In this document: piece by piece, positions 1 through 64,000 of the stretch
How positions within the stretch are numbered: the stretch's first letter is position 1
Layout of the letters: each line of letters begins with the position of its first letter
Source of the DNA: a virus
Taxonomy: Duplodnaviria; Caudoviricetes
IMG/VR virus record: IMGVR_UViG_3300034061_006011
Strand: one strand, 5' to 3'
Length of the DNA stretch: 64,000 bases
Made by a program: the position numbers and the translations under genes
The notes under the pieces: model-generated
Seen by the model: only the letters and a program-made list of their open reading frames with translations
Told to the model about the DNA's origin: nothing
The model's database searches: none

Positions 1-7
1 ACATAAT

Positions 8-1213
8 CTATTTATTTACCGCATCAAATTGTTTACAAGCATTTAAAAAATCTTCTTCTGCTGTACCTTCAACATTGTCACTTATTCTATTTATATATAT
101 CTTTTCTGCAATATCGTAAACTTCTTTTGGAAGATCAAGAGATAACATGCTAAGACTTTTAGTCAAAGTGTATCCCTGATTTTTAAATTCTGCCAACCTA
201 ATCAATTGATCAAAGTTAACGCCTTTGACATATTTATTCCAAGGTTCAGGTATAAATCTATTGACTGTCTCGGTATTGGGATCAGGAAATTCTCTAACTA
301 TCTTGAATCTTGATGGTCTGTGCTTAAGAGATTCATCTACCTTTTCAATGTCATTTGCTGTCAATATGAAAATAGTTTTATCAAATGAAGTATAAACTCC
401 ATCAAGAGAATTAAGGATTGTATCAAAAGTGAATTTTGGAGCATTAATTCCAATTGATGAATTTTGCATTACACATGTTCTTTTATTAAAATATGAATCA
501 AAATCTTCTAGAATGACAAGAGATCTGGCTGGAATTTGAGAAAACATTACCATCAAGTGAATATTGTCATATTCGGGAGAGAATGTTACATAATATGTTG
601 GTAATTTGTATTTTTCAGAAACATATTTGATAAAGCTTGTCTTTCCATTTCCCGGTTTACCATGAAGGATAAGACCTAATTTCTTATCTTCTTCACTCAT
701 GCAAAGTTCAATTTGTTCTTCAATATCTTTCCACACTTCTTTAGGTTGAATTGGAACAATTGATTTACTTTTAATCTTACCAATATTATCAACATAGTGT
801 GGAGTTAACACATAAACGGGCATTTCTGTTCTGTGGTTGATTGTATAGTCACAAAGATCTCTCAAGAATTTTCTTACTTTGCCATATTGCCATCGCATGA
901 AAGTTATTCTTGTTGTTTGATCTTTACCTTGCCATCCTGCATTAAGAAGTCTTTCGCCATGATTAACTAAGAAAAAAGGTGATTCTTTATATTTGAGAAG
1001 TGCTGAAAATTCTAAAGCTGACCTATTTTCAATTTTTATTTCTTCTGAAAATATTACTTTGAAAGTAGTAACATCAAGAGAACTGTATATGTGTCGGAAT
1101 ATTGCAGGTTCCAGACGCATTTCCATTGTTATTACATATTTGAAAAGTGCCCAGACACTTACAAATGCTGTTCCAAAAGCCAAAACCAATGTAAACAAGT
1201 TTTGTGTAAACAT
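8..1213 (-). CDS. AAA+ ATPase, BCS1-like, with N-terminal hydrophobic anchor
   Basis: Walker A GKPGNGKTS, Walker B ILEDFD, LNSLDG and RPSRF motifs; hydrophobic N-terminus. Confidence 0.8.
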   Translation of the reverse strand: MFTQNLFTLVLAFGTAFVSVWALFKYVITMEMRLEPAIFRHIYSSLDVTTFKVIFSEEIKIENRSALEFSALLKYKESPFFLVNHGERLLNAGWQGKDQTTRITFMRWQYGKVRKFLRDLCDYTINHRTEMPVYVLTPHYVDNIGKIKSKSIVPIQPKEVWKDIEEQIELCMSEEDKKLGLILHGKPGNGKTSFIKYVSEKYKLPTYYVTFSPEYDNIHLMVMFSQIPARSLVILEDFDSYFNKRTCVMQNSSIGINAPKFTFDTILNSLDGVYTSFDKTIFILTANDIEKVDESLKHRPSRFKIVREFPDPNTETVNRFIPEPWNKYVKGVNFDQLIRLAEFKNQGYTLTKSLSMLSLDLPKEVYDIAEKIYINRISDNVEGTAEEDFLNACKQFDAVNK

Positions 1214-1240
1214 ATATTAAATTAGTAACTAATTTAGATT

Positions 1241-1555
1241 ATGAATGAAACCAAACTAAAACAAAAACTTGAATCAAGTCTGCAAAATGATGAGAAATTA
1301 TCAGCTGTAGTTTTAATAACAGTTATATCAATTGCAATTGATATATTCGTTTTCATGTATCAAAACTGCAATACTGCAAAGGGTCTAATTAAAAGATCAG
1401 CAAAGAAACAAGGATTTTTATATCGTAAGTTTTTGAAGACACATGTGTATCCAAAACTTAACGAATCATCTTTGACAGATGAAGAAAAAGAAACATCTAT
1501 TGAAAAAATTAGACAATTGATTTTGAATGATCAATTAGACGAATTTATTCAGTAG
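1241..1555 (+). CDS. hypothetical protein with one hydrophobic segment
   Basis: 104-aa ORF filling the gap; AVVLITVISIAIDIFVFM segment. Confidence 0.5.
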   Translation: MNETKLKQKLESSLQNDEKLSAVVLITVISIAIDIFVFMYQNCNTAKGLIKRSAKKQGFLYRKFLKTHVYPKLNESSLTDEEKETSIEKIRQLILNDQLDEFIQ

Positions 1556-2030
1556 GATCACTTTCGTCTGTTATTTTATAATTAATATCTTTGTCTGCAT
1601 ATTTTGCAGCTAAACTTGTTGCTCTTGCTAGCAAGCCACAAATAAATGTTGGATTGCCACTTGCTTCAAGAGTCATGTTGTTTGGCAAAGAATGATCATA
1701 CATCACAAAAGCAAAACTAATGTTTTCTCTAGTATTTAACTCTTCAATCATTTGTTTAACTGTAACAATTGAAAGATCTGGAATTCCTAAATCGTTTTTT
1801 CCAATAAAATGATTCATGAATTCTTTTAGCTTGTGTCTGTGCAAACAGAATAAAATCTTGTTTTCGTCTGCATGTAATGACAGAAAATTATCTGTACTAT
1901 CAGCAGATTTAGTTATTTTTACAATTAGTTTTTCTTCAGTAACGTAGAAATATAATCTATCAGCATCATATTTGCTGATAACAATTCCATCTACTTTAGA
2001 AAACCATTTAACAAATTCTTGTGTAGTCAT
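1545..2030 (-). CDS. hypothetical protein
   Basis: 161-aa ORF, stop/start overlap with neighbour. Confidence 0.6.
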   Translation of the reverse strand: MTTQEFVKWFSKVDGIVISKYDADRLYFYVTEEKLIVKITKSADSTDNFLSLHADENKILFCLHRHKLKEFMNHFIGKNDLGIPDLSIVTVKQMIEELNTRENISFAFVMYDHSLPNNMTLEASGNPTFICGLLARATSLAAKYADKDINYKITDESDPTE

Positions 2031-2668
2031 GTTGGAATTTCAAAACCTAATATAGTACCTTCAAAATCACAAGCCATTGAAGGGTTGCTACTATTATAGT
2101 AAATTACTTTTATTGTTATTACATCTGATGCAGATAATTCAAATGGAGGGATATTAAAGTATAAAAATCCATCTAAGTTTGTAGCAGTTGTTCTTAATGA
2201 ATAAAAAGTTGTAGCATTTACATTTACTGTATATTTTGCTGCTACATCACCACTTACTTTAATTCCAAGGAAAACAAATAATGTAGAAGATGGAACAGTA
2301 TAAGTAGTTACTGTTGTTAAACTATTAGGATTTACCGATGGCGCAGAATCAAATTCATTAACTGGATTATCAAAAGCTCTTATTGAATTTTTAATAACAA
2401 GACCGTACTCATCACCAATTAAATTTGCATTTTTAACCGATGTTATTTCTTCTAAATTTTGCCCAGTTACTACCGTTCTTGCTCTTCTTCTGTATACAGG
2501 CGCACCGGGAGCTAATGGGTATGGATTAGATACTGGAGCAACATCACCGTAATCTACGGCTGTTTCGTCCATTATCGAACCAGATTCACCAATATTAAGC
2601 GATGTGTAGTTATTTGGATCTATAGGCATGAATATATCTATTAAAGTTGTGGTCTTTTTATCAACCAA
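2027..2668 (-). CDS. hypothetical beta-rich protein, possibly virion structural
   Basis: 213-aa T/V/S/N-rich ORF. Confidence 0.5.
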   Translation of the reverse strand: MVDKKTTTLIDIFMPIDPNNYTSLNIGESGSIMDETAVDYGDVAPVSNPYPLAPGAPVYRRRARTVVTGQNLEEITSVKNANLIGDEYGLVIKNSIRAFDNPVNEFDSAPSVNPNSLTTVTTYTVPSSTLFVFLGIKVSGDVAAKYTVNVNATTFYSLRTTATNLDGFLYFNIPPFELSASDVITIKVIYYNSSNPSMACDFEGTILGFEIPT

Positions 2669-2684
2669 CGACTAAATAGTTTTA

Positions 2685-2909
2685 ATGTTTTCATTTAAAG
2701 AATTTTTAAACCTGCAAGAAATAGCCTCAGATTCATGGCTAACACCACCTCTTGAACCAACAAGTGGTTATATTGGTGTCTATGGTGGTCCGATTGAAGG
2801 CATTCACAGAAAAAATGAGGAGCCAATTGGATCAATGAAAACAAGACTTGACCCAGTTATGGCTCCTTCTAAAAGAATACGTCATAGCAAAAAGATGAAG
2901 AAGATTTAA
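2685..2909 (+). CDS. small protein with capsid-targeting-like N-terminus (MFSFKEFLNLQE)
   Basis: CTAAATAG late-promoter-like box just upstream; tag motif. Confidence 0.55.
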   Translation: MFSFKEFLNLQEIASDSWLTPPLEPTSGYIGVYGGPIEGIHRKNEEPIGSMKTRLDPVMAPSKRIRHSKKMKKI

Positions 2910-3133
2910 TAGTGTCCGTATCTGTCTTCAAAACCATCATCATCTAATAAATCAGAATCATCACACTCATGTTGTCTGTACCATTCATCTTCTGGATCTT
3001 CTTCTGGTTCGTCATTGTCATGTAGACTGTGCCACTTATCTTCGTCATCTGGTTCTTCATTATCATTTGTGGACGAAAATAATTCATCCACAAATTCTTC
3101 ATCATCATAATCAACATAATCATCGTCATGCAT
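2906..3133 (-). CDS. very acidic low-complexity small protein
   Basis: 75 aa, about half D/E. Confidence 0.55.
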   Translation of the reverse strand: MHDDDYVDYDDEEFVDELFSSTNDNEEPDDEDKWHSLHDNDEPEEDPEDEWYRQHECDDSDLLDDDGFEDRYGHY

Positions 3134-3145
3134 GACTGTCTCCTG

Positions 3146-4681
3146 TTATCGTGAGCATGCGCTAGATCTTGTTTCAGCACACTTAATAACATAGTTTGGA
3201 GAGCAATAATTCTTAACAGGTGCTTCTACTTTCTTTTCAATTTCAGGACAGCCATAAGGACCACCACATCCACAACCACTGATTCTGTACTTCCAACATT
3301 TGCCGTATTCTGGCTGACCCGGAATTAAACAATTATCTTTAAATCCATCACAACGAACCATAATCCTCTTAAGAAGACCATCATCTGCAACTTTCCATGT
3401 GTTGTCAATTAAATCATTCTTCAAAATATACTTAGCAGCTTCCTGACCACATTTAATTGAATCATCCATGTCAGATAACATCATTCCTGAAAATCCCATC
3501 GCATCATCAACAAGATCATCAACAGGAAGTCTAATCTTCAAGTTTTTATATTTTTCATTAGTAATTTCAAGCAAATCATCAACTCTAACTTGATGCTCAT
3601 ATCTCATCATTGTGAAATTGAATTCTTTTTCTTCATTAATTTTCAACTTGTTCTTATTCTCATGCATATTCATCTTTGCAGAACCAACCATCATGTTCTT
3701 GCTAACAAATACATTCTGCGCTATTGTTGCCAATTCTGGATTGATTGTCTTACCAATATCAACAAAAACTTTAGCAAAAGCAGCATAGAACTTTGGTGTT
3801 GATGGCACAAGCTTGATACATTTGAATAAAGAATCTCTCACAAAATCTCTTGCCATCTTCAAAGATGCAACATTCTTGCCTTTAGCAGTATAAATTTCTG
3901 CAAATATTCGGTACAAAGCTCCACTCATAACCCTTGAAAAGTCATGTGGTTCTTTGCTTAACTTGCTTGGATCATTGTTATTATCTGGCAATGTTGCTGG
4001 ATCAACATAAATCAAATCATTGTCAACATTTCTTAAATAACCATTCATACCCAATCCATTGCCAAATTGTTCAGCTAATTTACTTATAATACTGCTTTGG
4101 AACAAATCACCTTTTGTTTCTGATAACATAAAATTTATCATGGTATCATGATGTAATGATGCCAAGAAAGCAAACACATCACCAAAAGCTTCATGAAAAG
4201 CCCAGATTTCCATACTGCCAACAGACCAAAAGTCTGGTCTATTATAATCTAAAACTGCATGACCTAATTCATGTGTGATAATCTCAGCAGACAATGCAGT
4301 AAATATTTTCTTGCCAGCTCCCATAAACCAAAAGAATTTAAGATTGGTTCTGTCGTAATAAGCATTAGGCATCTGCCCAGCACTTGGATAGATCGATAAA
4401 GTTTTTACCTTAGACCAGTTTGCTATTTTATTTGGTGAATAAGAATTGTAAAAATTATTCATGGCGAAATTTAATACGCCATTTACATTTGAAGCCAAAC
4501 CACCAGTAGTGGTAAAGTTTTCATTTGGCGCTGTATAACCAACCACGTTAAATAACTTACTTGGTGTAAATGTTACTGTTTCTACCAAATCTGGTGTTGT
4601 AGGATCATTTAAATAATATTTGATTGTTTGTTTTGCTACTTTAGCTCGAACTTGATTTATTAATTTTTTCTTTCTTGCCAT
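3146..4681 (-). CDS. zinc metallopeptidase, M4/M36-like, Cys-rich C-terminus
   Basis: NAYYD, HELGH (HExxH), HEAFGD third-ligand motif; GGAG RBS. Confidence 0.8.
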   Translation of the reverse strand: MARKKKLINQVRAKVAKQTIKYYLNDPTTPDLVETVTFTPSKLFNVVGYTAPNENFTTTGGLASNVNGVLNFAMNNFYNSYSPNKIANWSKVKTLSIYPSAGQMPNAYYDRTNLKFFWFMGAGKKIFTALSAEIITHELGHAVLDYNRPDFWSVGSMEIWAFHEAFGDVFAFLASLHHDTMINFMLSETKGDLFQSSIISKLAEQFGNGLGMNGYLRNVDNDLIYVDPATLPDNNNDPSKLSKEPHDFSRVMSGALYRIFAEIYTAKGKNVASLKMARDFVRDSLFKCIKLVPSTPKFYAAFAKVFVDIGKTINPELATIAQNVFVSKNMMVGSAKMNMHENKNKLKINEEKEFNFTMMRYEHQVRVDDLLEITNEKYKNLKIRLPVDDLVDDAMGFSGMMLSDMDDSIKCGQEAAKYILKNDLIDNTWKVADDGLLKRIMVRCDGFKDNCLIPGQPEYGKCWKYRISGCGCGGPYGCPEIEKKVEAPVKNYCSPNYVIKCAETRSSACSR

Positions 4682-4724
4682 GATAGCTCCTTGAAAAAAA
4701 TGTTGCTATTACTTAATTATATAT

Positions 4725-5240
4725 GTGAGAAGCATTGAAGAAAAAATTATTGAGTTGAGACTCGCTGAAGCTGTCCAAAAAGACTTCTTCGGTCAATCTA
4801 GTATATTACACACAATTGTTAAATCGCTTGGTTCAGAAATAATACAAGATAATTTTCCAAATAGCACTTTAGACTTCATGAATGACGATTACCTTGAAGA
4901 AAAAGTAAGAGAATTTGATATAAATCATACAAGTACTATAATTGGATATCACTTTGATGGTCTAAGAATGGGATTTTCTCTTGAAATACTTTATAAAGAA
5001 AATTATGGTAGTTTAAAAGTTATTTGGCAAAATAGAACTGTTTATGAAGAATGTGACGGAGAATTAATTTCTTATAACCCATTGAATGAATGGGAAGATA
5101 AAATAAATCAGCTTTATAAAAAAGCTGAAATTAAAATTAAAAATATTGCAGCAAGTCAAGAAGAATTGCTGCAATCTCAAGCTAAAAAAGAAGAAGACAA
5201 AGAAATCAAAAGACTAAGAGAGAAGTGGGGCATCAATTAG
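4725..5240 (+). CDS. hypothetical protein
   Basis: 171-aa ORF. Confidence 0.6.
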   Translation: MRSIEEKIIELRLAEAVQKDFFGQSSILHTIVKSLGSEIIQDNFPNSTLDFMNDDYLEEKVREFDINHTSTIIGYHFDGLRMGFSLEILYKENYGSLKVIWQNRTVYEECDGELISYNPLNEWEDKINQLYKKAEIKIKNIAASQEELLQSQAKKEEDKEIKRLREKWGIN

Positions 5241-6061
5241 GGAGGCGTGATTAAATCACCACTTGCAATAATATGTGGAATCTCACATATTCCAATTAAG
5301 CTTGAGCCAGTATATTGATAGGTAGTCTTGAATGCAGCATCACCTTCAGAAGCACCAGCAGGATATTTTATTTCGGCAGAAATAAGTCCGCTTGTATAAA
5401 CCTTCTTGGTGAACATATACTGATCATTACAACCCTTAAGAAGCTGCCAATCTGCACTTGGGGAAGATGAATTAAATCCAGCAGCATTTATGTAACCAGC
5501 TTCAATTGTATTGCTTGTGTCTAATAAAATAACTCTTTCTGATCCAAGATTAGTAAAATCAAATCTTTTAGCAATATCATATCTTTCAAAATAAGTTGGT
5601 AATTCTTGAATTGGTGCAAATTTATTGAATTGAATAAACCCTTCTGCACTTGAATTTACAACATGCGCCTTGAAATTAGACTTCGGCTTCTTAGACTTAA
5701 TAAGAACTTTATTGCCAGTTACACCAATAATGTTTGTCTTGAAAACAGATGCTGTAAAGAATGTGGAAAATAAATTGTCGGCATTTAATGCAGTTACAAC
5801 TTCAGCAGCAGTAGTTGCAGAAGCAGTACTACCAGATATATCAACAGTAACATTCGCATAATTGACTTGTTCAACATCATAACAAAAAGATATTGTCAAA
5901 TCAGTTTCAGATGAAAAATCATATGGCTCAGTGTTTCCACTAAGAATATAATCTGATCTGTTAGTATTCGCTTTAATTTTGAACGTCTGCTGATATTGTC
6001 TATCAGCAGATAACAAACTACCACGAAATTCAAAATCGTAAACATTCATGAAAAAAGGCAT
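5237..6061 (-). CDS. hypothetical protein, possibly virion structural
   Basis: 274-aa S/T/A-rich ORF. Confidence 0.55.
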   Translation of the reverse strand: MPFFMNVYDFEFRGSLLSADRQYQQTFKIKANTNRSDYILSGNTEPYDFSSETDLTISFCYDVEQVNYANVTVDISGSTASATTAAEVVTALNADNLFSTFFTASVFKTNIIGVTGNKVLIKSKKPKSNFKAHVVNSSAEGFIQFNKFAPIQELPTYFERYDIAKRFDFTNLGSERVILLDTSNTIEAGYINAAGFNSSSPSADWQLLKGCNDQYMFTKKVYTSGLISAEIKYPAGASEGDAAFKTTYQYTGSSLIGICEIPHIIASGDLITPP

Positions 6062-6071
6062 AGTTTTTTCC

Positions 6072-6518
6072 TCAATAGCTTAATAGTCTCTTATATCTAT
6101 CTACATCGCTGCGACTTTTTTCTATTTGTTTTTCATAAAAAACTTCTAACCACTTCCTAGTAACTGGATCTTCTTCTTTTTCAATTTCACTAATTCTAGT
6201 CACATAATTCTCTACAACTTCTTCTTCCATATGTAATGCATATTTCAAAGCATACTCAGTATTAAGATTAACATCAAATGGTTCAAAACCTTTTGCGTCA
6301 TTATCAAGTAAAGTACCGCCAACACCAACAATCATATCTTGAAATTCCTTTACATGCTTCATTTCTTCAGCAGCTTCTTCCGTGAAAATTTCTTCAACTT
6401 CTATTGAATCTAATCCTTGTACTGTACTTGCATTGGTCAAATAAAACATCATATGTTTGCGCTCATTACGCAAATCCATATACAATTTTTTCAAAAGCTC
6501 TTTGCTAACAGCTGGCAT
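6072..6518 (-). CDS. ferritin-like (bacterioferritin-type) di-iron protein
   Basis: EEMKH, MEEEVV and EKQIE helices with ExxH-type ligands; start moved to 6518 after GGAGG. Confidence 0.75.
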   Translation of the reverse strand: MPAVSKELLKKLYMDLRNERKHMMFYLTNASTVQGLDSIEVEEIFTEEAAEEMKHVKEFQDMIVGVGGTLLDNDAKGFEPFDVNLNTEYALKYALHMEEEVVENYVTRISEIEKEEDPVTRKWLEVFYEKQIEKSRSDVDRYKRLLSY

Positions 6519-6605
6519 ATTAAATCCCTCCATAAACATAAAATAGTATTGGAAAATAATCTTAAGATAAGGCAATTTTCAAAAAATGACTATATATTTA
6601 TATAG

Positions 6606-8372
6606 ATGGATAATTGGAAGAAAAAATACAAGTCTTTAAAAGACTACTATTTAAATCAATATGACTCAGAATTCTATTCAATAGATAACTATCAATTGGA
6701 AATTGATCCAAATGAAACTATTGATGATGTTTCTGCTTATAATCAACAAAGACAAGAAGAAGAAACATATAAATGCATGCAATCTTTTTCTTATTTTTGC
6801 CATAAATATATCAGAATTTTGCATCCAACAAAAGGCTTAGTGCCATTTATAATTTTCAAATACCAGCAAAGAGTAATTGATGATTATGAAAACCATAGAT
6901 TTAATATTATCTCAAAATTCCGTCAGGGTGGTTTAACAACAGTAACATTGCTTCACGGACTTTATAAAGCATTATTCACACTCGATTTTTCAATGATGCT
7001 TATATCAAAGTCTGACCGTGAAGCTGTAGAAGCTGGATACATCGTCGATAGAGCTATTGAACATTTACCAGAATGGCTTAAACCTAAAAAAGATGGTAAG
7101 TGGAATGACCACCTTAAACAAATTACTGAAACAGGTGGTAGCCTTAGATTTTATTCGCCAGAAGCCGCCCGTGGAAAGTCTGTGGCATTCATTTGTATAG
7201 ATGAAGCAGCATTCTTACCTAATATGGAAACGGACTGGAGAGCTTTGTATCCAGTTCTTTCAACAGGTGGTAAATGTTCAATTATTTCTACAGTCAACGG
7301 TACAGGTAACTATTATTACGAATTATATACAGGAGCAAAAGAAGGTAGAAACAAATTTAATATTATTGATATTGACTATCACGAACATCCTTTCTATAAT
7401 TCGAAAGTAAATCCAGAATGGGCAGATGAACAAAGAGCACAGCTTGGCGAAAAAGGTTTCTTACAGGAAATTCTTAGAGTATTCCTTGGATCTGGTGACA
7501 CATATATTCCCGGTAAAGAATTAGCAAGACTTGATGAAGAAGTAAAAAATGGTTTTCCTAAAAGGAAACTTTTTGCAAAATATCAAAATAAAACTAAAAA
7601 CGATGATCCAGATATGAAAGAAGAAAATAAAGGAGCATTGTGGATTTGGAAAGAACCAGCACCAGCAAAAGAATATATATTCGGTATAGATTGCTCAGAA
7701 GGAGTAATGGCTGATAACTCTTGTATTCAAATTGTAGATACAGAATCAAGAGAACAAGTTGCTGAATTTTATTCCAACAACATAACACCTTATGAATTTG
7801 CACAAGTAGTTTATGAATTGGCAATTTTATATAACAATGCTTTGCTAGTGATAGAAGATATGGCTGCTGGCATGTCAGTAATTAACACTTTGCAAAATGA
7901 GCTTTATTATGATAATTTTTATTATCACAATCCAGATTCAAGAAATGCTAGAATTGGAATTAAAACAACTGTCTCTACAAGACCGTTGATATTGACAAGC
8001 TTTCAAACAGCAATTTTGCAAAAATCATTAAAAGTAAATTCTGTAAGACTATTGCATGAAATGAAAACATTTGAATACAATAATACAACTAAAAAACCAG
8101 AAGCTCATAAAGGTAAACATGATGATGCAATTATGGCTTTGGCTTTATGTTTGTATGTCCTGTCAACTCAAAACAAATCTCAACCAGCAGGATATGATGG
8201 TAAAAAAGCTAAAGCATCAATACTGCTAGAAGATATAAAAAAAGAAATCAGCGAAAATATGAAAGCGAATTTTAAGTCAAAATTTAAACCAAAAGAAGAT
8301 AATAAAGATTATTCAGAAATGATTGCACTATATCGACCAAAAAATACACTCTTAAATGAGTTTGGGTGGTGA
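6606..8372 (+). CDS. terL: terminase large subunit (T4 gp17-like)
   Basis: KFRQGGLTT Walker A variant, ICIDEAAF Walker B, IISTVNG coupling motif, RNase H-like nuclease GIDCSEG...HDDAIMA. Confidence 0.93.
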   Translation: MDNWKKKYKSLKDYYLNQYDSEFYSIDNYQLEIDPNETIDDVSAYNQQRQEEETYKCMQSFSYFCHKYIRILHPTKGLVPFIIFKYQQRVIDDYENHRFNIISKFRQGGLTTVTLLHGLYKALFTLDFSMMLISKSDREAVEAGYIVDRAIEHLPEWLKPKKDGKWNDHLKQITETGGSLRFYSPEAARGKSVAFICIDEAAFLPNMETDWRALYPVLSTGGKCSIISTVNGTGNYYYELYTGAKEGRNKFNIIDIDYHEHPFYNSKVNPEWADEQRAQLGEKGFLQEILRVFLGSGDTYIPGKELARLDEEVKNGFPKRKLFAKYQNKTKNDDPDMKEENKGALWIWKEPAPAKEYIFGIDCSEGVMADNSCIQIVDTESREQVAEFYSNNITPYEFAQVVYELAILYNNALLVIEDMAAGMSVINTLQNELYYDNFYYHNPDSRNARIGIKTTVSTRPLILTSFQTAILQKSLKVNSVRLLHEMKTFEYNNTTKKPEAHKGKHDDAIMALALCLYVLSTQNKSQPAGYDGKKAKASILLEDIKKEISENMKANFKSKFKPKEDNKDYSEMIALYRPKNTLLNEFGW

Positions 8373-8381
8373 GAAAAATAT

Positions 8382-8410
8382 TTGACATATTTTTTTGTTC
8401 ATGCTAGAAT
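8382..8410 (+). promoter_or_regulatory. sigma70-type promoter giving a leaderless transcript
   Basis: TTGACA-N17-TAGAAT, ATG 7 nt after the -10 box, no RBS. Confidence 0.7.
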
Positions 8411-8416
8411 ATCATC

Positions 8417-9121
8417 ATGAGAACCAATCATATAAAACGTGGCACTGTTCGTGAAGACGGTAAAGTATTTTGGGTTTACCGAAAAGGTAAAGAAGTTTGG
8501 GCAACAAAAGAACAATATGACAAAAGAGAGAATACAAGAAAAGCATATGTTCGTATGTGCCAACAAGAATATAGAAAATCACAAGCGAAAAAATTACCAC
8601 ATGAAAGAAATTATCTCGGTAAATATGATTGTTCCAAAAATTTATACTTCATTAGTATTTCTACCGCAGGTAAAGAAGTATGGGGAACCAAATTCCAACT
8701 TGAAAAACATAGAAAAAGACTGAACGATAGAAGAAAGGACATGACCAAAAGACTTAAAGAACTTCAAACTAATCTTAAATTTGGTGATCCCAATCCAAAT
8801 AACCCAAAAGAATTTGTTTGCTTCTTTATTGGTAAAAAACCATATTTTGGATCTGCCAAAAGATTGGAAGAAAGGAAAAAAAGCAGAGCAATATCTTACA
8901 GGAAATTAGACATGTTTTATAGAACGAAAAGAAAACTTGTATTGCAGTCTTTGGAAAAAAGAATTCGTAGAGGAACTGTTAATGAAGAAACAGGTTTGGT
9001 ATTCTGGGAATATAATGAAGCAGGTAAAGAAAAATGGTTTTCAAAAGAAGAATTTAAATTAAGACATGAAAAAGAAAAAGTAAGAAGAAATAAATATAGA
9101 AAGAAATCAGTAGACGCTTAA
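8417..9121 (+). CDS. basic protein with repeated RGTV-x-E-x(1,2)-G-x-VFW-x-Y...GKE-x-W modules
   Basis: module at both ends of the protein plus a degenerate internal copy. Confidence 0.7.
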   Translation: MRTNHIKRGTVREDGKVFWVYRKGKEVWATKEQYDKRENTRKAYVRMCQQEYRKSQAKKLPHERNYLGKYDCSKNLYFISISTAGKEVWGTKFQLEKHRKRLNDRRKDMTKRLKELQTNLKFGDPNPNNPKEFVCFFIGKKPYFGSAKRLEERKKSRAISYRKLDMFYRTKRKLVLQSLEKRIRRGTVNEETGLVFWEYNEAGKEKWFSKEEFKLRHEKEKVRRNKYRKKSVDA

Positions 9122-9167
9122 TCCTCGACCTTGTGTAAAGAAAGCCGAGGATTCAGCTTATAAACAT

Positions 9168-9593
9168 TTATCCAAAATATCCTTTATTTTTCAAGTTATC
9201 AATGATAATATCCAGATTTGGGACAAGATTTAATTTTTTGCAATCTTCATAATCACACCATTCGTATTTATCATGTTCAAAATTCAATCTTATTTTTGGA
9301 TTATCTACAACTGTTGCATGGACAAAATTAACATAATCATCTTCAACTCTTGTTTGAACCTTTTTTAATTCATATGGAGGAATATCAAGTCCTATTTCTT
9401 CTATCATTTCTCTTGATGCAGCATCTTCTGGAGTTTCTCCCTCTTCAACACCACCACCAGTAAGACAATAATATAAAGGCATCCATGGAGCAGTACTGCT
9501 TCTTCTTAACAATAATAATTTATTATTGTTAAAAACCGCTACTGTCGCAGACTTGGGCAATCTTCCTTTTAAAAAATCCTGAAAACTTTTCAT
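9168..9593 (-). CDS. Nudix hydrolase
   Basis: Nudix box GGGVEEGETPEDAASREMIEEIG; tag-like start MKSFQDFL. Confidence 0.9.
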   Translation of the reverse strand: MKSFQDFLKGRLPKSATVAVFNNNKLLLLRRSSTAPWMPLYYCLTGGGVEEGETPEDAASREMIEEIGLDIPPYELKKVQTRVEDDYVNFVHATVVDNPKIRLNFEHDKYEWCDYEDCKKLNLVPNLDIIIDNLKNKGYFG

Positions 9594-9691
9594 TTTTTTT
9601 CCTCTTTATTAACTTCATTTTTAACTTCTTTTTTAATCTTCCTGCTTTTACTTTTTGTTTTTGATTTTTTTGAAGGTCTTCCACAACACAT
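9590..9691 (-). CDS. 33-aa basic peptide (MCCGRPSKK...), not in ORF track
   Basis: GGAG RBS, ATGA overlap with Nudix start. Confidence 0.5.
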   Translation of the reverse strand: MCCGRPSKKSKTKSKSRKIKKEVKNEVNKEEKK

Positions 9692-9708
9692 TTTTGACTC
9701 CTATCTTA

Positions 9709-10353
9709 TTACGAGGATATGATTTTCTTCATTATCAAACAATCACCATTAACAATATCTTCTTTTTGACAATATTGAAGAAGAAAATTAATTGCTTTTC
9801 TTGTAGTAACATGTGAATCAACTTCATGCCAATGTATGTCATCAAAAAATATATAACCTCCAATTTTTACTTTTGAGAAATACAATGTTGCATCTTTATA
9901 AGCTAATAATTCTGAATGATTCCCATCAATATGCAATAAATCAATACTATCATCCTCAAATTGATTATAAACATTTTCTGCTTTATCTTTAATGATTTTG
10001 CTTACACCTTTGATATCAAATTTTTCTAAGTTAGCAAGAAAGTGTCTGTATACATAATCGATATCTAACTTGCTCCACCAATCAACATTTGCTTCATCTT
10101 GCATTTCTTCTAAAGCTGATTCATTAGACCAAGGATCAATACCTACTATTTCTCCTTTACCGTTTTCTTTAATTGCAAGAGCTTGTGGAATAAAAGAAGA
10201 ACCACCGAAAACGCCAATCTCTACGCACAAATCGGGTTTAATATCAGCTATGCAGTTGACAAGTTTAGTAGCTTTTTCTAAGCTACACCATCCCTCAATA
10301 GATTTTAAATTTTCCTGTACAATATCAATTACATTTTGCATTACCATCTCCAT
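9709..10353 (-). CDS. class I SAM-dependent methyltransferase (Methyltransf_24-like)
   Basis: VEIGVFGGSS, GIDPW, IDLLHIDGNH, GGYIFFDD. Confidence 0.85.
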   Translation of the reverse strand: MEMVMQNVIDIVQENLKSIEGWCSLEKATKLVNCIADIKPDLCVEIGVFGGSSFIPQALAIKENGKGEIVGIDPWSNESALEEMQDEANVDWWSKLDIDYVYRHFLANLEKFDIKGVSKIIKDKAENVYNQFEDDSIDLLHIDGNHSELLAYKDATLYFSKVKIGGYIFFDDIHWHEVDSHVTTRKAINFLLQYCQKEDIVNGDCLIMKKIISS

Positions 10354-11405
10354 TCTTTGTTGTTTCTTAGTTGATCTCTTTCTTGTTTTAAATCAAAATT
10401 AGGAGTTCCTAACCATACATTTAACTTTTCACGATTAGATTCACTGAAAATATCAAAGTTTCTATATTTCAATGTTTCTCTTCTTATAATTTCTAAATGC
10501 TTGTCTGTAATTTTGTTGGAATTAGCTCGCATTTCATACAATTCTCTTCCACATATCAACATTCCATAATTTTCTATAGCAATAAAATTGTCAATTTTCT
10601 TTTTCATCTTAGTCACATCTTCACAATTTTGTTTTTGACAATCTTCTCCAACTTCCCAATTGGTTTTCTCTTTGTAATCTGTATAACTTGTGTGATCCAA
10701 AATATAAAGAAATCCATTTTCATCTAAAGTAAAATTAACTCCTAATTGAACTAGCCTATCACCAAAATCACAATCCTCTAAACTTTTGCAACCATCCATC
10801 TTCTCATTATAGCCATTTATAATCAAAGCATCTTTCAAGCTAAAACTAGTACCAGCAAAAGCCCAACTACCATTTCTATGATTATAAACAGCTTGAGATA
10901 GATTTTTTAACCTGTGATCATTGATGTAAATTTTACCACTTATAGGAAAATTAATTACTCCGTTAGAAGTATTTATGTTTTCCAATCTTTTGTGCATTCC
11001 GAGCATGAAATGCCCATTTTTATAATGATTCCAATATATTTGTAATAAATCATCAGGGAAAAACTCAGCATCATCGCAACTTATTACCAACTCACCATCA
11101 GCATACAATATCCCAGTATTCTTTGCGGCAGAAATATAGACATATCCTTTATCATACCAATATCTATGATTTGGATGTATGGGAACATGCTTGACAATAA
11201 AAGGTAATGTTGGAATAATTTTACTGAATTTTTCTTTGTTATCTTCATAAAATGTATCAACATAAATGAATTCAAATTCCTTTAATGTTTGTCTTTTTAA
11301 ATTTTCAACAACAGAAAAAAAATAACTATCTATTCCTTGACTTTCTAAAAAATTATCACAAGATGCCGTGTGTATTATAAAAGATATTTTGTGTACATAA
11401 TGCAT
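10341..11405 (-). CDS. glycosyltransferase family 2-like
   Basis: AAKNTGI, SCDDAEFF (DxD), GYNEKM...EDCDFGDRL. Confidence 0.8.
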   Translation of the reverse strand: MHYVHKISFIIHTASCDNFLESQGIDSYFFSVVENLKRQTLKEFEFIYVDTFYEDNKEKFSKIIPTLPFIVKHVPIHPNHRYWYDKGYVYISAAKNTGILYADGELVISCDDAEFFPDDLLQIYWNHYKNGHFMLGMHKRLENINTSNGVINFPISGKIYINDHRLKNLSQAVYNHRNGSWAFAGTSFSLKDALIINGYNEKMDGCKSLEDCDFGDRLVQLGVNFTLDENGFLYILDHTSYTDYKEKTNWEVGEDCQKQNCEDVTKMKKKIDNFIAIENYGMLICGRELYEMRANSNKITDKHLEIIRRETLKYRNFDIFSESNREKLNVWLGTPNFDLKQERDQLRNNKEWRW

Positions 11406-11552
11406 AATTAATCCTCACATTAATTTAGTTATAATCACAATAATGATTTAAAATCTTTATTGGGTTTTTTCCAGTTTTTTCTTAGTTCGTTTCTCTCTTG
11501 GTTCAAAAATATATTCTACACATTTTTCCTTCCTATCTTAATATATTAAGCT

Positions 11553-12215
11553 GTGAATCTATTAATTTCAACAATGCCCAGATCAGGCAGTACATTACTA
11601 TTTAATCTCTGCCGAATATTATTTGAAGAAGAATACGGCAAAGATAAGACTTATGCCACTTGGACTCAATTTTTCAAAGAGAATCAACAAAAAAAATATA
11701 ATATTATAAAAAATCATGATAGAGTGCAAAAGCTAATTGATTGGGCTGATTTAATCATCACAAGCGTAAGAGACCCAAGATACGTTATCGCAAGCTATTC
11801 TGATTTTAATCCAAAATTTAATGTCAATTCAGAATCACAAATCAAAAGCGTTTGCTCGTCTTATATAAAAACATTTGAAATCATGAAACCTCTATCAGAT
11901 TATACTTTCAGATATGAAAGCTACTTTAACGACAAAACAAAAATAATAAAAGAAATAATGAATGTTTTAGGAATAAATGAATCAAAAATAGATATAAATA
12001 AAATAATAAAAAATTTAGATGCAATTAAAAATACAAAATACGAAAAGCTTGATCGCACTGTCACACAAATGCATCCAAACCATATAAGCCCTAAAGCAAA
12101 TAAAACAATACATGAAAGATTAACCAAAGAACAAATAAGATTTATTGAATCTAATTTTTCTAAATTTATGCTTGATCATGGATACAAACCAGTCAACTTT
12201 ATAAAAATGTTATGA
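11553..12215 (+). CDS. sulfotransferase-like protein
   Basis: PAPS loop MPRSGSTLL, VRDPR, FRYE motifs. Confidence 0.8.
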   Translation: MNLLISTMPRSGSTLLFNLCRILFEEEYGKDKTYATWTQFFKENQQKKYNIIKNHDRVQKLIDWADLIITSVRDPRYVIASYSDFNPKFNVNSESQIKSVCSSYIKTFEIMKPLSDYTFRYESYFNDKTKIIKEIMNVLGINESKIDINKIIKNLDAIKNTKYEKLDRTVTQMHPNHISPKANKTIHERLTKEQIRFIESNFSKFMLDHGYKPVNFIKML

Positions 12216-12221
12216 GGAAAT

Positions 12222-12821
12222 ATGCATCTCGAAGGAAAAGAATTGTGCGGAAAAAATGTTTATTGTTTTGAAAAAGATAATAAAATTATAATGCATCACT
12301 TCAATAAAAAAGTCGCAGAATTACAATTTAACAATTCAGAAAATGTTACACATATAAAAATATATAAAAAAAGATATGTTAAAAACATTTTGCTATTCAT
12401 TGATCTTAAAAAGAATTTAACATTTGATGACATCATTGGTCTACCTATAGAATTTAAAAATGTTGACCAACTGAAAGAAAGATTGCCCTTAAATAAAATT
12501 CTTTACTACGGAACAATATTAAATTCCTTGACATTGGTAAAATATGCTGTTGACAGAGAAGTAGAAATGGATCATAATACTTTTGTTCATGCGGCGAAAC
12601 ACAGCAAATTTTCTCTGTTGTTTCACTTGAGGAATAATGTTTCATTCCCAGAAGAAGGAATGATTGCAGCTTTAGAGCACAAAAATTATGCAACAATTAA
12701 ATTATTATGTAAGAAAATAAAGTCAGTAGAAAAATATATAGAATTAATTAGCACCAAAGAAGATCACAAAAAAATAAAAGAAATGTTGATCAAAGAGTTG
12801 GCAACAAGATACAAAAGGTGA
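12222..12821 (+). CDS. hypothetical protein with degenerate ankyrin-like helical repeats
   Basis: AAKHSKFSLL / ALEHKNYATIKLL pattern. Confidence 0.45.
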   Translation: MHLEGKELCGKNVYCFEKDNKIIMHHFNKKVAELQFNNSENVTHIKIYKKRYVKNILLFIDLKKNLTFDDIIGLPIEFKNVDQLKERLPLNKILYYGTILNSLTLVKYAVDREVEMDHNTFVHAAKHSKFSLLFHLRNNVSFPEEGMIAALEHKNYATIKLLCKKIKSVEKYIELISTKEDHKKIKEMLIKELATRYKR

Positions 12822-12824
12822 ATC

Positions 12825-13316
12825 ATGAATCTCTTTCTTGAAGTTTCTTTATCAGATCTTTATAACAGCACAGACACTCACTTTCCTGAAAAGATTGTTA
12901 GATCTACTTCAGTTGAAATCGGTGATATTACATTCAACTTTTTACCACCAAGTACACTTCTAATTAGATCTGATGCACACGGAGAAGGCGTTTATCCTCT
13001 CACAATTCTTTTAAATAATGTAAAAAAAGGCAGAACAACAATAGAAACTGTAACCGGACCTGTTAAAATAGCCAAAATTAATCCAAGAAATGGCAATGCA
13101 CAAGTCTTCTGTGGTTGTACCAACTTTGCCTATACATGCAATAGACAAAATGATGCCGTCAATTCACTGTACGATAGTTCCAGAAACTTGCGCCCACCAT
13201 ACATAAAAACCACAAATAGAGCCTTCCTTAATGAAGGCAATCATCCCGGTTTATGCAAACATTTAATTAAATTAGTTCAAGAATTAAAAAACATGGGAGT
13301 ATTAACAAAACTATGA
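12825..13316 (+). CDS. SWIM zinc-finger protein
   Basis: VFCGCTNF...LCKHL. Confidence 0.7.
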   Translation: MNLFLEVSLSDLYNSTDTHFPEKIVRSTSVEIGDITFNFLPPSTLLIRSDAHGEGVYPLTILLNNVKKGRTTIETVTGPVKIAKINPRNGNAQVFCGCTNFAYTCNRQNDAVNSLYDSSRNLRPPYIKTTNRAFLNEGNHPGLCKHLIKLVQELKNMGVLTKL

Positions 13317-13337
13317 TAAATGTAAACAAACCTTATC

Positions 13338-14435
13338 TTACAAATCTACTGAGACCATAGTGTTAAGTAAATCTTGTAGTTTATATTCAGCAATTTTAAC
13401 TACAGAATCATTGTCGCCATAACTTATTATAATTTTATCTTTTTTTCTTACCATTCCAATAGGGAATATACAAGCAATTTCATTTTGTTTTCTAAAAGGC
13501 GTTTCACATGCTGCATCTGCTGGCAAATAAGTTCTATTAGCACATTTTAAAACATTAAATGGAGGCTCACCAGAAAACAAATAAACTCCATTGTCATAGT
13601 GATGTTTGTGACTATGAATCATTGATGTATGAAAAGTGCCAAGATAATTACCATCATCTAATCTAACAGCATTAGTATTTCCTCTCAAATGAGCATCTAT
13701 CTTCCATGGAGATACCCAAGAACTTTCAAAAACTTTCTTGCATTTAAAGTTGTTATCTAATTCATAAATCCCATGAGGACAAACAGAGTTTATAATATAT
13801 ATTTTACCATTATGATCAAAAGGCATCCAATTTTTCTGCCTTGAATTCATATGAGCAGGACTTATTCTAAAAGATGTATCTTCAATAAATTTACCAGAAG
13901 ATCTGTTATCCATTATAACAGTTCCTCTCATGTATTCTGTTTCATACTTGTCGTTTTCAATATAAGAATAAATCATCAACAACTGATTATCTTTAGTCCA
14001 AATTAATCTTGGATCAGCACATTTGTTTATATTAAATTTATGATAAGACTTTTCAACCACCTTGTAATTTTTGTCTAATATACAACCGACAAACTTTAGT
14101 TCATTTGGGCGGTATACACAAACATAATGATCATCATCTAATTCGACTAAACCAGCATTGAATGAACCTTTTTCTGGGATATCAATCTTGATAAATTTTG
14201 CATTTACAGTTGTTAAAAAGTCTTTATCTGGTCTAGGTTTCTCAGGAACAATATTATTTTTATTTCTTCCACCAATAGATTTTACAATTTTTTGTCCACT
14301 GCCTAAAGAAGAAGAAGCTAGTAAATTATTTTTGATTCTACTAGCCATGTCTCCCTCATTTATTATTTTGTTTAAACTGTTAAGATTAATTACAGCAGCT
14401 CTTCTTCTTGATGCTACATCTTTTTTTTTGTCCAT
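13338..14435 (-). CDS. 5-bladed beta-propeller glycosidase-like protein (GH43/GH130 clan-like)
   Basis: FNAGL, CADPRL, QKNWMPF, LRGNT, FPIGM, ISYGDND. Confidence 0.7.
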   Translation of the reverse strand: MDKKKDVASRRRAAVINLNSLNKIINEGDMASRIKNNLLASSSLGSGQKIVKSIGGRNKNNIVPEKPRPDKDFLTTVNAKFIKIDIPEKGSFNAGLVELDDDHYVCVYRPNELKFVGCILDKNYKVVEKSYHKFNINKCADPRLIWTKDNQLLMIYSYIENDKYETEYMRGTVIMDNRSSGKFIEDTSFRISPAHMNSRQKNWMPFDHNGKIYIINSVCPHGIYELDNNFKCKKVFESSWVSPWKIDAHLRGNTNAVRLDDGNYLGTFHTSMIHSHKHHYDNGVYLFSGEPPFNVLKCANRTYLPADAACETPFRKQNEIACIFPIGMVRKKDKIIISYGDNDSVVKIAEYKLQDLLNTMVSVDL

Positions 14436-14532
14436 ATAAACCTATCCTTATACTATAATAGTTATTATATTCAATAGTAATTTTTAGGTTTAACCAATAA
14501 ACATCATAAATTAAAGACGAGCTTTTATAATT

Positions 14533-15348
14533 TTAATCCTCTATTACTTTTCCTCGACAATATTCCAATGATTTTTTTATTTCTTTTTCTATTTTGGTAA
14601 AAGCAATATTAACTGTTTTCTCAACAATATTTTCAGTATGGTTAATAGGAGAATTTTCATTACAAAACTTAGTCAATTTTTTGAAATCAGGACGTTTTAA
14701 TTTACCACCACCATATAAATAAGATACAAAAATTTCATATGCCAATTCGTCGGCATCTTGTACAGTTTTATTTTCCACAGTTGATTTTGCAGATGCAAAA
14801 TTAAACAATAAAGGCAATATTTTGTTTGGTTTAAATTCTACTGAAGGAAATTCATTGTTGTCATAGAATTTATTCACTGTTGTAAAAGGTATTTTGCCAA
14901 ATGTCAGATGTGTAACTAAATTGAAAACAGCCATCTTAATTGTATCTTTAGAAGACGAATTTCCCATTTCAAACACTGCATGACCCATATTGTGCAAAAT
15001 CATCCAAGGAGTTAGTAAATCTCCTTGTGATGATTTCTTAAGAAAAACTATATCCTCTTTTGGAATTTTATCAAAAAAGTATTTTTGAATATCTATGTCA
15101 TCTCTGTTATATTCACCAAAGTATATATGAAAATTAAAGCCTTTGACTCTTGCCAATACTGTGTCTAAAACAGATATTATGCCACCACGAAGCTTGCTAC
15201 GACTACTAATAACAAGCGGTCTTTTATACATGCCAGAAATATATTCAGTATCTTTTTCATTAAGAGATGGCTTAAATTCATCTCCATGTGGCATCGTAAA
15301 GCCACCATGACTCGATAAAGCTTCCAAAAATTGATAAAAACTTTTCAT
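14533..15348 (-). CDS. tagged protein (MKSFYQFLEA) with degenerate zincin motif; paralog of 26550-27713
   Basis: LTPWMILHNMGHAV...ELAYEIF. Confidence 0.65.
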   Translation of the reverse strand: MKSFYQFLEALSSHGGFTMPHGDEFKPSLNEKDTEYISGMYKRPLVISSRSKLRGGIISVLDTVLARVKGFNFHIYFGEYNRDDIDIQKYFFDKIPKEDIVFLKKSSQGDLLTPWMILHNMGHAVFEMGNSSSKDTIKMAVFNLVTHLTFGKIPFTTVNKFYDNNEFPSVEFKPNKILPLLFNFASAKSTVENKTVQDADELAYEIFVSYLYGGGKLKRPDFKKLTKFCNENSPINHTENIVEKTVNIAFTKIEKEIKKSLEYCRGKVIED

Positions 15349-15430
15349 TGTACCTATATAGAAAAACCCCGGCGAAATATTTTAACTTCTCTACTAGCAA
15401 TTTATTTAAAATTATCACTAAATATACACT

Positions 15431-15997
15431 ATGAATACTTTCAAACAATTTCTAGAATCTAGAAACGATGAACTAAGAAAAGCATTAGAAGACATTACAG
15501 CCAATTTCGCTAAATATGGATCGCCAGTTCCTCCACAACCAATCGATACAGATCCAGATCTCCTAAAATGGGAACCAGAACTATTAGAATTTAACCCAGA
15601 ATTAGTTAAATGGACTCACGAACTACTCCATAAACGCAAAGATCAAAACCAAACAGCAAAAGAATTTAAAAAATGGATCGAAATGAGAACCAGAGCTGAA
15701 ATGAGAACCAAAGCATCAGCACCACCTCCTCAACCAAAACCACCATTGCCACCAATAGAAGACTTTATCAAAGAATATAAGCCAAAAAGACATCCCGAAA
15801 AAGACTACGGAGGATATAACGATGGAATGAAATACACTGTAGTATCTACATCAAAATCTGTACCACATGAATTAAGACAACTAATAGCAAGATCACTAGG
15901 AGAAGAATGGTCATACCGTCAAGAAGTTGATAGAAAACCTTCAGATAACAAAAGAAGACACTATTACCTCGTTTATTGCCCAAGCCTAAGCTTGTAA
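15431..15997 (+). CDS. tagged Pro-rich hypothetical protein (MNTFKQFLES)
   Basis: CTAAATA upstream; tag motif. Confidence 0.65.
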   Translation: MNTFKQFLESRNDELRKALEDITANFAKYGSPVPPQPIDTDPDLLKWEPELLEFNPELVKWTHELLHKRKDQNQTAKEFKKWIEMRTRAEMRTKASAPPPQPKPPLPPIEDFIKEYKPKRHPEKDYGGYNDGMKYTVVSTSKSVPHELRQLIARSLGEEWSYRQEVDRKPSDNKRRHYYLVYCPSLSL

Positions 15998-16050
15998 AAT
16001 AAATTGACATAAATACTAATTTATAATATAAAAATAGAGGCAACTATGTC

Positions 16051-16551
16051 ATGATCGAAATCCCTATCACAAAAATCATGCTAGATTATGCAAACCACAA
16101 AGCATACCAACTCGGAAAATTAAAAAACTCAATAACAAAAGGCGAAGGTAATATCGCCGGATTCCTTGGCGAAATAGCAACAAAAATGTATCTAAACATA
16201 CCATATAACAAAGAAGAAAACTCTATACACTACGATATAATACACAACAACATAAGAATAGATGTTAAAACAAAAAGAACCACAACTACTATAAAACCAT
16301 ACTACGAAACCAGTATCGCCAACCTCAATACACTACAAGATTGTGACGATTATCTCTTTACAAGAGTGTATCAACCTACATATTCAAATATGCCAATATC
16401 AGTATTCCTGCTAGGTATCTACCCAAAAGACCTATACTTCGAAAAAGCTAGATTTCTATCCAAAGGAGATATTGACGGAGATAATAACTATATCGTAAAA
16501 AGCGACTGCTGGAATATGACTATTGATGAATTATACAATATTAACTACTAA
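16051..16551 (+). CDS. PD-(D/E)xK restriction-endonuclease-like protein
   Basis: GEIA...YDII...IDVKTK. Confidence 0.65.
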   Translation: MIEIPITKIMLDYANHKAYQLGKLKNSITKGEGNIAGFLGEIATKMYLNIPYNKEENSIHYDIIHNNIRIDVKTKRTTTTIKPYYETSIANLNTLQDCDDYLFTRVYQPTYSNMPISVFLLGIYPKDLYFEKARFLSKGDIDGDNNYIVKSDCWNMTIDELYNINY

Positions 16552-16613
16552 TCATCACACAAATCTTCATTAAAAATTCATCCCATTATGCCCCAAACTT
16601 CCATAAATATTAT

Positions 16614-16775
16614 ATGGAAGAAATTAATCATATAGTGAATCATATCACAACCATGAACCCAGCACTACCTAATTCTCAACAAGAATTAATTAGCACCCTG
16701 TCATTCATTGCTATCGTACCAGCAACCACCATGTTCATCCTCTACGCAATCTATGAAGAATATTTTCACTGCTAA
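16614..16775 (+). CDS. 53-aa small membrane protein, not in ORF track
   Basis: CATAAATA box 5 nt before ATG; C-terminal hydrophobic helix LSFIAIVPATTMFILYAIY. Confidence 0.5.
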   Translation: MEEINHIVNHITTMNPALPNSQQELISTLSFIAIVPATTMFILYAIYEEYFHC

Positions 16776-16787
16776 TCTAAATATACC

Positions 16788-17270
16788 ATGATCACCTTCA
16801 AACAATTTTTAGAAAATAAAGAAGACTTAGAACTACCACCAGAAATGGGAACCGCTCCAATACCAGATGGATGCGTAAGACTCTATCATCAAACAAATCC
16901 AGAAAATGTTCCATCAATTAAACAAAATGGCATAACTAAATCTTTGTCAACAGGAAAATCGCACCACGAACCATCTGTAATCTGGGCTGCAAGAAAACCA
17001 TTCTATAACATCAAATCAGACCTAGCTACTATCGAATTCTTCATCCCAGAAGAACAATTCTCACCACCAAGCTACGTCTTGGTAGACGTAATACCACCAG
17101 AACAAATTATAGGCATACACGAAAGATGGACCGACCTCGCAAGACACCTAATAAAAGATTACCCAGAACCAAATCAATCAAAAATAGACTTCTGGATGTC
17201 TATCGACGATAATTACAAAAAAGCTACCCAATTTTATGTCAACTATATGAAATCAATAGATAAATTGTAA
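16788..17270 (+). CDS. tagged ADP-ribosyltransferase-fold protein (MITFKQFLEN)
   Basis: LYHQT...SIKQNGI...IWAA pattern of ART/Tpt1-like NAD-binding domains. Confidence 0.6.
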   Translation: MITFKQFLENKEDLELPPEMGTAPIPDGCVRLYHQTNPENVPSIKQNGITKSLSTGKSHHEPSVIWAARKPFYNIKSDLATIEFFIPEEQFSPPSYVLVDVIPPEQIIGIHERWTDLARHLIKDYPEPNQSKIDFWMSIDDNYKKATQFYVNYMKSIDKL

Positions 17271-17289
17271 ATATTATCATAAATACAAC

Positions 17290-18603
17290 ATGACCACTTT
17301 CAAACAATGGCTGTTAACCGAAGCAATAATTGACAAAGAAGAATTTATTAAAGAAATTAATTCTACAGAACATTCTTATTTACACTTACAACTGTCCCCT
17401 AATGGAAAAATATTAATTACAAGCCCTCATATTGAAACCAATATAATAAAAATTGGGAAAAAATATAAGTCAATCGAAGCAACAGGATCATTACAACCAT
17501 TATCTAAAAATTTTGCTAATGTAATTAACACAATTAAAAAAATATATCCTGAAATATTAAACTATGTCGTTTCCGAGACAGGAGTTGCAGGATTTAGAAA
17601 TCCTTCAACAAAACATAGAACAGTACAATATTGGCTTGACCAACAAAGAACAGAACCAAAAGTAAATCTACCAAAATATTTTTATCACGGCACCTCTACA
17701 AACTTATATAATATGTTCATCAAAGAACAAGGATTGGTCCCAAGACAAATATCTGGAAGTTCTGGATCTTATGGTGCATCATCAGTCAGAGCCTTATCAA
17801 GAGGAATGTTTAATTATCTTACAATTCATCCTGATTATGCTACAAGAGAAGCAGCTACACAAGCAGCAAAAAATCATGGCGGTCTTCCACTCATATTAAA
17901 AATAAATTCATATGCAATAGATCCAACAAGACTTTTTCCCGATGAAGACGCAAGAGCAGAAACTTGGGAAGAATCCATGCACAAGATAGGAACAGTTGCC
18001 TATAAAGGCATTATCCAAAACTCAAGCATCATGCCATATGAAATTAGCAAAGATATCAATAGATTAAAATGGTTGCCTTATGAAGAAACACCAACAATGA
18101 ATCATCCCACATACGAAAAATTAATTACAACAAAAGAACATAGAAACAAAGATTCCGTATTCTTTGCACTTTATGATAAAGAAATAATTGATAGAAAAGG
18201 TAGCTTACTCAAACCAATAACCAGCGAAGAATTTAACGAAATAATAAAGAATGCAAAATGGGCAACTAATGCATGGTTAATTTGTGAATCAATAAACGAA
18301 GGTATATTGGAAAAGACAAGAAATTCTGTTATCAGCAGAAGTAATTTCGATAAAGAAGCACAAAAAATTGTACTTGATTTGTATAAGCATGATATTTTTG
18401 ATGAATATCTGCAAATGAAAAGCGAATACATTAGAATATATGATTACGCAATACAAGTAATAATAAAATATGCTAAATACCTTGGCAAAAATTCATGGAA
18501 AGAAATAGATCAAAAATTAAGAACTGTTTACTCAAGAAACAATAGAGATCAAAATGACCACTTATATTCCACTGAAGCTAAAGAAATATTAGGAATTAAA
18601 TAG
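17290..18603 (+). CDS. tagged ART-fold (Tpt1/KptA-like) protein (MTTFKQWLLTEA)
   Basis: FYHGTS...IKEQGLVPR...YLT...A..AA...GG.PLILKI. Confidence 0.7.
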   Translation: MTTFKQWLLTEAIIDKEEFIKEINSTEHSYLHLQLSPNGKILITSPHIETNIIKIGKKYKSIEATGSLQPLSKNFANVINTIKKIYPEILNYVVSETGVAGFRNPSTKHRTVQYWLDQQRTEPKVNLPKYFYHGTSTNLYNMFIKEQGLVPRQISGSSGSYGASSVRALSRGMFNYLTIHPDYATREAATQAAKNHGGLPLILKINSYAIDPTRLFPDEDARAETWEESMHKIGTVAYKGIIQNSSIMPYEISKDINRLKWLPYEETPTMNHPTYEKLITTKEHRNKDSVFFALYDKEIIDRKGSLLKPITSEEFNEIIKNAKWATNAWLICESINEGILEKTRNSVISRSNFDKEAQKIVLDLYKHDIFDEYLQMKSEYIRIYDYAIQVIIKYAKYLGKNSWKEIDQKLRTVYSRNNRDQNDHLYSTEAKEILGIK

Positions 18604-18715
18604 AAAGATTACCCGCAACTCCCGAAGAAGCAAGTATGTGGAAACTCAAAACTCTTAACCACCCATTCCATTTCAAATTCATTTCAGAAAATCCACAAGT
18701 AATCATAAATAATAC

Positions 18716-19867
18716 ATGACTAATTTTAAACAATGGCTACTTACAGAAGAAATTGACCGTAATGGCAAAACGGCAATAGTTTATCATAGAACCGACGAAA
18801 TTGAAAATGCACTTTCAATACTCCAATATGGATCTAAATCCGATTTTGATAAAGACCATCCTATGTTATCCGATTTTGATAAAGACAATCAACCGGGGCA
18901 GATGTTCTTCGTCTTTGATCTTGAAAGCACTATGGGAAAGGCAGAAACTTACGGAAATGCTATAATAAAATTCAAAGTCACTGATCTTGATAAATATCTT
19001 GTATTCCATACAAATATGGCTAAAAGAATTCATGGAGAGAATTACAAATTAAGTGATCAACTTAGAGAATTCAAAATTTCACAAAAATTCACACAAAATT
19101 ATCTTGATGATATAGACGAAAAACTAGTCACAAATCAATATAACCACATCACTGACGTTTATTCTTTTTTAATTGAAAACGAATGGATAAAAAGTAAAAT
19201 AAAAGGCGTTATTTATTGGGGATATGATGATGGATATTGCTTGCTTAAATTCCGTCCAGTAAATGACGGAACAATTACTATGATCGGATATGCAACCGAC
19301 CCACACAAAAATTATGAAAAAGATGGGATAATAAAAAGCAAAAATAGAATGAAAGATTTAGAAAAATCTCAAAATTGGACAACATCAACAGATATAGCCA
19401 AATTAAAATCTATTGATAAAACCCCATACGGACAAAGAGAAAAATATATTAAAATAAAAGAAAAAAATCCAACTGTCTTGGAAATAATCAAAAAACTAAA
19501 ACTAGAGAAAAATATTGAAAAAGATGAATTATTAAAAATAATGAATTCTGTTAAAAATAAAAACGCATTTGCAAAAATAATTATACAAAATAAAAAAGAA
19601 TTAACAGTTGATGATATTTCATTGTTAATGAAATATTCAACAGACTCATGGGAAATTTGTTCATTTATACTTAAGAATAGACCAGAATTGTCTGATTTTA
19701 TTTCTAGAGCTATGTTTCCTAAAACCTACAGACCAATGGACACTCAAACCAGCAAGGTATGGTCTGATTATACATCAGATCCAGACAGAAGACCAATAGA
19801 CACTAAAACCGGCGAAAGACCAGAATTGTCTGATTTTATTTCTAGAGCTATGCGTTCCCGTAAATAA
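18716..19867 (+). CDS. tagged PARP-like ART protein, paralog of 22638-23720 (MTNFKQWLLTEE)
   Basis: VYHRT; shares VTDLDKYLVFH.NMAK.IHG.NYK.SDQL with its paralog. Confidence 0.65.
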   Translation: MTNFKQWLLTEEIDRNGKTAIVYHRTDEIENALSILQYGSKSDFDKDHPMLSDFDKDNQPGQMFFVFDLESTMGKAETYGNAIIKFKVTDLDKYLVFHTNMAKRIHGENYKLSDQLREFKISQKFTQNYLDDIDEKLVTNQYNHITDVYSFLIENEWIKSKIKGVIYWGYDDGYCLLKFRPVNDGTITMIGYATDPHKNYEKDGIIKSKNRMKDLEKSQNWTTSTDIAKLKSIDKTPYGQREKYIKIKEKNPTVLEIIKKLKLEKNIEKDELLKIMNSVKNKNAFAKIIIQNKKELTVDDISLLMKYSTDSWEICSFILKNRPELSDFISRAMFPKTYRPMDTQTSKVWSDYTSDPDRRPIDTKTGERPELSDFISRAMRSRK

Positions 19868-19910
19868 AATTTATTTAACAATTAATTAAATATACACCAA
19901 TAAATACAAC

Positions 19911-20561
19911 ATGATCAACTTTTATCAATTCCTTGAATTTGCTAGAGAAATCATCCCAATAGGTACTGTTACTGACCCAAATGTCAGAAAATCGCTGGCA
20001 GGAAGAAGAATTAATTCCGCTGATGCGAAAAAATATTTGGATCAAGGTTTCGTTTATGTCTATAGATTTGAAGGATTCGCACCACGTCTCAGGAAGTATT
20101 CAAGAGGAGTTTGGTATTTTATAGGAGATGAAAATGATACTAAACTTGATCTGGGCAAATGCTTATTAGCATGGAATAAAGTACATGCACTTCACCTATT
20201 AGGATTTCCCAACAATTATATATTGTTTTATATTAATCCTGCAAATTTTTTACGACTTGCTGCTGACCAAAATTTAAACAATAGATATATAAATCAAGTA
20301 ATAAAATCACACTTTAATGAAAATGGACCTACCAAAGATTTCAATTCTTATGATAAATTAGATTTTCCCATGACTGGTATCGCAAAAAGTCAGGGATATG
20401 ATACTATCATGTTAGTTGCAGAAGGTGATTCCAAATCAGCAGAATTAATCGATCTTAGAACAGAAGTAACTCCTAAATCATTAGAAGATTATTTAAAAGA
20501 AATAGATGTAGATGAAGTTATGAAAGATTTAAAGAAAAAAAAGGGGAAAAAATCTACATGA
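19911..20561 (+). CDS. tagged protein, possible ART fold (MINFYQFLEF)
   Basis: VYVYRF start strand and GYDTI...E-LI end typical of ART-like domains; weak. Confidence 0.45.
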   Translation: MINFYQFLEFAREIIPIGTVTDPNVRKSLAGRRINSADAKKYLDQGFVYVYRFEGFAPRLRKYSRGVWYFIGDENDTKLDLGKCLLAWNKVHALHLLGFPNNYILFYINPANFLRLAADQNLNNRYINQVIKSHFNENGPTKDFNSYDKLDFPMTGIAKSQGYDTIMLVAEGDSKSAELIDLRTEVTPKSLEDYLKEIDVDEVMKDLKKKKGKKST

Positions 20562-20617
20562 TCACTTTCAAATAATCACCGTAACAACTCCAGTTAATTC
20601 TAATAAAATTAATATAA

Positions 20618-21301
20618 TTATTCTGAATCTGAGGAATAAGTGCCTATACCATAGTACTCTTTAATCTTATCAATCGCATCATTGTAAAGAATTGTTGCAT
20701 AAGAAGGACGAATATTCAATTCTGCCGCAATATCTTTATTCATTACATCCTCAGACCTGCGAGTCAAAATAATCTTCTGCCTTGGACTCAAATTGGGAAC
20801 CCTTAACAAATCCTCTAATCCCATCTTTTCAGACGATGGATCATCAGCAAATGAACTAGGCTCATGAATAGTACCAACTGTGTTAAAACTCACATTTCCT
20901 TTCTCACTCTTCCAATTATTACGCCTTATAATGTCCACAACAGATGCTCTAATCATGTTTGTAATCAAACCACCAATTAAATTGTAATTCAATTTTCTAT
21001 TTCTTATTTTTTTTTCAACCGTATTGTGAACCCTCAGCAAAGTCCTGTTGATAATGTCCTCTTCATCAACAATGTTTCTTATAACCATTCTACGCTGATA
21101 AGGCAAAAGACTATTCCTAAAACAATTTCTTATATTATTGTCCAATCTATCATAAAACTTTTCCTTCTTACCCAAATTATCAGAATACCATAAAAATAAA
21201 TTCTCCAAATTCCTCTTACACTTAAAAATTATCTCGGCTGCTTCTGGATCTACAGATTCATGAAAATCTCTATTAATAACATATTCAAAAAATGTTTTCA
21301 T
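20618..21301 (-). CDS. tagged ECF-like sigma factor (MKTFFEYV...HES)
   Basis: region-2-like EDIINRTLLRV...IRASVVDIIRR; region-4 HTH LSPRQKIIL...KDIAAELNI. Confidence 0.7.
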   Translation of the reverse strand: MKTFFEYVINRDFHESVDPEAAEIIFKCKRNLENLFLWYSDNLGKKEKFYDRLDNNIRNCFRNSLLPYQRRMVIRNIVDEEDIINRTLLRVHNTVEKKIRNRKLNYNLIGGLITNMIRASVVDIIRRNNWKSEKGNVSFNTVGTIHEPSSFADDPSSEKMGLEDLLRVPNLSPRQKIILTRRSEDVMNKDIAAELNIRPSYATILYNDAIDKIKEYYGIGTYSSDSE

Positions 21302-21381
21302 AATAAACTATATATTCCACTAAACAAAAAAATCACACCACATCTCTATAAATTAAATCCACAAATAAGCATAAATACTAC

Positions 21382-21762
21382 ATGATCACTTTCAAACAAT
21401 TCCTAGAATCCTACAGAATGGAAGACCAAACCTTCTCCGATAACAACGGCACCTACTCCGTACCACAAATAGTCAACTACGCAACAGAAAACAAAACAAT
21501 AAAAGAAATGCCATTAGAACCCCTACTACATAACCTAGAACCATCCCCACACGAAGAAGGTGATGAACTACCCGGTCATCCAGAATTTATCAAAAGAACT
21601 GAACTAACTGACCTCAAATACCCAATCATTATCGTCAAATACCCAGACGGTCTCTTTATCGCTGACGGTGTCCATAGACTAGCAAAAGCTCACTCCCTAA
21701 ACCAACAAACTATCAAAGCTTATGTCCTAGACCAAAATGAATTAGAACAATTCAAAATGTAA
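21382..21762 (+). CDS. tagged ParB/Sulfiredoxin-like domain protein (MITFKQFLES)
   Basis: YPIIIV...IADGVHRLAKA. Confidence 0.7.
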   Translation: MITFKQFLESYRMEDQTFSDNNGTYSVPQIVNYATENKTIKEMPLEPLLHNLEPSPHEEGDELPGHPEFIKRTELTDLKYPIIIVKYPDGLFIADGVHRLAKAHSLNQQTIKAYVLDQNELEQFKM

Positions 21763-21768
21763 CATTCT

Positions 21769-22563
21769 TCAAGACTCAATCCAATCCTGTCCATTATGAA
21801 CTAAAATTTTAGTCACAGGTAAAGAACTTTCTCCTGTGTACTTCAAAGCCATAGGATTCTTTCCATAATTATTCTGGAAAAACCAAGATTCCAGTTTTTT
21901 ATGCAATTCTGGATTCCGATCCTGATGTCCATAATAAAAAGGAGCTATATTAGATGCTGCTCCTGCACTGTAATAAGGGTTATCATTCAACAAAGGATCA
22001 CGAACACTTCCTATTCTACCGGGAAATTTACCATACAAACTTCTGGCTACAGGATTCTTCTTGATAGTCGAAAATGGAATTGGCTCGGCATCAATACCAG
22101 TCAACTTTTCTCCAACTTCATCCTTTGACAAATATTCTTTTGTCTTGTCTGTTAAATTAACATCTCCCAACTTGTTCAGCTTTCCAACTCTTTTAGAAGC
22201 ATAAGTAAGAATGTCCTTCGCATGATTCTCAATGTCCAAATCCCATTCACCAAAATCAATATTTGGAACATCTATTACAACAACTATAGGATTACCCTCT
22301 AAAGAACCCTTCAAACCATACAATTCTCTGTTCATACGAGCCAAAGCATGAGTTTTTGCGCTTTCATCCGATGTCCAAAGAAATAAACCACCTCCCTGAC
22401 CATGACCGTATCCCGAAGACCTAGCACCATCCCTCTTAAATGAATTCAATACCTCATCGTTCTTTCCAGAACTAGTTCCATGATAAAACCTGAAAGGACC
22501 ATTAATAACAATATCATGTGAATAACCTTCATCATGTCGAAGCCACTCTTTGAAATTATCCAT
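21769..22563 (-). CDS. tagged ART-fold protein (MDNFKEWL...DE)
   Basis: FYHGTS...GHGQGGGLFLWT. Confidence 0.65.
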   Translation of the reverse strand: MDNFKEWLRHDEGYSHDIVINGPFRFYHGTSSGKNDEVLNSFKRDGARSSGYGHGQGGGLFLWTSDESAKTHALARMNRELYGLKGSLEGNPIVVVIDVPNIDFGEWDLDIENHAKDILTYASKRVGKLNKLGDVNLTDKTKEYLSKDEVGEKLTGIDAEPIPFSTIKKNPVARSLYGKFPGRIGSVRDPLLNDNPYYSAGAASNIAPFYYGHQDRNPELHKKLESWFFQNNYGKNPMALKYTGESSLPVTKILVHNGQDWIES

Positions 22564-22637
22564 AATGTTTATATATAAAAAATCCAGAAAAATATCAACC
22601 CTCTACACAAATTAAATCAACATACATAAATATAACC

Positions 22638-23720
22638 ATGAACTTTAAACAATGGCTCATCAACGAAGAAATTTATCCCAATAACACCGCTACGGTTTAT
22701 CATAGGACTGAACACGCTAGCAATATTGAAAGAATTCTACAATCTGGATACAAAACCGGTGGTGGTCAAATGTATGGTAATGGTCTTTACACTACCATCT
22801 CACTAGAAAGCCAATTTAAAAGTTATATGAGCATATATGGTAATTATGTTATCAAGTTTCATGTCACCGATCTTGATAAATATCTTGTATTCCACCCCAA
22901 TATGGCTAAAAAAATTCATGGTCAAAATTACAAAATCAGTGATCAATTGAAAAATTTTAATTTAGCAGGAAGCTTTACAGAAGATAAACTTAGACAATAC
23001 GATGAAGCACAAGAAAAAACCGGAACTGTTAATGGTAATAATGCAGTTAAATTTTGTAGAGAAAATATTGGGATACTGCATACAATAAAAGGCATTATTT
23101 ATTATGGAACAAATGATGGCTATTGTTTAGTAAAATATAAACCAGTGAACGATAATACAATAAAAATGCTTGGTTACGCAGAAGCACAAGTTGAAGATAT
23201 CAATAAAATGAACGAACTGTACGCAAATAAAGGATGGAATACATCAACAGATAAAGCTAACATCAAAGATATACAAGATTTAGAACCAGATCAAAGAGAA
23301 AAATACGCAACAATTACTCCAAATAATTTGAAATCTGTATCAGAAATTGTAACCCTTATAAAGGATGAAAAATCTAATTTTGAAGAAATATTCGAATACA
23401 TAAAGAGAAATAAATTAATAGATCAAAAATACAAAAATACTATTGTAAGACTTATATTAAAATATAAAAAAGAAATATCCGTGGAACAATTGCTAGAACT
23501 AGTAAAATACAAAAAAGAAATCTCCATAGAAGAATTAATTGAACTAATAAATTACAAAAAAGAAATCTCCATTAAACAATTACTAGAACTAATGAAATAT
23601 ACAAACATGTCCACATCAGAAAGAGAAAAATTTATTGCAACTTACTTACCAGAAAAAGTAAATTCAATTAAACAATATGTTAACGATCCATCAAACTTTA
23701 CTTCAACACATGATGATTAA
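22638..23720 (+). CDS. tagged PARP-like ADP-ribosyltransferase (MNFKQWLINEE)
   Basis: VYHRT...ILQSGY...MYGNGLYTT; three 14-aa C-terminal repeats KYKKEIS.E.L.EL. Confidence 0.7.
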   Translation: MNFKQWLINEEIYPNNTATVYHRTEHASNIERILQSGYKTGGGQMYGNGLYTTISLESQFKSYMSIYGNYVIKFHVTDLDKYLVFHPNMAKKIHGQNYKISDQLKNFNLAGSFTEDKLRQYDEAQEKTGTVNGNNAVKFCRENIGILHTIKGIIYYGTNDGYCLVKYKPVNDNTIKMLGYAEAQVEDINKMNELYANKGWNTSTDKANIKDIQDLEPDQREKYATITPNNLKSVSEIVTLIKDEKSNFEEIFEYIKRNKLIDQKYKNTIVRLILKYKKEISVEQLLELVKYKKEISIEELIELINYKKEISIKQLLELMKYTNMSTSEREKFIATYLPEKVNSIKQYVNDPSNFTSTHDD

Positions 23721-23766
23721 TATCAACCCTCTACACAAATTAAATCAACATACATAAATACACATC

Positions 23767-24048
23767 ATGAAACTTAAAGATAAAGCTACCATCAAAACAA
23801 ATTTTCCAGAAGCTGACTTTTGGATCGTTCGCAGAGGATCAGAATCAGACGTTGGTAAACCTACCAAAAAATTTAGCGAATATCACATAGGAATTAAAGT
23901 TACATCTGATGACCTATTACCAGATTATCTCTACTACGCAATGACATATCTCTACAACCAAGGATACTATAAACCATTAGCCACAGGAATGTCAAGCTTG
24001 GTAAACATACAAGTTAAAGATGTTAAAAATATTAAAATGGGCGAATAA
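23767..24048 (+). CDS. small protein resembling a type I R-M HsdS target-recognition fragment
   Basis: ADFWIVRRGS..VGKP...IGIKV...LPDYLYY...G...NI pattern; recognised from memory. Confidence 0.55.
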   Translation: MKLKDKATIKTNFPEADFWIVRRGSESDVGKPTKKFSEYHIGIKVTSDDLLPDYLYYAMTYLYNQGYYKPLATGMSSLVNIQVKDVKNIKMGE

Positions 24049-24099
24049 TAAAACCACACTACCTCTACACAAATTAAATCAACATACATAAATATAACC

Positions 24100-24693
24100 A
24101 TGAACTTTAAAGAATTTATTTATAATGAAACATCAACAGCTAGCCTAGACCTCGTTGGCTATAACTGCCGTCAAATAGAACCAGACACAGATCCACACTT
24201 CGGTCAAGTACATGTCTCTGGTCCCAGCGAAGAAGACATGAGTGCTGAAGTATTCGTCAAAAGATATATCGAAAATATCATAGAAGAAAAGGACTACTAC
24301 GAATTCATAAAAGAATATGGAGACGATCCATATGAGAAAAATCAATCACTCACAACAGAACGCCAACAATGGATGGTAAAAGCTGCCAATTTTCTTAACA
24401 AAAAAGGATACAGAATGCTATTCTGCGGCGATAAACCAGAAAAAATCTATGGAGAAAATTGCTACGCAGTCTATATCGATAAAACAAAAATTATTAATAT
24501 CACACGTCGTGACTATTACCCAATGACAGACGAAATAGACGAAATCACAGAAGAAACTATCATCACTTGGAAAATACCATACAACCCAATCCTCGTAAAT
24601 ATCAAAACATTACCAACAAAATTACCAAAACCAATTCCACTCATCAGACCAAGAAGACGATCAGATCGAAATGGAGATCACGAATTCCTATAA
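24100..24693 (+). CDS. tagged hypothetical protein (MNFKEFIYNE)
   Basis: late cassette upstream, tag motif. Confidence 0.65.
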   Translation: MNFKEFIYNETSTASLDLVGYNCRQIEPDTDPHFGQVHVSGPSEEDMSAEVFVKRYIENIIEEKDYYEFIKEYGDDPYEKNQSLTTERQQWMVKAANFLNKKGYRMLFCGDKPEKIYGENCYAVYIDKTKIINITRRDYYPMTDEIDEITEETIITWKIPYNPILVNIKTLPTKLPKPIPLIRPRRRSDRNGDHEFL

Positions 24694-24773
24694 CCCAATA
24701 CCAGAAATATTACACACCACTTCTACACAAATTAAATCAACATACATAAATACACCTGAGCAAATCATAACAC

Positions 24774-25682
24774 CTAATAAATCCGTTCTCCTCTGACGGA
24801 CTCACTCGTCCTCTGCTTCCATTGGTCCCTTAAAACATCTCTTCGCATCATAGCTGCCTTGGAAAACGGCTCAACAGCCAAATGTGCAGCCGGAAGGTCA
24901 AATGCCTGCTGCGGCGTTTCTCCCACCAATAAGTCCTTCACAGTCATAGTTGTTACTGATTTCCCACCCTTATCAAATGTATTTACAAAAATAGTTGTAT
25001 TCATAGTAGCAGGCTGATACAGGAGAGCTTCATCATCACTAGTTGACCTGACACGCTGATTCTTGGCACAAATAGCCTTAAGGCAATTTATCAATTTCTC
25101 CTTGTCATACGAATACATGTCGAAATTGTTGGCACCCCTCACAAGTATCATACCAGCATCCTTCATCGCCTCTACTTCAAGCTGCTCTTCTCCATGACCC
25201 ATAGCTATCTTCTGCAAAATTGATGAAGCCGATCCCAAAGCCTCATCCAACCCTTTAGCCATTATTTGCTCAATATAATTTTCACATTCTTTATCATTAT
25301 TATACACATCAGAGGATATCATGTCGCTAATTACCGAATACATCAAACCAAAATTTTCATGATTGATGTATGTCTTATCGGAAGGAGGAAAAAAGAAACC
25401 GGAAGAATGAACATGACCACGCCTGACATCTCTCTCTTCTCTCTCAAGCTTTTCCTTGTTAACACAAGGATTGTTCCTAAAATTAGTATAAAAATCAAAT
25501 AAAGCTTTTTTGTATTTCGTGACATAATATTGCGATATTAAATCTGTATGTCCTCTGGATCTGTCAGATCTTATGGCATTCTGCAACTTACCATTTGGAT
25601 AATATATCCATTCGCCCTTGATGCAGGACTCTCCTTCACTCTCATTTTCTCTCATCAAAACCCAATCCATAAAACGAATCAT
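24774..25682 (-). CDS. tagged hypothetical protein (MIRFMDWVLMRENE)
   Basis: 302-aa ORF, GGAG RBS. Confidence 0.65.
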   Translation of the reverse strand: MIRFMDWVLMRENESEGESCIKGEWIYYPNGKLQNAIRSDRSRGHTDLISQYYVTKYKKALFDFYTNFRNNPCVNKEKLEREERDVRRGHVHSSGFFFPPSDKTYINHENFGLMYSVISDMISSDVYNNDKECENYIEQIMAKGLDEALGSASSILQKIAMGHGEEQLEVEAMKDAGMILVRGANNFDMYSYDKEKLINCLKAICAKNQRVRSTSDDEALLYQPATMNTTIFVNTFDKGGKSVTTMTVKDLLVGETPQQAFDLPAAHLAVEPFSKAAMMRRDVLRDQWKQRTSESVRGERIY

Positions 25683-25731
25683 ATAATCTCCAATATTTAA
25701 TTACCCATGTATATTTATTCCAAATAATTAA

Positions 25732-25941
25732 AAACCTCACCCAATAGAACAACTAAAAGCCAAAAGAATTAAAATAACCATCAACCCCGGAGATTGGGTC
25801 TGCCTCACAAGAAATTATGCAAAAGAACACGGAGAAGGAAGCCTGAATAACGTATTCAAAATAATATCCAAAACAGTACCAGCTAAACACCTATTCACTA
25901 ACGGTGACATGCTACAAGAATTCGGTTACGACCCTTCTTAA
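25732..25941 (+). pseudogene. 5'-truncated remnant of an ART-like domain
   Basis: 69 open codons with no start: ...INPGDWVCLTRNYAKEHGE...KTVPAKHLFTNGDMLQEFGYDPS*. Confidence 0.65.
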
Positions 25942-25948
25942 TACACAT

Positions 25949-26545
25949 TTATACCGCACGAATATTTTGTAAAAATTTCTTCTTTTCCAAAGGACTCGAC
26001 TCCATTGTCAAATTCTCTGGAATAGATGGATAACCCTTCGGAACATATTCCCTTTCATATATATCTCTCCTCATCCATTGATTTATTTTTACCGAAACAT
26101 ATGAAGGAAATAAACCCTTGATGGCAAAAATATCATACGCATCTCTGCGACCTTCAGGATTCGTTATTATTCCAGTAACAGGATTGGCAGTTTTTGTTTT
26201 TGACGGACTCCATATCAGATAATCAGGATTATTATTTTTGATAAACTCACCAATTGCATAAAAAACAGCACCAATCACCTTAATACCAACTCCACGCCTC
26301 TCATCCTTAGAATTGTTACTTCCCCTTTTAAACTCAACTTCATAACTATTCGATTTCAACTCCTCAAACCAGACCAAATAACACCACTTGGGACTACAAT
26401 CATCACCCTCAACATCGAAGTAAAACAAATCATTGCGACTCCACTCCGAATGCTTCGGCTTACCTCCATCAGTTCCCACAATAGTCATCTCGCTTAACCA
26501 CAAATAATCATCTGTTCGGTCCAAATATTCAAAAAATGTTTTCAT
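25949..26545 (-). CDS. tagged hypothetical protein (MKTFFEYLDR)
   Basis: start moved to 26545; 25 bp around the start identical to the sigma gene at 21301. Confidence 0.65.
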   Translation of the reverse strand: MKTFFEYLDRTDDYLWLSEMTIVGTDGGKPKHSEWSRNDLFYFDVEGDDCSPKWCYLVWFEELKSNSYEVEFKRGSNNSKDERRGVGIKVIGAVFYAIGEFIKNNNPDYLIWSPSKTKTANPVTGIITNPEGRRDAYDIFAIKGLFPSYVSVKINQWMRRDIYEREYVPKGYPSIPENLTMESSPLEKKKFLQNIRAV

Positions 26546-26549
26546 AATA

Positions 26550-27713
26550 TCAACTGCCCCTTCTATCCATAATAACTTCACCCCTGCAACCATCTATAAT
26601 TGAATGGTAAGAGGCTGCAATTTCATTAAATCTACTGTCCAAACCATCTAGCAAACTATCAAAATTTTCCGGTTCCCTACCTGCAAATAATTTTTGCAAC
26701 TTTACTTTGTAATTAGGATCAACTATCGGCAACCTTCCTCCTTGAGTTAACCAAAATACAAATATCTCCATTTGTAACTCCCCAGAATTTAAAGCCTGTT
26801 GTAAATCCATTTTCGATTTTATAAATTGACCCGATCTGGCTCCAGATATTATCTTAAACGCTTCCTTTATACTCCAAATACTAGGAAACAAAATTGTTAG
26901 AAAATCTATAGTTATATTCCCTATTCTTTTTTGTATTTCTTCATCAGTATACAAAGCTTCTTTATTACCATCTTTCAACACATCAATCCAACCTTGATAA
27001 AACTGTGGATACATCGGACTAACCAAAAAGTCTTTCAAAAGTTCCTTAACTAAATTTTCAGCTCTAACACAATCCTCCTGAATTTTATTCATGTATGTGT
27101 TGCCATAATCTGCTGTACGAGCAAGTGACCCTCTATCAAAAATACCATGTGCAAATGTGTGAAGAATCAACCAAGGAGTCAAAGGATCAGCAGCAGTACT
27201 CGTCTTCATGTAAACAATATCATTCTCACTTATGTTCATTCCGTCACGACCATAAAAATAATTTTTTAATTGATTGTAGTTGTCTTTAGTTAACTCTTTA
27301 CTTATGGTAAATCCTGACTTAATATCATCTTTAGGATAACCAAAATAGAAATGTATGTTCACAATACCAAGCTTCTCTAACTTCTTTTCAAGACCAGACA
27401 TTATCAATTTAAAATTTCTAGGATTCTCTATAATTTTCTTGTCACCACCTTTAAAATTGTGATCCCAACCAGAACTACCATATCGACTACCAACATCATC
27501 AGAATCAATATCCTTGTCTGGAAAATGCTTTTTATACTCATCACCATAATTTGAACCAAATTGAGAAGACCAACCATAATCATTAGACGGCGGCTGATTT
27601 TGCAAACCCTGTGAAAGATTATGCTGAACCGGATAACCTCCAACTGACCCTAAAACTTCATCAATTGTAAATTTATTGTCATTAATCAAAAACCACTCTT
27701 TAAATCTTTTCAT
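26550..27713 (-). CDS. tagged protein with degenerate zincin motif (MKRFKEWFL)
   Basis: PLTPWLILHTFAHGI...ELQMEIF. Confidence 0.65.
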   Translation of the reverse strand: MKRFKEWFLINDNKFTIDEVLGSVGGYPVQHNLSQGLQNQPPSNDYGWSSQFGSNYGDEYKKHFPDKDIDSDDVGSRYGSSGWDHNFKGGDKKIIENPRNFKLIMSGLEKKLEKLGIVNIHFYFGYPKDDIKSGFTISKELTKDNYNQLKNYFYGRDGMNISENDIVYMKTSTAADPLTPWLILHTFAHGIFDRGSLARTADYGNTYMNKIQEDCVRAENLVKELLKDFLVSPMYPQFYQGWIDVLKDGNKEALYTDEEIQKRIGNITIDFLTILFPSIWSIKEAFKIISGARSGQFIKSKMDLQQALNSGELQMEIFVFWLTQGGRLPIVDPNYKVKLQKLFAGREPENFDSLLDGLDSRFNEIAASYHSIIDGCRGEVIMDRRGS

Positions 27714-27851
27714 AATACATATCTATCCCACAAAAACAAAAACCCTACCACCCCCAAAAAAATACCCCGGCGCATTTTTTTAAACCCCATACCTTCATAT
27801 ATTTTTAACCTATTACCACATATACACAATACCATGTCACAACATTTCTGT

Positions 27852-27975
27852 AAAATGAAATAAAATTATTCCAGATTTTTAGAAAATGAAATAAAATTAT
27901 TCCAGATTTTTAGAAAATGAAATAAAATTATTCCAAAATTTTAGAAAATGAAATAAAATTATTCCAAAATTTTTT
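27852..27975. repeat. 4 x 31-bp AT-rich tandem repeat
   Basis: AAAATGAAATAAAATTATTCCA(G/A)A(T/A)TTTTAG. Confidence 0.95.
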
Positions 27976-28156
27976 AAATAAATCAAGATGAACAACAAAA
28001 GGGAGCCATGATGGCGGGGGGATACCCCCCTACCCCACTCTCTTTTGGGGAATGTCAAGTGCAATTATGTTATGGCAACTTTGTAACATAATTAAAAAAC
28101 CCCTATAAAACAAGTGCGGCGCAATTGTGTTATCACGCCGCCTGCCTATTCTGTTA

Positions 28157-28339
28157 TCACCTTACCCACTTCATAGTTATGTTAGCCTGAACCTTTGGCT
28201 TATCCCCCTCCCATTCAGTATTGATATTCACTTCTGTTATCTGCCTTGTCGGCTTGCGGTCATGGTGTTGAACGTGTTGGCAACCTACCGACAACACCAC
28301 AACCAATAACATAATTAACCTTACCATGGTCATCATCCT
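28157..28339 (-). CDS. small putative lipoprotein
   Basis: hydrophobic signal ending in LSVG-C lipobox; start approximate. Confidence 0.55.
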   Translation of the reverse strand, partial: RMMTMVRLIMLLVVVLSVGCQHVQHHDRKPTRQITEVNINTEWEGDKPKVQANITMKWVR

Positions 28340-28524
28340 TGAATGCCGATTGATCCCCACACTACTATTATCGGCATTCAACCAACCAGACTTGAACCAA
28401 CCTAAAGATTCTTCCTAACCACATTTTAGTATCCTAAGTTTGTCCGCATTGTCTCAATTGAAATAACAATAAAAAAACCCCCTTCTCCGGGTGGAGAAGG
28501 GGGCTGTTGATTATTGTTAGCCTA

Positions 28525-29190
28525 TCATTCAGATAACAGAATCATTTCTAATTCCCCCCCACGGATTCCCATTGAAGGGAATCCCTTGGCTGAATAAATT
28601 CTTTCGATTGCGTCTTCGGACGTTAGCCCGAAGACGTTTTGCAATTGTTGGAACAGGCACTTCAAATGGCGATCCAGTGCCAACTTTGTTATCACAATAA
28701 CAAAGTTTTCAATGGTGCCGTTAACACGGCACGCCGTCCCAGTGGGACGGTTGATTTCAAAATTAACCGTCCCAAGACGGTTCACATCCCACTTATAACG
28801 CCCACTGGCGGATTGATCCGCCGGTGTTGGTAGTGGGTGTTGACAATTACAATAAGTATCCTGATCCGCATTGAAATAGTCCGCCCAATCAATGGGCGTT
28901 CCAATGCACGCCCAAAGATGCCCAAACGAATGGGCGATTTTACGGGACACCCGCAATTGTGCGGGTGTCATTTTTGAAGTCTCAAAACTGAATTCATCGG
29001 GATACCGAAGTGGCTCGCCACTCCAGTGGCGTGAACAGTCTCGCTTGCCCCGTAGGGCAAGCGATGCGATTTCAGCGGCATTGGGTGCCGCAGCGTTCTT
29101 CCTGATCCAGTGGTTGAGATACGCAACACGACCGGTTGCGGTTGCGGTTGCGGTTGCGGTTGCGGTGGCGGTGGCGGTTGAAATGGTCAT
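28525..29190 (-). CDS. hypothetical protein with N-terminal (TA)n microsatellite
   Basis: start moved to 29190; 8 x CGGT(T/G)G at 29133-29180. Confidence 0.7.
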   Translation of the reverse strand: MTISTATATATATATATATGRVAYLNHWIRKNAAAPNAAEIASLALRGKRDCSRHWSGEPLRYPDEFSFETSKMTPAQLRVSRKIAHSFGHLWACIGTPIDWADYFNADQDTYCNCQHPLPTPADQSASGRYKWDVNRLGTVNFEINRPTGTACRVNGTIENFVIVITKLALDRHLKCLFQQLQNVFGLTSEDAIERIYSAKGFPSMGIRGGELEMILLSE

Positions 29191-29552
29191 GTTCGATACT
29201 CTCATGCCCGTTTCAGGTACGGGTGGACCTTGGCTAAGGTGAACCACAACATGCGGTTCACCTACGACTATCTTAACATCATCCCCAACTAGGTCAAGAG
29301 AAAATCCACCCAAGAGAAAAGATTCCTCCCATCCACATTTTAGTATCCTAGTGTTGTCTCAATTGTCCAGCAATAGGATTCCTCCCATCCACATTTTAGT
29401 ATCCTAGTGTTGTCCACATTGTCCAGCAATAGGATTCCTCCCATCCACATTTTAGTATCCTAGTGTTGTCTCAATTGTATCAATTCAGATAACAATAAAA
29501 AAACCCCCTTGACTTGTCTGTCAAGGGGGTGGTTGATTAAGTTAGCCGATTG

Positions 29553-29759
29553 TTATTTAATTTTGTCGAGCCACATATCGATGATTCCAGAAACCAGTTT
29601 CCTTTCCTTTGGTTTCATTCTTAGAAACATTTTTAGATGTTCAACGATTTTCTCGAATCGTTCCAGCTCATTTTTGATTCTTTTAAGTTGTTTGTCTACC
29701 CTCTTTGGGCGAGAAACCTTTCCATCAACAATGCGGCTTGATTCGTTTTCAGTTCTCAT
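29553..29759 (-). CDS. small coiled-coil hypothetical protein
   Basis: own promoter, leader and terminator. Confidence 0.65.
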   Translation of the reverse strand: MRTENESSRIVDGKVSRPKRVDKQLKRIKNELERFEKIVEHLKMFLRMKPKERKLVSGIIDMWLDKIK

Positions 29760-30006
29760 GGTATTCGATCCATACGGTTTTCAGGGGAACCGGGAACCTA
29801 GAAGCGGCACACTATGCGCCGCCTCATGCATTCATTCTACCATCATCCCCAACTAGGTCAAGGGAAAAGAAAAGATTCCTCCCATACACATTTTAGTATC
29901 CTAGTGTTGTCTCAATTGTCCAGCACAATATCAAAATTGAAATAACAATAAAAAAACCCCCTTGACTTGTCTGTCAAGGGGGCTGTAGTTTTGTTATCTG
30001 ATATTG

Positions 30007-30273
30007 TTATTTTGTGAACGCCTCCAGTATTGCCTTCATGGCAACGTCTCTTATTTCACTCTTAGGCAAACGCATGATTGCCCGCATACAAGAGATTTTA
30101 TTCTTGTAGCTTTTGAGTAGGTCATCCAATGGCGTTTTCTCCCTTGCGTGGGGTATTTCCGGCAGATTAAACCGCTGTGGCTTATCGCACTTAATGTATT
30201 CCTTGTATTCCTTTTCCCGCTTGTCGGCGGTTGGAGAAACGGTTGCGGCAACGGCGTTACGCTCAATTTTCAT
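30007..30273 (-). CDS. hypothetical protein
   Basis: own promoter and leader shared with 29553-29759. Confidence 0.65.
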   Translation of the reverse strand: MKIERNAVAATVSPTADKREKEYKEYIKCDKPQRFNLPEIPHAREKTPLDDLLKSYKNKISCMRAIMRLPKSEIRDVAMKAILEAFTK

Positions 30274-30585
30274 AGCAGTCGATCCAACCGGTTTTCAGGG
30301 GAACCGGGAACCTAGAAACGGCACACTATGCGCCGCCTCATGAAGTCATTCTAACAACGTCCCCAACTAGGTCAAGAGAAAATCCACCCAAGAGAAAAGA
30401 TTCCTCCCATCCACATTTTAGTATCCTAAAGTTGTCCGTATTGTATCTTAAGAGGAATTCCTCCCATCCACATTTTAGTATCCTAAAGTTGTCCGTATTG
30501 TATCGTAATAGGAATTCCTTCCATCCACATTTTAGTATCCTAAAGTTGTCTTAATTATCTAGAACGATATCAAAAAAGGGTGTAA

Positions 30586-31785
30586 TAGTGTTAGCCGATA
30601 ACGAAATAGCGGAGATAACGAAATGGCGGGAATAGTGTTAGCCGATAACGAAATAGCGAAGATAACGAAATGAAGGTAATAGTGTTAGCAGATAACGAAA
30701 TTAAAGATATGAAAACAAAAAAACCCCGCAAGCCTTTCGACTTGCGGGGCAGATTGACCGGCAGGGGTTGTCATGTTGTCGTGTGTGATGTAATCTTGAT
30801 CACATTATTGGAAACACCTTGATAAACCGGAGACATCTTACCCGCATGAGTGAACTCAATTCCGTAATTGGCACCGACACGGAATTCGGTTTCCGTTCCG
30901 GGTTCATAAGCCACGAAACCGATATTCGTTGCCTCATGAACAAAGTTCACGATGCGAGTTGGTTTCCCATATCCCCAGCGTACTGGTGAAACCCCTACGC
31001 ATATCACTTCAATATTGTAATTACCCGGCTCAATCGCTTGAGTGATTGGCGTTGGCAATTTAATAGCTGCAATTGGTGCAAGTGGTGCAATTGGTGCAAT
31101 TGGTGCCACTGGTGGCACTTGCGCCACTGGTGCCACTGGTGGCACTTGCGCCACTTGCGCCAACGCTGCCCTAAGCGTTGCCAATTGTTCGGGGTTGAAA
31201 CCCCGAACAAGATCAAGCATCGACTGGCTTGCATCGATTGCCACTGGTGCGGAAACGGACTTGGCGTTCTTGCGGGGTGCCATGGTCATAAACTCCATGC
31301 CAGTTTCAGGATACTGGCGGAACCGGTTAAGGTGAACCACAACATGCGGTTCACCTACAAGCATCATAGGGAAACCGTTTCACTAGGTCAAGCGAATTCC
31401 CAAGAAAGTTTCCTTACAAATTCTTAAGATCCGCGGACCCCCCCCCCTCCCATCCACATTTTAGTATCCTAAAGTTGTCTCAATTGTCCAGTCTGGTAAC
31501 AAAAAAGGAATTCCTCCCATCCACATTTTAGTATCCTAAAGTTGTCTCAATTGTTTCTAAAAAAAACAAAATTAAATTATAATATTTAATTTCATAATTA
31601 AAATAGTTATCAGATAACGAAAGTGGCAATAATGTTAGCCGATAACGGAATAGGGGAGATAACGGAAACGGTAATAGTGTTAGCGGATAACGTAAGTGGG
31701 AATAGTGTTAGCGGATAACGGAAGTGGGAATAGTGTTAGCGAATAACGGAATAGGGGAGATAACGAAATTACCGATATGAAAACA
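30586..31785. repeat. two blocks of GTTAGCNGATAACG / GATAACG repeats (30586-30712, 31605-31785)
   Basis: about 5 and 7 GATAACG copies; both blocks adjoin the same terminator. Confidence 0.9.
30771..31289 (-). CDS. hypothetical protein with AP-rich linker and beta-rich C-terminal domain
   Basis: start after GGAG at 31289; AQVPPVAPV repeats. Confidence 0.7.
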   Translation of the reverse strand: MTMAPRKNAKSVSAPVAIDASQSMLDLVRGFNPEQLATLRAALAQVAQVPPVAPVAQVPPVAPIAPIAPLAPIAAIKLPTPITQAIEPGNYNIEVICVGVSPVRWGYGKPTRIVNFVHEATNIGFVAYEPGTETEFRVGANYGIEFTHAGKMSPVYQGVSNNVIKITSHTTT

Positions 31786-31841
31786 AAAAAACCCCGCAAG
31801 CCTTTCGACTTGCGGGGCAGGATTGCCGATATGTTATTCGA

Positions 31842-32099
31842 TTATGCACCAAGCCAGATGATCTTGGTGTTCTTATTGGCAAGATGACGGGTGAGCAGGA
31901 AGACGAGATCAGTGTCTTCCTTTTTTGAAATCATCTTGATTACGTCACCGTTTCGATCAACGGTCAATTGAACCGAAGTTCCTTCAATCTGGTTCATTCC
32001 AAGGCTTGTCACCTTGGAAGTGGACAACGCTTCAACAATTGCGTTATCTACTTTTGCGTCGATGAGAACAGCAATCGAAACCTGAATATTGTTATTCAC
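31842..32099 (-). CDS. hypothetical protein
   Basis: own promoter, leader and terminator. Confidence 0.6.
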   Translation of the reverse strand: MNNNIQVSIAVLIDAKVDNAIVEALSTSKVTSLGMNQIEGTSVQLTVDRNGDVIKMISKKEDTDLVFLLTRHLANKNTKIIWLGA

Positions 32100-32359
32100 G
32101 GTAAGAATCTCAATCCGGTCTTAAGGTGAACCGGTGACCTAGGCTTGTTGAACCATTCACCAAGCCATGAACGTATTAGACCACAAACGCCAAACCACGT
32201 CAAGAGAAAATTCCAGCAGGAGAAAATTCCTTCCATCCACATTTTAGTATCCTAAAGTTGTCTCAATTGTCCAGTCTGATAACAAAATTGAAATAACAAT
32301 AAAAAAACCCCCTTGTCCGGGGGGACAAGGGGGCTGTCAATTTTGTTCTGTTATGAGAT

Positions 32360-32593
32360 TCACCACCAAGCGGTAGCGTTCTCCTTGCTCACTTCTGAAA
32401 TCTTGATCAATATCGAAACGAGACTATCACGAAGCTCGTCATTCGATTGATCATTTCTGAATTCTTCAACGAGTACCTTGTACTTGGCTACAAGCTTTTC
32501 AATCTTTGAAATAACATTGAGAAGCTGTTTGCTTGGAACCTTGGAAGCTTGGGCTTCCTCTTCTGCCGTCATGATTCTGTTATCGTTGTTCAT
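32360..32593 (-). CDS. small coiled-coil hypothetical protein
   Basis: GGAG RBS, start at 32593. Confidence 0.6.
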   Translation of the reverse strand: MNNDNRIMTAEEEAQASKVPSKQLLNVISKIEKLVAKYKVLVEEFRNDQSNDELRDSLVSILIKISEVSKENATAWW

Positions 32594-32983
32594 TTTGTTT
32601 TCTCCAGTGCTTTGCGACACCATGCCGCATTGAGCAAACACAATTTACCACAACCAACCGCAGCTTGTCAACAACACTATTTGCCCCTATTACGGTAGGA
32701 GATATACAGCCGTGTATATGTAGGGATTAGTATGCAAGATATGCAACGCCGATGGTGAACCGTCGATAAGCCGAACGGATTAGATAAGCATAAGACGGAA
32801 CCGTCCCATCCACATTTTAGTATCCTAAAGTTGTCTCAATTGTCCACGCAGATATCAAAACGACGATATGCCCCATCCACATTTTAGTATCGTAAAGCTA
32901 GTGGAATAGTAGCTTATTAAATAACAATAAAAAAACCCCCTTCTCCGGGTGGAGAAGGGGGCGGTTGATTATGTTAGCCTAAC

Positions 32984-34084
32984 TTATTTGGCTTCTTGAT
33001 TTACCTTTTCAAGAGACTTCAGAATCATTGCAAGCTCATGGCGGCTTGCACAATTCTTAGCACCTTCAATATGTCCTGCAAAATCTGAAATGAACTTCCG
33101 TGCTTCAGATTTTGCATCACATTGTTTTTCAAGGAATAACAAAAGTCCATCGATTTCCTCCCTAGACAATCCCTTTTGCCGCTTTTCGGCGGTTGGGGAA
33201 ACAGTTGGTTGGTTCAATGGTGGCAGTGGTTGACGTGATGGAGGAAGGACAGAAGAAGGAGTCTTCGGGTCCACTTTAGGTGGCATTGCTGCACCTGAAA
33301 GATTGATAGGTGGAAGATCTTTCTTCTTCTCTTCGATCTTAGCTACGGCTTTGGCTTCTGCTTTTGTGGCAGCAGAAGGAGCAATACCAGAATTGATTCC
33401 TTTATCGGCAAGCTTCTTGTCGATAACGTCAATAATTTTATCGTTGAGCTTCTTCTTCTCTTCCTTGCTCTTGTCCATTTCTGAAATCACTTCGGTTGCT
33501 GCGGCAATGTCCGCCATGACTTCAGGAGGAACAGCCTTTCCATTCTTCCTTTCTAACAAACGAAAAGCGGAAGACTTCGTATATTCTCCTTCATGGATAG
33601 ACAATTGAATTGCTTCGGGCAACTTGAGCAATTTCAAAAAGTTTGATACTTCAGAATCTGAAATATTAAAATGCGCTGCTATGGTCTTTTGTGTCCAATT
33701 GAATTCCTCCTTAGCCCGTAGCATATCCTTAGCCCGATCAATGAATGAAGGATTGTGATATGAATTCTCAACAATCTGAATTACGAAATGATCTTCTCTG
33801 GTCCTTGCCTTGTAAACAAGAGCTGGAATCTCCTTTAATCCAGCTTCTTTAGCTGCCATGGTACGGCGAATGCCGCCCATGACTTCAAAAGTGCCGTCTT
33901 CCTTTTCATTCAGAATGATATTCTGAAGAACTCCATGAATCTTAATGTTATTTGCCAATTCTGTGATTGACGCTGGGTCCATTCCAGCCTTCCGATTCCT
34001 TGACAAATCATAATTGATTTTGTCAAGAGCAACGATCATCCGAACAGAAGCAGGTGAAGAAGAAACCTTAGATGCCTTAGCCAT
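32984..34084 (-). CDS. parB: ParB/Spo0J-family partition protein
   Basis: SIxELAxNI..HGVLQNI, GGIRR box II variant, EN, HTH WTQKTIAAHFNISDSEVSNFLKLLKLP; start after GGAG. Confidence 0.85.
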   Translation of the reverse strand: MAKASKVSSSPASVRMIVALDKINYDLSRNRKAGMDPASITELANNIKIHGVLQNIILNEKEDGTFEVMGGIRRTMAAKEAGLKEIPALVYKARTREDHFVIQIVENSYHNPSFIDRAKDMLRAKEEFNWTQKTIAAHFNISDSEVSNFLKLLKLPEAIQLSIHEGEYTKSSAFRLLERKNGKAVPPEVMADIAAATEVISEMDKSKEEKKKLNDKIIDVIDKKLADKGINSGIAPSAATKAEAKAVAKIEEKKKDLPPINLSGAAMPPKVDPKTPSSVLPPSRQPLPPLNQPTVSPTAEKRQKGLSREEIDGLLLFLEKQCDAKSEARKFISDFAGHIEGAKNCASRHELAMILKSLEKVNQEAK

Positions 34085-34702
34085 TTCAAAATCTCCTATT
34101 TTGTTTTCTTTCAGGATCAAACTGTTCTCACCTGAAAGAAACCGTTCCGCCCTTTAGCGGTGAACCCATTAAACCACAACCGGCTTAACGTGTCAAGTGT
34201 TTTTTTTCCTCGGCAAAACAAGCGTTTTTAACACTTGCAACTTCAGAATTGAACACGGTTGGCGTTGTGTTTTCACAAATCCACCCAAACCACACCACCA
34301 TCAAGGACACCCTTAGTATACGAAAAACACCGAGGAAAATCAAGTACCTCTTATATATTGATATCATAGGCGCGCGCCCCCTTCCATCCACATTTTAGTA
34401 TCCTAAACCCATCTTTAATTGATACTAAAATGTGAATGGGGATGGGCGGTTTTATACAAGTATAAAATCATATCAATCGTTTGATTCGATTCCTTCCATC
34501 CACATTTTAGTATCCTAAAGTTGTCTCAATTAGTTTTGCTCAAGTATCAACTAAGTCTCAATTGCGTTTTTTCAACTATCTGTAAAGGGGAAATTACATT
34601 TCATAATCATTCCTCCATCCACATTTTAGTCTCAATTAAAGATGTGCTTAGGATACTAAAATGTGGATGGAACCGGACAGTCTTATACTAATACAAAATC
34701 AA

Positions 34703-34766
34703 TTCATTCGTTTCATTTGATTCATTCATTTGATTCATTCGTTTGATTCATTCGTTTGATTCGTTT
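34703..34766. repeat. 13-mer AT-rich tandem repeat TTTGATTCATTC(G/A)
   Basis: three full units at 34716, 34729, 34742 plus partial flanks. Confidence 0.9.
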
Positions 34767-34882
34767 CTTTCCCATCCACATTTTAGTCTACAAGAAGTGT
34801 AGCTTATTAAATAACAATAAAAAAACCCACCTGAGATGTCTCAGGTGGGTGATGAATTTTAGATTGTTAGAGTCTTATTTGA

Positions 34883-35221
34883 TTACGATCCAACAAGGCT
34901 CTCATTCAATTCAAGATGCATTTCTAATGTGTCACCGGGACGCATACCACCCCGATAATCCAACTCTTTGAACTTCTGACAAATGATACCGAACAACTCA
35001 TTCTTGATTCTGTCATGCTCTTCAGGATCTTCTGAGAAAGGAATGGGAACATTCCAACTCTTAATACTACAAGGATCACCCTTGAGAAATAATTTAGATG
35101 CATTAAGGATTTCCCATCCACATGATGCAAGTGGCAATCCAAAGAAAATTTGCCTGTTATTTGTGTGCATTGTATAGACGTTACCGGATGGTGACCTATG
35201 GAAGTAGAATACTGTATTCAT
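34883..35221 (-). CDS. early hypothetical protein
   Basis: promoter-hairpin-GGAG cassette; start moved to 35221. Confidence 0.65.
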   Translation of the reverse strand: MNTVFYFHRSPSGNVYTMHTNNRQIFFGLPLASCGWEILNASKLFLKGDPCSIKSWNVPIPFSEDPEEHDRIKNELFGIICQKFKELDYRGGMRPGDTLEMHLELNESLVGS

Positions 35222-35289
35222 CTCATTCTCCTTATCGAGTACCCGACTTCCCACTGTGTTCCATCAGGTACTCAAATTGTATCAAACTA

Positions 35290-35619
35290 TCAACCACCTG
35301 TCAAGTACAAACCAATTTCACTAACCAAACTCTCCTTAAGCGTTTTATATTCATCATCAATTTTGTCACAAAAGGCATTTTTCAATCTTGCATGTATCTG
35401 ATTTATGTTTTCTAAAATGTTTTTCTTAGCGGAGCTGTCTTCTCTTTGAATAAAGTATTGAAACTTTGTCCAAAGATACTTTAATTCATCAACCATCCTC
35501 CTGTAATCCTTTAGACTAAGATAAACTGAAGCCACTTCAGGCATCTTTAGTCTTTTACCATTCGGCAACACCAACCAACTACCATCTTGGTCATCTACAA
35601 TTTCAATTTCACAATCCAT
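35290..35619 (-). CDS. early hypothetical protein
   Basis: perfect TTGACA-N17-TATAAT upstream. Confidence 0.65.
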   Translation of the reverse strand: MDCEIEIVDDQDGSWLVLPNGKRLKMPEVASVYLSLKDYRRMVDELKYLWTKFQYFIQREDSSAKKNILENINQIHARLKNAFCDKIDDEYKTLKESLVSEIGLYLTGG

Positions 35620-35808
35620 TTTGTCGGTTCCTTTAATGTTATGACTCTCTGTTGGTCATAACACCATTATACCACACATTTTGTCTCTTGTCAAGCCCCT
35701 CATGTGCGTGTACACGATATGTGCGTGCGGTATATGTGCGCCCGGTATATGCTAAACCACCGATAACAAAAAAACCCACCAAGTTTACCTTGGTGGGTCT
35801 GAGTTTAT

Positions 35809-36054
35809 TCAACTTACACGACATAAACGATACACAAATGGCTTGGTTCGACCCCTTTTGTCCTTGTATAAGTCCCTTTTCTTCGTGATCACAAGCGTTT
35901 CTTCGCCTACGTCGATCTCTTGAGCATGTTTTCCACGCCCATAAGGGATTAGAATAGAGAAAATGTCGTCATTACCATTGATTTCATCGGTTATGACTTG
36001 TCGATTAACGCATTGGATGATATGGAACACCCGATTAGCGAATTCATTCATCAC
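35809..36054 (-). CDS. early hypothetical protein
   Basis: ATGA-coupled to upstream ORF. Confidence 0.55.
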   Translation of the reverse strand: MMNEFANRVFHIIQCVNRQVITDEINGNDDIFSILIPYGRGKHAQEIDVGEETLVITKKRDLYKDKRGRTKPFVYRLCRVS

Positions 36055-36248
36055 TTTTCTCCCTTATCTGTGAATTTTGTGTTCTCACAAGGGATGCAAT
36101 TGTGAATTGTACCATCTTCCATAACGAAATCTTGCACTTCTACAAGATCCTTCACATACGTTCTAACAGACGCACGGAACGTCTGCTTGTCTTTGTATAG
36201 TCCAAACCCTTTTCGGACAACAAAAGTAAACAGCTTCATCGTTTCCAT
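36051..36248 (-). CDS. early hypothetical protein
   Basis: start moved to 36248 after GGAGG. Confidence 0.6.
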   Translation of the reverse strand: METMKLFTFVVRKGFGLYKDKQTFRASVRTYVKDLVEVQDFVMEDGTIHNCIPCENTKFTDKGEK

Positions 36249-36674
36249 CTTCAATTCCTCCATTGCAGGTGCGATTTGCTCCTGTTTACACATTGTAACA
36301 AAAATATTTTGTTATGTCAAGAAAAATTTTCAACTAGGCGCATACATATTATTTCATACAACGTGCATATTGCACCTATTAGACACAAAGAGAGTATGAA
36401 TATGTAATAGCGGGCGTTTGACCCGCTTCCTTTCCTATCCTTCACTTGGATAGGTTTTTTTATTTGTATAATGCTTCGCTCCATTATTTTCCACAAATCC
36501 CCATTTCATCCCACCTTATAAAACCTGCCTTACATTATATCTACTTTTCTCAATCCTGATATGTGACTACTTTCCATATCATTTATGTAATTGGTTTGAA
36601 ATAGTTTTAATTATTCCATAAAAAAACCCCTTGGGGATTAGCCAAGGGGTTGATATGGATAGTGTTGATATGTG

Positions 36675-37004
36675 TTATTCTTCTTTAAATGGTAATTCTT
36701 TGTGGTGCCGAATACGAAGGAGTTTAGATTCTGAATCGGTTAAAGAGTTATTGCAGACTACTCTAACTTCATTAAGTTGGAGTTTTTCCATCAACTCCTT
36801 TAATTGGATCTCTTCCGTTATTGGTTGTACCATTGCAAATGGTACATAGGGAAGATCATCTACTTCTCCTATCTGTGTCCCATTTGGTGTTTCATACTCC
36901 ACCTGATCACCTGCAACGAACTCCTGAGACACGAACTTGTTGTCTTCAAATCTTTGGATAACAAAACCGTGCGTAATCTTATAAACCATCTCTTGATACT
37001 CCAT
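36675..37004 (-). CDS. early hypothetical protein with C-terminal DUF932-derived fragment
   Basis: ends VVCNNSLTDSESKLLRIRHHK, matching 39569-40549. Confidence 0.7.
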   Translation of the reverse strand: MEYQEMVYKITHGFVIQRFEDNKFVSQEFVAGDQVEYETPNGTQIGEVDDLPYVPFAMVQPITEEIQLKELMEKLQLNEVRVVCNNSLTDSESKLLRIRHHKELPFKEE

Positions 37005-37167
37005 TTTGTTTTAGGTGAGTGACGACATGTCTTTCACCTACGACAATTGTAGCAGATATTTGGCTTGGTGTCAAGTAATTTTTTGTTTATGTTTTGTTTG
37101 TATTTACATAAAAAAAACCCCTTGGGGATTAGCCAAGGGGTTGATATGGATAGTGTTGATATGGTGG

Positions 37168-37782
37168 TTATGAGTATTGTGGACGATAGTTGCCGGTATG
37201 TGATTCGCCGGGGAATCGTTCATTTGTGATACCATATTCTGTTGGACCATCTGGTTCCGGCAGATAGTCAGCATCTAATCCTCTTGCTTCTAACCAGTCA
37301 AGAGATTCCGATAGGTGTTTATCGTGTTGTCGTTTGCTTGCTTCATTCAGTTCTTCTGCAAAATCCTGCATTTCCTGTCTAATCTGATCGGCTTGTTCGC
37401 CATTTAGACATTCATAAGACTCTTGAAGGAAGCTTTGATGATACCACCAACCACCTTCTTCTGCTCCTCCGTAGGACTGGTAGTGTTCATATAAAGATAT
37501 GAACTTTGATGGTTGTTGAATTCTGTTTTGTGAATCACATTCGCATGTGTTCTTCTTGCCTTCGCATCGTTCACCACCGCCTTCATATTTAATACAAATT
37601 CCATCTTCATTAAGCTCAGGAGATTCGCATTCACATGTTTGCCAGTAAATTTCCTTATTACAATTTTGGCAAACATGTGGTGGTCGTTTGATTTCTTCTT
37701 CTCTGTTTTCTTCACCGAATACTTTCTTCAGATTATACTTAGCGATGATTTTGCTGAATGATTCTGCTTTATACTTAGGCAT
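37168..37782 (-). CDS. acidic Cys-containing early protein
   Basis: CxxC/CxC clusters; start after GGAGTATCAAG. Confidence 0.7.
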   Translation of the reverse strand: MPKYKAESFSKIIAKYNLKKVFGEENREEEIKRPPHVCQNCNKEIYWQTCECESPELNEDGICIKYEGGGERCEGKKNTCECDSQNRIQQPSKFISLYEHYQSYGGAEEGGWWYHQSFLQESYECLNGEQADQIRQEMQDFAEELNEASKRQHDKHLSESLDWLEARGLDADYLPEPDGPTEYGITNERFPGESHTGNYRPQYS

Positions 37783-37943
37783 CTTGATACTCCATTGGTT
37801 TGAAAGCAAGCCATTTGCTTTCGTGGATGTATTGTATCAGGTATTTGGTTTAGTGTCAATGTTTTTTTTTGGTATTATGTTTGCATAAAAAAACCCCCTT
37901 GGGTGTTATCCAAGGGGGTTGATATGGTTGGTGTTGATATGTG

Positions 37944-38645
37944 TTATTCTTGTTCTTGTTTAAGTTGTTGTGAGTTATATTGTGCCCAGAGGAGTGGGCA
38001 ATTGGTTTTAATCCAATTTTGTACTCTTGCGATTTCATCAAGACGATTGTGCCAATGTGATTTCATATAATCATTATCTTGATCGAAGGTATGTCTTCCT
38101 CTGGCATATCTTTCTGCACGTTGTTCTCCTGAGTCATGGTTCTCCATTTCGGAGTATGCATTATTGATCTGATCTTCGAGGTACTTGATGAAGTTTAGAT
38201 TAACTTCAATCTCTCCGCACTTCCTTAGAAGTCTGAGTGTGGCATCTTCGAGCAACTTCCTTTCCTTTTCATTCTTAAGAAGAACGAAGTCAACCATTTG
38301 CATTAGTACAGCACGTCCGTCAATTTCGTGGTCGTTAGCCTCATCGAACTTTTCCTTCAGACTTTCAAAGTCTGTAATTTCTTGAAGATAAGCAATAATC
38401 TCAGGGACTTCGTTGCTGTTGTGGAAACGGAGTCCTCGGCTGAGACTTTTGATGACATCTTCGATGTTTGCTTCTTTTGTAATTGTTCTACAAGAGAAGT
38501 TCCCACTTTCTGGATCACCGTAATCATAATCTTCTACGATGAAGATTTGATGTTGAAATTTATCCTTAATCCTTTGAATTTCCTTGTTGATTGTCTCTTG
38601 ATGGATATTGCGCTCTTCGATAGTCATTTCAGGCATATTAGGCAT
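37944..38645 (-). CDS. early hypothetical protein
   Basis: 233-aa ORF in a full cassette. Confidence 0.7.
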   Translation of the reverse strand: MPNMPEMTIEERNIHQETINKEIQRIKDKFQHQIFIVEDYDYGDPESGNFSCRTITKEANIEDVIKSLSRGLRFHNSNEVPEIIAYLQEITDFESLKEKFDEANDHEIDGRAVLMQMVDFVLLKNEKERKLLEDATLRLLRKCGEIEVNLNFIKYLEDQINNAYSEMENHDSGEQRAERYARGRHTFDQDNDYMKSHWHNRLDEIARVQNWIKTNCPLLWAQYNSQQLKQEQE

Positions 38646-38818
38646 CTTGATACTCCTTTGGGTTACGAGAGCAAGCTGTTTGCTTTCGTGAGTGCATTGT
38701 AACAGGTATTTGGTTTGGTGTCAATGTTTTTTTTTGTTTTTTTTGGTGTTTGTATTTGCATAAAAAAACCCCCTTGGGTGTTATCCAAGGGGGTTGATAT
38801 GGTTGGTGTTGATATGTG

Positions 38819-39046
38819 TTATTCTTGTTTGAATAGGTCTTTGAAATGATCTTTGAATTTATCAAAGTCTTCCTGAGAGAGACTTGATTCCCAATATTGT
38901 CTATTGGGATTTTCCATTGTTTCTTCTACTTCTTCGACAAAATTTATGTCTTTTAGAAGTTTGCTTATAGCAAAGTTTTCTTTATCGAGATCAGTGATTT
39001 TGTTTTCATTCATGTATTGAATGAATTCTTCTTTCGTCCATTCCAT
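38819..39046 (-). CDS. early acidic hypothetical protein
   Basis: cassette, start moved to 39046. Confidence 0.65.
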   Translation of the reverse strand: MEWTKEEFIQYMNENKITDLDKENFAISKLLKDINFVEEVEETMENPNRQYWESSLSQEDFDKFKDHFKDLFKQE

Positions 39047-39119
39047 CTTGATACTCCATTGGTATGAAAGCAATCCATTTGCTTTCGTGGATGTATTGTA
39101 TCAGGTATTTGGTTTAGTG

Positions 39120-39299
39120 TCAATGTTTGTTTTTCATTTCGTTAAACTTTTGGTTTATAGAATTAGTTAGTTCTCTTTTGATTGCCATAATTTCCGTATG
39201 TGTTGCATTCTTAAGATGCTCTTTGAGCATGATAAGCAGCTTGTCGATGTGGCTTTGTATTTGGATAAGTTTAATATCCTGTTCAAGTGAATAAGGCAT
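39120..39299 (-). CDS. 59-aa helical protein, not in ORF track
   Basis: AGGAGG RBS; stop codon lies in the next -35 box. Confidence 0.6.
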   Translation of the reverse strand: MPYSLEQDIKLIQIQSHIDKLLIMLKEHLKNATHTEIMAIKRELTNSINQKFNEMKNKH

Positions 39300-39568
39300 G
39301 GGCGATCCTCCTGATATGAAAGAGTTGATTAGAAAAGTTTCTGTTCATACTTTCCATTCTATATTCTAACCTATTTTCTCTTGTTGTGTCAATACCTCTT
39401 ATTTTGGCTTATAGCTCATTTATTTCTTTCCTTGGGACTTCGGGTGATTATTAGAAGATAATCGTTTCTAGGTGGCGTTATGTAAAACTGTGAATGGGTT
39501 TATGTGATTGCATAAAAAAAACCCACACTGGTTTTTGCCAGTGTGGGCTTATGGTTTATTAAATTCGA

Positions 39569-40549
39569 TTAGTTAGCGACTTGGACGGCTAGGTCTAACG
39601 CCCGTTTGTTCATATTAGCTGATTGACCGAACCAGAGGGAGGTGTATCGGTTATCAGGGTTTCGTCCGGCGTTGTGAGAGAGGTGTTCGGTGACTGCGTT
39701 GTAAGCAGACCACCAAGTACCTTCAGCGAGGTCAGATCCTACGCCGACATAGGCGAGGTCGGTGATTTCTTTGACACGGTTGAAGGAGCGGGTTGACATT
39801 TCGCCATCGGTATTGACATCAACGTCAAGGACTTTGATGACATATTCGACGAGATCCTTGTGGTTAACGATTCTGCTTTTGGCGAGGAATCGGTATTGTT
39901 CCATGGTGGCTTGGAACTCAGAGTTTGCGAGAACCATAATTTCTCGAACTTTGTCGAGAACTTCGGTTTGTCGTTTGTGGTGCCGAATACGGAGGAGTTT
40001 AGATTCCGAATCGGATTTAGCTTGAGCTAATGTATTAGCACAAACTACACGGACTGGGGTGAAACCTGCACGGGTGGATTGAGTCCCGTCGAATGAAGTG
40101 GAAAGAAGGATATAGCGTTTAATCGCATCACCTTTAACGACTTCGGATTCTTCTTCATTAACTTTGCACATAGCAAAGATAACCCTACCTCCTTTGAGGA
40201 CACCGGCGGTTTCAAAAGTAGCTAGACCTGAGTCAACAACAGGTTGAAACCATTGAAGAGCTTCACTTGGTTGAATTGGTTCCCATTGTGGACCAACTGT
40301 GCCGAGGTAAGCTTGATCGACATCACGGAGAACGCCGAATGAATCTTCGGTTGGTGTAAATTCTCCGTTTTCGTCTTTGCGGTAGAGAGGGGATTTGTAA
40401 ACTCCCCAATCCATGTTTGCGGCTTTGAGGAAGGACAGATAATTCTTAGTATCATCTCCTTCTACTTTCTGACCGAGTGAGTGCCAACCGGGTTGACCGG
40501 CGAAGGCGAAAGAAGCGACATTATTCCTGTTTTCGATATCGTGTGCCAC
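39569..40549 (-). CDS. DUF932-family phage/plasmid protein
   Basis: MAHDIE...GQPGWHSLG, FETAGVLKGGR, LLSTSFDGT, TPVRVVCANTL, GTWWSAYNAVTE; GTG start at 40549. Confidence 0.85.
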   Translation of the reverse strand: MAHDIENRNNVASFAFAGQPGWHSLGQKVEGDDTKNYLSFLKAANMDWGVYKSPLYRKDENGEFTPTEDSFGVLRDVDQAYLGTVGPQWEPIQPSEALQWFQPVVDSGLATFETAGVLKGGRVIFAMCKVNEEESEVVKGDAIKRYILLSTSFDGTQSTRAGFTPVRVVCANTLAQAKSDSESKLLRIRHHKRQTEVLDKVREIMVLANSEFQATMEQYRFLAKSRIVNHKDLVEYVIKVLDVDVNTDGEMSTRSFNRVKEITDLAYVGVGSDLAEGTWWSAYNAVTEHLSHNAGRNPDNRYTSLWFGQSANMNKRALDLAVQVAN

Positions 40550-40671
40550 TGTCTGAATCTCCTTATAACTGTCGTTTCTGGGCGAAGTTGCCGTTGACGA
40601 CAGGTGTATTGTAGCGTGTTTCGGTCGTGGTGTCAAGTGTTTTTTTTTATTTTTTTGGGGTTTGTGGTTGT

Positions 40672-40914
40672 TTAATTTTTTGGGAATTTTGGGGTAATTT
40701 CTGGTGAAACGTGGATATCGTCCTTATCGTTGATGATATAGAACGATGCTGATATGGTCATTTTGTCTATGAAACCTTCTTCTTTTGTATAAACATTAAC
40801 ACGGAATCTGTTATCGAATATATTGATTACATTTACATGGGAGAAGTTTGGTGGAGTTCCCAGTTGATCTAATACAAAGTCAGCGATTTCATTATTTTCT
40901 TCCTTGACCTTCAT
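40672..40914 (-). CDS. early hypothetical protein
   Basis: INIFDNRFRVNVY; cassette. Confidence 0.65.
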   Translation of the reverse strand: MKVKEENNEIADFVLDQLGTPPNFSHVNVINIFDNRFRVNVYTKEEGFIDKMTISASFYIINDKDDIHVSPEITPKFPKN

Positions 40915-41003
40915 GCTAATCTCCTTTTGATATGGCGAAGTTGCCATGGTGTAATTGTATCTTGTTAGGTGTTAATTGTCAATAGATAAAATCTGAAATA
41001 AAA

Positions 41004-41336
41004 TTATTTTAGATTTGGGAAAATTCCATATTTTCTATCGCTGTGGATGGTAGCGGTGCCGTCATTTATAGCTTTCTGCATAATTTCTAGGCATTTATCT
41101 TTATCAAATTGTGGGTAATGGTGATATGGGTCAACTAGAATAGATTCTAGTGTAGTTTTCATTTCTATAAGTTCTTCGTAGCGGATATAGTCATCTTGGG
41201 ACTGGAAAGCTTCCATGAGAGCAATTCTTCTGATTGCTAGGGTATTTTCATGGAATGTGAAGTCAGTGTATCCCCAACCGTTTTTAGGAATCCAAGTTCT
41301 TAGACCTGTGGGGATGCTTTTATACTTTGTGGTCAT
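41004..41336 (-). CDS. early hypothetical protein
   Basis: cassette, start moved to 41336. Confidence 0.65.
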   Translation of the reverse strand: MTTKYKSIPTGLRTWIPKNGWGYTDFTFHENTLAIRRIALMEAFQSQDDYIRYEELIEMKTTLESILVDPYHHYPQFDKDKCLEIMQKAINDGTATIHSDRKYGIFPNLK

Positions 41337-41449
41337 TCTATAACTCCTTTTATATGGCGAAGTTGCCATGTGTTTATTGTATCGTGTTTATTTTTGTTTG
41401 TCAATAGGAAAAAAAACCCCAGTGATTTTGGTCACTGGGGTTTTGGGTT

Positions 41450-41596
41450 TTATTGTTCTTTTATAATTTTGGCGAGTTTAGCTGATCTGGTATTTTGTCG
41501 TTTTGTTTTTTTGTTATTATGGATACCTGCACCTGAGAGGTGTGGTTTATGTCCTGTTGATATGTTGAGGGTATCAATTTTACCTATGATCTTCAT
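41450..41596 (-). CDS. 48-aa basic protein (GHKPHLSGAGIH...KRQNTR), not in ORF track
   Basis: AAGGAG RBS; ends just before a terminator. Confidence 0.6.
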   Translation of the reverse strand: MKIIGKIDTLNISTGHKPHLSGAGIHNNKKTKRQNTRSAKLAKIIKEQ

Positions 41597-41922
41597 ATAA
41601 CTCCTTTCAATTTATATTCTTCTAGTGTTAGAAGACTTTGTTCATCCCAATTTTTTGGGAAGTTATCTTCTACTTTATTTACGAATTCTTGATGATTTTC
41701 GTCATTATCATCATATACTAGGCGTACAGAGTAATAGTAACCGAAATCATGTGGGTTACTTTTGATTGTGTAATATACGCCTTCTGGTTTTGGGAATTGT
41801 CTTTCTAGTTGTTTAATTAGAGTTTTTGCTTCTAATTTTGCCATAATTGAGTCATAGTTTGGTCCTAATTGTTGGCAATTTTCTTCATATGGGGTTGTTT
41901 CAAATTCGTAATAGTCAGACAT
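41593..41922 (-). CDS. acidic phage protein
   Basis: TPYEENCQQLG...NPHDFGYYYSV. Confidence 0.7.
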   Translation of the reverse strand: MSDYYEFETTPYEENCQQLGPNYDSIMAKLEAKTLIKQLERQFPKPEGVYYTIKSNPHDFGYYYSVRLVYDDNDENHQEFVNKVEDNFPKNWDEQSLLTLEEYKLKGVI

Positions 41923-42001
41923 TGTGATACTCCTAATTGGTTATCAGCAATCCGTTTGCTGATAAGGGTATTGTAGCGCAGATTAGAGAGTTTGTCAATG
42001 T

Positions 42002-42226
42002 TTAATTCATTTTATTTACGAATCTTTTCCATCGTTTTCTGTAATTTTTATCAGATTCTGTCTCTTTTGAGACATTTTGCTTGCAGTTTGGGCAAGCTGA
42101 GTAATTGCTTGTTTGGTTTAATGGATTATAGGAGCCGTTGAATGGATTATGGGAGCCGATGAGATTTTCCCGGCAGAGGGAGCATTCTTGATAGATCGTT
42201 TGATAAATACTAAGTCTTAATTGCAT
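42002..42226 (-). CDS. Zn-ribbon protein; paralog of 43450-43662
   Basis: CSLC...CPNC, shared C-terminus. Confidence 0.65.
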   Translation of the reverse strand: MQLRLSIYQTIYQECSLCRENLIGSHNPFNGSYNPLNQTSNYSACPNCKQNVSKETESDKNYRKRWKRFVNKMN

Positions 42227-42282
42227 TGTGTGATACTCCTAATTGTGGAAATGGAAAAGGGGGAGGGCGTGTCTCTTCAGGT

Positions 42283-42597
42283 CTAATCAACAATTGGTTG
42301 CTGATCGATAATCCTGTGAATCTCTGTGGAATCATATGAACATATCCTAGATATGAAACCTTGCAGTTCTACCAAAGAATATATCTTTGGTTCTTCTTCT
42401 TTAGTTGATAATTCATTCCATGTGTGTACTCGGAATTGATAACAATCACCATCATTGGCAATTCTTTCTATCTTCTCGATAGAATAATTTTGACTGTCCC
42501 CAATATCAGCATTGGGGTTGTTTTCAATATTCTGCTTGAGAATATCCAGTTTGCTTTCCAACAAAGCAATTGCCAACTTGTGTGCAAAGTTATACAT
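42283..42597 (-). CDS. early hypothetical protein
   Basis: cassette with promoter and hairpin. Confidence 0.65.
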   Translation of the reverse strand: MYNFAHKLAIALLESKLDILKQNIENNPNADIGDSQNYSIEKIERIANDGDCYQFRVHTWNELSTKEEEPKIYSLVELQGFISRICSYDSTEIHRIIDQQPIVD

Positions 42598-42785
42598 CTC
42601 ACATACTCCTTCTTATCGGCAGCCATTGCTGACAATGTATCATAGGTAGTTGAACGTAGATAAGTCAACTTTTGTGTTTACCTAATTTTGTTTATTTCTT
42701 TAATAATTTCTTGGATAAGAAGGGGGGGAGAATGTGTCTTGAAGCACTCTCCCCCCCCTATTAGCACCTTGTTGGTGCTAATATA

Positions 42786-43139
42786 TCAAATTTCTTCTGC
42801 TGGTAGCTTGTCGATGCATTCTTGGACAAAAGTTTCTCGTACACCGATTTCTCGGCAGACTTCTTTGATTGTTTGTTCGAGGTTTGGATTATCAACCAAA
42901 ACTCCTGCCCTGTGATTCTTTTCGCCTTGCCATTTGGTATCATGTCCAGCGGAAACTAAAAAGGTGTTTGTTCCCTTCTTCTTACGGATGCGAAGCCACC
43001 AGTCACGGGATGCTTGGCATTCGTACTCTCCTTCCCAACCTTTGTGGAACAGGATTACATCCCATTCGTTTTTATTGATTTTGACAGGTCTTCTGCCTGT
43101 CATGGTAACTGTGAGGCTATTGTCGTTCTTGGTAGTCAT
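42786..43139 (-). CDS. early hypothetical protein; paralog of 43763-44125
   Basis: shared KNDxSLTxTMTxRxPVK, EYECQA, CIxxLPAEEI. Confidence 0.7.
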   Translation of the reverse strand: MTTKNDNSLTVTMTGRRPVKINKNEWDVILFHKGWEGEYECQASRDWWLRIRKKKGTNTFLVSAGHDTKWQGEKNHRAGVLVDNPNLEQTIKEVCREIGVRETFVQECIDKLPAEEI

Positions 43140-43240
43140 TTTAAGAATTCCTAACGTGAGTGATATTGGTCACTCGTCCATATCCCGGCGGGGCACACCG
43201 CTTGGGGAGAGTTTTAACCTGTGCCGGTGGTTTGGGTGGC

Positions 43241-43390
43241 TTAGACTGCGTTAAGCATCATCTTTGCCATTGTGGACAATTTGTGTTTGGCTTGGACTAA
43301 GGAATTCTCTAAGAATTCCTTATTGTTTTGCAAGTCTTTAATATCCGTTTTCAGTTTATGTTCTTCCTTTTTGAGTTGTATAATTAGCTT
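43241..43390 (-). pseudogene. 3' fragment of the 44232-44558 gene fused to a promoter copy
   Basis: last 44 aa nearly identical to 44232 ORF; no RBS or true start. Confidence 0.75.
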
Positions 43391-43449
43391 GAAAGCAATC
43401 CGTTTACTGATAAGGGTATTGTAGCGCAGATTAGAGAGTTTGTCAATGT

Positions 43450-43662
43450 TTAATTTGTTTTGTTTACGAATCTTTTCCATCGTTTTCTGTAATTTTTATC
43501 AGATTGTGTCTCTTTTGAGACTTCTTGTCTGCAATTGGGGCACATATTGTATTTGTTTGCTATTCCGTGGAATATTACATCGAAGCTTTTTGCTTCTGGT
43601 GAATTGATATCATTGTCTCTGCAAAGACTGCATTCTAGATCTAGGCTCATTTCTAAATACAT
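43450..43662 (-). CDS. Zn-ribbon protein
   Basis: CSLC...CPNC; start after AGGAG. Confidence 0.65.
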   Translation of the reverse strand: MYLEMSLDLECSLCRDNDINSPEAKSFDVIFHGIANKYNMCPNCRQEVSKETQSDKNYRKRWKRFVNKTN

Positions 43663-43762
43663 TTGTGTACTCCTAATTGTGTAAATGCAAAAAAAGGGGG
43701 AGAGTGTGTCTTGAAGCACTCTCCCCCTATTAGCACCAACGAGGTGCTAATATATCGTTGTA

Positions 43763-44125
43763 TCAGATTTCTTCAGCAGGTAGATCTGCGATACAGGATT
43801 GAGCTAATGAATCGCTTCCGTTGATCTGTTCAACGATATCTTTTATAGCTTGGGGTGCATCATTGATATTGTCAATAATGACACCAGCAGAGATGGTATC
43901 TTCTCCACTCCAACCGGAGTAGAAAGATCCGTATACGACACATCGATCATCGCCATCCCTTTGACATTGGCGAACAGACACTTTCCATGTTCTGTTTGCC
44001 TGACATTCATACTCATTGTCCCAATCTTTGGCTTGGGCAACTAATGTCCAAACCTTTTTGCTTACTTTGACAGGTGGACGGTCTGTCATTGTGATAGTAA
44101 GACTATCGTTCTTTACTTCTGTCAT
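43763..44125 (-). CDS. early hypothetical protein
   Basis: paralog of 42786-43139. Confidence 0.7.
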   Translation of the reverse strand: MTEVKNDSLTITMTDRPPVKVSKKVWTLVAQAKDWDNEYECQANRTWKVSVRQCQRDGDDRCVVYGSFYSGWSGEDTISAGVIIDNINDAPQAIKDIVEQINGSDSLAQSCIADLPAEEI

Positions 44126-44231
44126 TGTCGTTCTCGCATGGTTTGGTGATAGAATCGTCACCTGTCGATTGTCCGTCAGGGCACACTGATTGGGACTGGA
44201 TTTAACCTGTGCCGGTGAATTGGTTGGCTTA

Positions 44232-44558
44232 TCAGACTGCGTTAAGCATCATCTTTGCCATTGTGGACAATTTCTGTTTGGCTTGGATCAAAGAATTCTC
44301 TAGGAATTCTTTGTTGTTTTGCAAGTCTTTAATATCATTTTTAAGTTTATGTTCTTCCTTTTTAAGTTGTATAATTTCTTTATTTAGGTCCATTTTGGAC
44401 TGCATCATTTCCCAAAATGGGATTATGCACATATCATTTTGGATAGCGTTGACGATCATTGGCAATACATCTTTGAAGATATCTTGCAGATAACCGTCTG
44501 GAAGATTGCCACAAAAATTTGTAATCTTGTTAATTTCGTTTGACTTCTCAATATTCAT
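44232..44558 (-). CDS. coiled-coil early protein
   Basis: cassette; heptad C-terminus. Confidence 0.7.
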   Translation of the reverse strand: MNIEKSNEINKITNFCGNLPDGYLQDIFKDVLPMIVNAIQNDMCIIPFWEMMQSKMDLNKEIIQLKKEEHKLKNDIKDLQNNKEFLENSLIQAKQKLSTMAKMMLNAV

Positions 44559-44643
44559 CTTGATACTCCTTTGGGATTACGAGAGCAATCCATTTGCTTT
44601 CGTGAGTGTATTGTAACAGATCTTTTATGATTTGTCAAGGGAA

Positions 44644-44823
44644 TTATCCGTTGATATTGTTTTTGTTATGATCTAAGACATACCAATCGTGACGATTGGG
44701 GTAATCGTCGTTGATTAGTTCTTCTGCAAAGGTCATAGCGTCTTTGTCATTATATGTTTCAAATTCGTCTACGATATCCCATTCCCCTGATTCCCGAACG
44801 AAGGCAACATGATACTTTTTCAT
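44644..44823 (-). CDS. small acidic protein
   Basis: start moved to 44823. Confidence 0.6.
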   Translation of the reverse strand: MKKYHVAFVRESGEWDIVDEFETYNDKDAMTFAEELINDDYPNRHDWYVLDHNKNNING

Positions 44824-44824
44824 A

Positions 44825-45025
44825 TTATACTTTCTCAACAATGAACTTATTTTGGGCGAAATTATAGTGAAAGTATACTTTTTGGTTATGAAATAAGCCG
44901 ATACCTGAAGTACCATTAGTGGTACTGGAGAGAATTTTGAATTTAGGAATGTTTTGATACTTTGTATGAGGAACTGGTTCTTTTGTGTGATTGATACTTA
45001 GCAATTCTTCTAACTGTGTGAGCAT
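44825..45025 (-). CDS. early hypothetical protein
   Basis: hairpin and AAGGAG upstream. Confidence 0.55.
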   Translation of the reverse strand: MLTQLEELLSINHTKEPVPHTKYQNIPKFKILSSTTNGTSGIGLFHNQKVYFHYNFAQNKFIVEKV

Positions 45026-45079
45026 CTTATTCTCCTTAGTGCTTGCCAGCAGTTGTTGCTGGCAAGCGTGTTATAGGGA

Positions 45080-45286
45080 TTAGTTCCTTAGAAGCGGGAA
45101 TGAAATGCCTCGGATTACGAGTTTTCCGTCTTTTCTTCGGACAACTTTGGTTTGATTGTCCACTCGGAAAATTTCTGTTGCTTCGCCCAAGCGAGCGATA
45201 GCTGCTGGGAGTTGGGAATCTAATACTTTCTCCCACTCACCGGTTTGTGGGTTTACTGCGATGATTGGCTGATTGGGATTGTCCAC
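45080..45286 (-). CDS. early hypothetical protein
   Basis: cassette. Confidence 0.6.
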   Translation of the reverse strand: MDNPNQPIIAVNPQTGEWEKVLDSQLPAAIARLGEATEIFRVDNQTKVVRRKDGKLVIRGISFPLLRN

Positions 45287-45413
45287 TTTTCTCTCCTTGT
45301 GTTTATCAGCAACAGTTGCTGATAAGTGTATTGTAACAGGGGTTAGGGGTTATTGTCAATAGTAAAAACCTAATACTCATGTTTTTTGTGCATAGGTATT
45401 AGGAAAGTATAAA

Positions 45414-45605
45414 TTATACTTGGTCAAGTCCTGCCGAGGAGCTTAATCGTTCCCTTAATTCAATAACCTCATTTTCGTGAATCGAACTATCCTCAAACAC
45501 ATACTCATCATCCTCACCATACAAATAATCATCAACATTAGAACTCAAGACGCTTAAGGCGAATTGAATAATCCTGTACTCTTTATCACTCAGAGTAATA
45601 TTCAT
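45414..45605 (-). CDS. small acidic protein
   Basis: start moved to 45605. Confidence 0.6.
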   Translation of the reverse strand: MNITLSDKEYRIIQFALSVLSSNVDDYLYGEDDEYVFEDSSIHENEVIELRERLSSSAGLDQV

Positions 45606-45685
45606 GACACACTCCTTAGTGCTTGCCAGCAGTTGTTGCTGGCAAGCGTATTGTAACATATCGACGTTGATATGTCAAGTTTTGG

Positions 45686-45994
45686 TTAATCAGGTGTTAT
45701 TACACTTCCGATATCTGTTCGCACCTTTTCTTTTCTTCCATTTATTATAATAGTTTTATGTGGCATATTGTCACTGTCACAAGGTACGTTTTGATATAGA
45801 CCTTTCTTAGCAAGGCTACCTAATATTCCTGCGAATGAATTAGGTGTAATGTTATGTTGTTTACATTCCTTTAATGTTTCTGGCAGACCAGTTTGACCAT
45901 CAGACCCGTCAGGCTCGATACCAGAAGCGAAGATATTGGCAACAAGTGCCTTGTAGACGATCTCTTCTAACACTGTCAATTGTACATCTGCCAT
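45686..45994 (-). CDS. possible winged-helix protein
   Basis: FAGILGSLAKKGLY helix-wing pattern. Confidence 0.55.
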   Translation of the reverse strand: MADVQLTVLEEIVYKALVANIFASGIEPDGSDGQTGLPETLKECKQHNITPNSFAGILGSLAKKGLYQNVPCDSDNMPHKTIIINGRKEKVRTDIGSVITPD

Positions 45995-46134
45995 GTCTGA
46001 TTCTCCTTATTGTTTATCAGCAACTGTTGCTGATAAGTGTATTGTAACAGGGGTTAGGGGTTATTGTCAATAGTAAAAGCCTAATACCCATGTTTTTTGT
46101 GCATGGGTATTAGGAAAGTATAAATGGATATGTT

Positions 46135-46446
46135 TTAGACTGGTATAAGATATGTGAACACTTCGATGTGTGCCTGATTTTTTTCTATTGCTTCTTCTAC
46201 TATTTGCAGTGCTTTTTGTTCATCGAACGATGGGAATTTAGTATTATCCATTCGGATTTTTTTATTTTTCACGTTAGTAATGGTGATATGTTGTCCGATT
46301 ATTTTGTGATATTTTTCATTCATGATTATTCTTTCTGACTCTCTGTGGCAGATGAGTTTTTCGGAAGCATCATGATGAAAATAGTGGTAATTCCATCCAT
46401 CTTTAATGATGCAGCAAGTGGTTGACGTTGGTGAAATAGTAACCAT
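46135..46446 (-). CDS. early hypothetical protein
   Basis: cassette. Confidence 0.6.
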   Translation of the reverse strand: MVTISPTSTTCCIIKDGWNYHYFHHDASEKLICHRESERIIMNEKYHKIIGQHITITNVKNKKIRMDNTKFPSFDEQKALQIVEEAIEKNQAHIEVFTYLIPV

Positions 46447-46529
46447 GTCTGATTCTCCTTATTGTTTATCAGCAATCCATTTGCTGACGGATGTATTGTA
46501 ACAGGGGTTAGGGGTTATTGTCAAGGGGA

Positions 46530-46760
46530 TTACTGAATGCTATGTTTGTTATTCATTCTTATCTCCTTGATTATCTCTTGGAGAATAGGAATAAGTGCCA
46601 TATTCCTGCATAGCACTTGATTGTCTTCATCAAGTGCAGATTGTTTTTCAATTATTTCTTCTAAAAGTTTAATATCTTCCTTTCCTCCTAATACGGAAAG
46701 TGTAAGTACACTTTGAAGAATTTGCTGAATAGCAAATGTTGTTGATCTCATTAAGTTCAT
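46530..46760 (-). CDS. early helical protein
   Basis: start moved to 46760. Confidence 0.6.
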   Translation of the reverse strand: MNLMRSTTFAIQQILQSVLTLSVLGGKEDIKLLEEIIEKQSALDEDNQVLCRNMALIPILQEIIKEIRMNNKHSIQ

Positions 46761-46896
46761 TTCATTACTCTCCTTGTTGTTTGTCAGCAAGCCATTTGCT
46801 GACGAATGTATTGTATCATATCGCTGTTGATATGTCAAGTGATAAAAACCTAATACCCATGTTTTTTAGGCATGGGTATTAGGAAAGTATAATACT

Positions 46897-47331
46897 TCAG
46901 GCATCGCTGTCATAGTGTCCATTATCATCGGGATAAACATAATAATCAAAATCTGGTAATTCTCTCTCCTTTATTCTCTTTTCATAATGGTCAAATATTT
47001 TTTGTCCTATTTCATTGGGGACCGGAATTTCATAATCGTCCTTAAACCTAATTACTACATTCTTGAGATACCTTTCGTCGTCACTGCATTCGGGGTTGCA
47101 GTCTTCTGGTTCTCCATAGATCCGTGCAGGTTCATAATATCCACTGCACATATATTCTATTGTTAAATCAAACTCTAAATTACCAACTAATGGTTTTAGA
47201 TATTTATTTAACCAAATTGGTAAAAGTTCTCGTTCTATTTCTACAATATCTCCTCCGTGTGGGTCTGATCCACATTGTAATACCAGAAAATCTGGTATTT
47301 TATTCCAACTGACAGTTCTGGATCTGTTCAT
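46897..47331 (-). CDS. acidic phage protein
   Basis: SGYYEPARIYGEPEDCNPE motif. Confidence 0.65.
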   Translation of the reverse strand: MNRSRTVSWNKIPDFLVLQCGSDPHGGDIVEIERELLPIWLNKYLKPLVGNLEFDLTIEYMCSGYYEPARIYGEPEDCNPECSDDERYLKNVVIRFKDDYEIPVPNEIGQKIFDHYEKRIKERELPDFDYYVYPDDNGHYDSDA

Positions 47332-47332
47332 T

Positions 47333-47851
47333 TCACACACTCCTTTTGATTTTGGCACCAGTCAAGTTGGCACCAGTCAAGTCAATGTCACTGTTGACAC
47401 CAGTTAAGTCCAAGTTTGCATTAGTCAAATTTGCACCATTTAAGTTAGTAAACCTAAAGTAGGCACCAGTCAATTCGGCACCTCTTAGGTTGCAATTTGA
47501 CAAGTCGGCTTTACCTAAAACAGTGTCACTCAAGTCTGCATTAGTCAAATTTGCACCATTTAAATTAGCAAAACTCAAGTTTGCATTAGTCAAATTGGCA
47601 CTTCTTAGGTTGCAATTTGACAAGTTGGCACCAGTTAAGTTGGCACCAACCAAATCAGCATAACTCAAATTAGCGTTACTCAAATCAGCATCAAACAAAT
47701 TGGCACCAGTCAATTTGGTAAAACTCAAGTTAGCATTACGCAAATCAGCAAACTTCAAATTTTCATATGTCAGGTCAGACCTGTCTAAACTTTCATAATG
47801 TGTCTGGTTGACGTAGATGACATCACCATTAATGTTCTTAATCTCGATCAT
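47333..47851 (-). CDS. pentapeptide-repeat protein
   Basis: about 25 A(D/N)Lxx repeats. Confidence 0.93.
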   Translation of the reverse strand: MIEIKNINGDVIYVNQTHYESLDRSDLTYENLKFADLRNANLSFTKLTGANLFDADLSNANLSYADLVGANLTGANLSNCNLRSANLTNANLSFANLNGANLTNADLSDTVLGKADLSNCNLRGAELTGAYFRFTNLNGANLTNANLDLTGVNSDIDLTGANLTGAKIKRSV

Positions 47852-47966
47852 TTCACACTCTCCTTTGGGTAAAACATGAAAAAAAGTATCTGGATTAGGG
47901 GAAGAAACCTAATACCCATGTTTTTTATGCATGGGTATTAGGAATTCCTAAATGGATATGTGGATA

Positions 47967-48254
47967 TTAATCCCAACCATGGTCGTCACTTTCTTTAAGC
48001 TTGCGCTTACAAACGGCACAAATGTAGTCATCGTCCTCATATGGGGGATGAACAACATCACCACCCCAACCATCGATTCCAAGCGGATCGCCGTTATAAG
48101 GTTTAAGTTCTTCGTCATAGAAGTGAGGATCGGACTTCAAATGTTTGTAACAGCGCATACAGACATCATATGTGCTGCTTCCACTCCCATATTTGTTATC
48201 AGGACTTTCGCACCATTCATGGACATTTGAACCTGAATTATCAACGCGAGGCAT
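47967..48254 (-). CDS. acidic 2xCxxC protein, copy 1 of 3
   Basis: CMRC...CAVC; start moved to 48254. Confidence 0.75.
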   Translation of the reverse strand: MPRVDNSGSNVHEWCESPDNKYGSGSSTYDVCMRCYKHLKSDPHFYDEELKPYNGDPLGIDGWGGDVVHPPYEDDDYICAVCKRKLKESDDHGWD

Positions 48255-48312
48255 AAACTTACTCCTTTGTGTTTGCCAACAAACCATTTGCTGACTCATG
48301 TATTGTAGGGGG

Positions 48313-48642
48313 TTAGGGGTTATTGCCAAAAATATTGTAACCTAATACCCATGTTTTTTGTGCATGGTTGTCACTTCTTGTAAGCTTGCGCTTACAAACG
48401 GCACAAGTGTAGTCATGGTCCTCATATGCAGGATGATGCTCATCACCACCCCAACCATCGATTCCAAGCGGATCACCGTTATAAGGTTTAAGTTCTTCGT
48501 CATAGAAGTGAGGATCGGACTTCAAATGTTTGTAACACATCCTACAGACATCATTTGTGCTGGGTCCACTCCCATGTGGGTTATCATCAGGACTTTTGTA
48601 CCATTCATCCACATTTGAACCCATATTATAAATGCGAGGCAT
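48313..48642 (-). CDS. copy 2 of 3, C-terminus extended by loss of its stop codon
   Basis: deletion at CATGG microhomology fuses gene end to half-terminator. Confidence 0.7.
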   Translation of the reverse strand: MPRIYNMGSNVDEWYKSPDDNPHGSGPSTNDVCRMCYKHLKSDPHFYDEELKPYNGDPLGIDGWGGDEHHPAYEDHDYTCAVCKRKLTRSDNHAQKTWVLGYNIFGNNP

Positions 48643-48784
48643 AAACTTACTCCTTTGTGTTTGCCAACAAACCATTTGCTGACTCATGTATTGTAGGGGG
48701 TTAGGGGTTATTGTCAAGAGGGAAACCTAATACCCATGTTTTTTGTGCATGGGTATTAGGAATTCCTAAATGGATATGTGGATA

Positions 48785-49075
48785 TTACTCCCAACCATGA
48801 TTGTCACTTCTTGTAAGCTTGCGCTTACAAACGGCACAAGTGAAGTCATCGTCCTCATATGCAGGATGATGCTCATCACCACCCCAACCATCGATTCCAA
48901 GCGGATCGCCGTTGTAAGGTTTAAGTTCTTCGTCATAGAAGTGAGGATCGGACTTCAAATGTTTGTAACAGCGCATACAGACATCATATGTGCTGGGTCC
49001 ACTCCCATGTGGGTTATCATCAGGACTTTCGTACCATTCATCGACATTTGAACCTAAATTATAAATGCAAGGCAT
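48785..49075 (-). CDS. copy 3 of 3
   Basis: near-identical to copies 1 and 2. Confidence 0.75.
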   Translation of the reverse strand: MPCIYNLGSNVDEWYESPDDNPHGSGPSTYDVCMRCYKHLKSDPHFYDEELKPYNGDPLGIDGWGGDEHHPAYEDDDFTCAVCKRKLTRSDNHGWE

Positions 49076-49079
49076 ATCA

Positions 49080-49262
49080 TTACTCCTTTATTGTGTGCAA
49101 AATTGGGTATAATGTAATTTCATCTTCTGTTGCTACGGGAGTTTCACCAGCAGCATTTACCAACCAGTACGCACCGGGACCATTTTCTGGTTGCCATTCA
49201 ATTACCCAATGTGGTACTGCTGATCCCCAAAAAACCATGTCACCATGCTCATAACGTCTCAT
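49080..49262 (-). CDS. small beta-rich (SH3-like) protein
   Basis: cassette; YEHGDMVFW...WVIEW. Confidence 0.55.
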   Translation of the reverse strand: MRRYEHGDMVFWGSAVPHWVIEWQPENGPGAYWLVNAAGETPVATEDEITLYPILHTIKE

Positions 49263-49417
49263 ATCAAATACTCCTTAATAATAAAGCTTTAGTGCCCAAT
49301 CGATTGCCAGCAAACCATTTGCTGACAAATGTATTATAGGGGGTTAGGGGTCGTGGTGTCAAGTGATAAAAACCTAATAATCATGTTTTTTGTGCATGGG
49401 TATTAGGAAATCCTAAA

Positions 49418-50050
49418 TCACACTTGTTGTTGTGTAAGTCTTTCGATCATAATGTCGGTAATTTCTTTTACTAATATTTTTACAAATTCTTTTGATCTCA
49501 TTATATCTTCTGCAACAGCAAAAGTTGGTATTTCTGCTGCAATATCTTTAGAAGACAATCCTGCTACGATATCTTCTATAGAGATCTCTGCTGCGATATC
49601 AGCAAAAGATAATCCTTCTACAATGTCTTCTGTAGAGAATTCTGCTGCAATATCAGAAACACAGAATTTATCTGCGATATCTGAAGCAGAGAATTGTCCT
49701 GCTATTTTTTCTACCATATCATCATTTTCGCTGATATCAGATGCAAGTTCAGCTAAAAAATCTGAGTTAGATAATTTTTCTGCAATTTTTTCAGCGATAT
49801 CATCTTCGCTGAAATTAGATGCAATTTCCGATGTGTCAATATGATTTGCCAACTTTTTAATATTAACATATGGAGCGACATCAGCCGCAGAGAATTTTTC
49901 TGCTATTTTTTCTGCTATTACCTCTTCTGAAATGACAATTTGATTAGCTAAATTATTGATATTCAATGCTTCTGCCAATTTGGCATAATCAATTTCTGGT
50001 GTTGTTACTGTTACATAAGAAGCAATTTTCTTAAAAATCCAATTAAACAT
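49418..50050 (-). CDS. acidic protein with 9-aa helical repeats
   Basis: IAAEFSTED/IVEGLSFAD/IAAEISIED/IVAGLSSKD. Confidence 0.7.
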   Translation of the reverse strand: MFNWIFKKIASYVTVTTPEIDYAKLAEALNINNLANQIVISEEVIAEKIAEKFSAADVAPYVNIKKLANHIDTSEIASNFSEDDIAEKIAEKLSNSDFLAELASDISENDDMVEKIAGQFSASDIADKFCVSDIAAEFSTEDIVEGLSFADIAAEISIEDIVAGLSSKDIAAEIPTFAVAEDIMRSKEFVKILVKEITDIMIERLTQQQV

Positions 50051-50128
50051 TATAATTCTCCTTAATCTGTCGCTGTTGGCGAAGTTGCTTAGGCGACAGG
50101 TGTATTATAAATTGATCTGATCGCTGTG

Positions 50129-50359
50129 TCAATCAATTTCTTTGCACAATTCCAAGATTTTCACTTCTTCAGGGAGTAGATCCCATGTTGTTTCGATATA
50201 ACCGTCTTCGGTTTTCTTGTTAAAAGTAACACGATAAGGTCTTGCCTTACCATCTACTCCGATATGATTGGGTCTTACAGTTGCCCAAGCATCTACTGGA
50301 ATTGGATTACCATTCATGAAATTAACAACTGTAAATCTAACAGCAATTCTATTATTCAT
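50129..50359 (-). CDS. early hypothetical protein
   Basis: cassette. Confidence 0.6.
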   Translation of the reverse strand: MNNRIAVRFTVVNFMNGNPIPVDAWATVRPNHIGVDGKARPYRVTFNKKTEDGYIETTWDLLPEEVKILELCKEID

Positions 50360-50491
50360 AACATTCTCCTTAATGTTCGGCGAAGTTGCCGAGAGTGCAT
50401 TGTAACAGGTATTGGTTGGTATGTCAATAGAAAAACCCTGCCAAATCGGCAGGGTTTATGGTTTGCTAATTATACTTTAGCAAGAATGGAA

Positions 50492-50680
50492 TTATTTTTT
50501 CTTTGGAAATAATTCCTCAAAATCATCTTTACTTATTTTATACTCATCTGACATATCATCATATGTGATGTCTACGCCTAGTAACTTGAAAAAATCAACG
50601 GGAAAATCTGGATCTTCCATGTTGTTTTTCACTAACTTATTGATAAGTCTTTCCATGTCTGACGCATTGATATTCTTCAT
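50492..50680 (-). CDS. small acidic protein
   Basis: coupled to upstream ORF. Confidence 0.55.
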   Translation of the reverse strand: MKNINASDMERLINKLVKNNMEDPDFPVDFFKLLGVDITYDDMSDEYKISKDDFEELFPKKK

Positions 50681-51003
50681 TATACTTCCTCCTCTACAGA
50701 TTCTTGGTTAAAGACAGTACCATTCTCTTGAACATATCCTTCAGCCAATTCTTGCCAATTAACTTCCGACAGGGTAGCGTTGATAAGGTCATTGAGGAAA
50801 CAATTGGTTATATCTTTACCATTTTCATCTTTGATCATGTTTTCTTCGACAAAATTTTTGATATCTTTTGCCAATTCGTACTGATTCCTTGCATTATTAG
50901 CAAGATTTTGTACTTCACGTTCATAATGTTGTTCATTATCAATATGAAGAGAGACAAGCCAAGTCTCGTAGTTGTAATGACCGTTATATTCCTTATTGTT
51001 CAT
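50680..51003 (-). CDS. phage protein with YNGHYNYETWLVSLHIDN motif
   Basis: conserved-looking N-terminus and VNWQELAE. Confidence 0.7.
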   Translation of the reverse strand: MNNKEYNGHYNYETWLVSLHIDNEQHYEREVQNLANNARNQYELAKDIKNFVEENMIKDENGKDITNCFLNDLINATLSEVNWQELAEGYVQENGTVFNQESVEEEV

Positions 51004-51030
51004 TTCAATTCTCCTTATTGTGATTGAAGA

Positions 51031-51264
51031 TCAAGAAAATTGCCTTGCCAGTACAGGTTTTTTGCTGGAAGGCATAAAAAGACGTTTTTTGTGTCCATTG
51101 CCTACGTTAATGGCACGATAGTACATTACTGCGGAAATGAATTTGCCTTTAAATTTACTTATTGTTTTGTAACTACTTTTTCCATGTCCAATTTGGATAA
51201 GGAATTCTGTTTCGTTAGTATATGCGATGTTTTTACCATCAATTTCCGAGATATACGTTTCCAT
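51031..51264 (-). CDS. early hypothetical protein
   Basis: cassette. Confidence 0.65.
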   Translation of the reverse strand: METYISEIDGKNIAYTNETEFLIQIGHGKSSYKTISKFKGKFISAVMYYRAINVGNGHKKRLFMPSSKKPVLARQFS

Positions 51265-51370
51265 GTCATTCTCCTTAATGTTCGGCGAAGTTGCCGAGAG
51301 TGTATTGTAACGGGTATTGGTTTTTGTGTCAATAGGAAACCCTAATTTTTTAGGGTTTATGGTTTGTCAA

Positions 51371-51649
51371 TTATTCTTCGACTGGTGCGAAGAATTGTGC
51401 TAGTTGTTTTTCTAATGCCCTAACATCACCATTTTCTCCGAATGTCTTTCGGATTAGGTATGTTCGGCAGTCGTGAAATCGTTTTCTTTCCTTAGTGGAT
51501 ACACCTTGTCCGCTTATGGTGTATTGATCGAATGATTCTTGTAGAGATTGCATTTCTACTACAAGTTCTTCGTGTGTCATCTCTTCTGGTCTATATGGGA
51601 CCAGCGAGTAGAAGAAATTTGGAATTGTATCTGGTTGTAATCGTACCAT
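51371..51649 (-). CDS. hypothetical protein
   Basis: 92-aa ORF in operon. Confidence 0.55.
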   Translation of the reverse strand: MVRLQPDTIPNFFYSLVPYRPEEMTHEELVVEMQSLQESFDQYTISGQGVSTKERKRFHDCRTYLIRKTFGENGDVRALEKQLAQFFAPVEE

Positions 51650-51805
51650 TAGTAGCTCCCTACTTCTGTTAAATTACCTTTAGCCAGAGCAATGGCTGTT
51701 TTACAAAGTAGTTCTAATTGGTCTGTATCAAAGTAATTATTTGTGTCTGGATTTACAATGAGCCTATTCATTTCTTCTAGTATTTGAATAAGAGTCTTGT
51801 TCACT

Positions 51806-52003
51806 TCACGATCTAACATGTCCATATTTAGACTCCTGACATTCTGAGCATTTGAAACGATCTTTGTACGCCGAAATGATAACTTTACCTGAGATATCTC
51901 TGATATCTTCTTGTGGTTGATTTTCCCAATCTTTAAAATCTACGATATTAGTTCTTATGCATTTGCAAGCGTATTTTACTCTTATAATTCTCATGTCATT
52001 CAT
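51806..52003 (-). CDS. small Cys-containing protein
   Basis: CKC...CSEC. Confidence 0.5.
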   Translation of the reverse strand: MNDMRIIRVKYACKCIRTNIVDFKDWENQPQEDIRDISGKVIISAYKDRFKCSECQESKYGHVRS

Positions 52004-52184
52004 TTTCCATCTCCTTTCCTTGGATAGACCAGTTGCCTATTTTGTTTCCATTAGCATCGAGTATGCCGTTGGACAGGGAGTTGTTTACTTGGCTAGCGAT
52101 TTTTCGTAAAATCCTAGCTGTTTCCTGTTGTGGATCATCTGTGAAGGCATCGTTGTCCATATCAAAAGTACAAGTAAAACGCAT
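51996..52184 (-). CDS. small phage protein
   Basis: FDMDNDAF...ARILRKIA...ILDANGNKIG. Confidence 0.7.
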   Translation of the reverse strand: MRFTCTFDMDNDAFTDDPQQETARILRKIASQVNNSLSNGILDANGNKIGNWSIQGKEMENE

Positions 52185-52233
52185 TCCATTGCTCCTTGTG
52201 GTTAAGTTACTGTAACATATCGTTGTTGATATG

Positions 52234-52482
52234 TCAAGTTTCTTCTATTTCACCGATACAATCGTCTGAGAAGAAGTCAATTTTTTCTAAGTTTTTGTAA
52301 TCATATTCTGGAATTATAACAACCATATCGACGCTGACGACATCTTTATATGGTCCGCTTAGTGGTTTATTGTTATGGTCAATAAATTGATCATTAACAA
52401 TAAATTTATGTTCGATTAGTTGTTTTACAACATAGTTAAATGATTCTCTCTTGTTGTAATGAATCATACCTTTGTATGCCAT
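52234..52482 (-). CDS. hypothetical protein
   Basis: start moved to 52482. Confidence 0.5.
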   Translation of the reverse strand: MAYKGMIHYNKRESFNYVVKQLIEHKFIVNDQFIDHNNKPLSGPYKDVVSVDMVVIIPEYDYKNLEKIDFFSDDCIGEIEET

Positions 52483-52486
52483 TTTG

Positions 52487-52723
52487 TTAATCCCTATAAG
52501 CGTTGATGATGTAATATGACCTTGTTTGATCTTTCTTAGGGAAAGAAGAAGCAGAAATAGTTTGACTAAATGAACCGCCAAAGATAGCGGAATGGGAATA
52601 ATCTACTAATTTACTTTGAAGTTCGTTTGGAATATCTTTATCTGTTGATACAAGGTCTTGAGTTGTATCGTTATTAGAATTAAGTCTTTCTTCAAATCGT
52701 GGGTCGAAATCTTTGATATCCAT
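52487..52723 (-). CDS. early hypothetical protein
   Basis: cassette. Confidence 0.55.
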   Translation of the reverse strand: MDIKDFDPRFEERLNSNNDTTQDLVSTDKDIPNELQSKLVDYSHSAIFGGSFSQTISASSFPKKDQTRSYYIINAYRD

Positions 52724-52869
52724 TGTTATACTCCATTGGTTAGGTGGTATACATTACCGCCATGGGTTTATTGTATATGGTTTTTGGTTCTATGTCAAGG
52801 TTTTTTTGTTGATGTGTAAAATTCCCCTATGTTTTGGCATAGGGGAATTATGTTTTTGCAAGAATGTTT

Positions 52870-53040
52870 TTATATTTTTGCTTGAAATTGTTGGAATGTT
52901 AAGTGAGTTAATCCGCTTCCTAGTATTCCGAGTATTAGTGCTAGGAAGATGCTATTAAATTCTGTGTAGACTATAACAGCTAACAGTGTAAAGACTGTTA
53001 GTTTTGTTAATTCTGTTATTATGTTTAAGTTATTTAGCAT
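52870..53040 (-). CDS. small two-helix membrane protein
   Basis: two hydrophobic segments. Confidence 0.5.
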   Translation of the reverse strand: MLNNLNIITELTKLTVFTLLAVIVYTEFNSIFLALILGILGSGLTHLTFQQFQAKI

Positions 53041-53287
53041 TTTGTTTGCTCTTGTATACTGAATAAGACTGATCAACGAGTTGGTTAAGTTTTTTTGAAT
53101 CTAATTTTTTGTTAGGTCTCATTAGTGGTGGTAATTTCTTACCAGTTTTATCTGATATGCTTTTCTTCTTATTCATAATGCTTGCATATGTCAATTTCAA
53201 TCTTTTTGACAGTTGCAATATAGTCAATCTTTTATCGATTGCTTGGATATAGGCTTTAATAAACTTCACGTCATCGATCATCGTCAA
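53030..53287 (-). CDS. basic small protein, possible HTH
   Basis: LTILQLSKRLKLTYASIMNKK. Confidence 0.6.
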   Translation of the reverse strand: MTMIDDVKFIKAYIQAIDKRLTILQLSKRLKLTYASIMNKKKSISDKTGKKLPPLMRPNKKLDSKKLNQLVDQSYSVYKSKQNAK

Positions 53288-53410
53288 ACTCCTTTTTTAT
53301 TACAGCTAAGTGCTGTACAAGGATTATATGCGATTTTTATGTTTATGTCAAGGTTTTTTGTATTGTGTTAATATATATGTCAACATAATAATTCACTTTT
53401 AAGGAGCATT

Positions 53411-53758
53411 ATGAAAAGTTTTGAAGAATATGTGATTTTAAGGGAAAGCGAAAGTCCAGAATATCCAAACTTTAAAAAGCGTATAGACTTTGGTGGAGGA
53501 GATACAGAAAACGCTTTTTTTAGTTTAGGCTTGCCAAATTTAGAGGAAATTGCTGCTGATTCCCAGATACCTAAAGTAAAAGAGTTTGCAAGAAAATTAG
53601 CATTTCAAATCCGTGATGCTGGTCTTATGACAATAAAAGATATAACAAAGATAACACCAGAACAAAGCTCTATTGCTGAGAATATTAAGCGTCAATGGAA
53701 AGGTTTTGTTTCACAATATCCTAATCTTGTTAGTGGTTTTCAAGGTCATATTTCTTAA
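53411..53758 (+). CDS. tagged hypothetical protein (MKSFEEYVILRES)
   Basis: upstream 50 bp and terminator shared with 53880-54584. Confidence 0.7.
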   Translation: MKSFEEYVILRESESPEYPNFKKRIDFGGGDTENAFFSLGLPNLEEIAADSQIPKVKEFARKLAFQIRDAGLMTIKDITKITPEQSSIAENIKRQWKGFVSQYPNLVSGFQGHIS

Positions 53759-53778
53759 TTTAATCTTTATAACAAAAA

Positions 53779-53810
53779 GAACCACCGGCAGAAATGCCGG
53801 TGGTTCTTTT
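53779..53810 (+). terminator. intrinsic terminator AGAACCACCGGCAGAAATGCCGGTGGTTCTTTT
   Basis: identical copy near 54612-54645. Confidence 0.9.
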
Positions 53811-53879
53811 TACAATTTTGTTTTATTAATATTGTGTTAATATATATGTCAACATAATAATTCAATTTTAAGGAGCATT

Positions 53880-54584
53880 ATGACGAGTTTTAACGAATGG
53901 CTAAAGCAGAGAGACGAAAGGTTTCATGAATATTTTGATACTCCTTATGATTCCAACATTGTTGGTCAAAATAGTGAAAGAGGTTATTCTAGCTCTAGCG
54001 GAAATCCTGTTTTAGACAGTGGAAAAGAATTGCCTGCTAGGTTCAACAAAATGTCAACGATGTATAGATCTTTAGCACAAAAAAGCCCTGACAAGAGTCA
54101 ATTTTCCGGTTCATTGAAAGTGCGTTTTTATCAGGGAAATAAATCACAAATGCGTGATCCAAGAGGTGATCAAAAACTTATGGCAATTGAATTGACTGAT
54201 TTGGGAAAAATGAATTTAGATAAGCTTGTCAAAGGTGAAGGGCAAGCTACTCATATTGCTGGAGAAACCATTTATAAAAAAGGTGACTCTAGACCAATGC
54301 AAATGACAGCAAAAGATATTCTTAACAACGTATTTGGAGAATGTAAAGCTCTTCTGCAATATCATTTAATTGATGAAAAAGCAACTAAATTCGCAAAATT
54401 GAATTTTGTAAAGGAAATAAAAGATATAATAAGCAGATTTGGAAACAATCATATGACAATATTAGATGCATCATTAAAATCAATTATAAGAGATTTGGAA
54501 TTAGAAAATGGTGTTCAGCTTAAATATGAAACTATTGGACCATCAATTTCATTAGTAAGTGATGATTATTTTAACATAAAATAA
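53880..54584 (+). CDS. tagged hypothetical protein (MTSFNEWLKQRDE)
   Basis: see above. Confidence 0.7.
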   Translation: MTSFNEWLKQRDERFHEYFDTPYDSNIVGQNSERGYSSSSGNPVLDSGKELPARFNKMSTMYRSLAQKSPDKSQFSGSLKVRFYQGNKSQMRDPRGDQKLMAIELTDLGKMNLDKLVKGEGQATHIAGETIYKKGDSRPMQMTAKDILNNVFGECKALLQYHLIDEKATKFAKLNFVKEIKDIISRFGNNHMTILDASLKSIIRDLELENGVQLKYETIGPSISLVSDDYFNIK

Positions 54585-54661
54585 CAAGATAAAATTATTT
54601 ATAAAAACACAGAACCACCGGCAGAAATGCCGGTGGTTCTTTTTTTATACTTTCCTAATTA

Positions 54662-54934
54662 TCAACGATAACGAACACAAGCGAACCAACCGTTGCGTCC
54701 TCTTGACACAGCGATTTCTACAGGTGTACGCTTGCCCCAGAAGCAACAATTATGTATTGCGTCCTGTGCTGACCTAGTGCTGAATCCAACACCTTCATAG
54801 GCGAAGCTACCGCCTCTATGTGCCATTCTGCCAGTTGAAGCAGAAGCATTTGCAGATGCTTGAGCGGAAAGACCGCCAGCAGCAAACGATTGAGTAGCGA
54901 ACAGAACAGCAACAATCAAAACCTTCCATGACAT
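54662..54934 (-). CDS. small secreted Cys-containing protein
   Basis: signal peptide, MAHRGG...YEGVG...CC...GWFACVRY. Confidence 0.7.
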   Translation of the reverse strand: MSWKVLIVAVLFATQSFAAGGLSAQASANASASTGRMAHRGGSFAYEGVGFSTRSAQDAIHNCCFWGKRTPVEIAVSRGRNGWFACVRYR

Positions 54935-55002
54935 AACTATAACCTCCATGTGGAAACAAAACACCAAAAAGAAACATTTTCCTTTTATTTTCTCTGACTA
55001 AG

Positions 55003-55557
55003 TTATACCGAAAGATCCCTAAAGACTGCTATTAGTTTTAACAAGGATTCACTTTCTAATTGAATCCTCATATCATTACTGTTGGGTCCATTATACTCAA
55101 GTTCCTTGTCATAGTCAAGGAACATTTTTTTGGATTCTGGCAAATAGATTCTTTCTTGCAGAGATAATTTACTTAATGCTTCCCGAAATGTTTCAATTTC
55201 CCGATCATTTCTCTTTTTATCTACTATAAACTGTTCAGGAGATTGGTCATCTTCAACTACAATAGTTGTTTCAAAGTCAAGAACATTTCTATGATATCGT
55301 TTCTTATGCATCCATAAAGATCGGGCACCTTTCATTTGCCAAGCAGCATGACCGGAGAAAGATCCTTTAGTTGGATCATAAGTGGATGCAGCAACGACCA
55401 AGCTCATCATAAGCTCTTGCCGATATCCTTCTTCATCACGAAAATAAACACCTTTTGGAGTTCTTTTAAGGAACCATTCTACCAATGCAATATTATCTTC
55501 TACCAACTTCCTTTGAGTATTAGTCAAAGGAGAAACTTCTTTTTTTTGTTTAGCCAT
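55003..55557 (-). CDS. sigma70-family region-2 protein
   Basis: LVEDNIALV...ELMMSLVVAASTYDPTKGSFSGHA. Confidence 0.75.
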   Translation of the reverse strand: MAKQKKEVSPLTNTQRKLVEDNIALVEWFLKRTPKGVYFRDEEGYRQELMMSLVVAASTYDPTKGSFSGHAAWQMKGARSLWMHKKRYHRNVLDFETTIVVEDDQSPEQFIVDKKRNDREIETFREALSKLSLQERIYLPESKKMFLDYDKELEYNGPNSNDMRIQLESESLLKLIAVFRDLSV

Positions 55558-55727
55558 AACTACCTCCTATGGACCTTCATTATACGGTTGTTGATATGGT
55601 TTGTCAATGTCGAACCATGTTCATGATTAACTTTTCGTCTCTGAGTGCAATTTGGTATTTAATTTCTCCAATTATGATTGGATAAGTGAAGTAACTTATA
55701 ATTATACCAATTAAAAACCAAAATAAA

Positions 55728-56384
55728 TTATTCTTCAAATTGGTCCCTTAGCCTTTCTACGCATTTTTTTGTTATCTGTTGAATGCGTTGTCGTGTAACT
55801 CCAAGTTCATCAGCAATACTTTGAAAACTTTTTTCATTAAAATAATGGTCTATGACTATTTGTCTGTGATGAATAGGAAGAACATTTAGGTTAATATAAA
55901 ACACAACTTTCTCTTCTTGTGGTTGCCTTAAAGTTGAATGTTTTGATTTGCTAATTACTTTATCGTTAATTGTAATTAGTTGATAATTATCTTTCCTTCT
56001 TCTATTTTTTACAAAATAGATTTCATAAATCCTTCTAAAGAAAGATGTATAGAAGTATGTCATGAACAAGACTTCACCGGGGATGAAGTATTTCTGGCAG
56101 CTACAATAGACATATAAAGCAATATTTTTAGCTTCCTCTAAATCTAATTTAATTTTATATTTTTCTTTGAATTTGCTGGCTAATTTTCTGGAGAAGTATG
56201 TTGTCATTTTGATAATATCTTCTTTAGGAAATTCAATATTTTTAATATCATTGTCTATATTTCTGCGATTTGCTTCATTTTGAGCAATACGCAGAGAATA
56301 CTTTTTATTTTCTCTTCCTATCTTTATGTCTACACAATCATTTGTTGTATAGACATATCCATCCTTGGTTTTAGTGTACCACAT
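55728..56384 (-). CDS. sigma70-family-like protein with region-4 HTH
   Basis: LP...RQIVIDHYFNEKSFQSIADELGVTRQRIQQI. Confidence 0.75.
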   Translation of the reverse strand: MWYTKTKDGYVYTTNDCVDIKIGRENKKYSLRIAQNEANRRNIDNDIKNIEFPKEDIIKMTTYFSRKLASKFKEKYKIKLDLEEAKNIALYVYCSCQKYFIPGEVLFMTYFYTSFFRRIYEIYFVKNRRRKDNYQLITINDKVISKSKHSTLRQPQEEKVVFYINLNVLPIHHRQIVIDHYFNEKSFQSIADELGVTRQRIQQITKKCVERLRDQFEE

Positions 56385-56605
56385 TATTGATCCAATGCTG
56401 CAAAAAAGGAAGTCTTGTGTGACCAGTTCTGATTTTTACTGAACAAAGTGCTACGACGATAGATATTTTTCCAACATGTGGAAATGTATGTCCAGTTTAT
56501 TGCTATGTTAAAAACAGTTGACTGGTTTAATGAACCGAAATCATAAGAACAACCTGATGTAAGCCAAGCTGTATCTTTTGGAATATTTTGATACTTGTTA
56601 ATCAT
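56384..56605 (-). CDS. small S/W/N-rich protein
   Basis: coupled overlaps at both ends; composition like the 59-62 kb array. Confidence 0.5.
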   Translation of the reverse strand: MINKYQNIPKDTAWLTSGCSYDFGSLNQSTVFNIAINWTYISTCWKNIYRRSTLFSKNQNWSHKTSFFAALDQ

Positions 56606-57189
56606 GTTTCTTGCTCCGGTTGATATTCTTGTTCTTCTAATCTAAAAGTCCATGCTACTGCTTGCTGGCATGTTTTAGCAGTTGGTGGAACACAAAGATA
56701 ATAATCTTTGTATGTACCATCTGGTTCTTGGGTAGAATTGACTACTTTGACATAAGATACTGGTTCATCAAATATACCTTTTATTTGAAAAAGGATTTGA
56801 TTTTTTTGTTTATCTTTGTGGATGATAGTTGTGTTGTTACTTTCTAACACTCTATCCATTCCAACAATTTTAATGCCGACATATCTAACTTCTGTATTAG
56901 GATGAGCTAATACTTCTGTTATTGTCAAGCTATCTGGTTTGGTGTAGAAATGTGGTGGAATTCTTACACCTTCGTAATAATAGCTGATGCTTCCCCATTT
57001 ATCGGCATCTAGCCCATGTTTTTTACCATTCCTGTACCAAGTGATACGGGTTGGTGTAATATAAGCGGGACCATCGTCTTTGTGAAGGTTGCCTTCTTCG
57101 TTGGTAAATCTTGTGATAGGTCCAAATGGATATTCTGTTAAGAAGAAATCCAATCGTGCTTTCCACGCATCAAATCCGTTATTCTTCAT
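56602..57189 (-). CDS. DUF6745-like phage protein
   Basis: LHKDDGPA repeat; VKVVNSTQEPDGTYKDYYLCVPP...AVAWTF. Confidence 0.75.
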   Translation of the reverse strand: MKNNGFDAWKARLDFFLTEYPFGPITRFTNEEGNLHKDDGPAYITPTRITWYRNGKKHGLDADKWGSISYYYEGVRIPPHFYTKPDSLTITEVLAHPNTEVRYVGIKIVGMDRVLESNNTTIIHKDKQKNQILFQIKGIFDEPVSYVKVVNSTQEPDGTYKDYYLCVPPTAKTCQQAVAWTFRLEEQEYQPEQET

Positions 57190-57298
57190 TGCTTTCCTCC
57201 TTAGTCATCCAGCTATCTTGATTCATCTTCCACATAGTGTAGATGAAAGCAAATGCTAGAAATACAACAGTTGTTAGCCAAATGTAATACACGATCAT
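57179..57298 (-). CDS. 39-aa membrane peptide, not in ORF track
   Basis: GGAGG RBS, promoter upstream, one TM helix. Confidence 0.55.
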   Translation of the reverse strand: MIVYYIWLTTVVFLAFAFIYTMWKMNQDSWMTKEESNEE

Positions 57299-57370
57299 GG
57301 TTGTTCCTCCATGTGTGTATTGTATATGGTTTTTCTTGATGTGTCAAGTGGTTAATTTTGTTTAGTGTTG

Positions 57371-57378
57371 TATAAATA
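57371..57378 (+). promoter_or_regulatory. exact T4-type late promoter TATAAATA
   Basis: 6 nt before ATG of tagged gene; variants (C/A)ATAAATA or CTAAATA precede 15431, 16614, 16788, 17290, 18716, 19911, 21382, 22638, 23767, 24100. Confidence 0.75.
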
Positions 57379-57384
57379 GGTATT

Positions 57385-58815
57385 ATGAAAAACTTTTATG
57401 ATTTTTACAAGTTGTTATCAGAGTCATTTCAACAAAACGATGAGTTTTTGAGTTTTATATTGAATGCTGTTGAAAAAAAGAAGGAAGAATTAGGTAATAA
57501 CAGTTACATGGATGCGATAACTAAGCTTAATAGAGAAATTAGAGAGCCGCTAACAAACTTTACAGTAAATGATTATGGGGATTTGATTAGGTTTTTGTAT
57601 TTCGTTTATGGAGACATGGTAAAAGGTGAAGATGATAGCAGTTTTAGACGACAAGTAACATGCATTGGTTATTTTTTCTCACTTGCTGTTACAGATGATG
57701 TTCTTCAAAAAAGTGATATTGTAAGAGTTATAGTAATAAACAACTGCGCTAATCCTAGTATGCCAGATTTTATAAAAGATTTTAAACAATTTGCCTCAAG
57801 TCATGGATATAATTTTGGTTCTAATTGGATTAATCTTTATCGATCTTTAGCGAGCAGATCTGAAATAATTTTTGATGGTTTTACAAATTTATTAACTGAC
57901 AATAATATGGAACAATATGCAAGGTTTTTAATCGACCAAGCAAGTGCATCAGTAGAGCTTCCTGATAATCACAGAATCTTACATAGGGTGACAAGAGAAA
58001 ACCCAAAAAGAAAACATTGGACTAAAAAAGTAAGTCGTTATATGAACCCAGAATTTGTCAAATTAATTGTACCATTAATTCCAGAAAACTTATTTTCTTT
58101 ACAGCAGGTACAGATGGCTGGAAGTGGAATTGCACTTGGACCACATGGTCCAGCGTATGATAACGATGATTTTAGTGAAGAACAGCATGGAAGCATTAAA
58201 CAACAAATGTTAAAATATGACAATGTAAAATTCGGGGAAAATCCTGTTCGTGATGAAATGGTAATACTAGATTTGGCAGCACACATTCTTGATGAGACAG
58301 ACAACACGGAATTGTTTGATGGAGGAGAAAACTCAATTGGTGTTAGTTCAATCATCAAAAAGCTTTTTTTTGAAATTACTGACGATCAGGAAGAAGAAGC
58401 TATAAGAACGCAAAAATTACCTCTTTCAAGAACAGAAATAGCTGTGCTTAACTTTTTCTTTAAAGGTCTTAGAAATGCAGTAGTTGAAAAAGTTTTTCCA
58501 CTCAGTTTGGCACTTACTCTGTATTTAATTGATGTAAAAGCTGGTTCACGAAAAAAACTTAGTCGAATGGAATTTGAACTTGCTCAAGCAATAAAAGCAA
58601 GAAAAGAAAGACTAGGTATAGATGATTCAGAAGATCATGATTTAGATTTTGAATTCTATCAACACATGGCAGCATTAATGCTTGAAAGTAAAACTTTCCC
58701 TTATTTTACTGTCAGAGGTGTTATTGAACAAATAAGACATCATGAGATGATGACAAAATTTCTTAAAAAATTAGTCAATGAATTAAAAAAAGAATATGGA
58801 TTAAGTGGATTTTAA
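57385..58815 (+). CDS. tagged hypothetical protein (MKNFYDFYKLLSES)
   Basis: 476-aa ORF under late promoter. Confidence 0.7.
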   Translation: MKNFYDFYKLLSESFQQNDEFLSFILNAVEKKKEELGNNSYMDAITKLNREIREPLTNFTVNDYGDLIRFLYFVYGDMVKGEDDSSFRRQVTCIGYFFSLAVTDDVLQKSDIVRVIVINNCANPSMPDFIKDFKQFASSHGYNFGSNWINLYRSLASRSEIIFDGFTNLLTDNNMEQYARFLIDQASASVELPDNHRILHRVTRENPKRKHWTKKVSRYMNPEFVKLIVPLIPENLFSLQQVQMAGSGIALGPHGPAYDNDDFSEEQHGSIKQQMLKYDNVKFGENPVRDEMVILDLAAHILDETDNTELFDGGENSIGVSSIIKKLFFEITDDQEEEAIRTQKLPLSRTEIAVLNFFFKGLRNAVVEKVFPLSLALTLYLIDVKAGSRKKLSRMEFELAQAIKARKERLGIDDSEDHDLDFEFYQHMAALMLESKTFPYFTVRGVIEQIRHHEMMTKFLKKLVNELKKEYGLSGF

Positions 58816-58829
58816 AAAAGGAAAAAATT

Positions 58830-59158
58830 ATGAAAAACTTTTATGAATGGTTAGAAGAGCGTGATGCTGAAATGCTTAATGAGGCTAAGAAGCCTTATAA
58901 GGGATATAATGCAAAGAAGAACCATCCAGAAGGTGGATTAAAACCATCTTATGCTAAGAAACTTGGTATTCATGCTGGGATTGAAACCAAACGTGAAGCT
59001 GAACGTAAGGGTGGCGTTAAGAAGATGTCAAAGAAGACTCAAGCAAGAAGAAAGTCATTCTGTGCAAGGATGAAGGGCATGAAGAAGAAACTTACAAGCA
59101 AAAAAGTTGCAAATGATCCAAAGAGCAAAATCAATGCTGCTTTAAGAGTATGGAAGTG

Positions 59159-59162
<4 letters not shown>
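58830..59162 (+). CDS. tagged basic protein with T4-like/cyanophage C-terminal motif (DUF6321-like)
   Basis: MKNFYEWLEE; RRKSFCARMKGMKKKLTS...DPKSKINAALRVWKC. Confidence 0.75.
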
Positions 59163-61242
<2,080 letters not shown>

Positions 61243-61253
61243 ATATCACCTTA

Positions 61254-61466
61254 TCAGCCTTCTGATACCCATCCAGCTTCGCCTTCCTCTGTATCATATA
61301 CATTCTGGTTAATATAGGAGGTAGCCTCTTCTGCTGTCAAGAACAATTTACAATTGTTAGATGTAGCAAAATCTTCAGCCTGATTGAGATTTGGGAAAAC
61401 ATAATCCAACAATCGAAAGTCATTAAAGTTCTGACCCGATAAGAAGTAATATCTATTCATTTGCAT
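61254..61466 (-). CDS. hypothetical protein
   Basis: coupled to upstream ORF. Confidence 0.55.
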   Translation of the reverse strand: MQMNRYYFLSGQNFNDFRLLDYVFPNLNQAEDFATSNNCKLFLTAEEATSYINQNVYDTEEGEAGWVSEG

Positions 61467-61852
61467 CACCACCAGCTACTATAAAAAACATAAAGTCCAT
61501 CACCTATTGCTCGTTTAGCCTGATAAATAAAATCAATATCATTTTCAATTGATTTACTGTCAGGAGGATTATCACCGAAGAAAAACCCTTTTGTATTAGG
61601 AAGATTACCTTCTCTAACATTCTTCTCCAAATTTTCTAAATCTTCTAACGTAAGCATAACATAATCACAATTGAATTCTCCTATTCCACCTTTTTTATAA
61701 AACAAATCACTCATCCATCCATGAAGATCATGATGTTTGCGCCAGTAAAACAATTGATTCTTATCCAATCCTTCCACAAAAACTGGATTGATGTCTTTCA
61801 ATTCTATAACATCTTCTTTTTTAATTGAATAAACAAACATATCAAGTCCCAT
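61466..61852 (-). CDS. conserved phage protein (MGLD family)
   Basis: MGLDM, YWRKHHDLHGW, GFFFG, YSSWW. Confidence 0.8.
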   Translation of the reverse strand: MGLDMFVYSIKKEDVIELKDINPVFVEGLDKNQLFYWRKHHDLHGWMSDLFYKKGGIGEFNCDYVMLTLEDLENLEKNVREGNLPNTKGFFFGDNPPDSKSIENDIDFIYQAKRAIGDGLYVFYSSWW

Positions 61853-61861
61853 GAGATACTC

Positions 61862-62420
61862 CTATATTAAGCCATCACCATCCCAATACATAGACCAACG
61901 CCACGGAAGAGACCTAGTTATTTTTTTTCCAAAAATCGACCATGTAGAACGAACATGACGAAAAGAATCAATATCTCTCCAGTTTGACATCATTCTCGAT
62001 CCAGACCATTCTCTGGATCTAATAAATATATTTGATCTCATGATCATGTCATCACCTCTGCCACCATTATATCATAAAACTGATGAAAATCAATGTGATC
62101 ATTCATTAAATGACCAAGACGCAGAACAAATATGCTCATTGTGAACAGAGAAAATTGTAAATCCAGAATAAGAATAATGATTGTTCCATGATCTAGAAAT
62201 TGATATATCTCTAGACCAACACCAATTATTATGATTGCAAGAATTCGATCTAAGAATCATTGTAAGACCAACACCACCCAGAACAGATTTGACCACGATG
62301 GTGTTCAGAAAAAATGGTAAAACCAGAGAAAGAATAATCATCATTCCATGATCTAGAAATTGATATATTTTTAAACCAAAAATGATACATGTAATTGTTA
62401 GAATTTATTCTAGTAATCAT
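61862..62420 (-). CDS. three more W/S-rich ORFs: 61862-62047, 62099-62260, 62250-62420
   Basis: MI(M/L/T)R starts; last two share ISISRSWN..YS.SGFTIFS.H. Confidence 0.6.
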
Positions 62421-62883
62421 GGTTAGATTCCATTTCTTCATTTTCATTCTGAGAATATGCCTGTTGGTAATTGCTCGTTTTTGAGTTCAAGAGTTTTAGC
62501 AAGACTTCGTGATTACCTGTTTGGACAACATCACTATCCTTTGTCATTGCTAAACATTTTGCTTTATCGCCAGATAGCCATGCCGCAGTTCCCAAGTAAT
62601 ATTTTGCTTCGCCCGGACTTTCTTGCCGAGCCTGCTGTGCAGCCTTTTTCATCATACTTACTGCTAATTTTATGTCGCCAGAAAAAGCATGTCTTTGCGC
62701 TTCATGCCAAGTATCAACCCAATCATTGCTCATCGGGTTGCTGTCACCTTGATACTGTTCATCGCTCTCATTCAACCATTCTGCAAAAGAAAATTTATTT
62801 TCTTTAACACAATTTGGAACTGTTCTATTACCTTTCTTTTTCATGCCTACTTGCTTATAGCCTTTCCAACAAGATTCATTCAT
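62410..62883 (-). CDS. T4-like protein with CWKGYKQVGMKKKG..VPNCVKE motif, internal tag-like FSFAEWLNES and TPR-like end
   Basis: motifs read from translation. Confidence 0.7.
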   Translation of the reverse strand: MNESCWKGYKQVGMKKKGNRTVPNCVKENKFSFAEWLNESDEQYQGDSNPMSNDWVDTWHEAQRHAFSGDIKLAVSMMKKAAQQARQESPGEAKYYLGTAAWLSGDKAKCLAMTKDSDVVQTGNHEVLLKLLNSKTSNYQQAYSQNENEEMESNHDY

Positions 62884-62911
62884 AATTTTACCTCACTAAA
62901 TTATATATTCA

Positions 62912-63244
62912 TTATTCAAACTTTGTAACATATCCGCATTCAAGCTTTTCGTATAAATTCCGACACCATTTAATTATTTCTTCAGGTTCCAAATCTTTAC
63001 TCATAGTGACTGTGAAGTGTTGATCGTCTTTGTCTCGAAAGTATGCCACAAAATCATATCCATCAGGAATGATTCTTTCTGGTGTGCTATACCTACTAGT
63101 TTGCCAAAACCTAAGAATAACGGAAAATCTTCTGCCAACACTATCTTTTTGTGAATAACCCCAACATTTATTGTGTTTATCGTTCAGATGATCATATATT
63201 TTCTGAGGTTTGAATCCAGCAGAAATTATATCTTGTTCTGTCAT
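62912..63244 (-). CDS. hypothetical protein
   Basis: 110-aa ORF. Confidence 0.6.
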   Translation of the reverse strand: MTEQDIISAGFKPQKIYDHLNDKHNKCWGYSQKDSVGRRFSVILRFWQTSRYSTPERIIPDGYDFVAYFRDKDDQHFTVTMSKDLEPEEIIKWCRNLYEKLECGYVTKFE

Positions 63245-63318
63245 TTAACATTCCTAAAAAATACCGCTCACATTTTATTGTGAGCGGTGTGTGATTGTTT
63301 ACCAGCATATTTAAGACA

Positions 63319-63633
63319 TCAATTATCTAAATTGTGGTAAACCCAGTTTGGTTGGTAGATCAGTTCTACAGCGTTCAAAGAAATGATAACACTCGACCCG
63401 ATAGGATCTTCCGAGTTAGGCTTTTCGGAACTAGAAGCCCCAGAAGACTCTACAGCACGGGCTTGGGCAAGAACGCAGCAATCGTCAGTGACCTTGCTTA
63501 AGATGCCTCTGTAGTTAAATCTGGCGCACAGAATGGCAACTGGTTGTCCAATATACTCATTCATAATAGTAGCCATGTTACTACCAGTTGATTTCTCTGG
63601 TGATACCCGTGAAAAAGTCCTTTTAACAGCCAT
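63319..63633 (-). CDS. Sm/SH3-like phage protein
   Basis: IGQPVAILCARFNYRGILSKV; AAGGAGTATCAAG RBS. Confidence 0.6.
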   Translation of the reverse strand: MAVKRTFSRVSPEKSTGSNMATIMNEYIGQPVAILCARFNYRGILSKVTDDCCVLAQARAVESSGASSSEKPNSEDPIGSSVIISLNAVELIYQPNWVYHNLDN

Positions 63634-63664
63634 CTTGATACTCCTTTGTGTTAATAAAACCTAA

Positions 63665-63985
63665 TTAGTCAGCAACCTTACGTTCTTTTTCAACTGCAAG
63701 TGGATCATACTCACGTTGACGGGAAACGCAAATCCATTCATTTTTTGGTAATGTGATCACATCATGTTCGTCATGACCGATCTTAATATCTTCATGTTCG
63801 GATAGAACATAAATATCTCCATTTTCATCTACGAAAGATTGCATTTCGGAGATGGAAGGACTCATGATCTTATGAGAGTGTCCTGTGACTTCTCCATAAG
63901 CAAGGATGTTGTCTGTCTTCTTCTTCAAGTTGTTAGGAATATTCTTAACAGTCTTGAAGAATATATCTCCTTGTCGTGCTTGCAT
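63665..63985 (-). CDS. conserved phage protein often seen with DUF6745
   Basis: RQGDIFF, LAYGEVTGHSH, HDEH, QREYDP. Confidence 0.75.
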   Translation of the reverse strand: MQARQGDIFFKTVKNIPNNLKKKTDNILAYGEVTGHSHKIMSPSISEMQSFVDENGDIYVLSEHEDIKIGHDEHDVITLPKNEWICVSRQREYDPLAVEKERKVAD

Positions 63986-64000
63986 TATAAACTCCTTTAA

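Follow-up and report, generated by a model that had tools for sequence, protein, structure and literature searches.

The stretch of DNA analyzed here (the window, 64,000 nt) comes from a large freshwater phage that is uncultivated and has a head of the T4 type. Between positions 14533 and 27713 it carries a block of genes in which, as had been described in the initial annotation, 14 of 16 long ORFs start with a shared N-terminal peptide (the tag; strict motif M-x(1,2)-F-x-[QED]-[FWY]-[LIV]), and all 14 named ORFs exist as read. The ORFs without a tag in this block are 16051-16551 (+, 166 aa), which has no tag and gave no family match in the profile search, 16614-16775 (53 aa) and 23767-24048 (+, 93 aa).

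The first tagged gene, 14533-15348 (-, 271 aa, MKSFYQFLE/A; a slash marks a known or predicted cleavage boundary), encodes a protein with invariant HxxxH and ExxxE motifs and weak zincin-like hints in its fold (Z about 4). Its orthologues swap the tag variants MKSFYQFLE, MNFKMWLE and MKTFRQFVE ahead of a fixed E/A junction, always followed by ALSSHGGF. Its paralogue 26550-27713 (-, 387 aa, MKRFKEWFL...IDE/V) has a longer leader, in which an insert of 10 residues separates the tag core from the E/[AV]L junction. Tags were also identified on 15431-15997 (+, MNTFKQFLE, 188 aa), 16788-17270 (+, MITFKQFLE, 160 aa), 19911-20561 (+, MINFYQFLE, 216 aa), 24774-25682 (-, MIRFMDWVLMRE, 302 aa) and 17290-18603 (+, MTTFKQWLLTE, 437 aa), the last of which matches phrog_13493 and has weak ADP-ribosyltransferase (ART) leads.

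An ART-fold family is represented by 18716-19867 (+, MTNFKQWLLTEE, 383 aa) and 22638-23720 (+, MNFKQWLINEE, 360 aa), which are paralogues (HMM E 1.7e-74). The former holds an exact 36-nt duplication, with copies at 19679 and 19817. The AF2 model of the latter (pLDDT 84, residues 1-10 below 50) consists of an ART-fold N-domain and a helical-repeat C-domain, and its structure matches include MbcT (Z 8.3), ParT (Z 6.7) and cholix (Z 6.1) as well as PARP and ART-PolyVal clusters. The tag is located directly ahead of TATVYHRT in 77 of 78 homologues; four of these 77 have a 16-residue extension before the tag, which is probably an upstream start call. For 21769-22563 (-, MDNFKEWL, 264 aa) no significant profile match was obtained, and its ART-PolyVal/AcrIF11-ART lead consists of an embedding score of 0.88-0.90 only.

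The sigma-factor-like gene 20618-21301 (-, MKTFFEYV...FHE/S, 227 aa) matches phrog_1740, RNA polymerase sigma factor (E 1.4e-7), with a Pfam GerE match under the cut-off. Its tag starts 14 of 19 homologues, and the other five, which begin downstream of the tag position, resemble fragments or alternative start calls. The 25 nt spanning its start (21281-21305) are identical to those at the start of 25949-26545 (26525-26549), a gene (-, MKTFFEYLD...LSE) whose tagged protein of 198 aa begins at an internal ATG, at 26545, of ORF 25949-26593. The remaining tagged genes of the block are the ParB-like 21382-21762 (+, MITFKQFLE, 126 aa; phrog_17560 E 4e-12, phrog_33277 ParB-like E 5e-5) and 24100-24693 (+, MNFKEFIYNE, 197 aa).

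Six tagged ORFs reported outside the block could also be found. The small ORF 2685-2909 (+, MFSFKEFLNLQE, 74 aa) has tagged counterparts of similar size at the corresponding place in related contigs, upstream of the terminase gene. This gene, 6606-8372 (+), encodes a T4-type large terminase (Pfam Terminase_6N and 6C, 27.5% identical to T4 gp17), which links the window with a lineage of large phages related to T4. Downstream of it, the NUDIX hydrolase gene 9168-9593 (-, MKSFQDFLKG, 141 aa; Pfam NUDIX E 4.5e-18, with the domain beginning at residue 14) occupies the same place as tagged ORFs of 129-142 aa in related contigs. Further tagged ORFs are 53411-53758 (+, MKSFEEYVILRE, 115 aa), which is preceded by another type of repeat and by the Shine-Dalgarno AAGGAG, 53880-54584 (+, MTSFNEWLKQRDE, 234 aa), whose upstream element and Shine-Dalgarno are those of 53411, and 58830-59162 (+, MKNFYEWLEE, 110 aa; Pfam DUF6321 E 1.7e-6, 29 bits versus a cut-off of 28.5). 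The tag of 57385-58815 (+, MKNFYDFYKLLSE, 476 aa) is weaker, because Tyr replaces the aliphatic residue of the other tags.

The strict motif was found at the start of 18 of 105 non-overlapping ORFs in the window, compared to 0.1 expected, and the addition of two looser cases gives 20 tagged ORFs. The enrichment is ∼180-fold and specific to the N-terminus; within the 20,283 residues of the window proteins the motif core occurs only four times internally. Among window ATG-ORFs of at least 60 aa, 18 of 147 carry the strict motif at the N-terminus, whereas residue-shuffled copies of the same proteins gave 0.05 matches (maximum 2 in 500). A six-frame count yielded 19 in the window and 0.99 in shuffled DNA. 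A Glu was said to follow the motif within a few residues, and it is indeed present at position 9-19 in 19 of the 20 tags, 15 of which have an [LIVFM]-x-E site ending at this residue. The exception is the NUDIX protein, with no Glu among its first 30 residues; a tag with no Glu to cut at is counted against the reading preferred below. Thus, the observation in the initial annotation is confirmed.

The N-terminus given there for T4, MKTYQEFIAE, is present in the T4 record (NC_000866) as the leader of IPII and IPIII (MKTYQEFIAE/A), while IPI starts with MKTFKEF...ITE/A. The tag is in register with these leaders at residues 4 and 7 and at residues 8 and about 10, which in T4 IPIII mainly govern targeting and processing, respectively (PMC9026906). 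Both the T4 capsid targeting sequence (CTS), which is removed by gp21, and the tag are N-terminal peptides of 10-19 residues with aromatic residues at 4 and 7, an aliphatic residue at 8 and a Glu cut site (predicted here), and both are borne by otherwise unrelated proteins; the T4 IPs are diverse and have the CTS as their sole common part (PMC3012670). They differ in that the phage described here has Phe at position 4 where T4 has Tyr, and Trp is common at position 7. A single regex captures both sets. Applied to greedy ORF sets, it retrieved 3 of 236 ORFs in T4, which are exactly IPI, IPII and IPIII, compared with 18/105 in the window, 16/212 in the related 181-kb contig G001, 25/948 in the related 595-kb phage LR756511.1 and 0/208 in Flavobacterium phage immuto, which is AT-rich (34.5% GC) and has a Peptidase_S77 (S77). 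Since immuto has S77 without tags, the protease does not imply the tag, and this too is counted against the preferred reading.

A search for a gp21-like protease had been proposed as a check, and an S77 gene was identified on the window's own contig, k141_72430, which matches window 1-11213 at 100% identity and window 12638-33720 at 99.99%. Just left of the window this contig encodes a T4-type portal (Portal_T4, E 2.5e-73), a scaffold-like ORF, the S77 protease (E 6.6e-26, 91 bits versus a cut-off of 27) and the capsid protein (Gp23, E 7.9e-87). The protease is 30% identical to T4 gp21, with conserved GEL(N/D)HP and G(V/I)SSRG motifs, and S77 is also present in all five large related contigs and in LR756511.1. 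The phage thus resembles T4 in having gp17, gp20, gp21 and gp23 homologues. Its capsid protein has F-N-E/V at a boundary that aligns near LTE/A of T4 gp23, just ahead of the Pfam Gp23 domain, and I-N-E/T is found at the corresponding boundary in G001. Both on k141_72430 and in G001, the head module includes a small tagged ORF, which lies between the portal and protease genes.

These results bear on the possibility that the tag addresses proteins to, or is recognized by, another machine, such as a phage AAA+ unfoldase or chaperone, a leader-modifying enzyme or an import system of an intracellular compartment, with a convergent likeness to the T4 CTS. Positions 8-1213 encode a membrane-anchored AAA+ ATPase, and the tag-free, S77-positive immuto would fit such a machine. 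However, neither LR756511.1, with its 25 tags, nor G001-G003 contain a Radical_SAM gene. Moreover, the tag corresponds to the T4 leaders residue for residue at functionally mapped positions, the regex is specific for T4 IPs, [LIF]-x-E follows most tags and recurs at the propeptide boundary of the capsid protein, and a tagged ORF lies within the head module, so that this explanation appears quite unlikely.

Most tagged genes had been said to follow a TAAATA-type box. In a loose form this holds for 10 of 18 tagged genes, which have a box within -18 to -3 of the ATG, compared to 2 of 87 untagged genes (Fisher p = 8.5e-8), but the strict form, YATAAATA with a gap of 4-6 nt, precedes only five strictly tagged genes, the weaker 57385 (TATAAATA, 6 nt ahead of the ATG) and one untagged gene. 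In the typical tagged gene a TATAAATA-like box lies 4-6 nt ahead of the ATG and no Shine-Dalgarno is present, which suggests that these genes may be transcribed as leaderless mRNAs. CATAAATA is found 4 nt upstream of the ATG of both 17290-18603 and 18716-19867. The box is a candidate promoter; a late-promoter role shared with the head genes stays hypothetical. In G001 the head genes have no ATG-adjacent box, and tblastn with T4 ORFs detected no gp55 or gp33 homologues; both are counted against the preferred reading.

Promoter and tag recur together as a DNA cassette; those of 16788-17270 are a member of repeat family D1. Promoter-like copies are located at 22602-22644 (+; families D3 and D4), where CATAAATA forms the end of the 31-nt core, 5 nt upstream of the 22638 ATG, at 23730-23772 before the untagged 23767 (D4), at 24064-24106 before 24100 (+; D4) and at 24722-24764 (+; D4, 91% identical to the reference copy). 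The last is an empty slot, with neither an ORF behind it nor a following ATG. Genes 24100 and 22638 are identical to each other in the 49 nt upstream and in ATGAACTTTAAA. Cargo content varies among near-identical contigs. Reportedly, Repoila in 1994 and Arbiol in 2010 described T-even ip loci that vary by cassette, and promoter cassettes (PeSL) that are mobile in T4-type phages. In those loci, as here, regulatory repeats flank exchangeable accessory genes, but here the repeat continues into the codons of the tag, and the box lies right next to the ATG.

Such repeats, with up to 50 nt identical before unrelated genes, an empty slot, a tag remnant and boxes 4-6 nt from an ATG without Shine-Dalgarno, would be expected if the shared N-terminus had no sorting role and travelled with a portable promoter/start cassette, being kept as it suits leaderless-mRNA translation. 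Against this, the invariant Phe codons follow bulk usage (TTT:TTC 15:5 in tags versus 160:46 in gene bodies) and the tag Leu is encoded by all six codons, which shows selection on the protein sequence of the tag. At the second aromatic position F, W and Y replace one another, an equivalence of proteins and not of nucleotides; tags persist behind ordinary Shine-Dalgarno sites (53411, 53880) and other promoters; the untagged 23767 has the same cassette; and the T4 IP genes bear the same peptide behind ordinary Shine-Dalgarno leaders, where many genes here have abutting TATAAATA-like boxes. Altogether, a mere passenger is very improbable. In addition, entire families with 35-60% identity retain the tag, and it lies outside the folds, with pLDDT <50 for residues 1-10 and 1-28 in two models.

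The cargo had been called unrelated, which is mostly correct when tags are removed, except for two detectable paralogue pairs, 14533/26550 and 18716/22638. It comprises the ART-fold pair, a NUDIX hydrolase, sigma-like and ParB-like proteins and the HxxxH family. The best-supported fold is that of ART-PolyVal in polyvalent proteins of phages and conjugative elements, proposed to enter with phage DNA (PMC7824862); weaker leads of this type are the embedding score of 21769-22563 and the ParB-like match of 21382-21762. The domain repertoires overlap and the proposed purpose, delivery with DNA, is the same, but in polyvalent proteins ART-PolyVal, MPTase-PolyVal, ParB-like and other domains are fused in one giant injected protein, whereas here they are separate genes with a predicted targeting tag on each. 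T4 Alt, a substrate of gp21 with an ART fold, is delivered together with the DNA (PMC9026906, PMC7824862), and at least two tagged genes here have a modelled ART-like fold. They share no detectable sequence similarity with Alt, and the modelled folds are nearest to ART-PolyVal, PARP and MbcT. In phiKZ-like giant phages, of which SPN3US is an example, the ejection proteins are likewise a large payload matured by a prohead protease in a giant head; the lineage here is T4-like. Those proteins are not known to have a common short N-terminal tag.

If prohead targeting is real, the tagged proteins might still be accessories of the scaffold or core, or internal proteins of the head, acting in assembly or DNA packing and then degraded or inert, and not injected effectors. 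T4 core proteins are gp21 substrates as well (PMC9026906), one tagged ORF lies in the head module and several are small and lack a recognizable enzyme domain. Many cargo proteins, however, are large, folded and enzyme-like (ART fold, NUDIX, sigma-like, ParB-like) and sensible only in the host cytoplasm. The predicted cut site precedes the fold, and therefore the domain would survive cleavage. T4 IPs and Alt are ejected (PMC3012670, PMC9026906). A purely structural role seems unlikely.

The best explanation, with a probability of about 0.7, is that the tag combines a T4-type capsid targeting sequence with a propeptide for the prohead protease, on a greatly expanded scale. The T4 register, regex specificity, S77, protein-level selection and the tag outside the folds all agree with the proposed capsid targeting; every computationally testable prediction of it was borne out. 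The suggestion of a new system was not upheld, as a T4 mechanism is expanded and not a new kind of system found. In the proposed mechanism, the first eight residues (M-x-x-F-x-[EQD]-[WFY]-[LIV]) would dock a new protein on the scaffolding core of the assembling prohead, with the two aromatic residues three positions apart as main determinants. To our knowledge, no partner that binds the CTS has been described, also in T4, and there is no precedent for a packaged sigma factor; both are counted against this reading. Next, the gp21-type serine protease would cleave behind the following Glu ([LIF]-x-E, residue 9-19) and free the mature protein inside the head, and the cargo, about 20 proteins in the window, would exit with the DNA at infection. 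New cargo genes may be recruited by recombination at the portable cassette of TATAAATA-like box and tag codons. Packaging, cleavage, virion residence, core binding, ejection and effector roles are all inferred. With 18-20 tagged genes per 64 kb, compared to three in the whole of T4, and with large enzyme-like cargo reaching 476 aa here and, in a relative, 1076 aa in addition, where the T4 IPs are small basic proteins, this phage probably packages, and likely injects, a much larger enzyme kit than that of T4.

The initial annotation had described a shared N-terminal tag in 14 of the 16 long ORFs of the block at window positions 14533-27713, and this was confirmed: 14 of the 16 ORFs of at least 90 amino acids start with M-x(1,2)-F-x-[QED]-[FWY]-[LIVF]. 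In ORF 25949-26593 the tagged start is an internal ATG at 26545, and the 25 nt spanning this ATG recur unchanged at the start of gene 20618-21301. The six tagged ORFs reported outside the block could also be identified (2685, 9593, 53411, 53880, 58830 and, with a weaker match, 57385). Across the whole window, the strict motif, ending in [LIV], was found in 18 of 147 ATG-initiated ORFs, compared with an expectation of 0.05 when the residues of the same proteins were shuffled (500 shuffles, with never more than 2 matches). Against these 18 N-terminal matches, the motif core was found inside proteins in only 4 cases in 20,283 residues. Based on the enrichment over shuffles and the few internal cores, it is concluded that the tag is real, N-terminal and far beyond chance.

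One regular expression was then applied to greedy ORF sets of several phages. It identified 3 of 236 ORFs in T4, which were exactly the internal proteins IPI, IPII and IPIII, and 0 of 208 in the Flavobacterium phage immuto (34.5% GC), a control that also encodes a prohead protease of the Peptidase_S77 (gp21) family. The window yielded 18 of 105, the related 181-kb contig G001 16 of 212 (24 with a looser pattern) and the related 595-kb uncultured phage LR756511.1 25 of 948, and residue shuffles of the T4, window, G001 and LR756511.1 sets gave an expectation of 0.1-0.8 tagged ORFs.

The tag is conserved as a protein and not as a nucleotide element, as can be seen from codon use, from the alternation of aromatic residues and from the variety of expression signals. 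The invariant Phe is encoded by TTT in 15 and by TTC in 5 cases (160:46 in the bodies of the same genes), all six Leu codons as well as Val and Ile are in use at the aliphatic position, and Phe, Trp and Tyr interchange at the second aromatic position. The possibility that the tag is a by-product of translation or of the promoter-like cassette that abuts the ATG is contradicted by these codon data, and also by tags located behind ordinary Shine-Dalgarno sites, two of them with AAGGAG.

In the T4 record, IPII and IPIII start with MKTYQEFIAE↓A and IPI with MKTFKEF...ITE↓A. The first 10 residues of IPIII are sufficient for its encapsidation, with residues 4 and 7 as the main determinants of targeting and residues 8 and 10 determining processing (PMC9026906, a review of T4 work), and the T4 internal proteins are diverse proteins that have only this capsid targeting sequence (CTS) in common (PMC3012670). 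The window tags carry an aromatic residue at positions 4 and 7 and an aliphatic one at position 8, in register with the T4 leaders, and the MKTFKEF start of T4 IPI makes it plausible that the two kinds of tag could be cross-recognised. Among the 59 tags of three genomes the first aromatic was F in 58 and the second W, F or Y in all 59; as both positions are built into the regular expression, the real test lies in the enrichment and in the register with T4. A Glu was present at positions 9-19 in 19 of 20 window tags, the exception being the NUDIX protein 9168-9593, and formed a [LIVFM]-x-E site in 15 of the 20. In the three genomes together, 56 of 59 tags had a Glu within 13 residues, 43 of these 56 with a hydrophobic P3 residue, and the first Glu mostly followed the second aromatic by 2 or 5 residues. 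A tag that serves a different receptor or a modifying enzyme instead of the capsid is argued against by this match to the mapped T4 determinants, which favours the capsid route, and by the finding of no radical-SAM enzyme in the relatives. Judged from sequence, the tag set is predicted to represent a T4-type CTS/gp21 system, greatly expanded, in a distant lineage of large phages, a reading to which we assign a probability of about 0.7.

AlphaFold modelling of two families gave the leader (residues 1-10 and 1-28, respectively) a pLDDT below 50, and the NUDIX domain of 9168-9593 begins at residue 14. As modelled, the tag is an appendage outside the fold. Targeting to the capsid without subsequent injection fits poorly with a predicted cargo that is enzyme-like and whose fold begins after the predicted cut site. 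Whole families retain the tag at 35-60% identity. In the family of ORF 22638 it was present in 77 of 78 homologues, in four cases preceded by 16 extra N-terminal residues, which probably reflect an upstream start call. The sigma-like protein was tagged in 14 of 19 homologues; the five untagged ones start downstream of the tag position and resemble fragments or alternative start calls. For the family of ORF 14533 the tag was found in 31 of 36 homologues, the remaining five being shorter or starting downstream of it, and its orthologues carry differing tag variants ahead of a fixed E↓ALSSHGGF junction. The leader of the paralogue 26550 contains a 10-residue spacer, which echoes the leader lengths of T4 (10 residues in IPIII and 19 in IPI).

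Genes of the window phage include a T4-type large terminase (6606-8372), a ParB gene (32984-34084), a DUF932 gene (39569-40414) and an AAA+ ATPase. Terminases 49-83% identical to that of the window were found on 42 IMG/VR contigs, the longest of which is 181 kb and 38% complete according to CheckV. The nearest GenBank record by terminase is LR756511.1 (46% identity) and the nearest isolate is immuto (31%), and megablast of the block against GenBank phages gave no match. Exact copies of the block were present on at least 15 contigs of independent freshwater assemblies. The ENA contig ERZ27272069 k141_72430 (94.6 kb) is 100% identical to window 1-11213, and a second locus of it is 99.99% identical to window 12638-33720.

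This contig, which we regard as the phage's own, allowed the search for a gp21-like protease to be extended beyond the window, and it was successful: a prohead protease of the Peptidase_S77 family (E 6.6e-26; 91 bits, cut-off 27) was identified within 10 kb left of the window edge, amid T4-type head genes. The same region encodes an intein-interrupted T4-type portal (Portal_T4, E 2.5e-73), a 592-aa ORF, a scaffold-like ORF and a gp23-type major capsid protein (E 7.9e-87). The protease shares 30% identity with T4 gp21 and has kept the motifs GEL(N/D)HP and G(V/I)SSRG, which we take to hold the catalytic His and Ser. S77 is also encoded by all five large related contigs and by LR756511.1, and homologues of gp17, gp20, gp21 and gp23 are found in T4 order in G001 and LR756511.1. 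In the capsid protein, F-N-E↓V (I-N-E↓T in G001) is located at a boundary that aligns near the LTE↓A site of T4 gp23, which is cut after residue 65, and that just precedes the start of the Pfam Gp23 match. A small tagged ORF lies between portal and protease in both k141_72430 and G001. The portal gene itself (12906-15419 of the contig part L117, about 1.7-4.2 kb left of the window start) matches Pfam Intein_splicing at residues 120-336 (E 2.4e-13), and its Portal_T4 match begins at residue 349. The AAA+ ATPase (8-1213, minus strand; Pfam AAA, E 3.5e-12), which has the terminase region on one side and the head module on the other, carries a hydrophobic N-terminal segment and gave no BCS1_N match. 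For BCS1-like AAA+ proteins of jumbo phages, a role in the transport of folded proteins into the head has been put forward (PMC7824862).

The initial annotation had further regarded the tagged proteins as unrelated to each other. By BLASTP with the tags removed this holds for most of them, but two pairs of paralogues, 14533 with 26550 and 18716 with 22638, were identified; no further tagged ORF was matched by an HMM of the 22638 family. The N-terminal domain of 22638-23720 (residues 15-197) resembles proteins with an ADP-ribosyltransferase (ART) fold, and its C-terminal part is a helical repeat. VIA gave MbcT (Z 8.3, 138 aligned), ParT (Z 6.7) and cholix (Z 6.1), nearly all Foldseek matches in the PDB were ARTs at E of at least 0.05, and in AFDB PARP and ART-PolyVal clusters were matched at E 1e-3 to 2e-2; these results are mutually consistent and each of them is modest. 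No ART match to Pfam or PHROG profiles was obtained for the query or 39 homologues, for which Pfam returned repeat-type matches only, in the C-terminal part. Residues H22, R23 and Y67 are invariant throughout this family, with Y51, E57 and D160 almost invariant. The C-terminal helical domain also contains three in-frame 45-nt units (23455-23589; KKEIS..LLEL..), and the paralogue 18716-19867 an in-frame exact 36-nt duplication at 19679-19852 (RPELSDFISRAM).

For 21769-22563 there is an embedding-only lead to ART-PolyVal. Other tagged genes encode the NUDIX hydrolase (9168-9593), a sigma-factor-like protein (20618-21301; phrog_1740, E 1.4e-7) and a ParB-like protein (21382-21762). The sigma-like genes 20618-21301 and 55003-55557 have no pairwise similarity. 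In the 14533 family HxxxH and ExxxE motifs are invariant, and a fold search gave no match with Z of at least 5; leads to a metallopeptidase are weak. Most of the predicted cargo obtained no annotation from Pfam and PHROGs. The repertoire overlaps with that of the polyvalent proteins, for which injection together with the phage DNA is assumed (PMC7824862), but here the domains are encoded by separate genes.

A TATAAATA-like box was found at -18 to -3 of the ATG in 10 of 18 tagged and 2 of 87 untagged genes of the window (p = 8.5e-8), and in 10 of 23 tagged and 12 of 189 untagged genes of G001 (p = 8.7e-6), and Shine-Dalgarno sites were rarer ahead of tagged genes. In tagged genes the strict form YATAAATA ends 4-6 nt ahead of the ATG. 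Several untagged genes of G001 have it as well, at a distance of 15-28 nt and with a Shine-Dalgarno site in between; PHROGs gave these genes no structural annotation. If the box functions as a -10 element does, transcripts of the tagged genes would be leaderless, for which we consider the odds to be even. The box ahead of tagged genes resembles the gp55-dependent late promoter of T4, but the head genes of G001 have no ATG-adjacent box, and tblastn with T4 ORFs revealed no gp55 or gp33 homologues. A sigma-70 promoter scan of the block returned 59 sites, fewer than the 68 in shuffles, and a canonical promoter before 16051 was rejected as its spacer is too short.

A 31-nt promoter-like core is present in four copies (22602, 23730, 24064 and 24722). 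Before 22638 and 24100 the identity of this cassette extends into the tag codons, and the fourth cassette copy (24722-24764) has no start codon or ORF behind it and resembles an empty slot. Similarity among six more promoter-plus-tag copies is 62-79%. Gene 19911-20561 is overlapped at its end by a tag remnant, ATGATCACTTTCAAATAA (20557-20574; ATG ATC ACT TTC AAA TAA, MITFK-stop). Over 48 nt this remnant shares 75% identity with the promoter-plus-tag stretch of 21382, and it is probably the relic of a lost cargo gene. Together, the cassette copies, the identity in the tag codons, the remnant and the empty slot fit an exchange of cargo by recombination at shared 5' ends. Among near-identical contigs, L062 has a 172-aa ORF directly before the 216-aa gene where the other contigs have the 383-aa gene, and in L061 the ORF at 21382 encodes 114 instead of 126 amino acids. 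These differences suggest that cassette turnover is ongoing within one phage population.

Directly after the block, the region 27800-33000 rises in GC content from about 33% to 44-45%, falls in coding density and is rich in repeats. It contains five 31-nt tandem units (27813-27998), a conserved core of some 45 nt that is dispersed in nine copies (28389-32860; ...CCACATTTTAGTATCCTAAAGTTGTCTCAATTGT) and clusters of GATAACG-containing units (30562-30670 and 31606-31768), and ends at the ParB gene. Its possible roles include those of an origin, a partition site or a promoter array. tRNA and Rfam searches gave no match in the window, this stretch included. Precomputed Pfam matches on the identical contig assign a ferritin-like protein next to the terminase (6072-6539, minus strand) and, beside the NUDIX gene, a Methyltransf_24 protein (9709-10353, minus strand), and the cluster 10341-14435 contains a glycosyltransferase 2 match just under the Pfam cut-off (22.2 bits, cut-off 23.3) as well as a match to GH130. 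The right-hand part (40672-49075, minus strand) carries runs of small paralogous ORFs, with MATSPY... twice (40672, 41004), MT..ND.SLT.TMT... twice (42786, 43763) and MSQQMVCWQTQRSKFMPR... in two to three copies (47967, 48313, 48785).

The T4 literature has suggested the CTS as a general route by which T4-like phages load varied proteins (PMC9026906). Compared with T4, the density of tagged genes is about 15-fold higher here, the tag is extended to large enzyme-like cargo, and it is coupled to the cassette. A full-text literature search returned no paper that ties CTS tags to huge, jumbo or mega phages and no account of such tagged arsenals in huge phages, and the tags go unmentioned in a study of aquatic 'moraphages', T4-core jumbo phages of Bacteroidota (PMC12619734).

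A more far-reaching and rather unlikely reading is that the T4 CTS has become a plug-and-play loading system in this lineage, in which a cassette of leaderless promoter and tag codons would make any captured gene virion cargo, and dozens of proteins would be injected per genome, including a sigma factor that reprograms the host RNA polymerase on arrival and several enzymes directed at NAD. In that case, sequence would be enough to read out the 'ejectome' of an uncultivated phage.

Should the tag act as it does in T4, a pattern of ten residues would by itself predict which proteins of an uncultivated large phage are carried in the head and probably delivered with the DNA, and would point to enzymes of first-minute takeover and anti-defence among otherwise unannotated genes. 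A packaged sigma factor would then be a candidate for a new way of initiating phage transcription, and the tags might help to load foreign proteins into capsids. The apparent leaderless promoter-tag cassette provides a concrete model of how such an arsenal diversifies, and the CTS-gp21 pairing, if it works in this way, would be ancient and scalable, from three to dozens of cargo proteins.

Follow-up and report, generated by a model that had tools for sequence, protein, structure and literature searches.

A small ECF-type sigma gene with a T4-like targeting leader in a giant T4-like phage of lakes

A giant T4-like lake phage carries a small gene for an ECF-type sigma factor whose product begins with a leader resembling the capsid-targeting sequence (CTS) of phage T4. 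The gene was analysed in a stretch of viral DNA of 64,000 nt, referred to here as the window, where the ORF occupies positions 20618..21301 of the minus strand (ATG at 21301, TAA at 20618-20620) and encodes a protein of 227 aa. The most economical reading, and in our view a reasonable one whose probability falls just short of even, is that this is a divergent group-IV (ECF-type) sigma factor with a T4-type capsid-targeting leader, which would be packaged, trimmed after Glu15 and injected. The tagged ORF described in the initial annotation is real: 20 ORFs of the window share its leader, which is also kept in the homologs.

Sequence and fold of the sigma-like protein

The protein, encoded throughout on the minus strand, starts with the 15-residue leader MKTFFEYVINRDFHE (codons 1-15; 21257..21301), which is followed by Ser16 and then directly by a sigma2-like domain (residues about 30-135; 20897..21214) delimited by the domain model and a structural scan of the PDB. 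Next come a disordered linker (residues 136-158; 20828..20896), recognized by pLDDT and alignment and containing the conserved motif G-T-x-x-E-P-x-S-x-x-x-D-P, and a sigma4-like helix-turn-helix (HTH) domain (residues 159-219; 20645..20827) seen in structure matches and sub-threshold Pfam hits. There is neither a region 1.1 nor a sigma3 domain, and catalytic RNA polymerase domains are absent, all recognizable domains being sigma-like. Because sigma2 begins near residue 30, the leader abuts an ECF body of normal size, and the architecture is therefore modular, a tag plus a sigma factor.

Among sequence profiles, the sigma70-ECF model TIGR02937 matched residues 69-216 of the protein to model positions 18-164 of 165 (E=3e-6), and phrog_1740, annotated as 'RNA polymerase sigma factor', matched with E=1.4e-7. 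Pfam returned only sub-threshold matches, located at the C-terminal HTH (GerE, E=4e-4; Sigma70_r4_2, E=0.12), and no match to Sigma70_r2. All of these profile scores lie below the curated cut-offs (for example, 27.0 bits vs 42.9 for TIGR02937 and 12.5 vs 25.7 for Sigma70_r4_2). All language-model neighbours that have a Pfam family belong to sigma-70 families. An HMM of the tagged-sigma family found no sigma factor among the PDB sequences, and hhalign aligned the family profile with E. coli RpoE and with T4 gp55, each taken as a single sequence, over a short region-4 stretch or not at all. The protein has conserved patterns that fit a region-4 HTH and ECF region 2, in the latter case D79-x-E81-x-x-I-N-x-T-L and G-L-x-x-x-M-I-R-x-x-V-x-D-x-x-R, and its region 2 is divergent in that EDIINRTLLRVH replaces the usual AEDxxQExF pattern. 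Residues D123, R126, I191, A192 and E194, in the sigma2 D-x-x-R helix and the sigma4 HTH, are invariant in the family, as are G143, E147, P148, S150, D154 and P155 of the linker.

The ECF-like region 2 and region-4 HTH that the initial annotation had read from the sequence are borne out by these remote profiles, by AF2 and Foldseek and by the structural scan, and the predicted fold is sigma-like. The full AF2 model (pLDDT 66) consists of two helical domains joined by a linker of about 25 aa, with pLDDT below 50 across residues 129-158. In a Foldseek search with the whole model, the top 50 PDB matches were all sigma factors, with E-values that were weak because the two domains are freely oriented, and every named match among the viral proteins of BFVD was a sigma factor of the phage ECF/RpoE-like type. 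Residues 17-135 folded alone gave a pLDDT of 88.7 and a pTM of 0.80. Foldseek with the isolated N-terminal domain found generic helical bundles, a result that is not diagnostic. In an exhaustive structural scan (VIA) of 48,161 PDB chains, ranks 1-8 for this domain were all sigma2 domains: the best match was region 2 of E. coli sigmaE (2mao), followed by ShbA, SigW, T4 gp55, a sigmaE-like chain, AlgU, RpoE and an ECF sigma factor of M. tuberculosis. The sigmaE match had Z 7.7 and an rmsd of 2.8 A over 92 of 106 residues, that to T4 gp55 (7d7d_F) had Z 7.0 over 102 residues, and the sigma4-like domain matched region 4 of SigD, SigF, sigmaE and sigmaA with Z 7-8 and rmsd 1.6-4 A, Z values of 7-8 being modest for helical domains. 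The protein has the ECF-type architecture (sigma2, linker, sigma4) and forms a divergent family of its own. Judging from the models, the fold evidence for its identity as a sigma factor is stronger than the sequence evidence, which is remote.

The divergent region 2 (EDIINRTLLRVH) and the scores under the family cut-offs would also suit a packaged and injected protein with a role other than that of a promoter-specificity subunit. It might be a sigma-fold decoy on core RNA polymerase, a titrator of a host anti-sigma factor or defence sensor, or an HTH DNA-binding protein, and the early promoters of the phage, described below, require no special sigma factor. However, both DNA-recognition modules, the sigma2 D-x-x-R helix and the sigma4 HTH, are strongly conserved, which argues that promoter contact has been retained, and we regard such a role as quite improbable.

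An adjacent cognate anti-sigma factor is a common, albeit not universal, companion of ECF sigma factors. The neighbours of the tagged sigma gene differ at every orthologous locus (the window, L002, L010 and L015), so that there is no conserved anti-sigma partner. In the window, the sigma gene is separated by an intergenic region (21302..21381) from a divergent tagged gene (21382-21762, plus strand), whose 126-aa product has a ParB/sulfiredoxin-like DGVHR motif (phrog_33277, E=5e-5).

Within lake metagenomes, the protein has 19 close homologs at 62-98% identity; two more distant ones, P0020 (40% identity) and P0021 (36%), were all that 1.8 billion cluster representatives yielded in addition when searched exhaustively. 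The stretch of DNA with the sigma gene was found in lake-water metagenomes of at least 18 studies. A tblastn search of 50,697 GenBank phage records gave no match for the tagged sigma factor or for the 184-aa sigma-like protein discussed below, and no homolog of the tagged sigma factor turned up when LR756511.1 (595 kb), the closest relative among deposited sequences, was searched with an HMM. Positions 20896..21183, inside the sigma gene, are matched with 1 mismatch by a 288-nt contig of a metatranscriptome library from a lake. This is a hint that the gene is transcribed, although a weak one, because DNA carry-over is possible.

The leader as a peptide signal

The T4 proteins IPII and IPIII begin with MKTYQEFIAE (PMC8442874), a sequence that we also read directly from NC_000866. 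These 10 residues are enough to bring foreign proteins into heads, with positions 4 and 7 responsible for targeting and positions 8 and 10 controlling the cut by gp21 (PMC9026906). The leader of the sigma factor, starting MKTFFEYV, has M1, K2, T3 and E6 in common with that of T4, along with aromatic residues at positions 4 (F4; Y4 in T4) and 7 (Y7; F7 in T4) and an aliphatic residue at position 8. The Glu of the T4 leader stands at position 10, whereas the motif of the sigma factor is followed by no Glu before position 15; its leader has 15 residues rather than the 10 of T4. The S77-type proteases all cut after Glu, and the propeptides of T4 have 10-20 residues (PMC5694885). The prohead-protease site predicted in the sigma factor is F13-H14-E15/S16, with a hydrophobic residue at P3; on sequence grounds, a 15-residue leader ending in F-H-E fits a T4-type propeptide.

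The T4-type head module itself is present in this phage lineage. It was located just outside the window, in near-identical contigs (L007-L009) that encode an AAA protein identical to the one at positions 8-1213 of the window, followed in T4 order by Portal_T4, Peptidase_S77, a 293-aa coiled scaffold-like protein and Gp23. The major capsid protein (MCP) has an F-N-E site in its propeptide region and is 76% identical to that of the 595-kb uncultured huge phage LR756511.1 and about 30% identical to those of cyanophage and Xanthomonas jumbo T4-likes. The window itself encodes a T4-type large terminase. The portal gene in one of these contigs (L007, 12906-15419) contains an intein (Pfam Intein_splicing inside Portal_T4).

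The leader pattern M-x(1,2)-F-x-[DEQKNS]-[FWY] occurs in 20 of the 407 ATG-initiated ORFs of at least 60 aa in the window, always at the true start of the ORF, and the bodies of the tagged proteins are unrelated to one another. When all six frames are counted, there are 23 matches vs 5.9 +/- 2.2 in shuffled sequences, and the 20-fold recurrence of the leader in the window is not due to chance. In the tagged ORFs, the second codon positions of the leader are conserved and the third ones vary, while the classes of residues are kept, which indicates selection on the peptide. We also considered the leader as a nucleotide-level signal for the translation of leaderless mRNAs; this was ruled out by the varying third codon positions and by the ordinary Shine-Dalgarno leaders found in several tagged genes. 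One further tagged ORF encodes a NUDIX hydrolase (9168-9593, minus strand; Pfam E=4.5e-18) that starts with MKSFQDFL and has no Glu nearby downstream; going by its sequence, it may be a cargo protein that is targeted but not cleaved.

Within the sigma family, M1, F4, E6, Y7 and E15 are invariant across 13 homologs, down to 36% identity, which makes 5 invariant columns of the 15 in the leader vs 30 of the 212 in the remainder of the alignment. By this measure, the leader is among the best-conserved stretches of the family down to that level of identity. The Glu is preceded by a hydrophobic residue and one further residue in every homolog (FHE/S, LNE/A, LNE/V). Two homologs that seemed to lack the tag turned out to be gene calls from a second in-frame ATG, and inspection of L015 at the DNA level showed the tag in place, behind a Shine-Dalgarno sequence. 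We saw no ortholog without the leader among 21 family members.

The start of the sigma gene bears traces of exchange at the DNA level. An unrelated ORF of 198 aa (25949-26545, minus strand) has the same first seven residues (MKTFFEY) and 24-25 start-spanning nucleotides identical to those of the sigma gene, which suggests from the sequence that a start cassette was recently exchanged between the two; elsewhere in the same gene cluster, an identical block of about 49 bp lies upstream of both 22638 and 24100. The leader might thus be functionless in the sigma factor, having hitch-hiked on a mobile cassette of promoter plus first codons that recombines among these genes. Such an origin would account for both identical stretches. 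It fits poorly with the retention of the leader in orthologs at 36-40% identity, which have different codons and different upstream DNA, and with an invariant Glu site amid drifting third codon positions, and we find it very improbable.

The tagged island and the promoter-like classes of the window

The sigma gene is one of 14 long ORFs, on both strands, that share the leader and make up an island at positions 14533..27713. The orthologous island of the distant relative L010, whose sigma factor is 40% identical, is likewise tagged and has the same neighbouring genes, those for GH130, methyltransferase and NUDIX proteins. Ten proteins of the island were scanned against Pfam and PHROG, with almost no matches. 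Most island genes (15419-24102; also 57373) lack a Shine-Dalgarno sequence and have, 3-8 nt before the ATG, a box that reads TAAATA or, in minus-strand genes, TATATA. These boxes resemble T4-type late promoters, and their position suggests late mRNAs that would be leaderless or nearly so. The box of the sigma gene, AATATATAG at 21308-21316 (minus strand), 6 nt upstream of the ATG, is the weaker TATATA variant only; the upstream region 21302..21381 contains neither a Shine-Dalgarno sequence nor a consensus early promoter. In its setting, with no early promoter and a TATATA box adjoining the ATG, the sigma gene resembles the other tagged genes; it may be expressed together with them, perhaps while proheads assemble. 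The upstream regions of the sigma orthologs are not conserved, and a conserved, possibly autoregulatory promoter was looked for there and not found.

The early-promoter region, 35000-57400 on the minus strand, has a different organization. It contains about 30 near-consensus sigma70-type promoters (TTGACA-N17-TACAAT, in many cases with a TG immediately upstream of the -10 element), each followed by a short GC hairpin and then by a small ORF led by a Shine-Dalgarno sequence. The tag is absent from all ORFs behind these roughly 30 promoters. Two untagged sigma-like genes lie inside this region. The first (55003..55557, minus strand; 184 aa) has mainly a sigma2 signature (TIGR02937, E=4e-6) and is preceded by a perfect TTGACA-N17-TATAAT promoter, and the second (55728..56384, minus strand) has a clear region 4 (TIGR02937, E=3.8e-11; Pfam Sigma70_r4, E=4.2e-11). 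BLASTP comparison with T4 gp55 showed no similarity for either, and the 184-aa ORF is therefore not called a gp55 ortholog. Thus, the two untagged sigma-like genes are in the early region, whereas the tagged one is outside it, in the tagged island, and this partition supports packaging of the tagged sigma factor.

The same three genes could be taken as a cascade, in which the tagged protein would be a working sigma factor inside the cell that produces it, acting as a middle or late member, and the N-terminal motif would not be for delivery. The motif might then be a pro-sequence whose removal by the prohead protease serves as an on/off switch, a stability or degradation signal, or a cause of incidental capture in the head. 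Phage sigma factors normally act in the cycle that makes them (jumbo-phage reviews PMC7824862, PMC13282480), and three sigma-like genes in one window suit a cascade. Some island genes also have what may be a bipartite promoter, CTCTAY-N15-24-TAAATA (5 matches vs 0.26 expected, three of the five belonging to one repeated 49-bp cassette), which a two-domain sigma factor could read. Against this stands the fact that the other two sigma-like genes, unlike this one, both lack the tag and both fall within the early-promoter region. Furthermore, about 19 unrelated tagged proteins of the window would have no reason to share a regulatory device specific to a sigma factor, and the motif matches the targeting positions of T4, beyond a mere protease site (PMC9026906). 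We therefore consider a role confined to the producing cell unlikely, though less so than either of the alternatives discussed above.

No cognate promoter of the tagged sigma factor was identified. A separate repeat family is found at 28400-34800, mostly on the minus strand, where the 18-mer TAGGATACTAAAATGTGG occurs 17 times (14 exact) vs 0.07 expected. It forms the core of a 45-nt unit that ends in GGGAGGAAT, and some copies are arranged in tandem at a spacing of 56, 57 or 67 nt. The segment has a GC content of 0.42-0.50 vs about 0.33 nearby and contains few long ORFs. The spacing does not fit sigma70; the units could be a middle-type or ECF-type promoter class, arrays of binding sites, or small RNA units. 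No tRNA genes or Rfam families were found in the window.

Proposed function and relation to known systems

If the sigma factor is indeed packaged and injected, it would be produced together with the other tagged proteins and not from an early promoter. Its leader, through the aromatic residues 4 and 7 and the aliphatic residue 8, would bring it into the scaffolding core of the prohead, and an S77 (gp21-type) prohead protease would trim the leader after Glu15 (F-H-E/S). The mature protein of about 212 aa would remain in the head with the DNA and be ejected into the next host. There it would bind the host core RNA polymerase at time zero and either steer it to a further class of phage promoters or compete with the host sigma factors.

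The initial annotation had proposed that a sigma factor delivered from the virion could redirect host RNA polymerase ahead of any expression of phage genes. The part of this reading that concerns a sigma-like protein with a T4-CTS-like tag has held up, whereas the redirection is weakened, because the host holoenzyme should use the roughly 30 near-consensus sigma70-type promoters unaided. An injected sigma factor is therefore not obviously needed to start the infection, and its job would be narrower than, or different from, 'starting' it: it might recognize promoters of a special class, be a competitor of host sigma factors, or act as a decoy.

Like this sigma factor, the T4 proteins IPI, IPII, IPIII and Alt have an N-terminal leader in which residues 4 and 7 are aromatic and residue 8 is aliphatic, and which an S77 protease cuts after Glu, a cut that in the present case is predicted. 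The head cargo of T4 comprises diverse proteins that are encoded at plastic loci and ejected with the DNA, and Alt acts on the host RNA polymerase upon entry (PMC9026906, PMC3012670, PMC8442874). However, no sigma-family member is known among the T4 cargo, whereas here the putative cargo, as read from the genes alone, is a sigma-family protein, and tagged genes are far more numerous than in T4, with 20 in the 64-kb window alone.

Phage-encoded sigma factors such as gp28 and gp34 of SPO1 and gp36 of phiEco32 are well known. The tagged protein resembles T4 gp55 and the ECF-like sigma factors of many phages in being a small sigma-70-family protein for the host core RNA polymerase; its sigma2 domain aligns structurally with that of gp55, while sequence similarity is undetectable. 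The known phage sigma factors differ in that they are made after infection and act in the same cycle, and none has been described with a capsid-targeting leader. Overviews of jumbo phages mention sigma factors in those of the gp23 type, not packaged ones (PMC7824862, PMC13282480). The N4 virion RNA polymerase (vRNAP) and the virion RNA polymerases of phiKZ and AR9 share with the proposed system the concept of transcription machinery that is preloaded in the capsid and acts before phage protein synthesis (PMC7598289, PMC13434306). These are, however, catalytic polymerases independent of the host RNA polymerase, whereas the tagged protein would be a specificity subunit only, for which the host core enzyme is still needed, and those phages differ from this one in lineage and packaging route.

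In the Twort-like phage fRuSau02, sigma and anti-sigma factors were detected by mass spectrometry (MS) in a purified virion preparation, and the sigma factor was judged by the authors to have co-purified because subunits of the host RNA polymerase were present as well (PMC5618024); unlike the tagged sigma factor, it involves no targeting signal. This is the sole report of a phage sigma factor in virion MS that we found, and the novelty of a packaged sigma factor, as the initial annotation had it, stands after a check of the literature: the papers searched, most subscription journals lying outside that search, contained no sigma factor described as deliberately packaged or as bearing a capsid-targeting signal.

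We tentatively propose, at a probability well below even, that this is the first virion-delivered sigma factor: widespread huge T4-like phages of fresh waters would load their own ECF-type sigma factor, among dozens of tagged proteins, and reprogram the host core RNA polymerase at the moment of DNA entry. Known takeovers of transcription by phages rely on factors made after entry or on the injection of a complete RNA polymerase. If the proposal is true, an injected sigma factor would be a third route, in which the specificity subunit is delivered and the host enzyme is borrowed, a cheaper option than packaging an entire RNA polymerase. The 'capsid targeting sequence' of T4 would then no longer be confined to a few small anti-restriction proteins but would serve as a general system for cargo, regulators as well as enzymes, in the huge phages commonly found in lakes.

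Follow-up and report, generated by a model that had tools for sequence, protein, structure and literature searches.

Putative operators at the gene joints of a swappable, parB-carrying early island in a T4-like lake phage

A 20-bp asymmetric core repeat (family A) recurs in an island of 6.4 kb, whose early genes are swappable, in a large uncultured T4-like lake phage. We propose that these repeats are putative operators of an island-specific regulon tied to an orphan ParB system, and give this reading a probability of about 0.45. The DNA analysed here (the window) is 64 kb of the ~238-kb phage; the large terminase has T4-type domains, and late-promoter boxes (ATAAATA) lie 11-13 nt before start codons.

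The core repeat and its confinement to the island

The gene-strand core, GGATACTAAAATGTGGATGG, was matched to the 64-kb window with up to three mismatches allowed. This gave 19 copies with 0-2 actual mismatches, spanning 28415-34791, where shuffled sequence is expected to give 0.01. Thirteen copies match the 20-mer exactly, two have one mismatch and four have two; no decayed copies with 3-5 mismatches occur in the window, and the six matches found at six mismatches are at chance level (1-13 in shuffles), making the distribution bimodal. All 19 cores are intergenic and 17 lie on one strand, in the direction of the minus-strand genes. The only two reversed cores (34420-34439 and 34651-34670) are both in the gap upstream of parB.

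The sequence-only reading had counted about 19 repeats, a figure that proved exact, and had described them as a ~40-bp unit confined to these 6.4 kb. The confinement holds in the window, in two related loci of 20 kb each (L145 and L146, with 18 and 20 cores in the same zone only) and in metagenome contigs, where the exact 20-mer was found in 17 contigs, each of which maps to the island. The further copies called for were thus sought in the window and in related contigs, and the same sites turned up only in the island. As to the unit, its invariant part is really 20-22 bp long, and ~25 bp more of upstream flank is common to 13 of the 19 copies. The conserved entity is the 20-bp core and not a longer duplicated unit, since six copies, two of them reversed, share the core alone. 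In 95 distinct sequence contexts, drawn from 27 loci, conservation forms one unbroken block of ~22 bp and its flanks are variable, diverging by 40-50% among family-A copies. The core has no dyad symmetry; it is asymmetric and not a 13-16-bp palindrome.

Each repeat might instead be a promoter of a second temporal class, either a weak host sigma70 promoter in tandem with, and 5' of, the main promoter or one recognised by a phage factor. A candidate for the latter is a capsid-tagged sigma4/LuxR-like protein of 227 aa whose gene lies at a distance of 7 kb (20618-21301); it has weak GerE and sigma-70 region 4 matches. Tandem early promoters are common in phages, and the co-orientation of the repeats with the genes and their position upstream of them would suit this explanation, as would the TGGACA-N16-GATACT (9/12 matches) and TAAAAT hexamer held by full copies. 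Matches of 9/12 are nevertheless frequent by chance (19 expected in the stretch). Moreover, the single continuous block of 20-22 bp extends 10 bp or more beyond both candidate -10 boxes and leaves no free spacer, six of the 19 copies (among them all the pure ones near parB) have no -35-like box, and two face no gene. Unlike a temporal class, the motif occurs nowhere else in the 64-kb window, nor in further phage contigs, and late promoters are already explained by the ATAAATA boxes. We therefore hold a promoter to be rather unlikely; the core fits a putative protein-binding site better, because it is continuous, asymmetric and free of a -35 box near parB. What counts against the regulon here is that in 13 copies the hexamers are passably sigma70-like and may have promoter activity.

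Terminator, core and promoter form the island joints

The island comprises eight transcription units on the minus strand. In all eight the order is intrinsic terminator, cores, sigma70-like promoter, bearing out the earlier description of repeats lying mostly upstream of island promoters. There are 1-3 cores per terminator-to-promoter joint, and six in the gap upstream of parB. The eight terminators that open the joints (all on the minus strand, 28476..34850) are at 34825-34850, 32935-32962, 32306-32335, 31791-31818, 30723-30750, 29955-29984, 29503-29530 and 28476-28505, and past them each unit has a promoter of the form TTGAC[CAG]-N16-18-TAnnnT, a 5' UTR hairpin and an SD. Thirteen cores, in seven units, stand between a terminator and the next -35 box. 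The six upstream of parB lie 3' of a terminator in a 420-bp ORF-poor gap and keep a distance of at least ~190 bp to the parB -35.

This parB-upstream cluster (34384..34791, minus strand) is a 231-bp duplication, each half of which holds one forward core, short AATCAAACGAATGA-type repeats and one inverted pair arranged reversed-N16/17-forward. Its four cores in gene orientation are at 34772-34791, 34615-34634, 34496-34515 and 34384-34403. The layout is the same in loci L019, L023, L145 and L146, and six cores with two reversed-forward inverted pairs stand upstream of parB in every variant compared.

The other cores follow on the minus strand downstream of parB. Two copies 67 bp apart (32806..32892) lie 3' of the parB terminator at 32935-32962 and 150 bp before a -35 at 32671; the one at 32873-32892 is core-only and the one at 32806-32825 is a full unit. 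A single copy (32233..32252) comes after the terminator at 32306-32335 and ahead of the promoter of an 85-aa gene (32203-32175, TTGACG-N17-TCTAAT), and two more copies 67 bp apart (31450..31536) precede the promoter of a 175-aa gene (31391-31363). A poly-G tract past the proximal copy of this last pair varies in length between strains. Three copies with a 57-bp period (30407..30540) end 47 bp before the -35 at 30375 of an 88-aa gene; one copy with a single mismatch (29882..29901) is 36 bp before the -35 at 29861 of a 68-aa gene; and three copies with a 56-bp period (29329..29460) end 47 bp before the -35 at 29297 of a 226-aa gene. The last and most diverged copy (28415..28434, two mismatches) lies between the terminator at 28476-28505 and a 74-aa lipoprotein-like gene. 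The 19 cores extend no further than 0.7 kb upstream of parB and 4.6 kb downstream of it.

Spacing in the joints is quantised. Cores are 56/57 or 67 bp apart, so the 56-57-bp period reported at first describes only part of the tandem copies; the last core is 36 or 47 bp from the -35, and the terminator is 41, 52 or 64 bp from the core. These spacings shift in steps of about one helical turn, with identical geometry in all variants. The promoters of the island are a subtype apart, TTGACC-N16-TAGAAT preceded by T/C-rich sequence. The other early promoters of the same phage (~25, at 35-53 kb) are uniformly TTGACA-N17-TACAAT with A-rich upstream regions, and none of them has a core.

Between strains, the joints (terminator 3' half, repeats and promoter) are 92-99.5% identical, and the genes between them are either swapped or 65-87% identical. 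The island as a whole is 83-89% identical between relatives, against 98% for its flanks. In L019 a replaced cassette ends just past the -10 box and within the terminator loop, and the joint at 29329..29460 has two core copies there versus three here. Since the joints are near-identical while the genes are swapped or diverged, they appear to act as recombination joints like PeSLs. These elements of T4-type phages comprise a stem-loop or terminator with a sigma70-like early promoter, an SD and a start codon (PMC2839356, PMC4122927). The likeness extends to the T4-like phage, the terminator-promoter composite, the hyperplastic ORFan region and replacements that end inside the element. In described PeSLs there is just an A+T-rich stretch between stem-loop and -35 (PMC4122927), which is true of this phage's other joints and untrue of the island joints, where 1-3 asymmetric 20-bp cores are inserted before the -35 in one 6.4-kb sub-region with a ParB gene. 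The invariant core is what these joints add to the PeSL design.

A reader protein might be dispensable altogether if the repeats were mere homology blocks of PeSL-type joints, spread and homogenised by recombination and slippage. Joints far more conserved than genes, cassette replacements ending there and the strain-variable copy number would all follow, and the full unit resembles a decayed early-promoter copy. Twenty base pairs are, however, too short for useful homology, yet they are the sole part kept in the six core-only or reversed copies, and the lack of 3-5-mismatch copies is at odds with flanks that differ by 40-50%. The ~25 other PeSL-like joints of the phage work without a core, and the spacings shift solely by about one helical turn at a time. 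We consider this explanation very unlikely. On the other side, joint conservation is too high for phylogenetic footprinting to tell whether the core is kept by selection or by gene conversion among copies, which weighs against the regulon.

An orphan ParB and a second repeat family

The parB gene (32984..34084, minus strand; 366 aa from MAKASK) has its own promoter at 34196-34168 (TTGACA-N17-TTTAAT). Its product has ParB_N (2.4e-13) and HTH_ParB (1.4e-10) domains and a nucleotide-pocket motif, GGIRRTMAA, of the GxxRR type, which together with a VEN motif is unchanged in 11 homologues; CTP binding is predicted. The best solved relatives are the CTP-clamp proteins ParB, Noc and Spo0J, with KorB weaker. 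Searches of the island proteins against Pfam, PHROG and PDB found matches for ParB only, with no Rep-like protein and no other DNA-binding family above threshold. For the basic small proteins g68 and g88 the predicted fold is a plain helical hairpin, not HTH or RHH. All frames of the 64-kb window were scanned for the deviant Walker A motif of a ParA, and none contained it.

A second family of repeats, family B (GTTAGCNGATAAC), is an imperfect palindrome with eight sites versus 0.19 expected. It forms two arrays ~1 kb apart on the minus strand, one of five imperfect palindromes plus GATAACG half-sites at 17/28-bp spacing (31598..31776), and one of three palindromes plus half-sites with a 47-bp period (30582..30710). 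The terminators ahead of the two arrays are 97% identical. Family B is a more parS-like candidate loading site than family A. The sequence-only reading had noted neither this family nor the embedding of the repeats in PeSL-like joints. The OB operator of RK2 is TTTAGCSGCTAAA; the 13-bp palindrome here, GTTAGCSGATAAC, closely resembles it in form. An almost pure A+T patch of ~50 bp (about 31550-31600) adjoins the array at 31598..31776, and A+T-rich 9/13-bp repeats at 34703-34772 lie by the parB-upstream cores; both are candidate unwinding elements.

A full-length ParB amid clustered sites could also point to a plasmid-like maintenance module, that is a ParB centromere and/or an iteron origin serving an episomal carrier state with no gene regulation. 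The ORF-poor 420-bp region upstream of parB, with its inverted core pairs and A+T-rich 9/13-bp repeats, has some look of this, and family-B direct repeats and the A+T patch flank the 175-aa gene as iterons flank rep; GC skew also switches sign near 37 kb though genes on either side are on one strand. This 175-aa gene, however, is hypervariable (45-83% identity between strains) and the arrays flanking it are conserved. T4-type phages are lytic and are not known to depend on DnaA for replication. With neither ParA in the window nor a Rep-like island protein, and with 1-3 sites preceding every one of the eight promoters and set off from the -35 in quantised steps, which is a regulatory layout, we regard a maintenance module as distinctly unlikely. 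The phage-plasmids N15 and P1 offer parallels, with a phage-borne ParB-family protein and several sites, some of them in gene-regulatory regions. SopB of N15 has dispersed centromere sites, and P1 ParB reads asymmetric box A and box B motifs at parS. Both phages are temperate, persist as plasmid-prophages and have a ParA partner as well as a replication module; neither of these two was found here (in the 64-kb window and the island, respectively).

The 7/9 match of the core to the DnaA box, on which an initiator had been suggested, is arithmetically true but uninformative. With up to two mismatches allowed, the density of DnaA-like 9-mers (TTATCCACA) is 7.2 per kb in the island and 6.0 per kb outside it, and neither the perfect box nor the relaxed form TTWTNCACA is present in the island. 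DnaA boxes and a replication origin are not supported, given the chance-level boxes, the lack of a Rep-like gene in the island and sites placed before eight separate genes, a layout unlike an origin. T4-type terminases package permuted genomes by the headful, with no fixed entering end, so the suggested coupling to DNA entry is unlikely too. A binding array for ParB or a regulator is the suggestion that fares best: an invariant asymmetric block in every island promoter region, densest upstream of parB, is consistent with one, and it is from these features of the sequence that we infer binding.

Proposed regulon and its precedents

The putative operators would be built into the terminator-repeat-early promoter joints of the hyperplastic early region, where a DNA-binding protein reading the cores would co-regulate all eight units, whether as repressor, timer or insulator. 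A ParB-centred system is the most likely, because among the island's products only the orphan ParB is recognisable as a DNA-binding protein and the densest and sole bidirectional core cluster lies upstream of its gene. By analogy with KorB-KorA of RK2 or BisD-BisC of ICEclc, a CTP-dependent clamp would load at a few palindromes, for which the family-B arrays are the candidates, and act at many promoters. Two-motif systems in which loading sites are few and palindromic and every promoter has a partner site have precedent (PMC11790492, PMC12409273). The family-A cores would then be either a second, asymmetric ParB site or sites where a partner keeps the clamp in place at each promoter. The repeats may also, as a by-product, lengthen homology for cassette swapping, and arrays may gain or lose copies.

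KorB-KorA (PMC11790492) is alike in having a ParB-family protein without a purely segregational role, two site families, and repeated sites tens to hundreds of bp upstream of the many promoters of one element. In contrast, the promoter-proximal site here is asymmetric whereas OA is palindromic, the host element is a lytic T4-like phage, no KorA-like partner was found among island proteins and no IncC/ParA in the 64-kb window, and KorB is a poorer match to the island ParB than are Pfam HTH_ParB and the solved Spo0J and Noc. The ParB-like CTP clamp BisD has two palindromic loading sites (bisS), ~2 kb apart, and its targets are many promoters with a partner-protein motif in each (PMC12409273); the two family-B arrays would be the counterpart here. 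BisD differs in having a fused activator domain and a known partner, BisC, neither of which has a recognisable equivalent among the island proteins. The gp71 stoperators of L5 and other cluster A mycobacteriophages (PMC9283540) resemble the cores in being asymmetric, placed in short intergenic regions, present in many copies and uniform in their orientation to transcription. They are, however, 13 bp long, genome-wide and read by a monomeric two-domain immunity repressor in a temperate phage (PMC9283540), whereas the cores are 20 bp long and confined to 6.4 kb, and no protein like that repressor was found in the island.

Two further points count against a ParB-centred regulon. Direct binding of ParB to the core would be unusual, since characterised HTH ParB proteins bind 13-16-bp palindromes and the core is not palindromic. 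In addition, the presumed recognition helix is not the same in the ParB variants found in related phages (e.g. SDSEVSNFLKLL versus SDAEVSKFLRLL), while both repeat families stay unchanged there.

A more specific and doubtful version is that the orphan ParB-CTP clamp would be a long-range switch of the swappable early-gene island, loading at the family-B arrays and being captured or positioned at the family-A cores. If so, a gene newly landing between two joints would automatically come under the timer that the others share. Such a clamp regulon of the KorB/BisD kind would be the first in a virulent phage, and a regulatory layer on top of PeSL shuffling.

Early-gene cassettes and the island

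Small genes occupy the minus strand of the window from ~53 kb down to 28 kb. Between 35300 and 53400 this strand carries ~25 near-uniform early promoters, TTGACA-N17-TACAAT, each with a hairpin terminator plus A-rich DNA on its 5′ side and a 5′ UTR hairpin and SD on its 3′ side, which is the PeSL (promoter-early stem-loop) design of T4-type phages (PMC4122927). ATAAATA or CTAAATA boxes stand 11-13 nt before the starts of plus-strand genes (15418-24100 and 57372); they are T4-type late promoters and lie almost at the ribosome-binding site.

The 6.9 kb at 28.1-34.9 kb have a G+C content of 42-45%, against ~31%, and encode a ParB protein (ParB_N and HTH_ParB; parB, 32984-34084) plus seven or eight ORFan genes without a match in Pfam, PHROGs or PDB. 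All eight units of this island follow one order: intrinsic terminator, one to three copies of a 20-bp core (family A), sigma70-like promoter, 5′ UTR hairpin, gene. The promoters here are mostly TTGACC-N16-TAGAAT with an extended -10. We call the terminator-core-promoter stretch between genes a joint.

The window belongs to a T4-like phage of ~238 kb. An identical copy of the ParB protein is on a 237,814-bp contig, and DNA of the window is present in many lake-water metagenomes; there is no RNA dataset among the listed sequencing runs with this DNA. Searches of INPHARED phage and PLSDB plasmid DNA gave no meaningful match, and Rfam gave sub-threshold matches alone, caused by terminator hairpins.

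Several other features were observed in and around the island. Five tandem 31-bp A+T-rich repeats lie at its left edge (27813-27998) and are kept in L019 (11046-11200), a related metagenome locus. At the end of the island, an ORF of 74 aa (28157-28381), 100% conserved between strains, has a lipoprotein-like signal (a hydrophobic stretch up to a Cys) and is possibly a lipoprotein of the superinfection-exclusion type. The coding region of a 226-aa ORFan holds, at 28680-29070, no fewer than eight distinct palindromes of 14-20 bp, perfect or nearly so and mostly with a 4-nt centre, a packing unusual in protein-coding DNA. Near 37 kb (36000-38000) the GC skew switches sign, with minus-strand genes on both sides, and AT skew in the 28-37 kb segment is unlike that at 37-53 kb.

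An invariant core at the island promoters

The sequence-only reading had noticed a family of iteron-like repeats upstream of island promoters, and the family is confirmed: scanning the 64-kb window for the plus-strand 20-mer CCATCCACATTTTAGTATCC found 19 copies, all at 28415-34791, where shuffles expect 0.01. With looser matching across the window, mismatch counts are bimodal (19 copies at 0-2 mismatches, none at 3-5 and six at 6, the last at chance level). This marks a genuine family with a sharp limit and without decayed members. Orientation is alike in 17 of the 19, the reversed copies being 34420-34439 and 34651-34670. In 13 copies, the full units, ~25 bp of common flank lie 5′ of the core (e.g. 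32806-32850, minus strand); the six core-only copies comprise five in the gap upstream of parB, both reversed ones among them, and 32873-32892. Over 95 distinct sequence contexts at 27 loci, the conserved block is continuous for ~22 bp (GGATACTAAAATGTGGATGGGA), 13 of its positions never vary, and the flanks do.

Distances around the core fall into classes. Tandem cores are spaced 56, 57 or 67 bp, the terminator is 41, 52 or 64 bp from the core, and the last core is 36 or 47 bp from the -35 box (also 70-74 and 150 bp); successive classes differ by about one helical turn, and all related contigs repeat these values. A poly-G run of strain-variable length (31440-31452), 3′ of the proximal core, lets the distance from core to promoter vary from 70 to 74 bp and gives the only non-quantised spacing.

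These properties bear on the alternative that the cores are themselves sigma-type promoters, which is most likely not the case. Full copies do hold TGGACA-N16-GATACT, a 9/12 match, but chance alone would give many matches of this quality (19 expected in this stretch); the conserved block of the core is unbroken, not bipartite, and runs well past either candidate -10 box, and the core-only and reversed copies have neither a -35 box nor a gene to serve. We consider the family-A core instead to be a candidate protein-binding site, one that probably defines an island-specific regulon, because the 20-bp asymmetric block is invariant, is present in every island promoter region and at 0 of the ~25 other early promoters, and changes its spacing only by whole helical turns.

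The earlier proposal of a binding array had named an initiator, ParB, or a regulator coupling transcription to replication or DNA entry. Its ParB-or-regulator part is the best-supported reading, as a candidate; the initiator and DNA-entry parts were not supported. The 7/9 likeness to a DnaA box does not exceed chance, as 9-mers that differ from TTATCCACA at no more than two positions occur at 6-7 per kb across the window; there is no perfect TTATCCACA box, and TTWTNCACA does not occur in the island. An iteron origin is likewise unsupported, as no island protein was found to be Rep-like and the sites stand in front of eight separate genes. Terminases of T4 type package permuted DNA by headfuls, and a fixed first-entering end is therefore absent; the T4-type large terminase encoded in the window implies such packaging and leaves coupling to DNA entry unsupported.

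Other candidates were rejected. CTAAAAT was considered as a T4 late promoter; the late boxes of this phage are ATAAATA, of which the island has none. Small peptides from the ATG inside the core were dismissed because their length is variable and they show no conservation. Sites for IHF, CRP, LexA and NtcA, compared by eye, gave half-site or one-mismatch likeness at best, and none of these explains 20 invariant bases.

Joints compared between strains

The exact 20-mer was found on 17 metagenome contigs, and all 17 map to the island. In IMG/VR it had no match, and a degenerate 14-base pattern gave single chance matches alone; GTDB genomes yielded one chance match to the 20-mer, in a Segetibacter MAG. 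The related locus L005 is 98% identical to the window in its flanks (19.6-25.7 kb) and 83-89% in the island. Between strains, island joints are 92-99.5% identical, against 65%, 86.5% and 87% for the genes of 175, 226 and 88 aa (g175, g226 and g88). L019 has two other genes in place of the 226-aa cassette; identity spans the repeat array and promoter, ends just 3′ of the -10 box and restarts in the following terminator, within its 3′ half, and the joint of this cassette holds two cores in L019 versus three in the window. Two further contigs of 20 kb each (L145 and L146) differ in their cassette sets and carry 18 and 20 cores, all within the same zone. From these comparisons the joints, repeats included, behave as PeSL-like recombination points, and by sequence comparison cores are retained whatever genes intervene. 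A single-copy joint proved too little diverged for phylogenetic footprinting.

The 68-aa (29553-29759) and 88-aa (30007-30273) families swap N-terminal modules (MRTENxSSRIVD...) between strains, while the C-terminal helical hairpin is invariant in each; the shared joint therefore reaches into the first codons. Both small proteins are basic and lineage-restricted, with simple helical hairpins as predicted folds (mean pLDDT 81.5 for the 68-aa protein and only 64 for the 88-aa protein).

ParB and a second family of sites

ParB is the only recognisable DNA-binding protein in the island. The GxxRR motif typical of CTP-clamp ParBs is retained, and among solved proteins Myxococcus ParB, Noc and Spo0J match it best, KorB less well. 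Island ORFs yielded no partner and no second DNA-binding protein (Pfam, PHROGs, PDB, Atlas); ParA was not found in the 64-kb window, nor were relatives of ParB in IMG/VR. Remoter ParB matches, at 35% identity or below, come from chromosomal contexts unrelated to this one. The region upstream of parB holds the densest and only bidirectional core cluster. It contains a duplicated 231-bp segment, each half with one forward core, short A+T-rich 9/13-bp repeats and an inverted pair (reversed-N16/17-forward).

ParB variants at 61-65% identity still adjoin unchanged cores; DNA downstream is 96% identical through recombination, and the test of covariation between ParB and site therefore lacks power. 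Residues of the presumed recognition helix differ between the variants in related contigs, yet the sites are unchanged.

An 11-residue motif, TVSPTA[ED]KR[QE]K, is common to the ParB linker (33170-33205) and the N-terminus of the 88-aa protein (30215-30250; BLASTP E 0.002). It is invariant in ParB homologues and encoded in both genes by ~35 bp of near-identical DNA; the two proteins may have a docking peptide in common, or the motif may be the scar of a recombination event. A 60-aa hydrophobic ORF between the last core and parB (34185-34367) is called as a gene in related contigs; its reality is uncertain because it overlaps promoter-like hexamers.

Family B consists of eight imperfect 13-bp palindromes, GTTAGCNGATAAC (0.19 expected), all in one orientation and one of them perfect (GTTATCAGATAAC), together with GATAACG half-sites. 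These make up two arrays (30582-30710 and 31598-31776), in which the half-sites are interleaved at 17/28/47-bp spacing. One array lies on either side of the 175-aa gene, the two follow near-identical terminators, and a ~50-bp patch of almost pure A+T comes after one array. No island gene varies more than this 175-aa gene (30771-31298; 45-83% protein identity between strains). Its product combines a basic N-terminal peptide with a (P-V/I-A)n linker, whose length varies, and a conserved C-terminal domain rich in beta structure.

In RK2 and ICEclc, a few palindromes load a ParB-like CTP clamp; it slides and takes effect at many promoters that carry a separate site for a partner protein (PMC11790492; PMC12409273). 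By analogy, family B, whose palindromes are like the RK2 KorB operator in form, would be the loading site of ParB, and family-A cores would position ParB or a partner at each cassette promoter. Against this model stand the search for a partner, which found none among island ORFs, the plain hairpin folds predicted for the two small basic proteins, and the unchanged sites beside ParB variants with other recognition-helix residues.

PeSL joints account for the shuffling of T4-type accessory genes, but not for control beyond the default early promoter. Here, every joint of one sub-region has an invariant, orientation-specific site in addition, and the sub-region also encodes a ParB-family protein. 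As read from the DNA, the finding is a combination of known kinds, PeSL joints and a putative ParB-type site array, and suggests a portable regulon in which any cassette recombining in gets wired to the same control. Were the cores ordinary tandem promoters, it would shrink to an unusually elaborate PeSL variant. To our knowledge, CTP clamps have so far been described as gene regulators on a plasmid, an ICE and a virulence plasmid. Should the ParB system be the binder, such regulation would extend to lytic phages, and the island would offer a compact testable model, with eight promoters and two site families in 6.4 kb.

Follow-up and report, generated by a model that had tools for sequence, protein, structure and literature searches.

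A covarying hairpin with a conserved loop ahead of the ribosome-binding sites of unrelated parB-island genes in a T4-like lake phage

Introduction

The cis-regulatory RNAs of phages are, to our knowledge, poorly catalogued, and the phage translational operators that we know of each serve one gene or are unstructured, like the RegA sites. The guanidine-II (mini-ykkC) riboswitch is a tiny cis-regulator with two like hairpins, each capped by an ACGR tetraloop; the HK022 put RNA suppresses termination in cis, by the action of its two stem-loops on RNA polymerase; and a hairpin at the 5' end of a transcript blocks 5'-end-dependent attack by RNase E or RppH. The gp43 operator of T4 is a hairpin that lies upstream of the ribosome-binding site (RBS) and overlaps it, with the loop bases deciding binding; in the gene 43 operators of T4 and RB69, the 3' loop AC or AA is key to recognition, and the stem varies between the phages (PMC3014915).

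Here we describe a hairpin, denoted H2, in the leaders of the parB island of an uncultured T4-like giant lake phage. Like the T4/RB69 gene 43 operator, H2 is a short hairpin abutting the RBS in a T4-type phage. However, the gene 43 operator serves one gene and is bound by the product of that gene, whereas H2 precedes about ten unrelated accessory genes, and the loops differ as well (AAUAACUC in the gene 43 operator, CC-NN-AA in H2).

Early cassettes and the 5'-terminal hairpin

In the window, that is, the whole 64-kb stretch of DNA that was analysed, the parB island lies among the phage's roughly 40 single-gene early cassettes. The island is richer in GC (44% vs 30-38%) and harbors 16-17 copies of a ~30-40-nt repeat (core CCATCCACATTTTAGTATCC), located mostly in the intergenic spaces upstream of the island promoters. 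In all cassettes, a hairpin (H1) begins 0-3 nt past the predicted +1 and 6-9 nt past the -10 hexamer. The island, one promoter and the H1 hairpins discussed below are as follows.

28413..34800, minus strand: parB island
29270..29297, minus strand: promoter of cassette 1, TTGACC-16-TAAGAT, with the predicted +1 at A29263
29237..29263, minus strand: H1 of leader 1, a 12-bp 5'-terminal hairpin, AGGUGAACCGCA/UGUGGUUCACCU, in the MFE and centroid folds
29801..29825, minus strand: H1 of leader 2, GAGGCGGCGCA-UAG-UGUGCCGCUUC, from RNA folding
30315..30339, minus strand: H1 of leader 3 (paralogous to leader 2), from sequence repeat and folding
31330..31356, minus strand: H1 of leader 4, a hairpin identical to that of leader 1, from sequence repeat and folding
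32142..32166, minus strand: H1 of leader 5, GGCUUG...CAAGCC, from RNA folding
32591..32635, minus strand: leader of the 77-aa gene that follows parB, with H1 only and a strong GGAG Shine-Dalgarno (SD) sequence

Relatives carry compensatory variants of the leader 2 H1, such as GACGUGGC/GCCACGUC, and a diverged copy of the leader 1 H1, at 37.0 kb, seems by eye to include compensatory changes. H1 is general to the early cassettes, whereas H2 is specific to the island: about 30 other cassettes possess H1 only and yield no match to the H2 covariance model. Within the island, the leader of the 77-aa gene lacks H2 by the same model and provides an internal contrast. Judging from its position, H1 most likely protects the mRNA against 5'-end-dependent decay. 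This predicted position matches that of the ompA-type 5' UTR stabiliser; the likeness is limited to H1, given that H2 is internal and has a conserved loop, which a stabiliser does not need.

A second hairpin next to the ribosome-binding site

Five minus-strand leaders, at 29.2, 29.8, 30.3, 31.3 and 32.1 kb, share the order H1, short linker, H2. The linker includes an invariant GGU, and H2 pairs over 5-6 bp around a loop of 7-8 nt with CC-NN-AA at its end. A weak SD (GGAU, GGGU, GAGA or GGAG) follows after a gap of 3-5 nt, and the start codon is located 13-16 nt past H2. The SD is 3-4 nt long in the H2 leaders, in contrast to AAGGAG or AUGGAG in other cassettes. All the hairpins quoted in a preceding sequence-only reading were found at their loci; those of the H2 family, with covariance model scores, and the genes that they precede are listed here.

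29207..29223, minus strand: H2 of class a, CCCGU-ACCUGAA-ACGGG (52.5 bits, E 6e-10), in the RNA fold
29190, minus strand: start codon of the 221-aa ORF after it
29775..29792, minus strand: H2 of class b, CGGUU-CCCCUGAA-AACCG (64.6 bits, E 1e-12)
29759, minus strand: start codon of the 68-aa ORF after it
30288..30307, minus strand: H2 of class b, CCGGUU-CCCCUGAA-AACCGG (66.3 bits, E 4e-13), in the RNA fold
30273, minus strand: start codon of the 88-aa ORF after it
31299..31318, minus strand: H2 of class c, GCCAGU-AUCCUGAA-ACUGGC (58.9 bits, E 2e-11), in the RNA fold
31283, minus strand: start codon of the 170-aa ORF with PVA repeats after it
32115..32134, minus strand: H2 of class d, CCGGUU-CACCUUAA-GACCGG (62.2 bits, E 4e-12), in the RNA fold; alternatively written CCGGU(U)-(U)CACCUUAA(G)-(G)ACCGG
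32099, minus strand: GUG start of the 85-aa ORF after it

When short leaders were folded with RNAfold, H2 was part of the MFE fold or lay within ~1-2 kcal/mol of it. In class b, a fold shifted in register has almost the same energy as the H2 fold. Immediately 5' of H2 there is an SD-like AGGU, and the triplet directly 3' of H2 is AUG, UUG, AUU, GUG or ACG, in frame only in some leaders. This arrangement is comparable to the split SD-AUG hairpins of T4 genes 38 and 25, which reside inside the translation initiation region (PMC3014915). Such a split initiation region was rejected for H2: the hairpin is not consistently followed by a start codon (one class b leader has ACG, others have a triplet that is out of frame, and the class a3 leader has an AUG with UGA straight after it), and the real SD lies 3' of H2.

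Covariation and exchange among related phages

The comparative set comprised ~25 related lake-metagenome contigs, and 28 distinct leaders were aligned. The relatives yield five stem classes and six loop variants (ACCUGAA, CCCCUGAA, AUCCUGAA, CACCUUAA, ACCGUAA and ACCUAAA). The window alone provides only about four independent stems because the 29.8 and 30.3 kb leaders are paralogues (88% identical) and those at 29.2 and 31.3 kb have a common hairpin 1; thus, the statistical weight lies in the relatives. Across the 28 leaders, 95% of the stem cells are paired, compared to 17-56% when the partners are slid, with the caveat that these cells come from five stem classes of a single phage lineage and that recombination of leaders inflates their count. 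Five of the six stem pairs show double-sided changes, e.g., GC/CG, GC/AU/CG and UA/GC, and in class e, the change from CCCGAUG to CCUGAUG retains a G-U pair. By contrast, the CC and AA of the loop and the GGU of the linker are invariant among the aligned leaders, so that the claim of changing stems under a constant loop, made from the window, holds and is strengthened in the larger set.

The genes downstream of H2 belong to ten protein families without mutual BLASTP similarity, in agreement with the original notion of unrelated genes, and the distance of 13-16 nt is maintained across about ten differing SD-spacer sequences. More than one H2 class is found before three of these ten families. 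The PVA-repeat gene is preceded by class c in the window and by class a in some strains (GCCAGU/ACUGGC, GCCCGU/ACGGGU or ACCCGU/ACGGGU, depending on the strain), and the 85-aa ORF by class d in the window and by class b in three relatives (L014, L190 and L192).

This pattern bears on the possibility that H2 has no specific function and belongs to recent paralogous leaders that were spread by recombination, with the loop kept by descent. Every copy indeed comes from one phage lineage, and the leaders are near-identical between strains in which the ParB proteins are just 61-65% identical, which demonstrates strong recombinational homogenisation. Neutral drift, however, should alter loops faster than stems, and what is seen is the opposite: from class to class, four to five of the six stem pairs are different and each change is compensated, but CC..AA and GGU stay constant. 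We consider the absence of a specific function improbable.

Specificity of the motif and comparison with known elements

A covariance model was built on H2 plus its flanks and searched against the 64-kb window. It retrieved exactly five matches, all of them the island leaders (E 4e-13 to 6e-10), and the next-best match in the window had E 3.3; H2 is a motif beyond chance occurrence. The heptamer CCTGAAA is not enriched across the window (14 found vs 13 expected), and a relaxed scan for the hairpin and loop in the rest of the window, on both strands, produced three other matches, none in a leader. The search of the whole window against Rfam 15 returned no match at the gathering score, and in the island at E<=10 nothing fell over H2, which agrees with the view that the element is undescribed; the matches at this level were scattered, low-scoring and mostly over cassette terminators. 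The sole sub-threshold match that touches a leader (18 bits, with a family cut-off of 49) involves the H1 at 29.2 kb.

Several known elements resemble H2 in part. Guanidine-II likewise has small hairpins in which the stem sequence is free and the loop conserved, placed directly ahead of the SD, but H1 and H2 differ from each other and the H2 loop reads CC-NN-AA; even at E<=10, H2 gave no Rfam match to this family. SD regions that read AUGGAU or UUGGAU look like CsrA sites. A CsrA/RsmA target was nevertheless rejected, with no GGA in the H1 or H2 loops and 0-1 GGA per leader (the SD region of classes a and d lacks it; class a leaders contain none anywhere, and the sole GGA of class d overlaps the 3' edge of the H2 stem), and a pattern scan detected no CsrA-like ORF within the window. 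An autogenous operator of the gene 43 type fits in position, 3-5 nt 5' of the SD, and was rejected because the ten genes are unrelated and none encodes a polymerase. Of the gene 43-type loop motifs UAAC, UAAA and CAAC, UAAA appears only in ACCUAAA and UAAC only when ACCGUAA is joined to the first stem base; overall, the loops differ from AAUAACUC. The T4 gp43 operator is counted here as a precedent in support of reading H2 as an operator (PMC3014915).

The comparison with lambda nut, which is read by N, is of particular relevance to the idea that H2 serves antitermination in the manner of nut or put, whereby, with or without a phage N-like protein, a modified RNA polymerase would run past the strong terminator at the end of each cassette. 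As in the lambdoid nut, a conserved single-stranded element precedes a short hairpin, the loop of which is conserved and the stem of which (5 bp in nut) is free, in the 5' portion of early phage transcripts with strong terminators downstream; the island also encodes several small basic proteins, and the two-hairpin layout of H1-H2 is similar to that of HK022 put. The words CCCUGAAAA occur in class b and in lambda boxB. In boxB, however, these letters form a 5-bp stem and a 5-nt GNRA-like loop, whereas in H2 they fall in a loop of 7-8 nt, and boxB was rejected on this ground. No boxA-like element (CGCUCUUUA-like) with at most two substitutions was found in any of the seven island leaders. Furthermore, H2, unlike nut, is tied to the RBS, and its fixed distance from the start codon fits a translation signal rather than nut or put; read-through is not needed because every cassette has its own promoter. 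Antitermination appears highly improbable.

A putative portable translational operator

H2 looks like a genuine, undescribed translation control element. We tentatively favor, at somewhat less than even confidence, the interpretation of H2 as a portable translational operator, the loop of which is read by a shared, putative trans-acting factor. H2 would be the regulatory portion of a 5'-UTR 'expression adaptor', composed of a sigma-70 promoter, H1, the GGU linker, H2 and a weak SD, that is used by and swapped among the single-gene cassettes of the parB island. The H2 stem would be a mere scaffold, so that any pairing sequence would suffice, and one factor, most likely a protein, would read the loop N0-2-CC-NN-AA and perhaps the invariant GGU as well. 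Bound next to the RBS, this factor could control 30S access, and about ten unrelated island genes would then be co-regulated. No candidate factor for H2 was found, an Atlas look-up included, and the island and neighboring ORFs contain no Pfam RNA-binding domain.

In classes a, d and e, the loop contains an ACC(U) that is complementary to GGU, and most leaders also have a complement of GGU, ACC or GCC, immediately ahead of the start codon; internal folding of the RNA, instead of binding by a factor, could thus account for the conserved letters. The chief alternative to the operator is accordingly a self-contained H2 fold, with no dedicated factor. Such a fold might seed a small tertiary or extended structure, which would determine the rate of translation from the weak SD or insulate the RBS against the swapped-in gene. 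Three candidate pairings can be envisaged: GGU with the loop ACC, in an H-type pseudoknot whose third loop would be A-rich, a type of structure that ViennaRNA cannot score; UCC with GGA in the SD; and GGU with the RCC that immediately precedes the start codon. The loop lengths are compatible with the H-type geometry as generally understood, and the MFE folds of three classes (b, c and d) include a basal extension, UCC:GGA or UCA:UGA. However, the putative partners never covary, and the alignment neither backs nor tests these pairings because both partners are invariant. The commonest class, b, has CCCCU in the loop, class c offers only GG:CC, the start is preceded by ACA or AAC in some leaders, and the predicted SD accessibility of the H2 leaders (0.39-0.58) is not below that of the H1-only cassettes (mean ~0.5). 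We regard such a self-contained fold as possible but rather unlikely.

A bolder scenario, which we hold to be unlikely, is a post-transcriptional regulon over a hypervariable island, governed by a new RNA-binding protein or by a minimal GGU/H2 pseudoknot switch. In the former case, one protein of a new kind, encoded in the island or elsewhere in the phage, would read the RBS-adjacent CC-NN-AA loop, with boxB- or MS2-like recognition and RegA-like action across many genes. The operator would move with the promoter as a plug-in unit, so that a newly captured gene would instantly come under the same control.

If the operator interpretation is correct, H2 would be a structured, conserved-loop operator common to about ten unrelated accessory genes and physically swapped between genes along with the promoter; it would show how a phage uniformly controls a fast-changing gene island and would provide a compact, context-independent expression part of ~20 nt. 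Should H2 prove to be merely a folding aid for weak ribosome-binding sites, the addition to knowledge would be modest. H2 presents a clean target for covariance-model searches of viromes.

The parB leader

The parB leader, which the sequence-only reading had assigned to the same family, forms a long stem.

34105..34141, minus strand: parB leader stem, UUUCUUUCAGG/CCUGAAAGAAA, in the MFE fold

The leader has no covariance-model match and its CCUGAAA is paired within the long stem; therefore, it lies outside the H2 family, and its membership was rejected. This leader is also pertinent to the suggestion that the H2 loop is a rapid-pairing target of a trans-acting antisense RNA that would form a kissing complex. 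The YUNR U-turn motif is typical of antisense target loops, and all of the six loop variants except ACCGUAA include a Y-U-N-R tetranucleotide (CUGA, CUUA or CUAA); moreover, the parB leader contains UUUCAGG, complementary to CCUGAAA. This complement, however, is locked within an 11-bp stem, complements of 6-7 nt arise by chance at many places, and no plus-strand promoter-like site faces any leader, which makes an antisense target very improbable. The parB leader stem itself is real: in the relatives L014 and L016, a U-A pair is replaced by C-G in a compensatory change.

A second hairpin adjoining the ribosome-binding site

Five leaders on the minus strand of the parB island share a common frame: the predicted +1 is followed by a 5'-terminal hairpin (H1; 11-12 bp), a 6-13-nt linker that includes GGU, and a second hairpin (H2) with a 5-6-bp stem and a 7-8-nt loop ending in CCUGAA or CCUUAA. 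On the 3' side of H2, 3-5 nt lead to a weak SD (GGAU, GAGA or GGAG) and then to the start codon. The leaders are located at 29.2 kb (stem class a), 29.8 and 30.3 kb (class b), 31.3 kb (class c) and 32.1 kb (class d), and each hairpin quoted in the sequence-only reading was found in its place in the window sequence. A covariance model of H2 and its flanks matches exactly these five leaders in the window, with E-values (rough, given the short calibration) from 4e-13 to 6e-10, followed by a next match at 3.3. The CCTGAAA heptamer shows no enrichment across the whole window. Both hairpins are present in the minimum free energy structures of the short leaders (RNAfold; z -1.0 to -3.1, dominated by H1); in class b, a fold in a shifted register (GGUU:AACC plus CGG:CUG) has almost the same energy.

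The parB leader, originally counted in the same family, does not belong there. It is missed by the covariance model, and its CCUGAAA is paired, as the 3' arm of an 11-bp stem. That stem is real, given a U-A pair replaced by C-G in relatives; it is a structure different from H2. The leader of the 77-aa gene contains H1 alone. One further hairpin with the loop letters of class e, a stem class found in relatives, was identified outside the predicted leaders:

32684-32701, minus strand: hairpin CUCCUA-CCGUAA-UAGGGG

It lies 13 nt upstream of the -35 element of the 77-aa gene promoter and is kept in all relatives. It has no match to the covariance model, and the intergenic stretch 32672-32815 (144 nt) folds no better than shuffles (z -0.2).

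Single-gene cassettes and the parB island

The phage encodes a T4-type large terminase (6606-8372) and has about 35-40 near-consensus sigma-70 promoters on the minus strand, at ~29-57 kb of the window. Each cassette runs from the promoter through a hairpin within 6-9 nt and an SD to a small ORF, and most end in a strong GC-rich terminator. The promoters at 29000-57400 (minus strand) are close to TTGACA-17-TACAAT, and the single-gene layout is unusually regular; recurring classes of the cassette hairpin include GAAAGCAA-AUGG-CUUGCUUUC and GGC-AACUUC-GCC. H1 is general to the early cassettes; H2 is specific to the island and tied to the RBS. Because H1 sits at the predicted 5' end, its most economical role would be protection from 5'-end-dependent decay.

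The island spans 6.4 kb (28.4-34.8 kb), with a GC content of 44% compared to 30-38% elsewhere, and encodes a ParB protein with ParB_N and HTH_ParB domains. It carries 16-17 copies of a ~30-40-nt repeat, mostly intergenic and upstream of promoters, and two iteron-like arrays:

28413-34800, 17 places (e.g. 29327-29357, 30405-30435 and 32804-32834): ~30-40-nt repeat, (CAATTGAGACAAC)TTTAGGATACTAAAATGTGGATGGGAGG
30582-30701 and 31598-31752: iteron-like arrays of GTAATAGTGTTAGCCGATAACGAAAT-like units (3 and 5 copies), spaced by 28, 45 or 47 bp

Most intergenic spaces contain one to three copies of the repeat, often spaced by 56-57 or 67 bp, and a weak promoter-like sequence, TGGACA-16-GATACT, lies inside it. 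The repeat, which also retrieved related metagenome contigs, could be the binding site of ParB (KorB-like) or an operator for some other regulator. The iteron-like arrays come directly after the terminators that close the 170-aa and 85-aa cassettes and may serve as an origin or as a binding array.

Covariation among relatives

Related pieces were collected through ParB homologues and their contigs, a scan of metagenomes with the repeat, and contigs carrying the 85-aa gene; they number about 25 and all come from lake water. Since the leaders hardly differ between strains, even those with a ParB identity of only 61-65%, the island is a recombining mosaic. In four of the matched contigs (L001, L014, L015 and L016), the ParB alleles are only 61-72% identical to the ParB of the window (gene at 32984-34084), yet their leaders and downstream cassettes are almost the same as those of the window, a pattern that indicates replacement of ParB alleles by recombination within a conserved frame.

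The relatives yielded the fifth stem class, e (CCGAUG-ACCGUAA-CAUCGG), together with a G-U-compatible variant of it (CCUGAUG), and a further loop form, ACCUAAA. More divergent contigs fetched via the 85-aa gene contained new combinations and no new stem class. The proposed covariation of the stems is borne out: among 28 distinct leaders, 95% of the cells are paired, compared with 17-56% after sliding of the 3' partners, in a sample where every copy of H2 comes from one phage lineage and the independent stem classes number only five. Retention of H2 by descent alone is a less likely explanation. In the model-guided alignment, both partners have changed in five of the six stem pairs, and the observed covariation score was not reached by any shuffle; an independent MAFFT alignment gave the same picture. 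Compensatory changes occur in H1 as well (e.g. GAGGCGGC/GCCGCUUC vs GACGUGGC/GCCACGUC). The loop is conserved, as had been proposed, in its invariant CC and AA, with the two letters between them varying (UG, UU, GU, UA), and the linker GGU is invariant across the leaders. With its free stem and fixed loop, H2 bears the classical hallmark of a hairpin that is recognised.

The main rival of the operator reading given below, and only somewhat less probable than it, is that H2 is a self-folding element. The linker GGU is complementary to the loop ACC in classes a, d and e, which would give an H-type pseudoknot with an A-rich third loop; GGU is also complementary to the RCC located just before most start codons, and UCC could pair with the GGA of the SD. 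However, classes b and c fit this scheme poorly, and the predicted accessibility of the SD is not below that of other cassettes. The pairings of GGU, ACC and UCC are beyond the reach of the alignment because all these letters are invariant. Sequestration of the SD by H2 was rejected, the SD region of the H2 leaders being predicted to be unpaired with a probability of 0.39-0.58, no different from the mean of ~0.5 in other cassettes.

Portability of H2 between genes

The genes downstream of H2 are indeed unrelated: they comprise ten protein families without BLASTP similarity among them, and none of the ten has a Pfam family. In three gene families, H2 belongs to different classes depending on the strain, namely, c or a in the PVA-repeat gene, d or b in the 85-aa gene, and b or e in a 94-aa gene. 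The segment from the SD to the start codon is swapped too (e.g. ...UUGAAGCC-AUG, ...UCGAAUACC-AUG and ...CUUACC-AUG), and despite these swaps the start codon always lies 13-16 nt from the base of H2.

Two of the genes preceded by H2 contain short in-frame coding repeats:

31062-31124 and about 29135-29180: short in-frame coding repeats

In the 170-aa protein, a 9-bp unit encodes (P/A)VA repeats, and in the 221-aa protein, ACC-GCA repeats encode a (TA)n run near the N-terminus; both vary in length by strain.

Comparison with known regulatory hairpins

The leaders match no Rfam family, either at the gathering threshold or at E<=10, in agreement with the initial view of the motif as undescribed. 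Blastn searches of phage and plasmid collections with the island returned nothing relevant, and no relative was retrieved from a viral contig collection by ParB, by the repeat or by the class b hairpin; the sole match in viral contigs (L069) was a chance match inside a coding region. A scan of genome contigs with a 17-mer was uninformative; its matches, over 120, were due to chance and fell in unrelated bacteria.

H2 also lacks at least one defining feature of each of nut, the gp43 operator, the split TIR of genes 38/25 and the CsrA site. A split SD as in T4 genes 38/25 was rejected for this reason, and so was CsrA, given that the loops have no GGA and a pattern scan found no CsrA-like ORF in the window. 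Leader peptides and uORFs were discarded as well: mini-ORFs of 5 codons, whose UGA stop overlaps the main AUG, are confined to some of the leaders, a leaderless AUG at +1 with a UAG stop is not conserved across classes, and the stop codons in the loops, as ends of uORFs, have no conserved upstream start. Because there is no Rfam match and these membership tests failed, H2 is not a member of a described family.

Two readings in which H2 acts as another kind of signal are less likely. As an antitermination signal, H2 would be expected to come with a boxA, which is absent; the loop size is wrong, and H2 is linked to the RBS. As a target of antisense kissing, the loop would have in its favour the YUNR motif, which five of the six loops carry; against it stands the absence of an antisense promoter.

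Among T4-type phages, the working system closest to H2 is the operator of gene 43, where a hairpin abuts the RBS and bases of its loop decide binding (PMC3014915); unlike that operator, H2 serves many unrelated genes. In kind, H2 would fall among the known RBS-adjacent hairpin operators, as a new form that is shared by several genes, portable and specific to the island. From the recognition signature, the link to the RBS and this analogue, we suggest that H2 may be a translational operator that is portable and recognised by a shared factor, a reading we hold at somewhat less than even odds. Pfam and PHROGs searches of the island and flanking ORFs revealed no candidate for this factor, and an Atlas search with the 85-aa and 77-aa proteins returned nothing; the homologues of the 85-aa protein, none below 74% identity, are too similar for a deep alignment.

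Other features of the region

27813-27998: a 31-bp AT-rich unit (ATTTTTAGAAAATGAAATAAAATTATTCCAG) in five tandem copies, located between the island and the 387-aa gene
55003-55557 and 55728-56384, minus strand: two adjacent genes for sigma-like proteins
39569-40552, minus strand: DUF932 protein (E 3e-44; PHROG 1221), among the early cassettes

The 218-aa ORF matches Sigma70_r4 above the cut-off (E 4e-11), and the 184-aa ORF has a weak region-2 match below the cut-off (E 0.005). The DUF932 family is common in phages and in the leading regions of conjugative elements.
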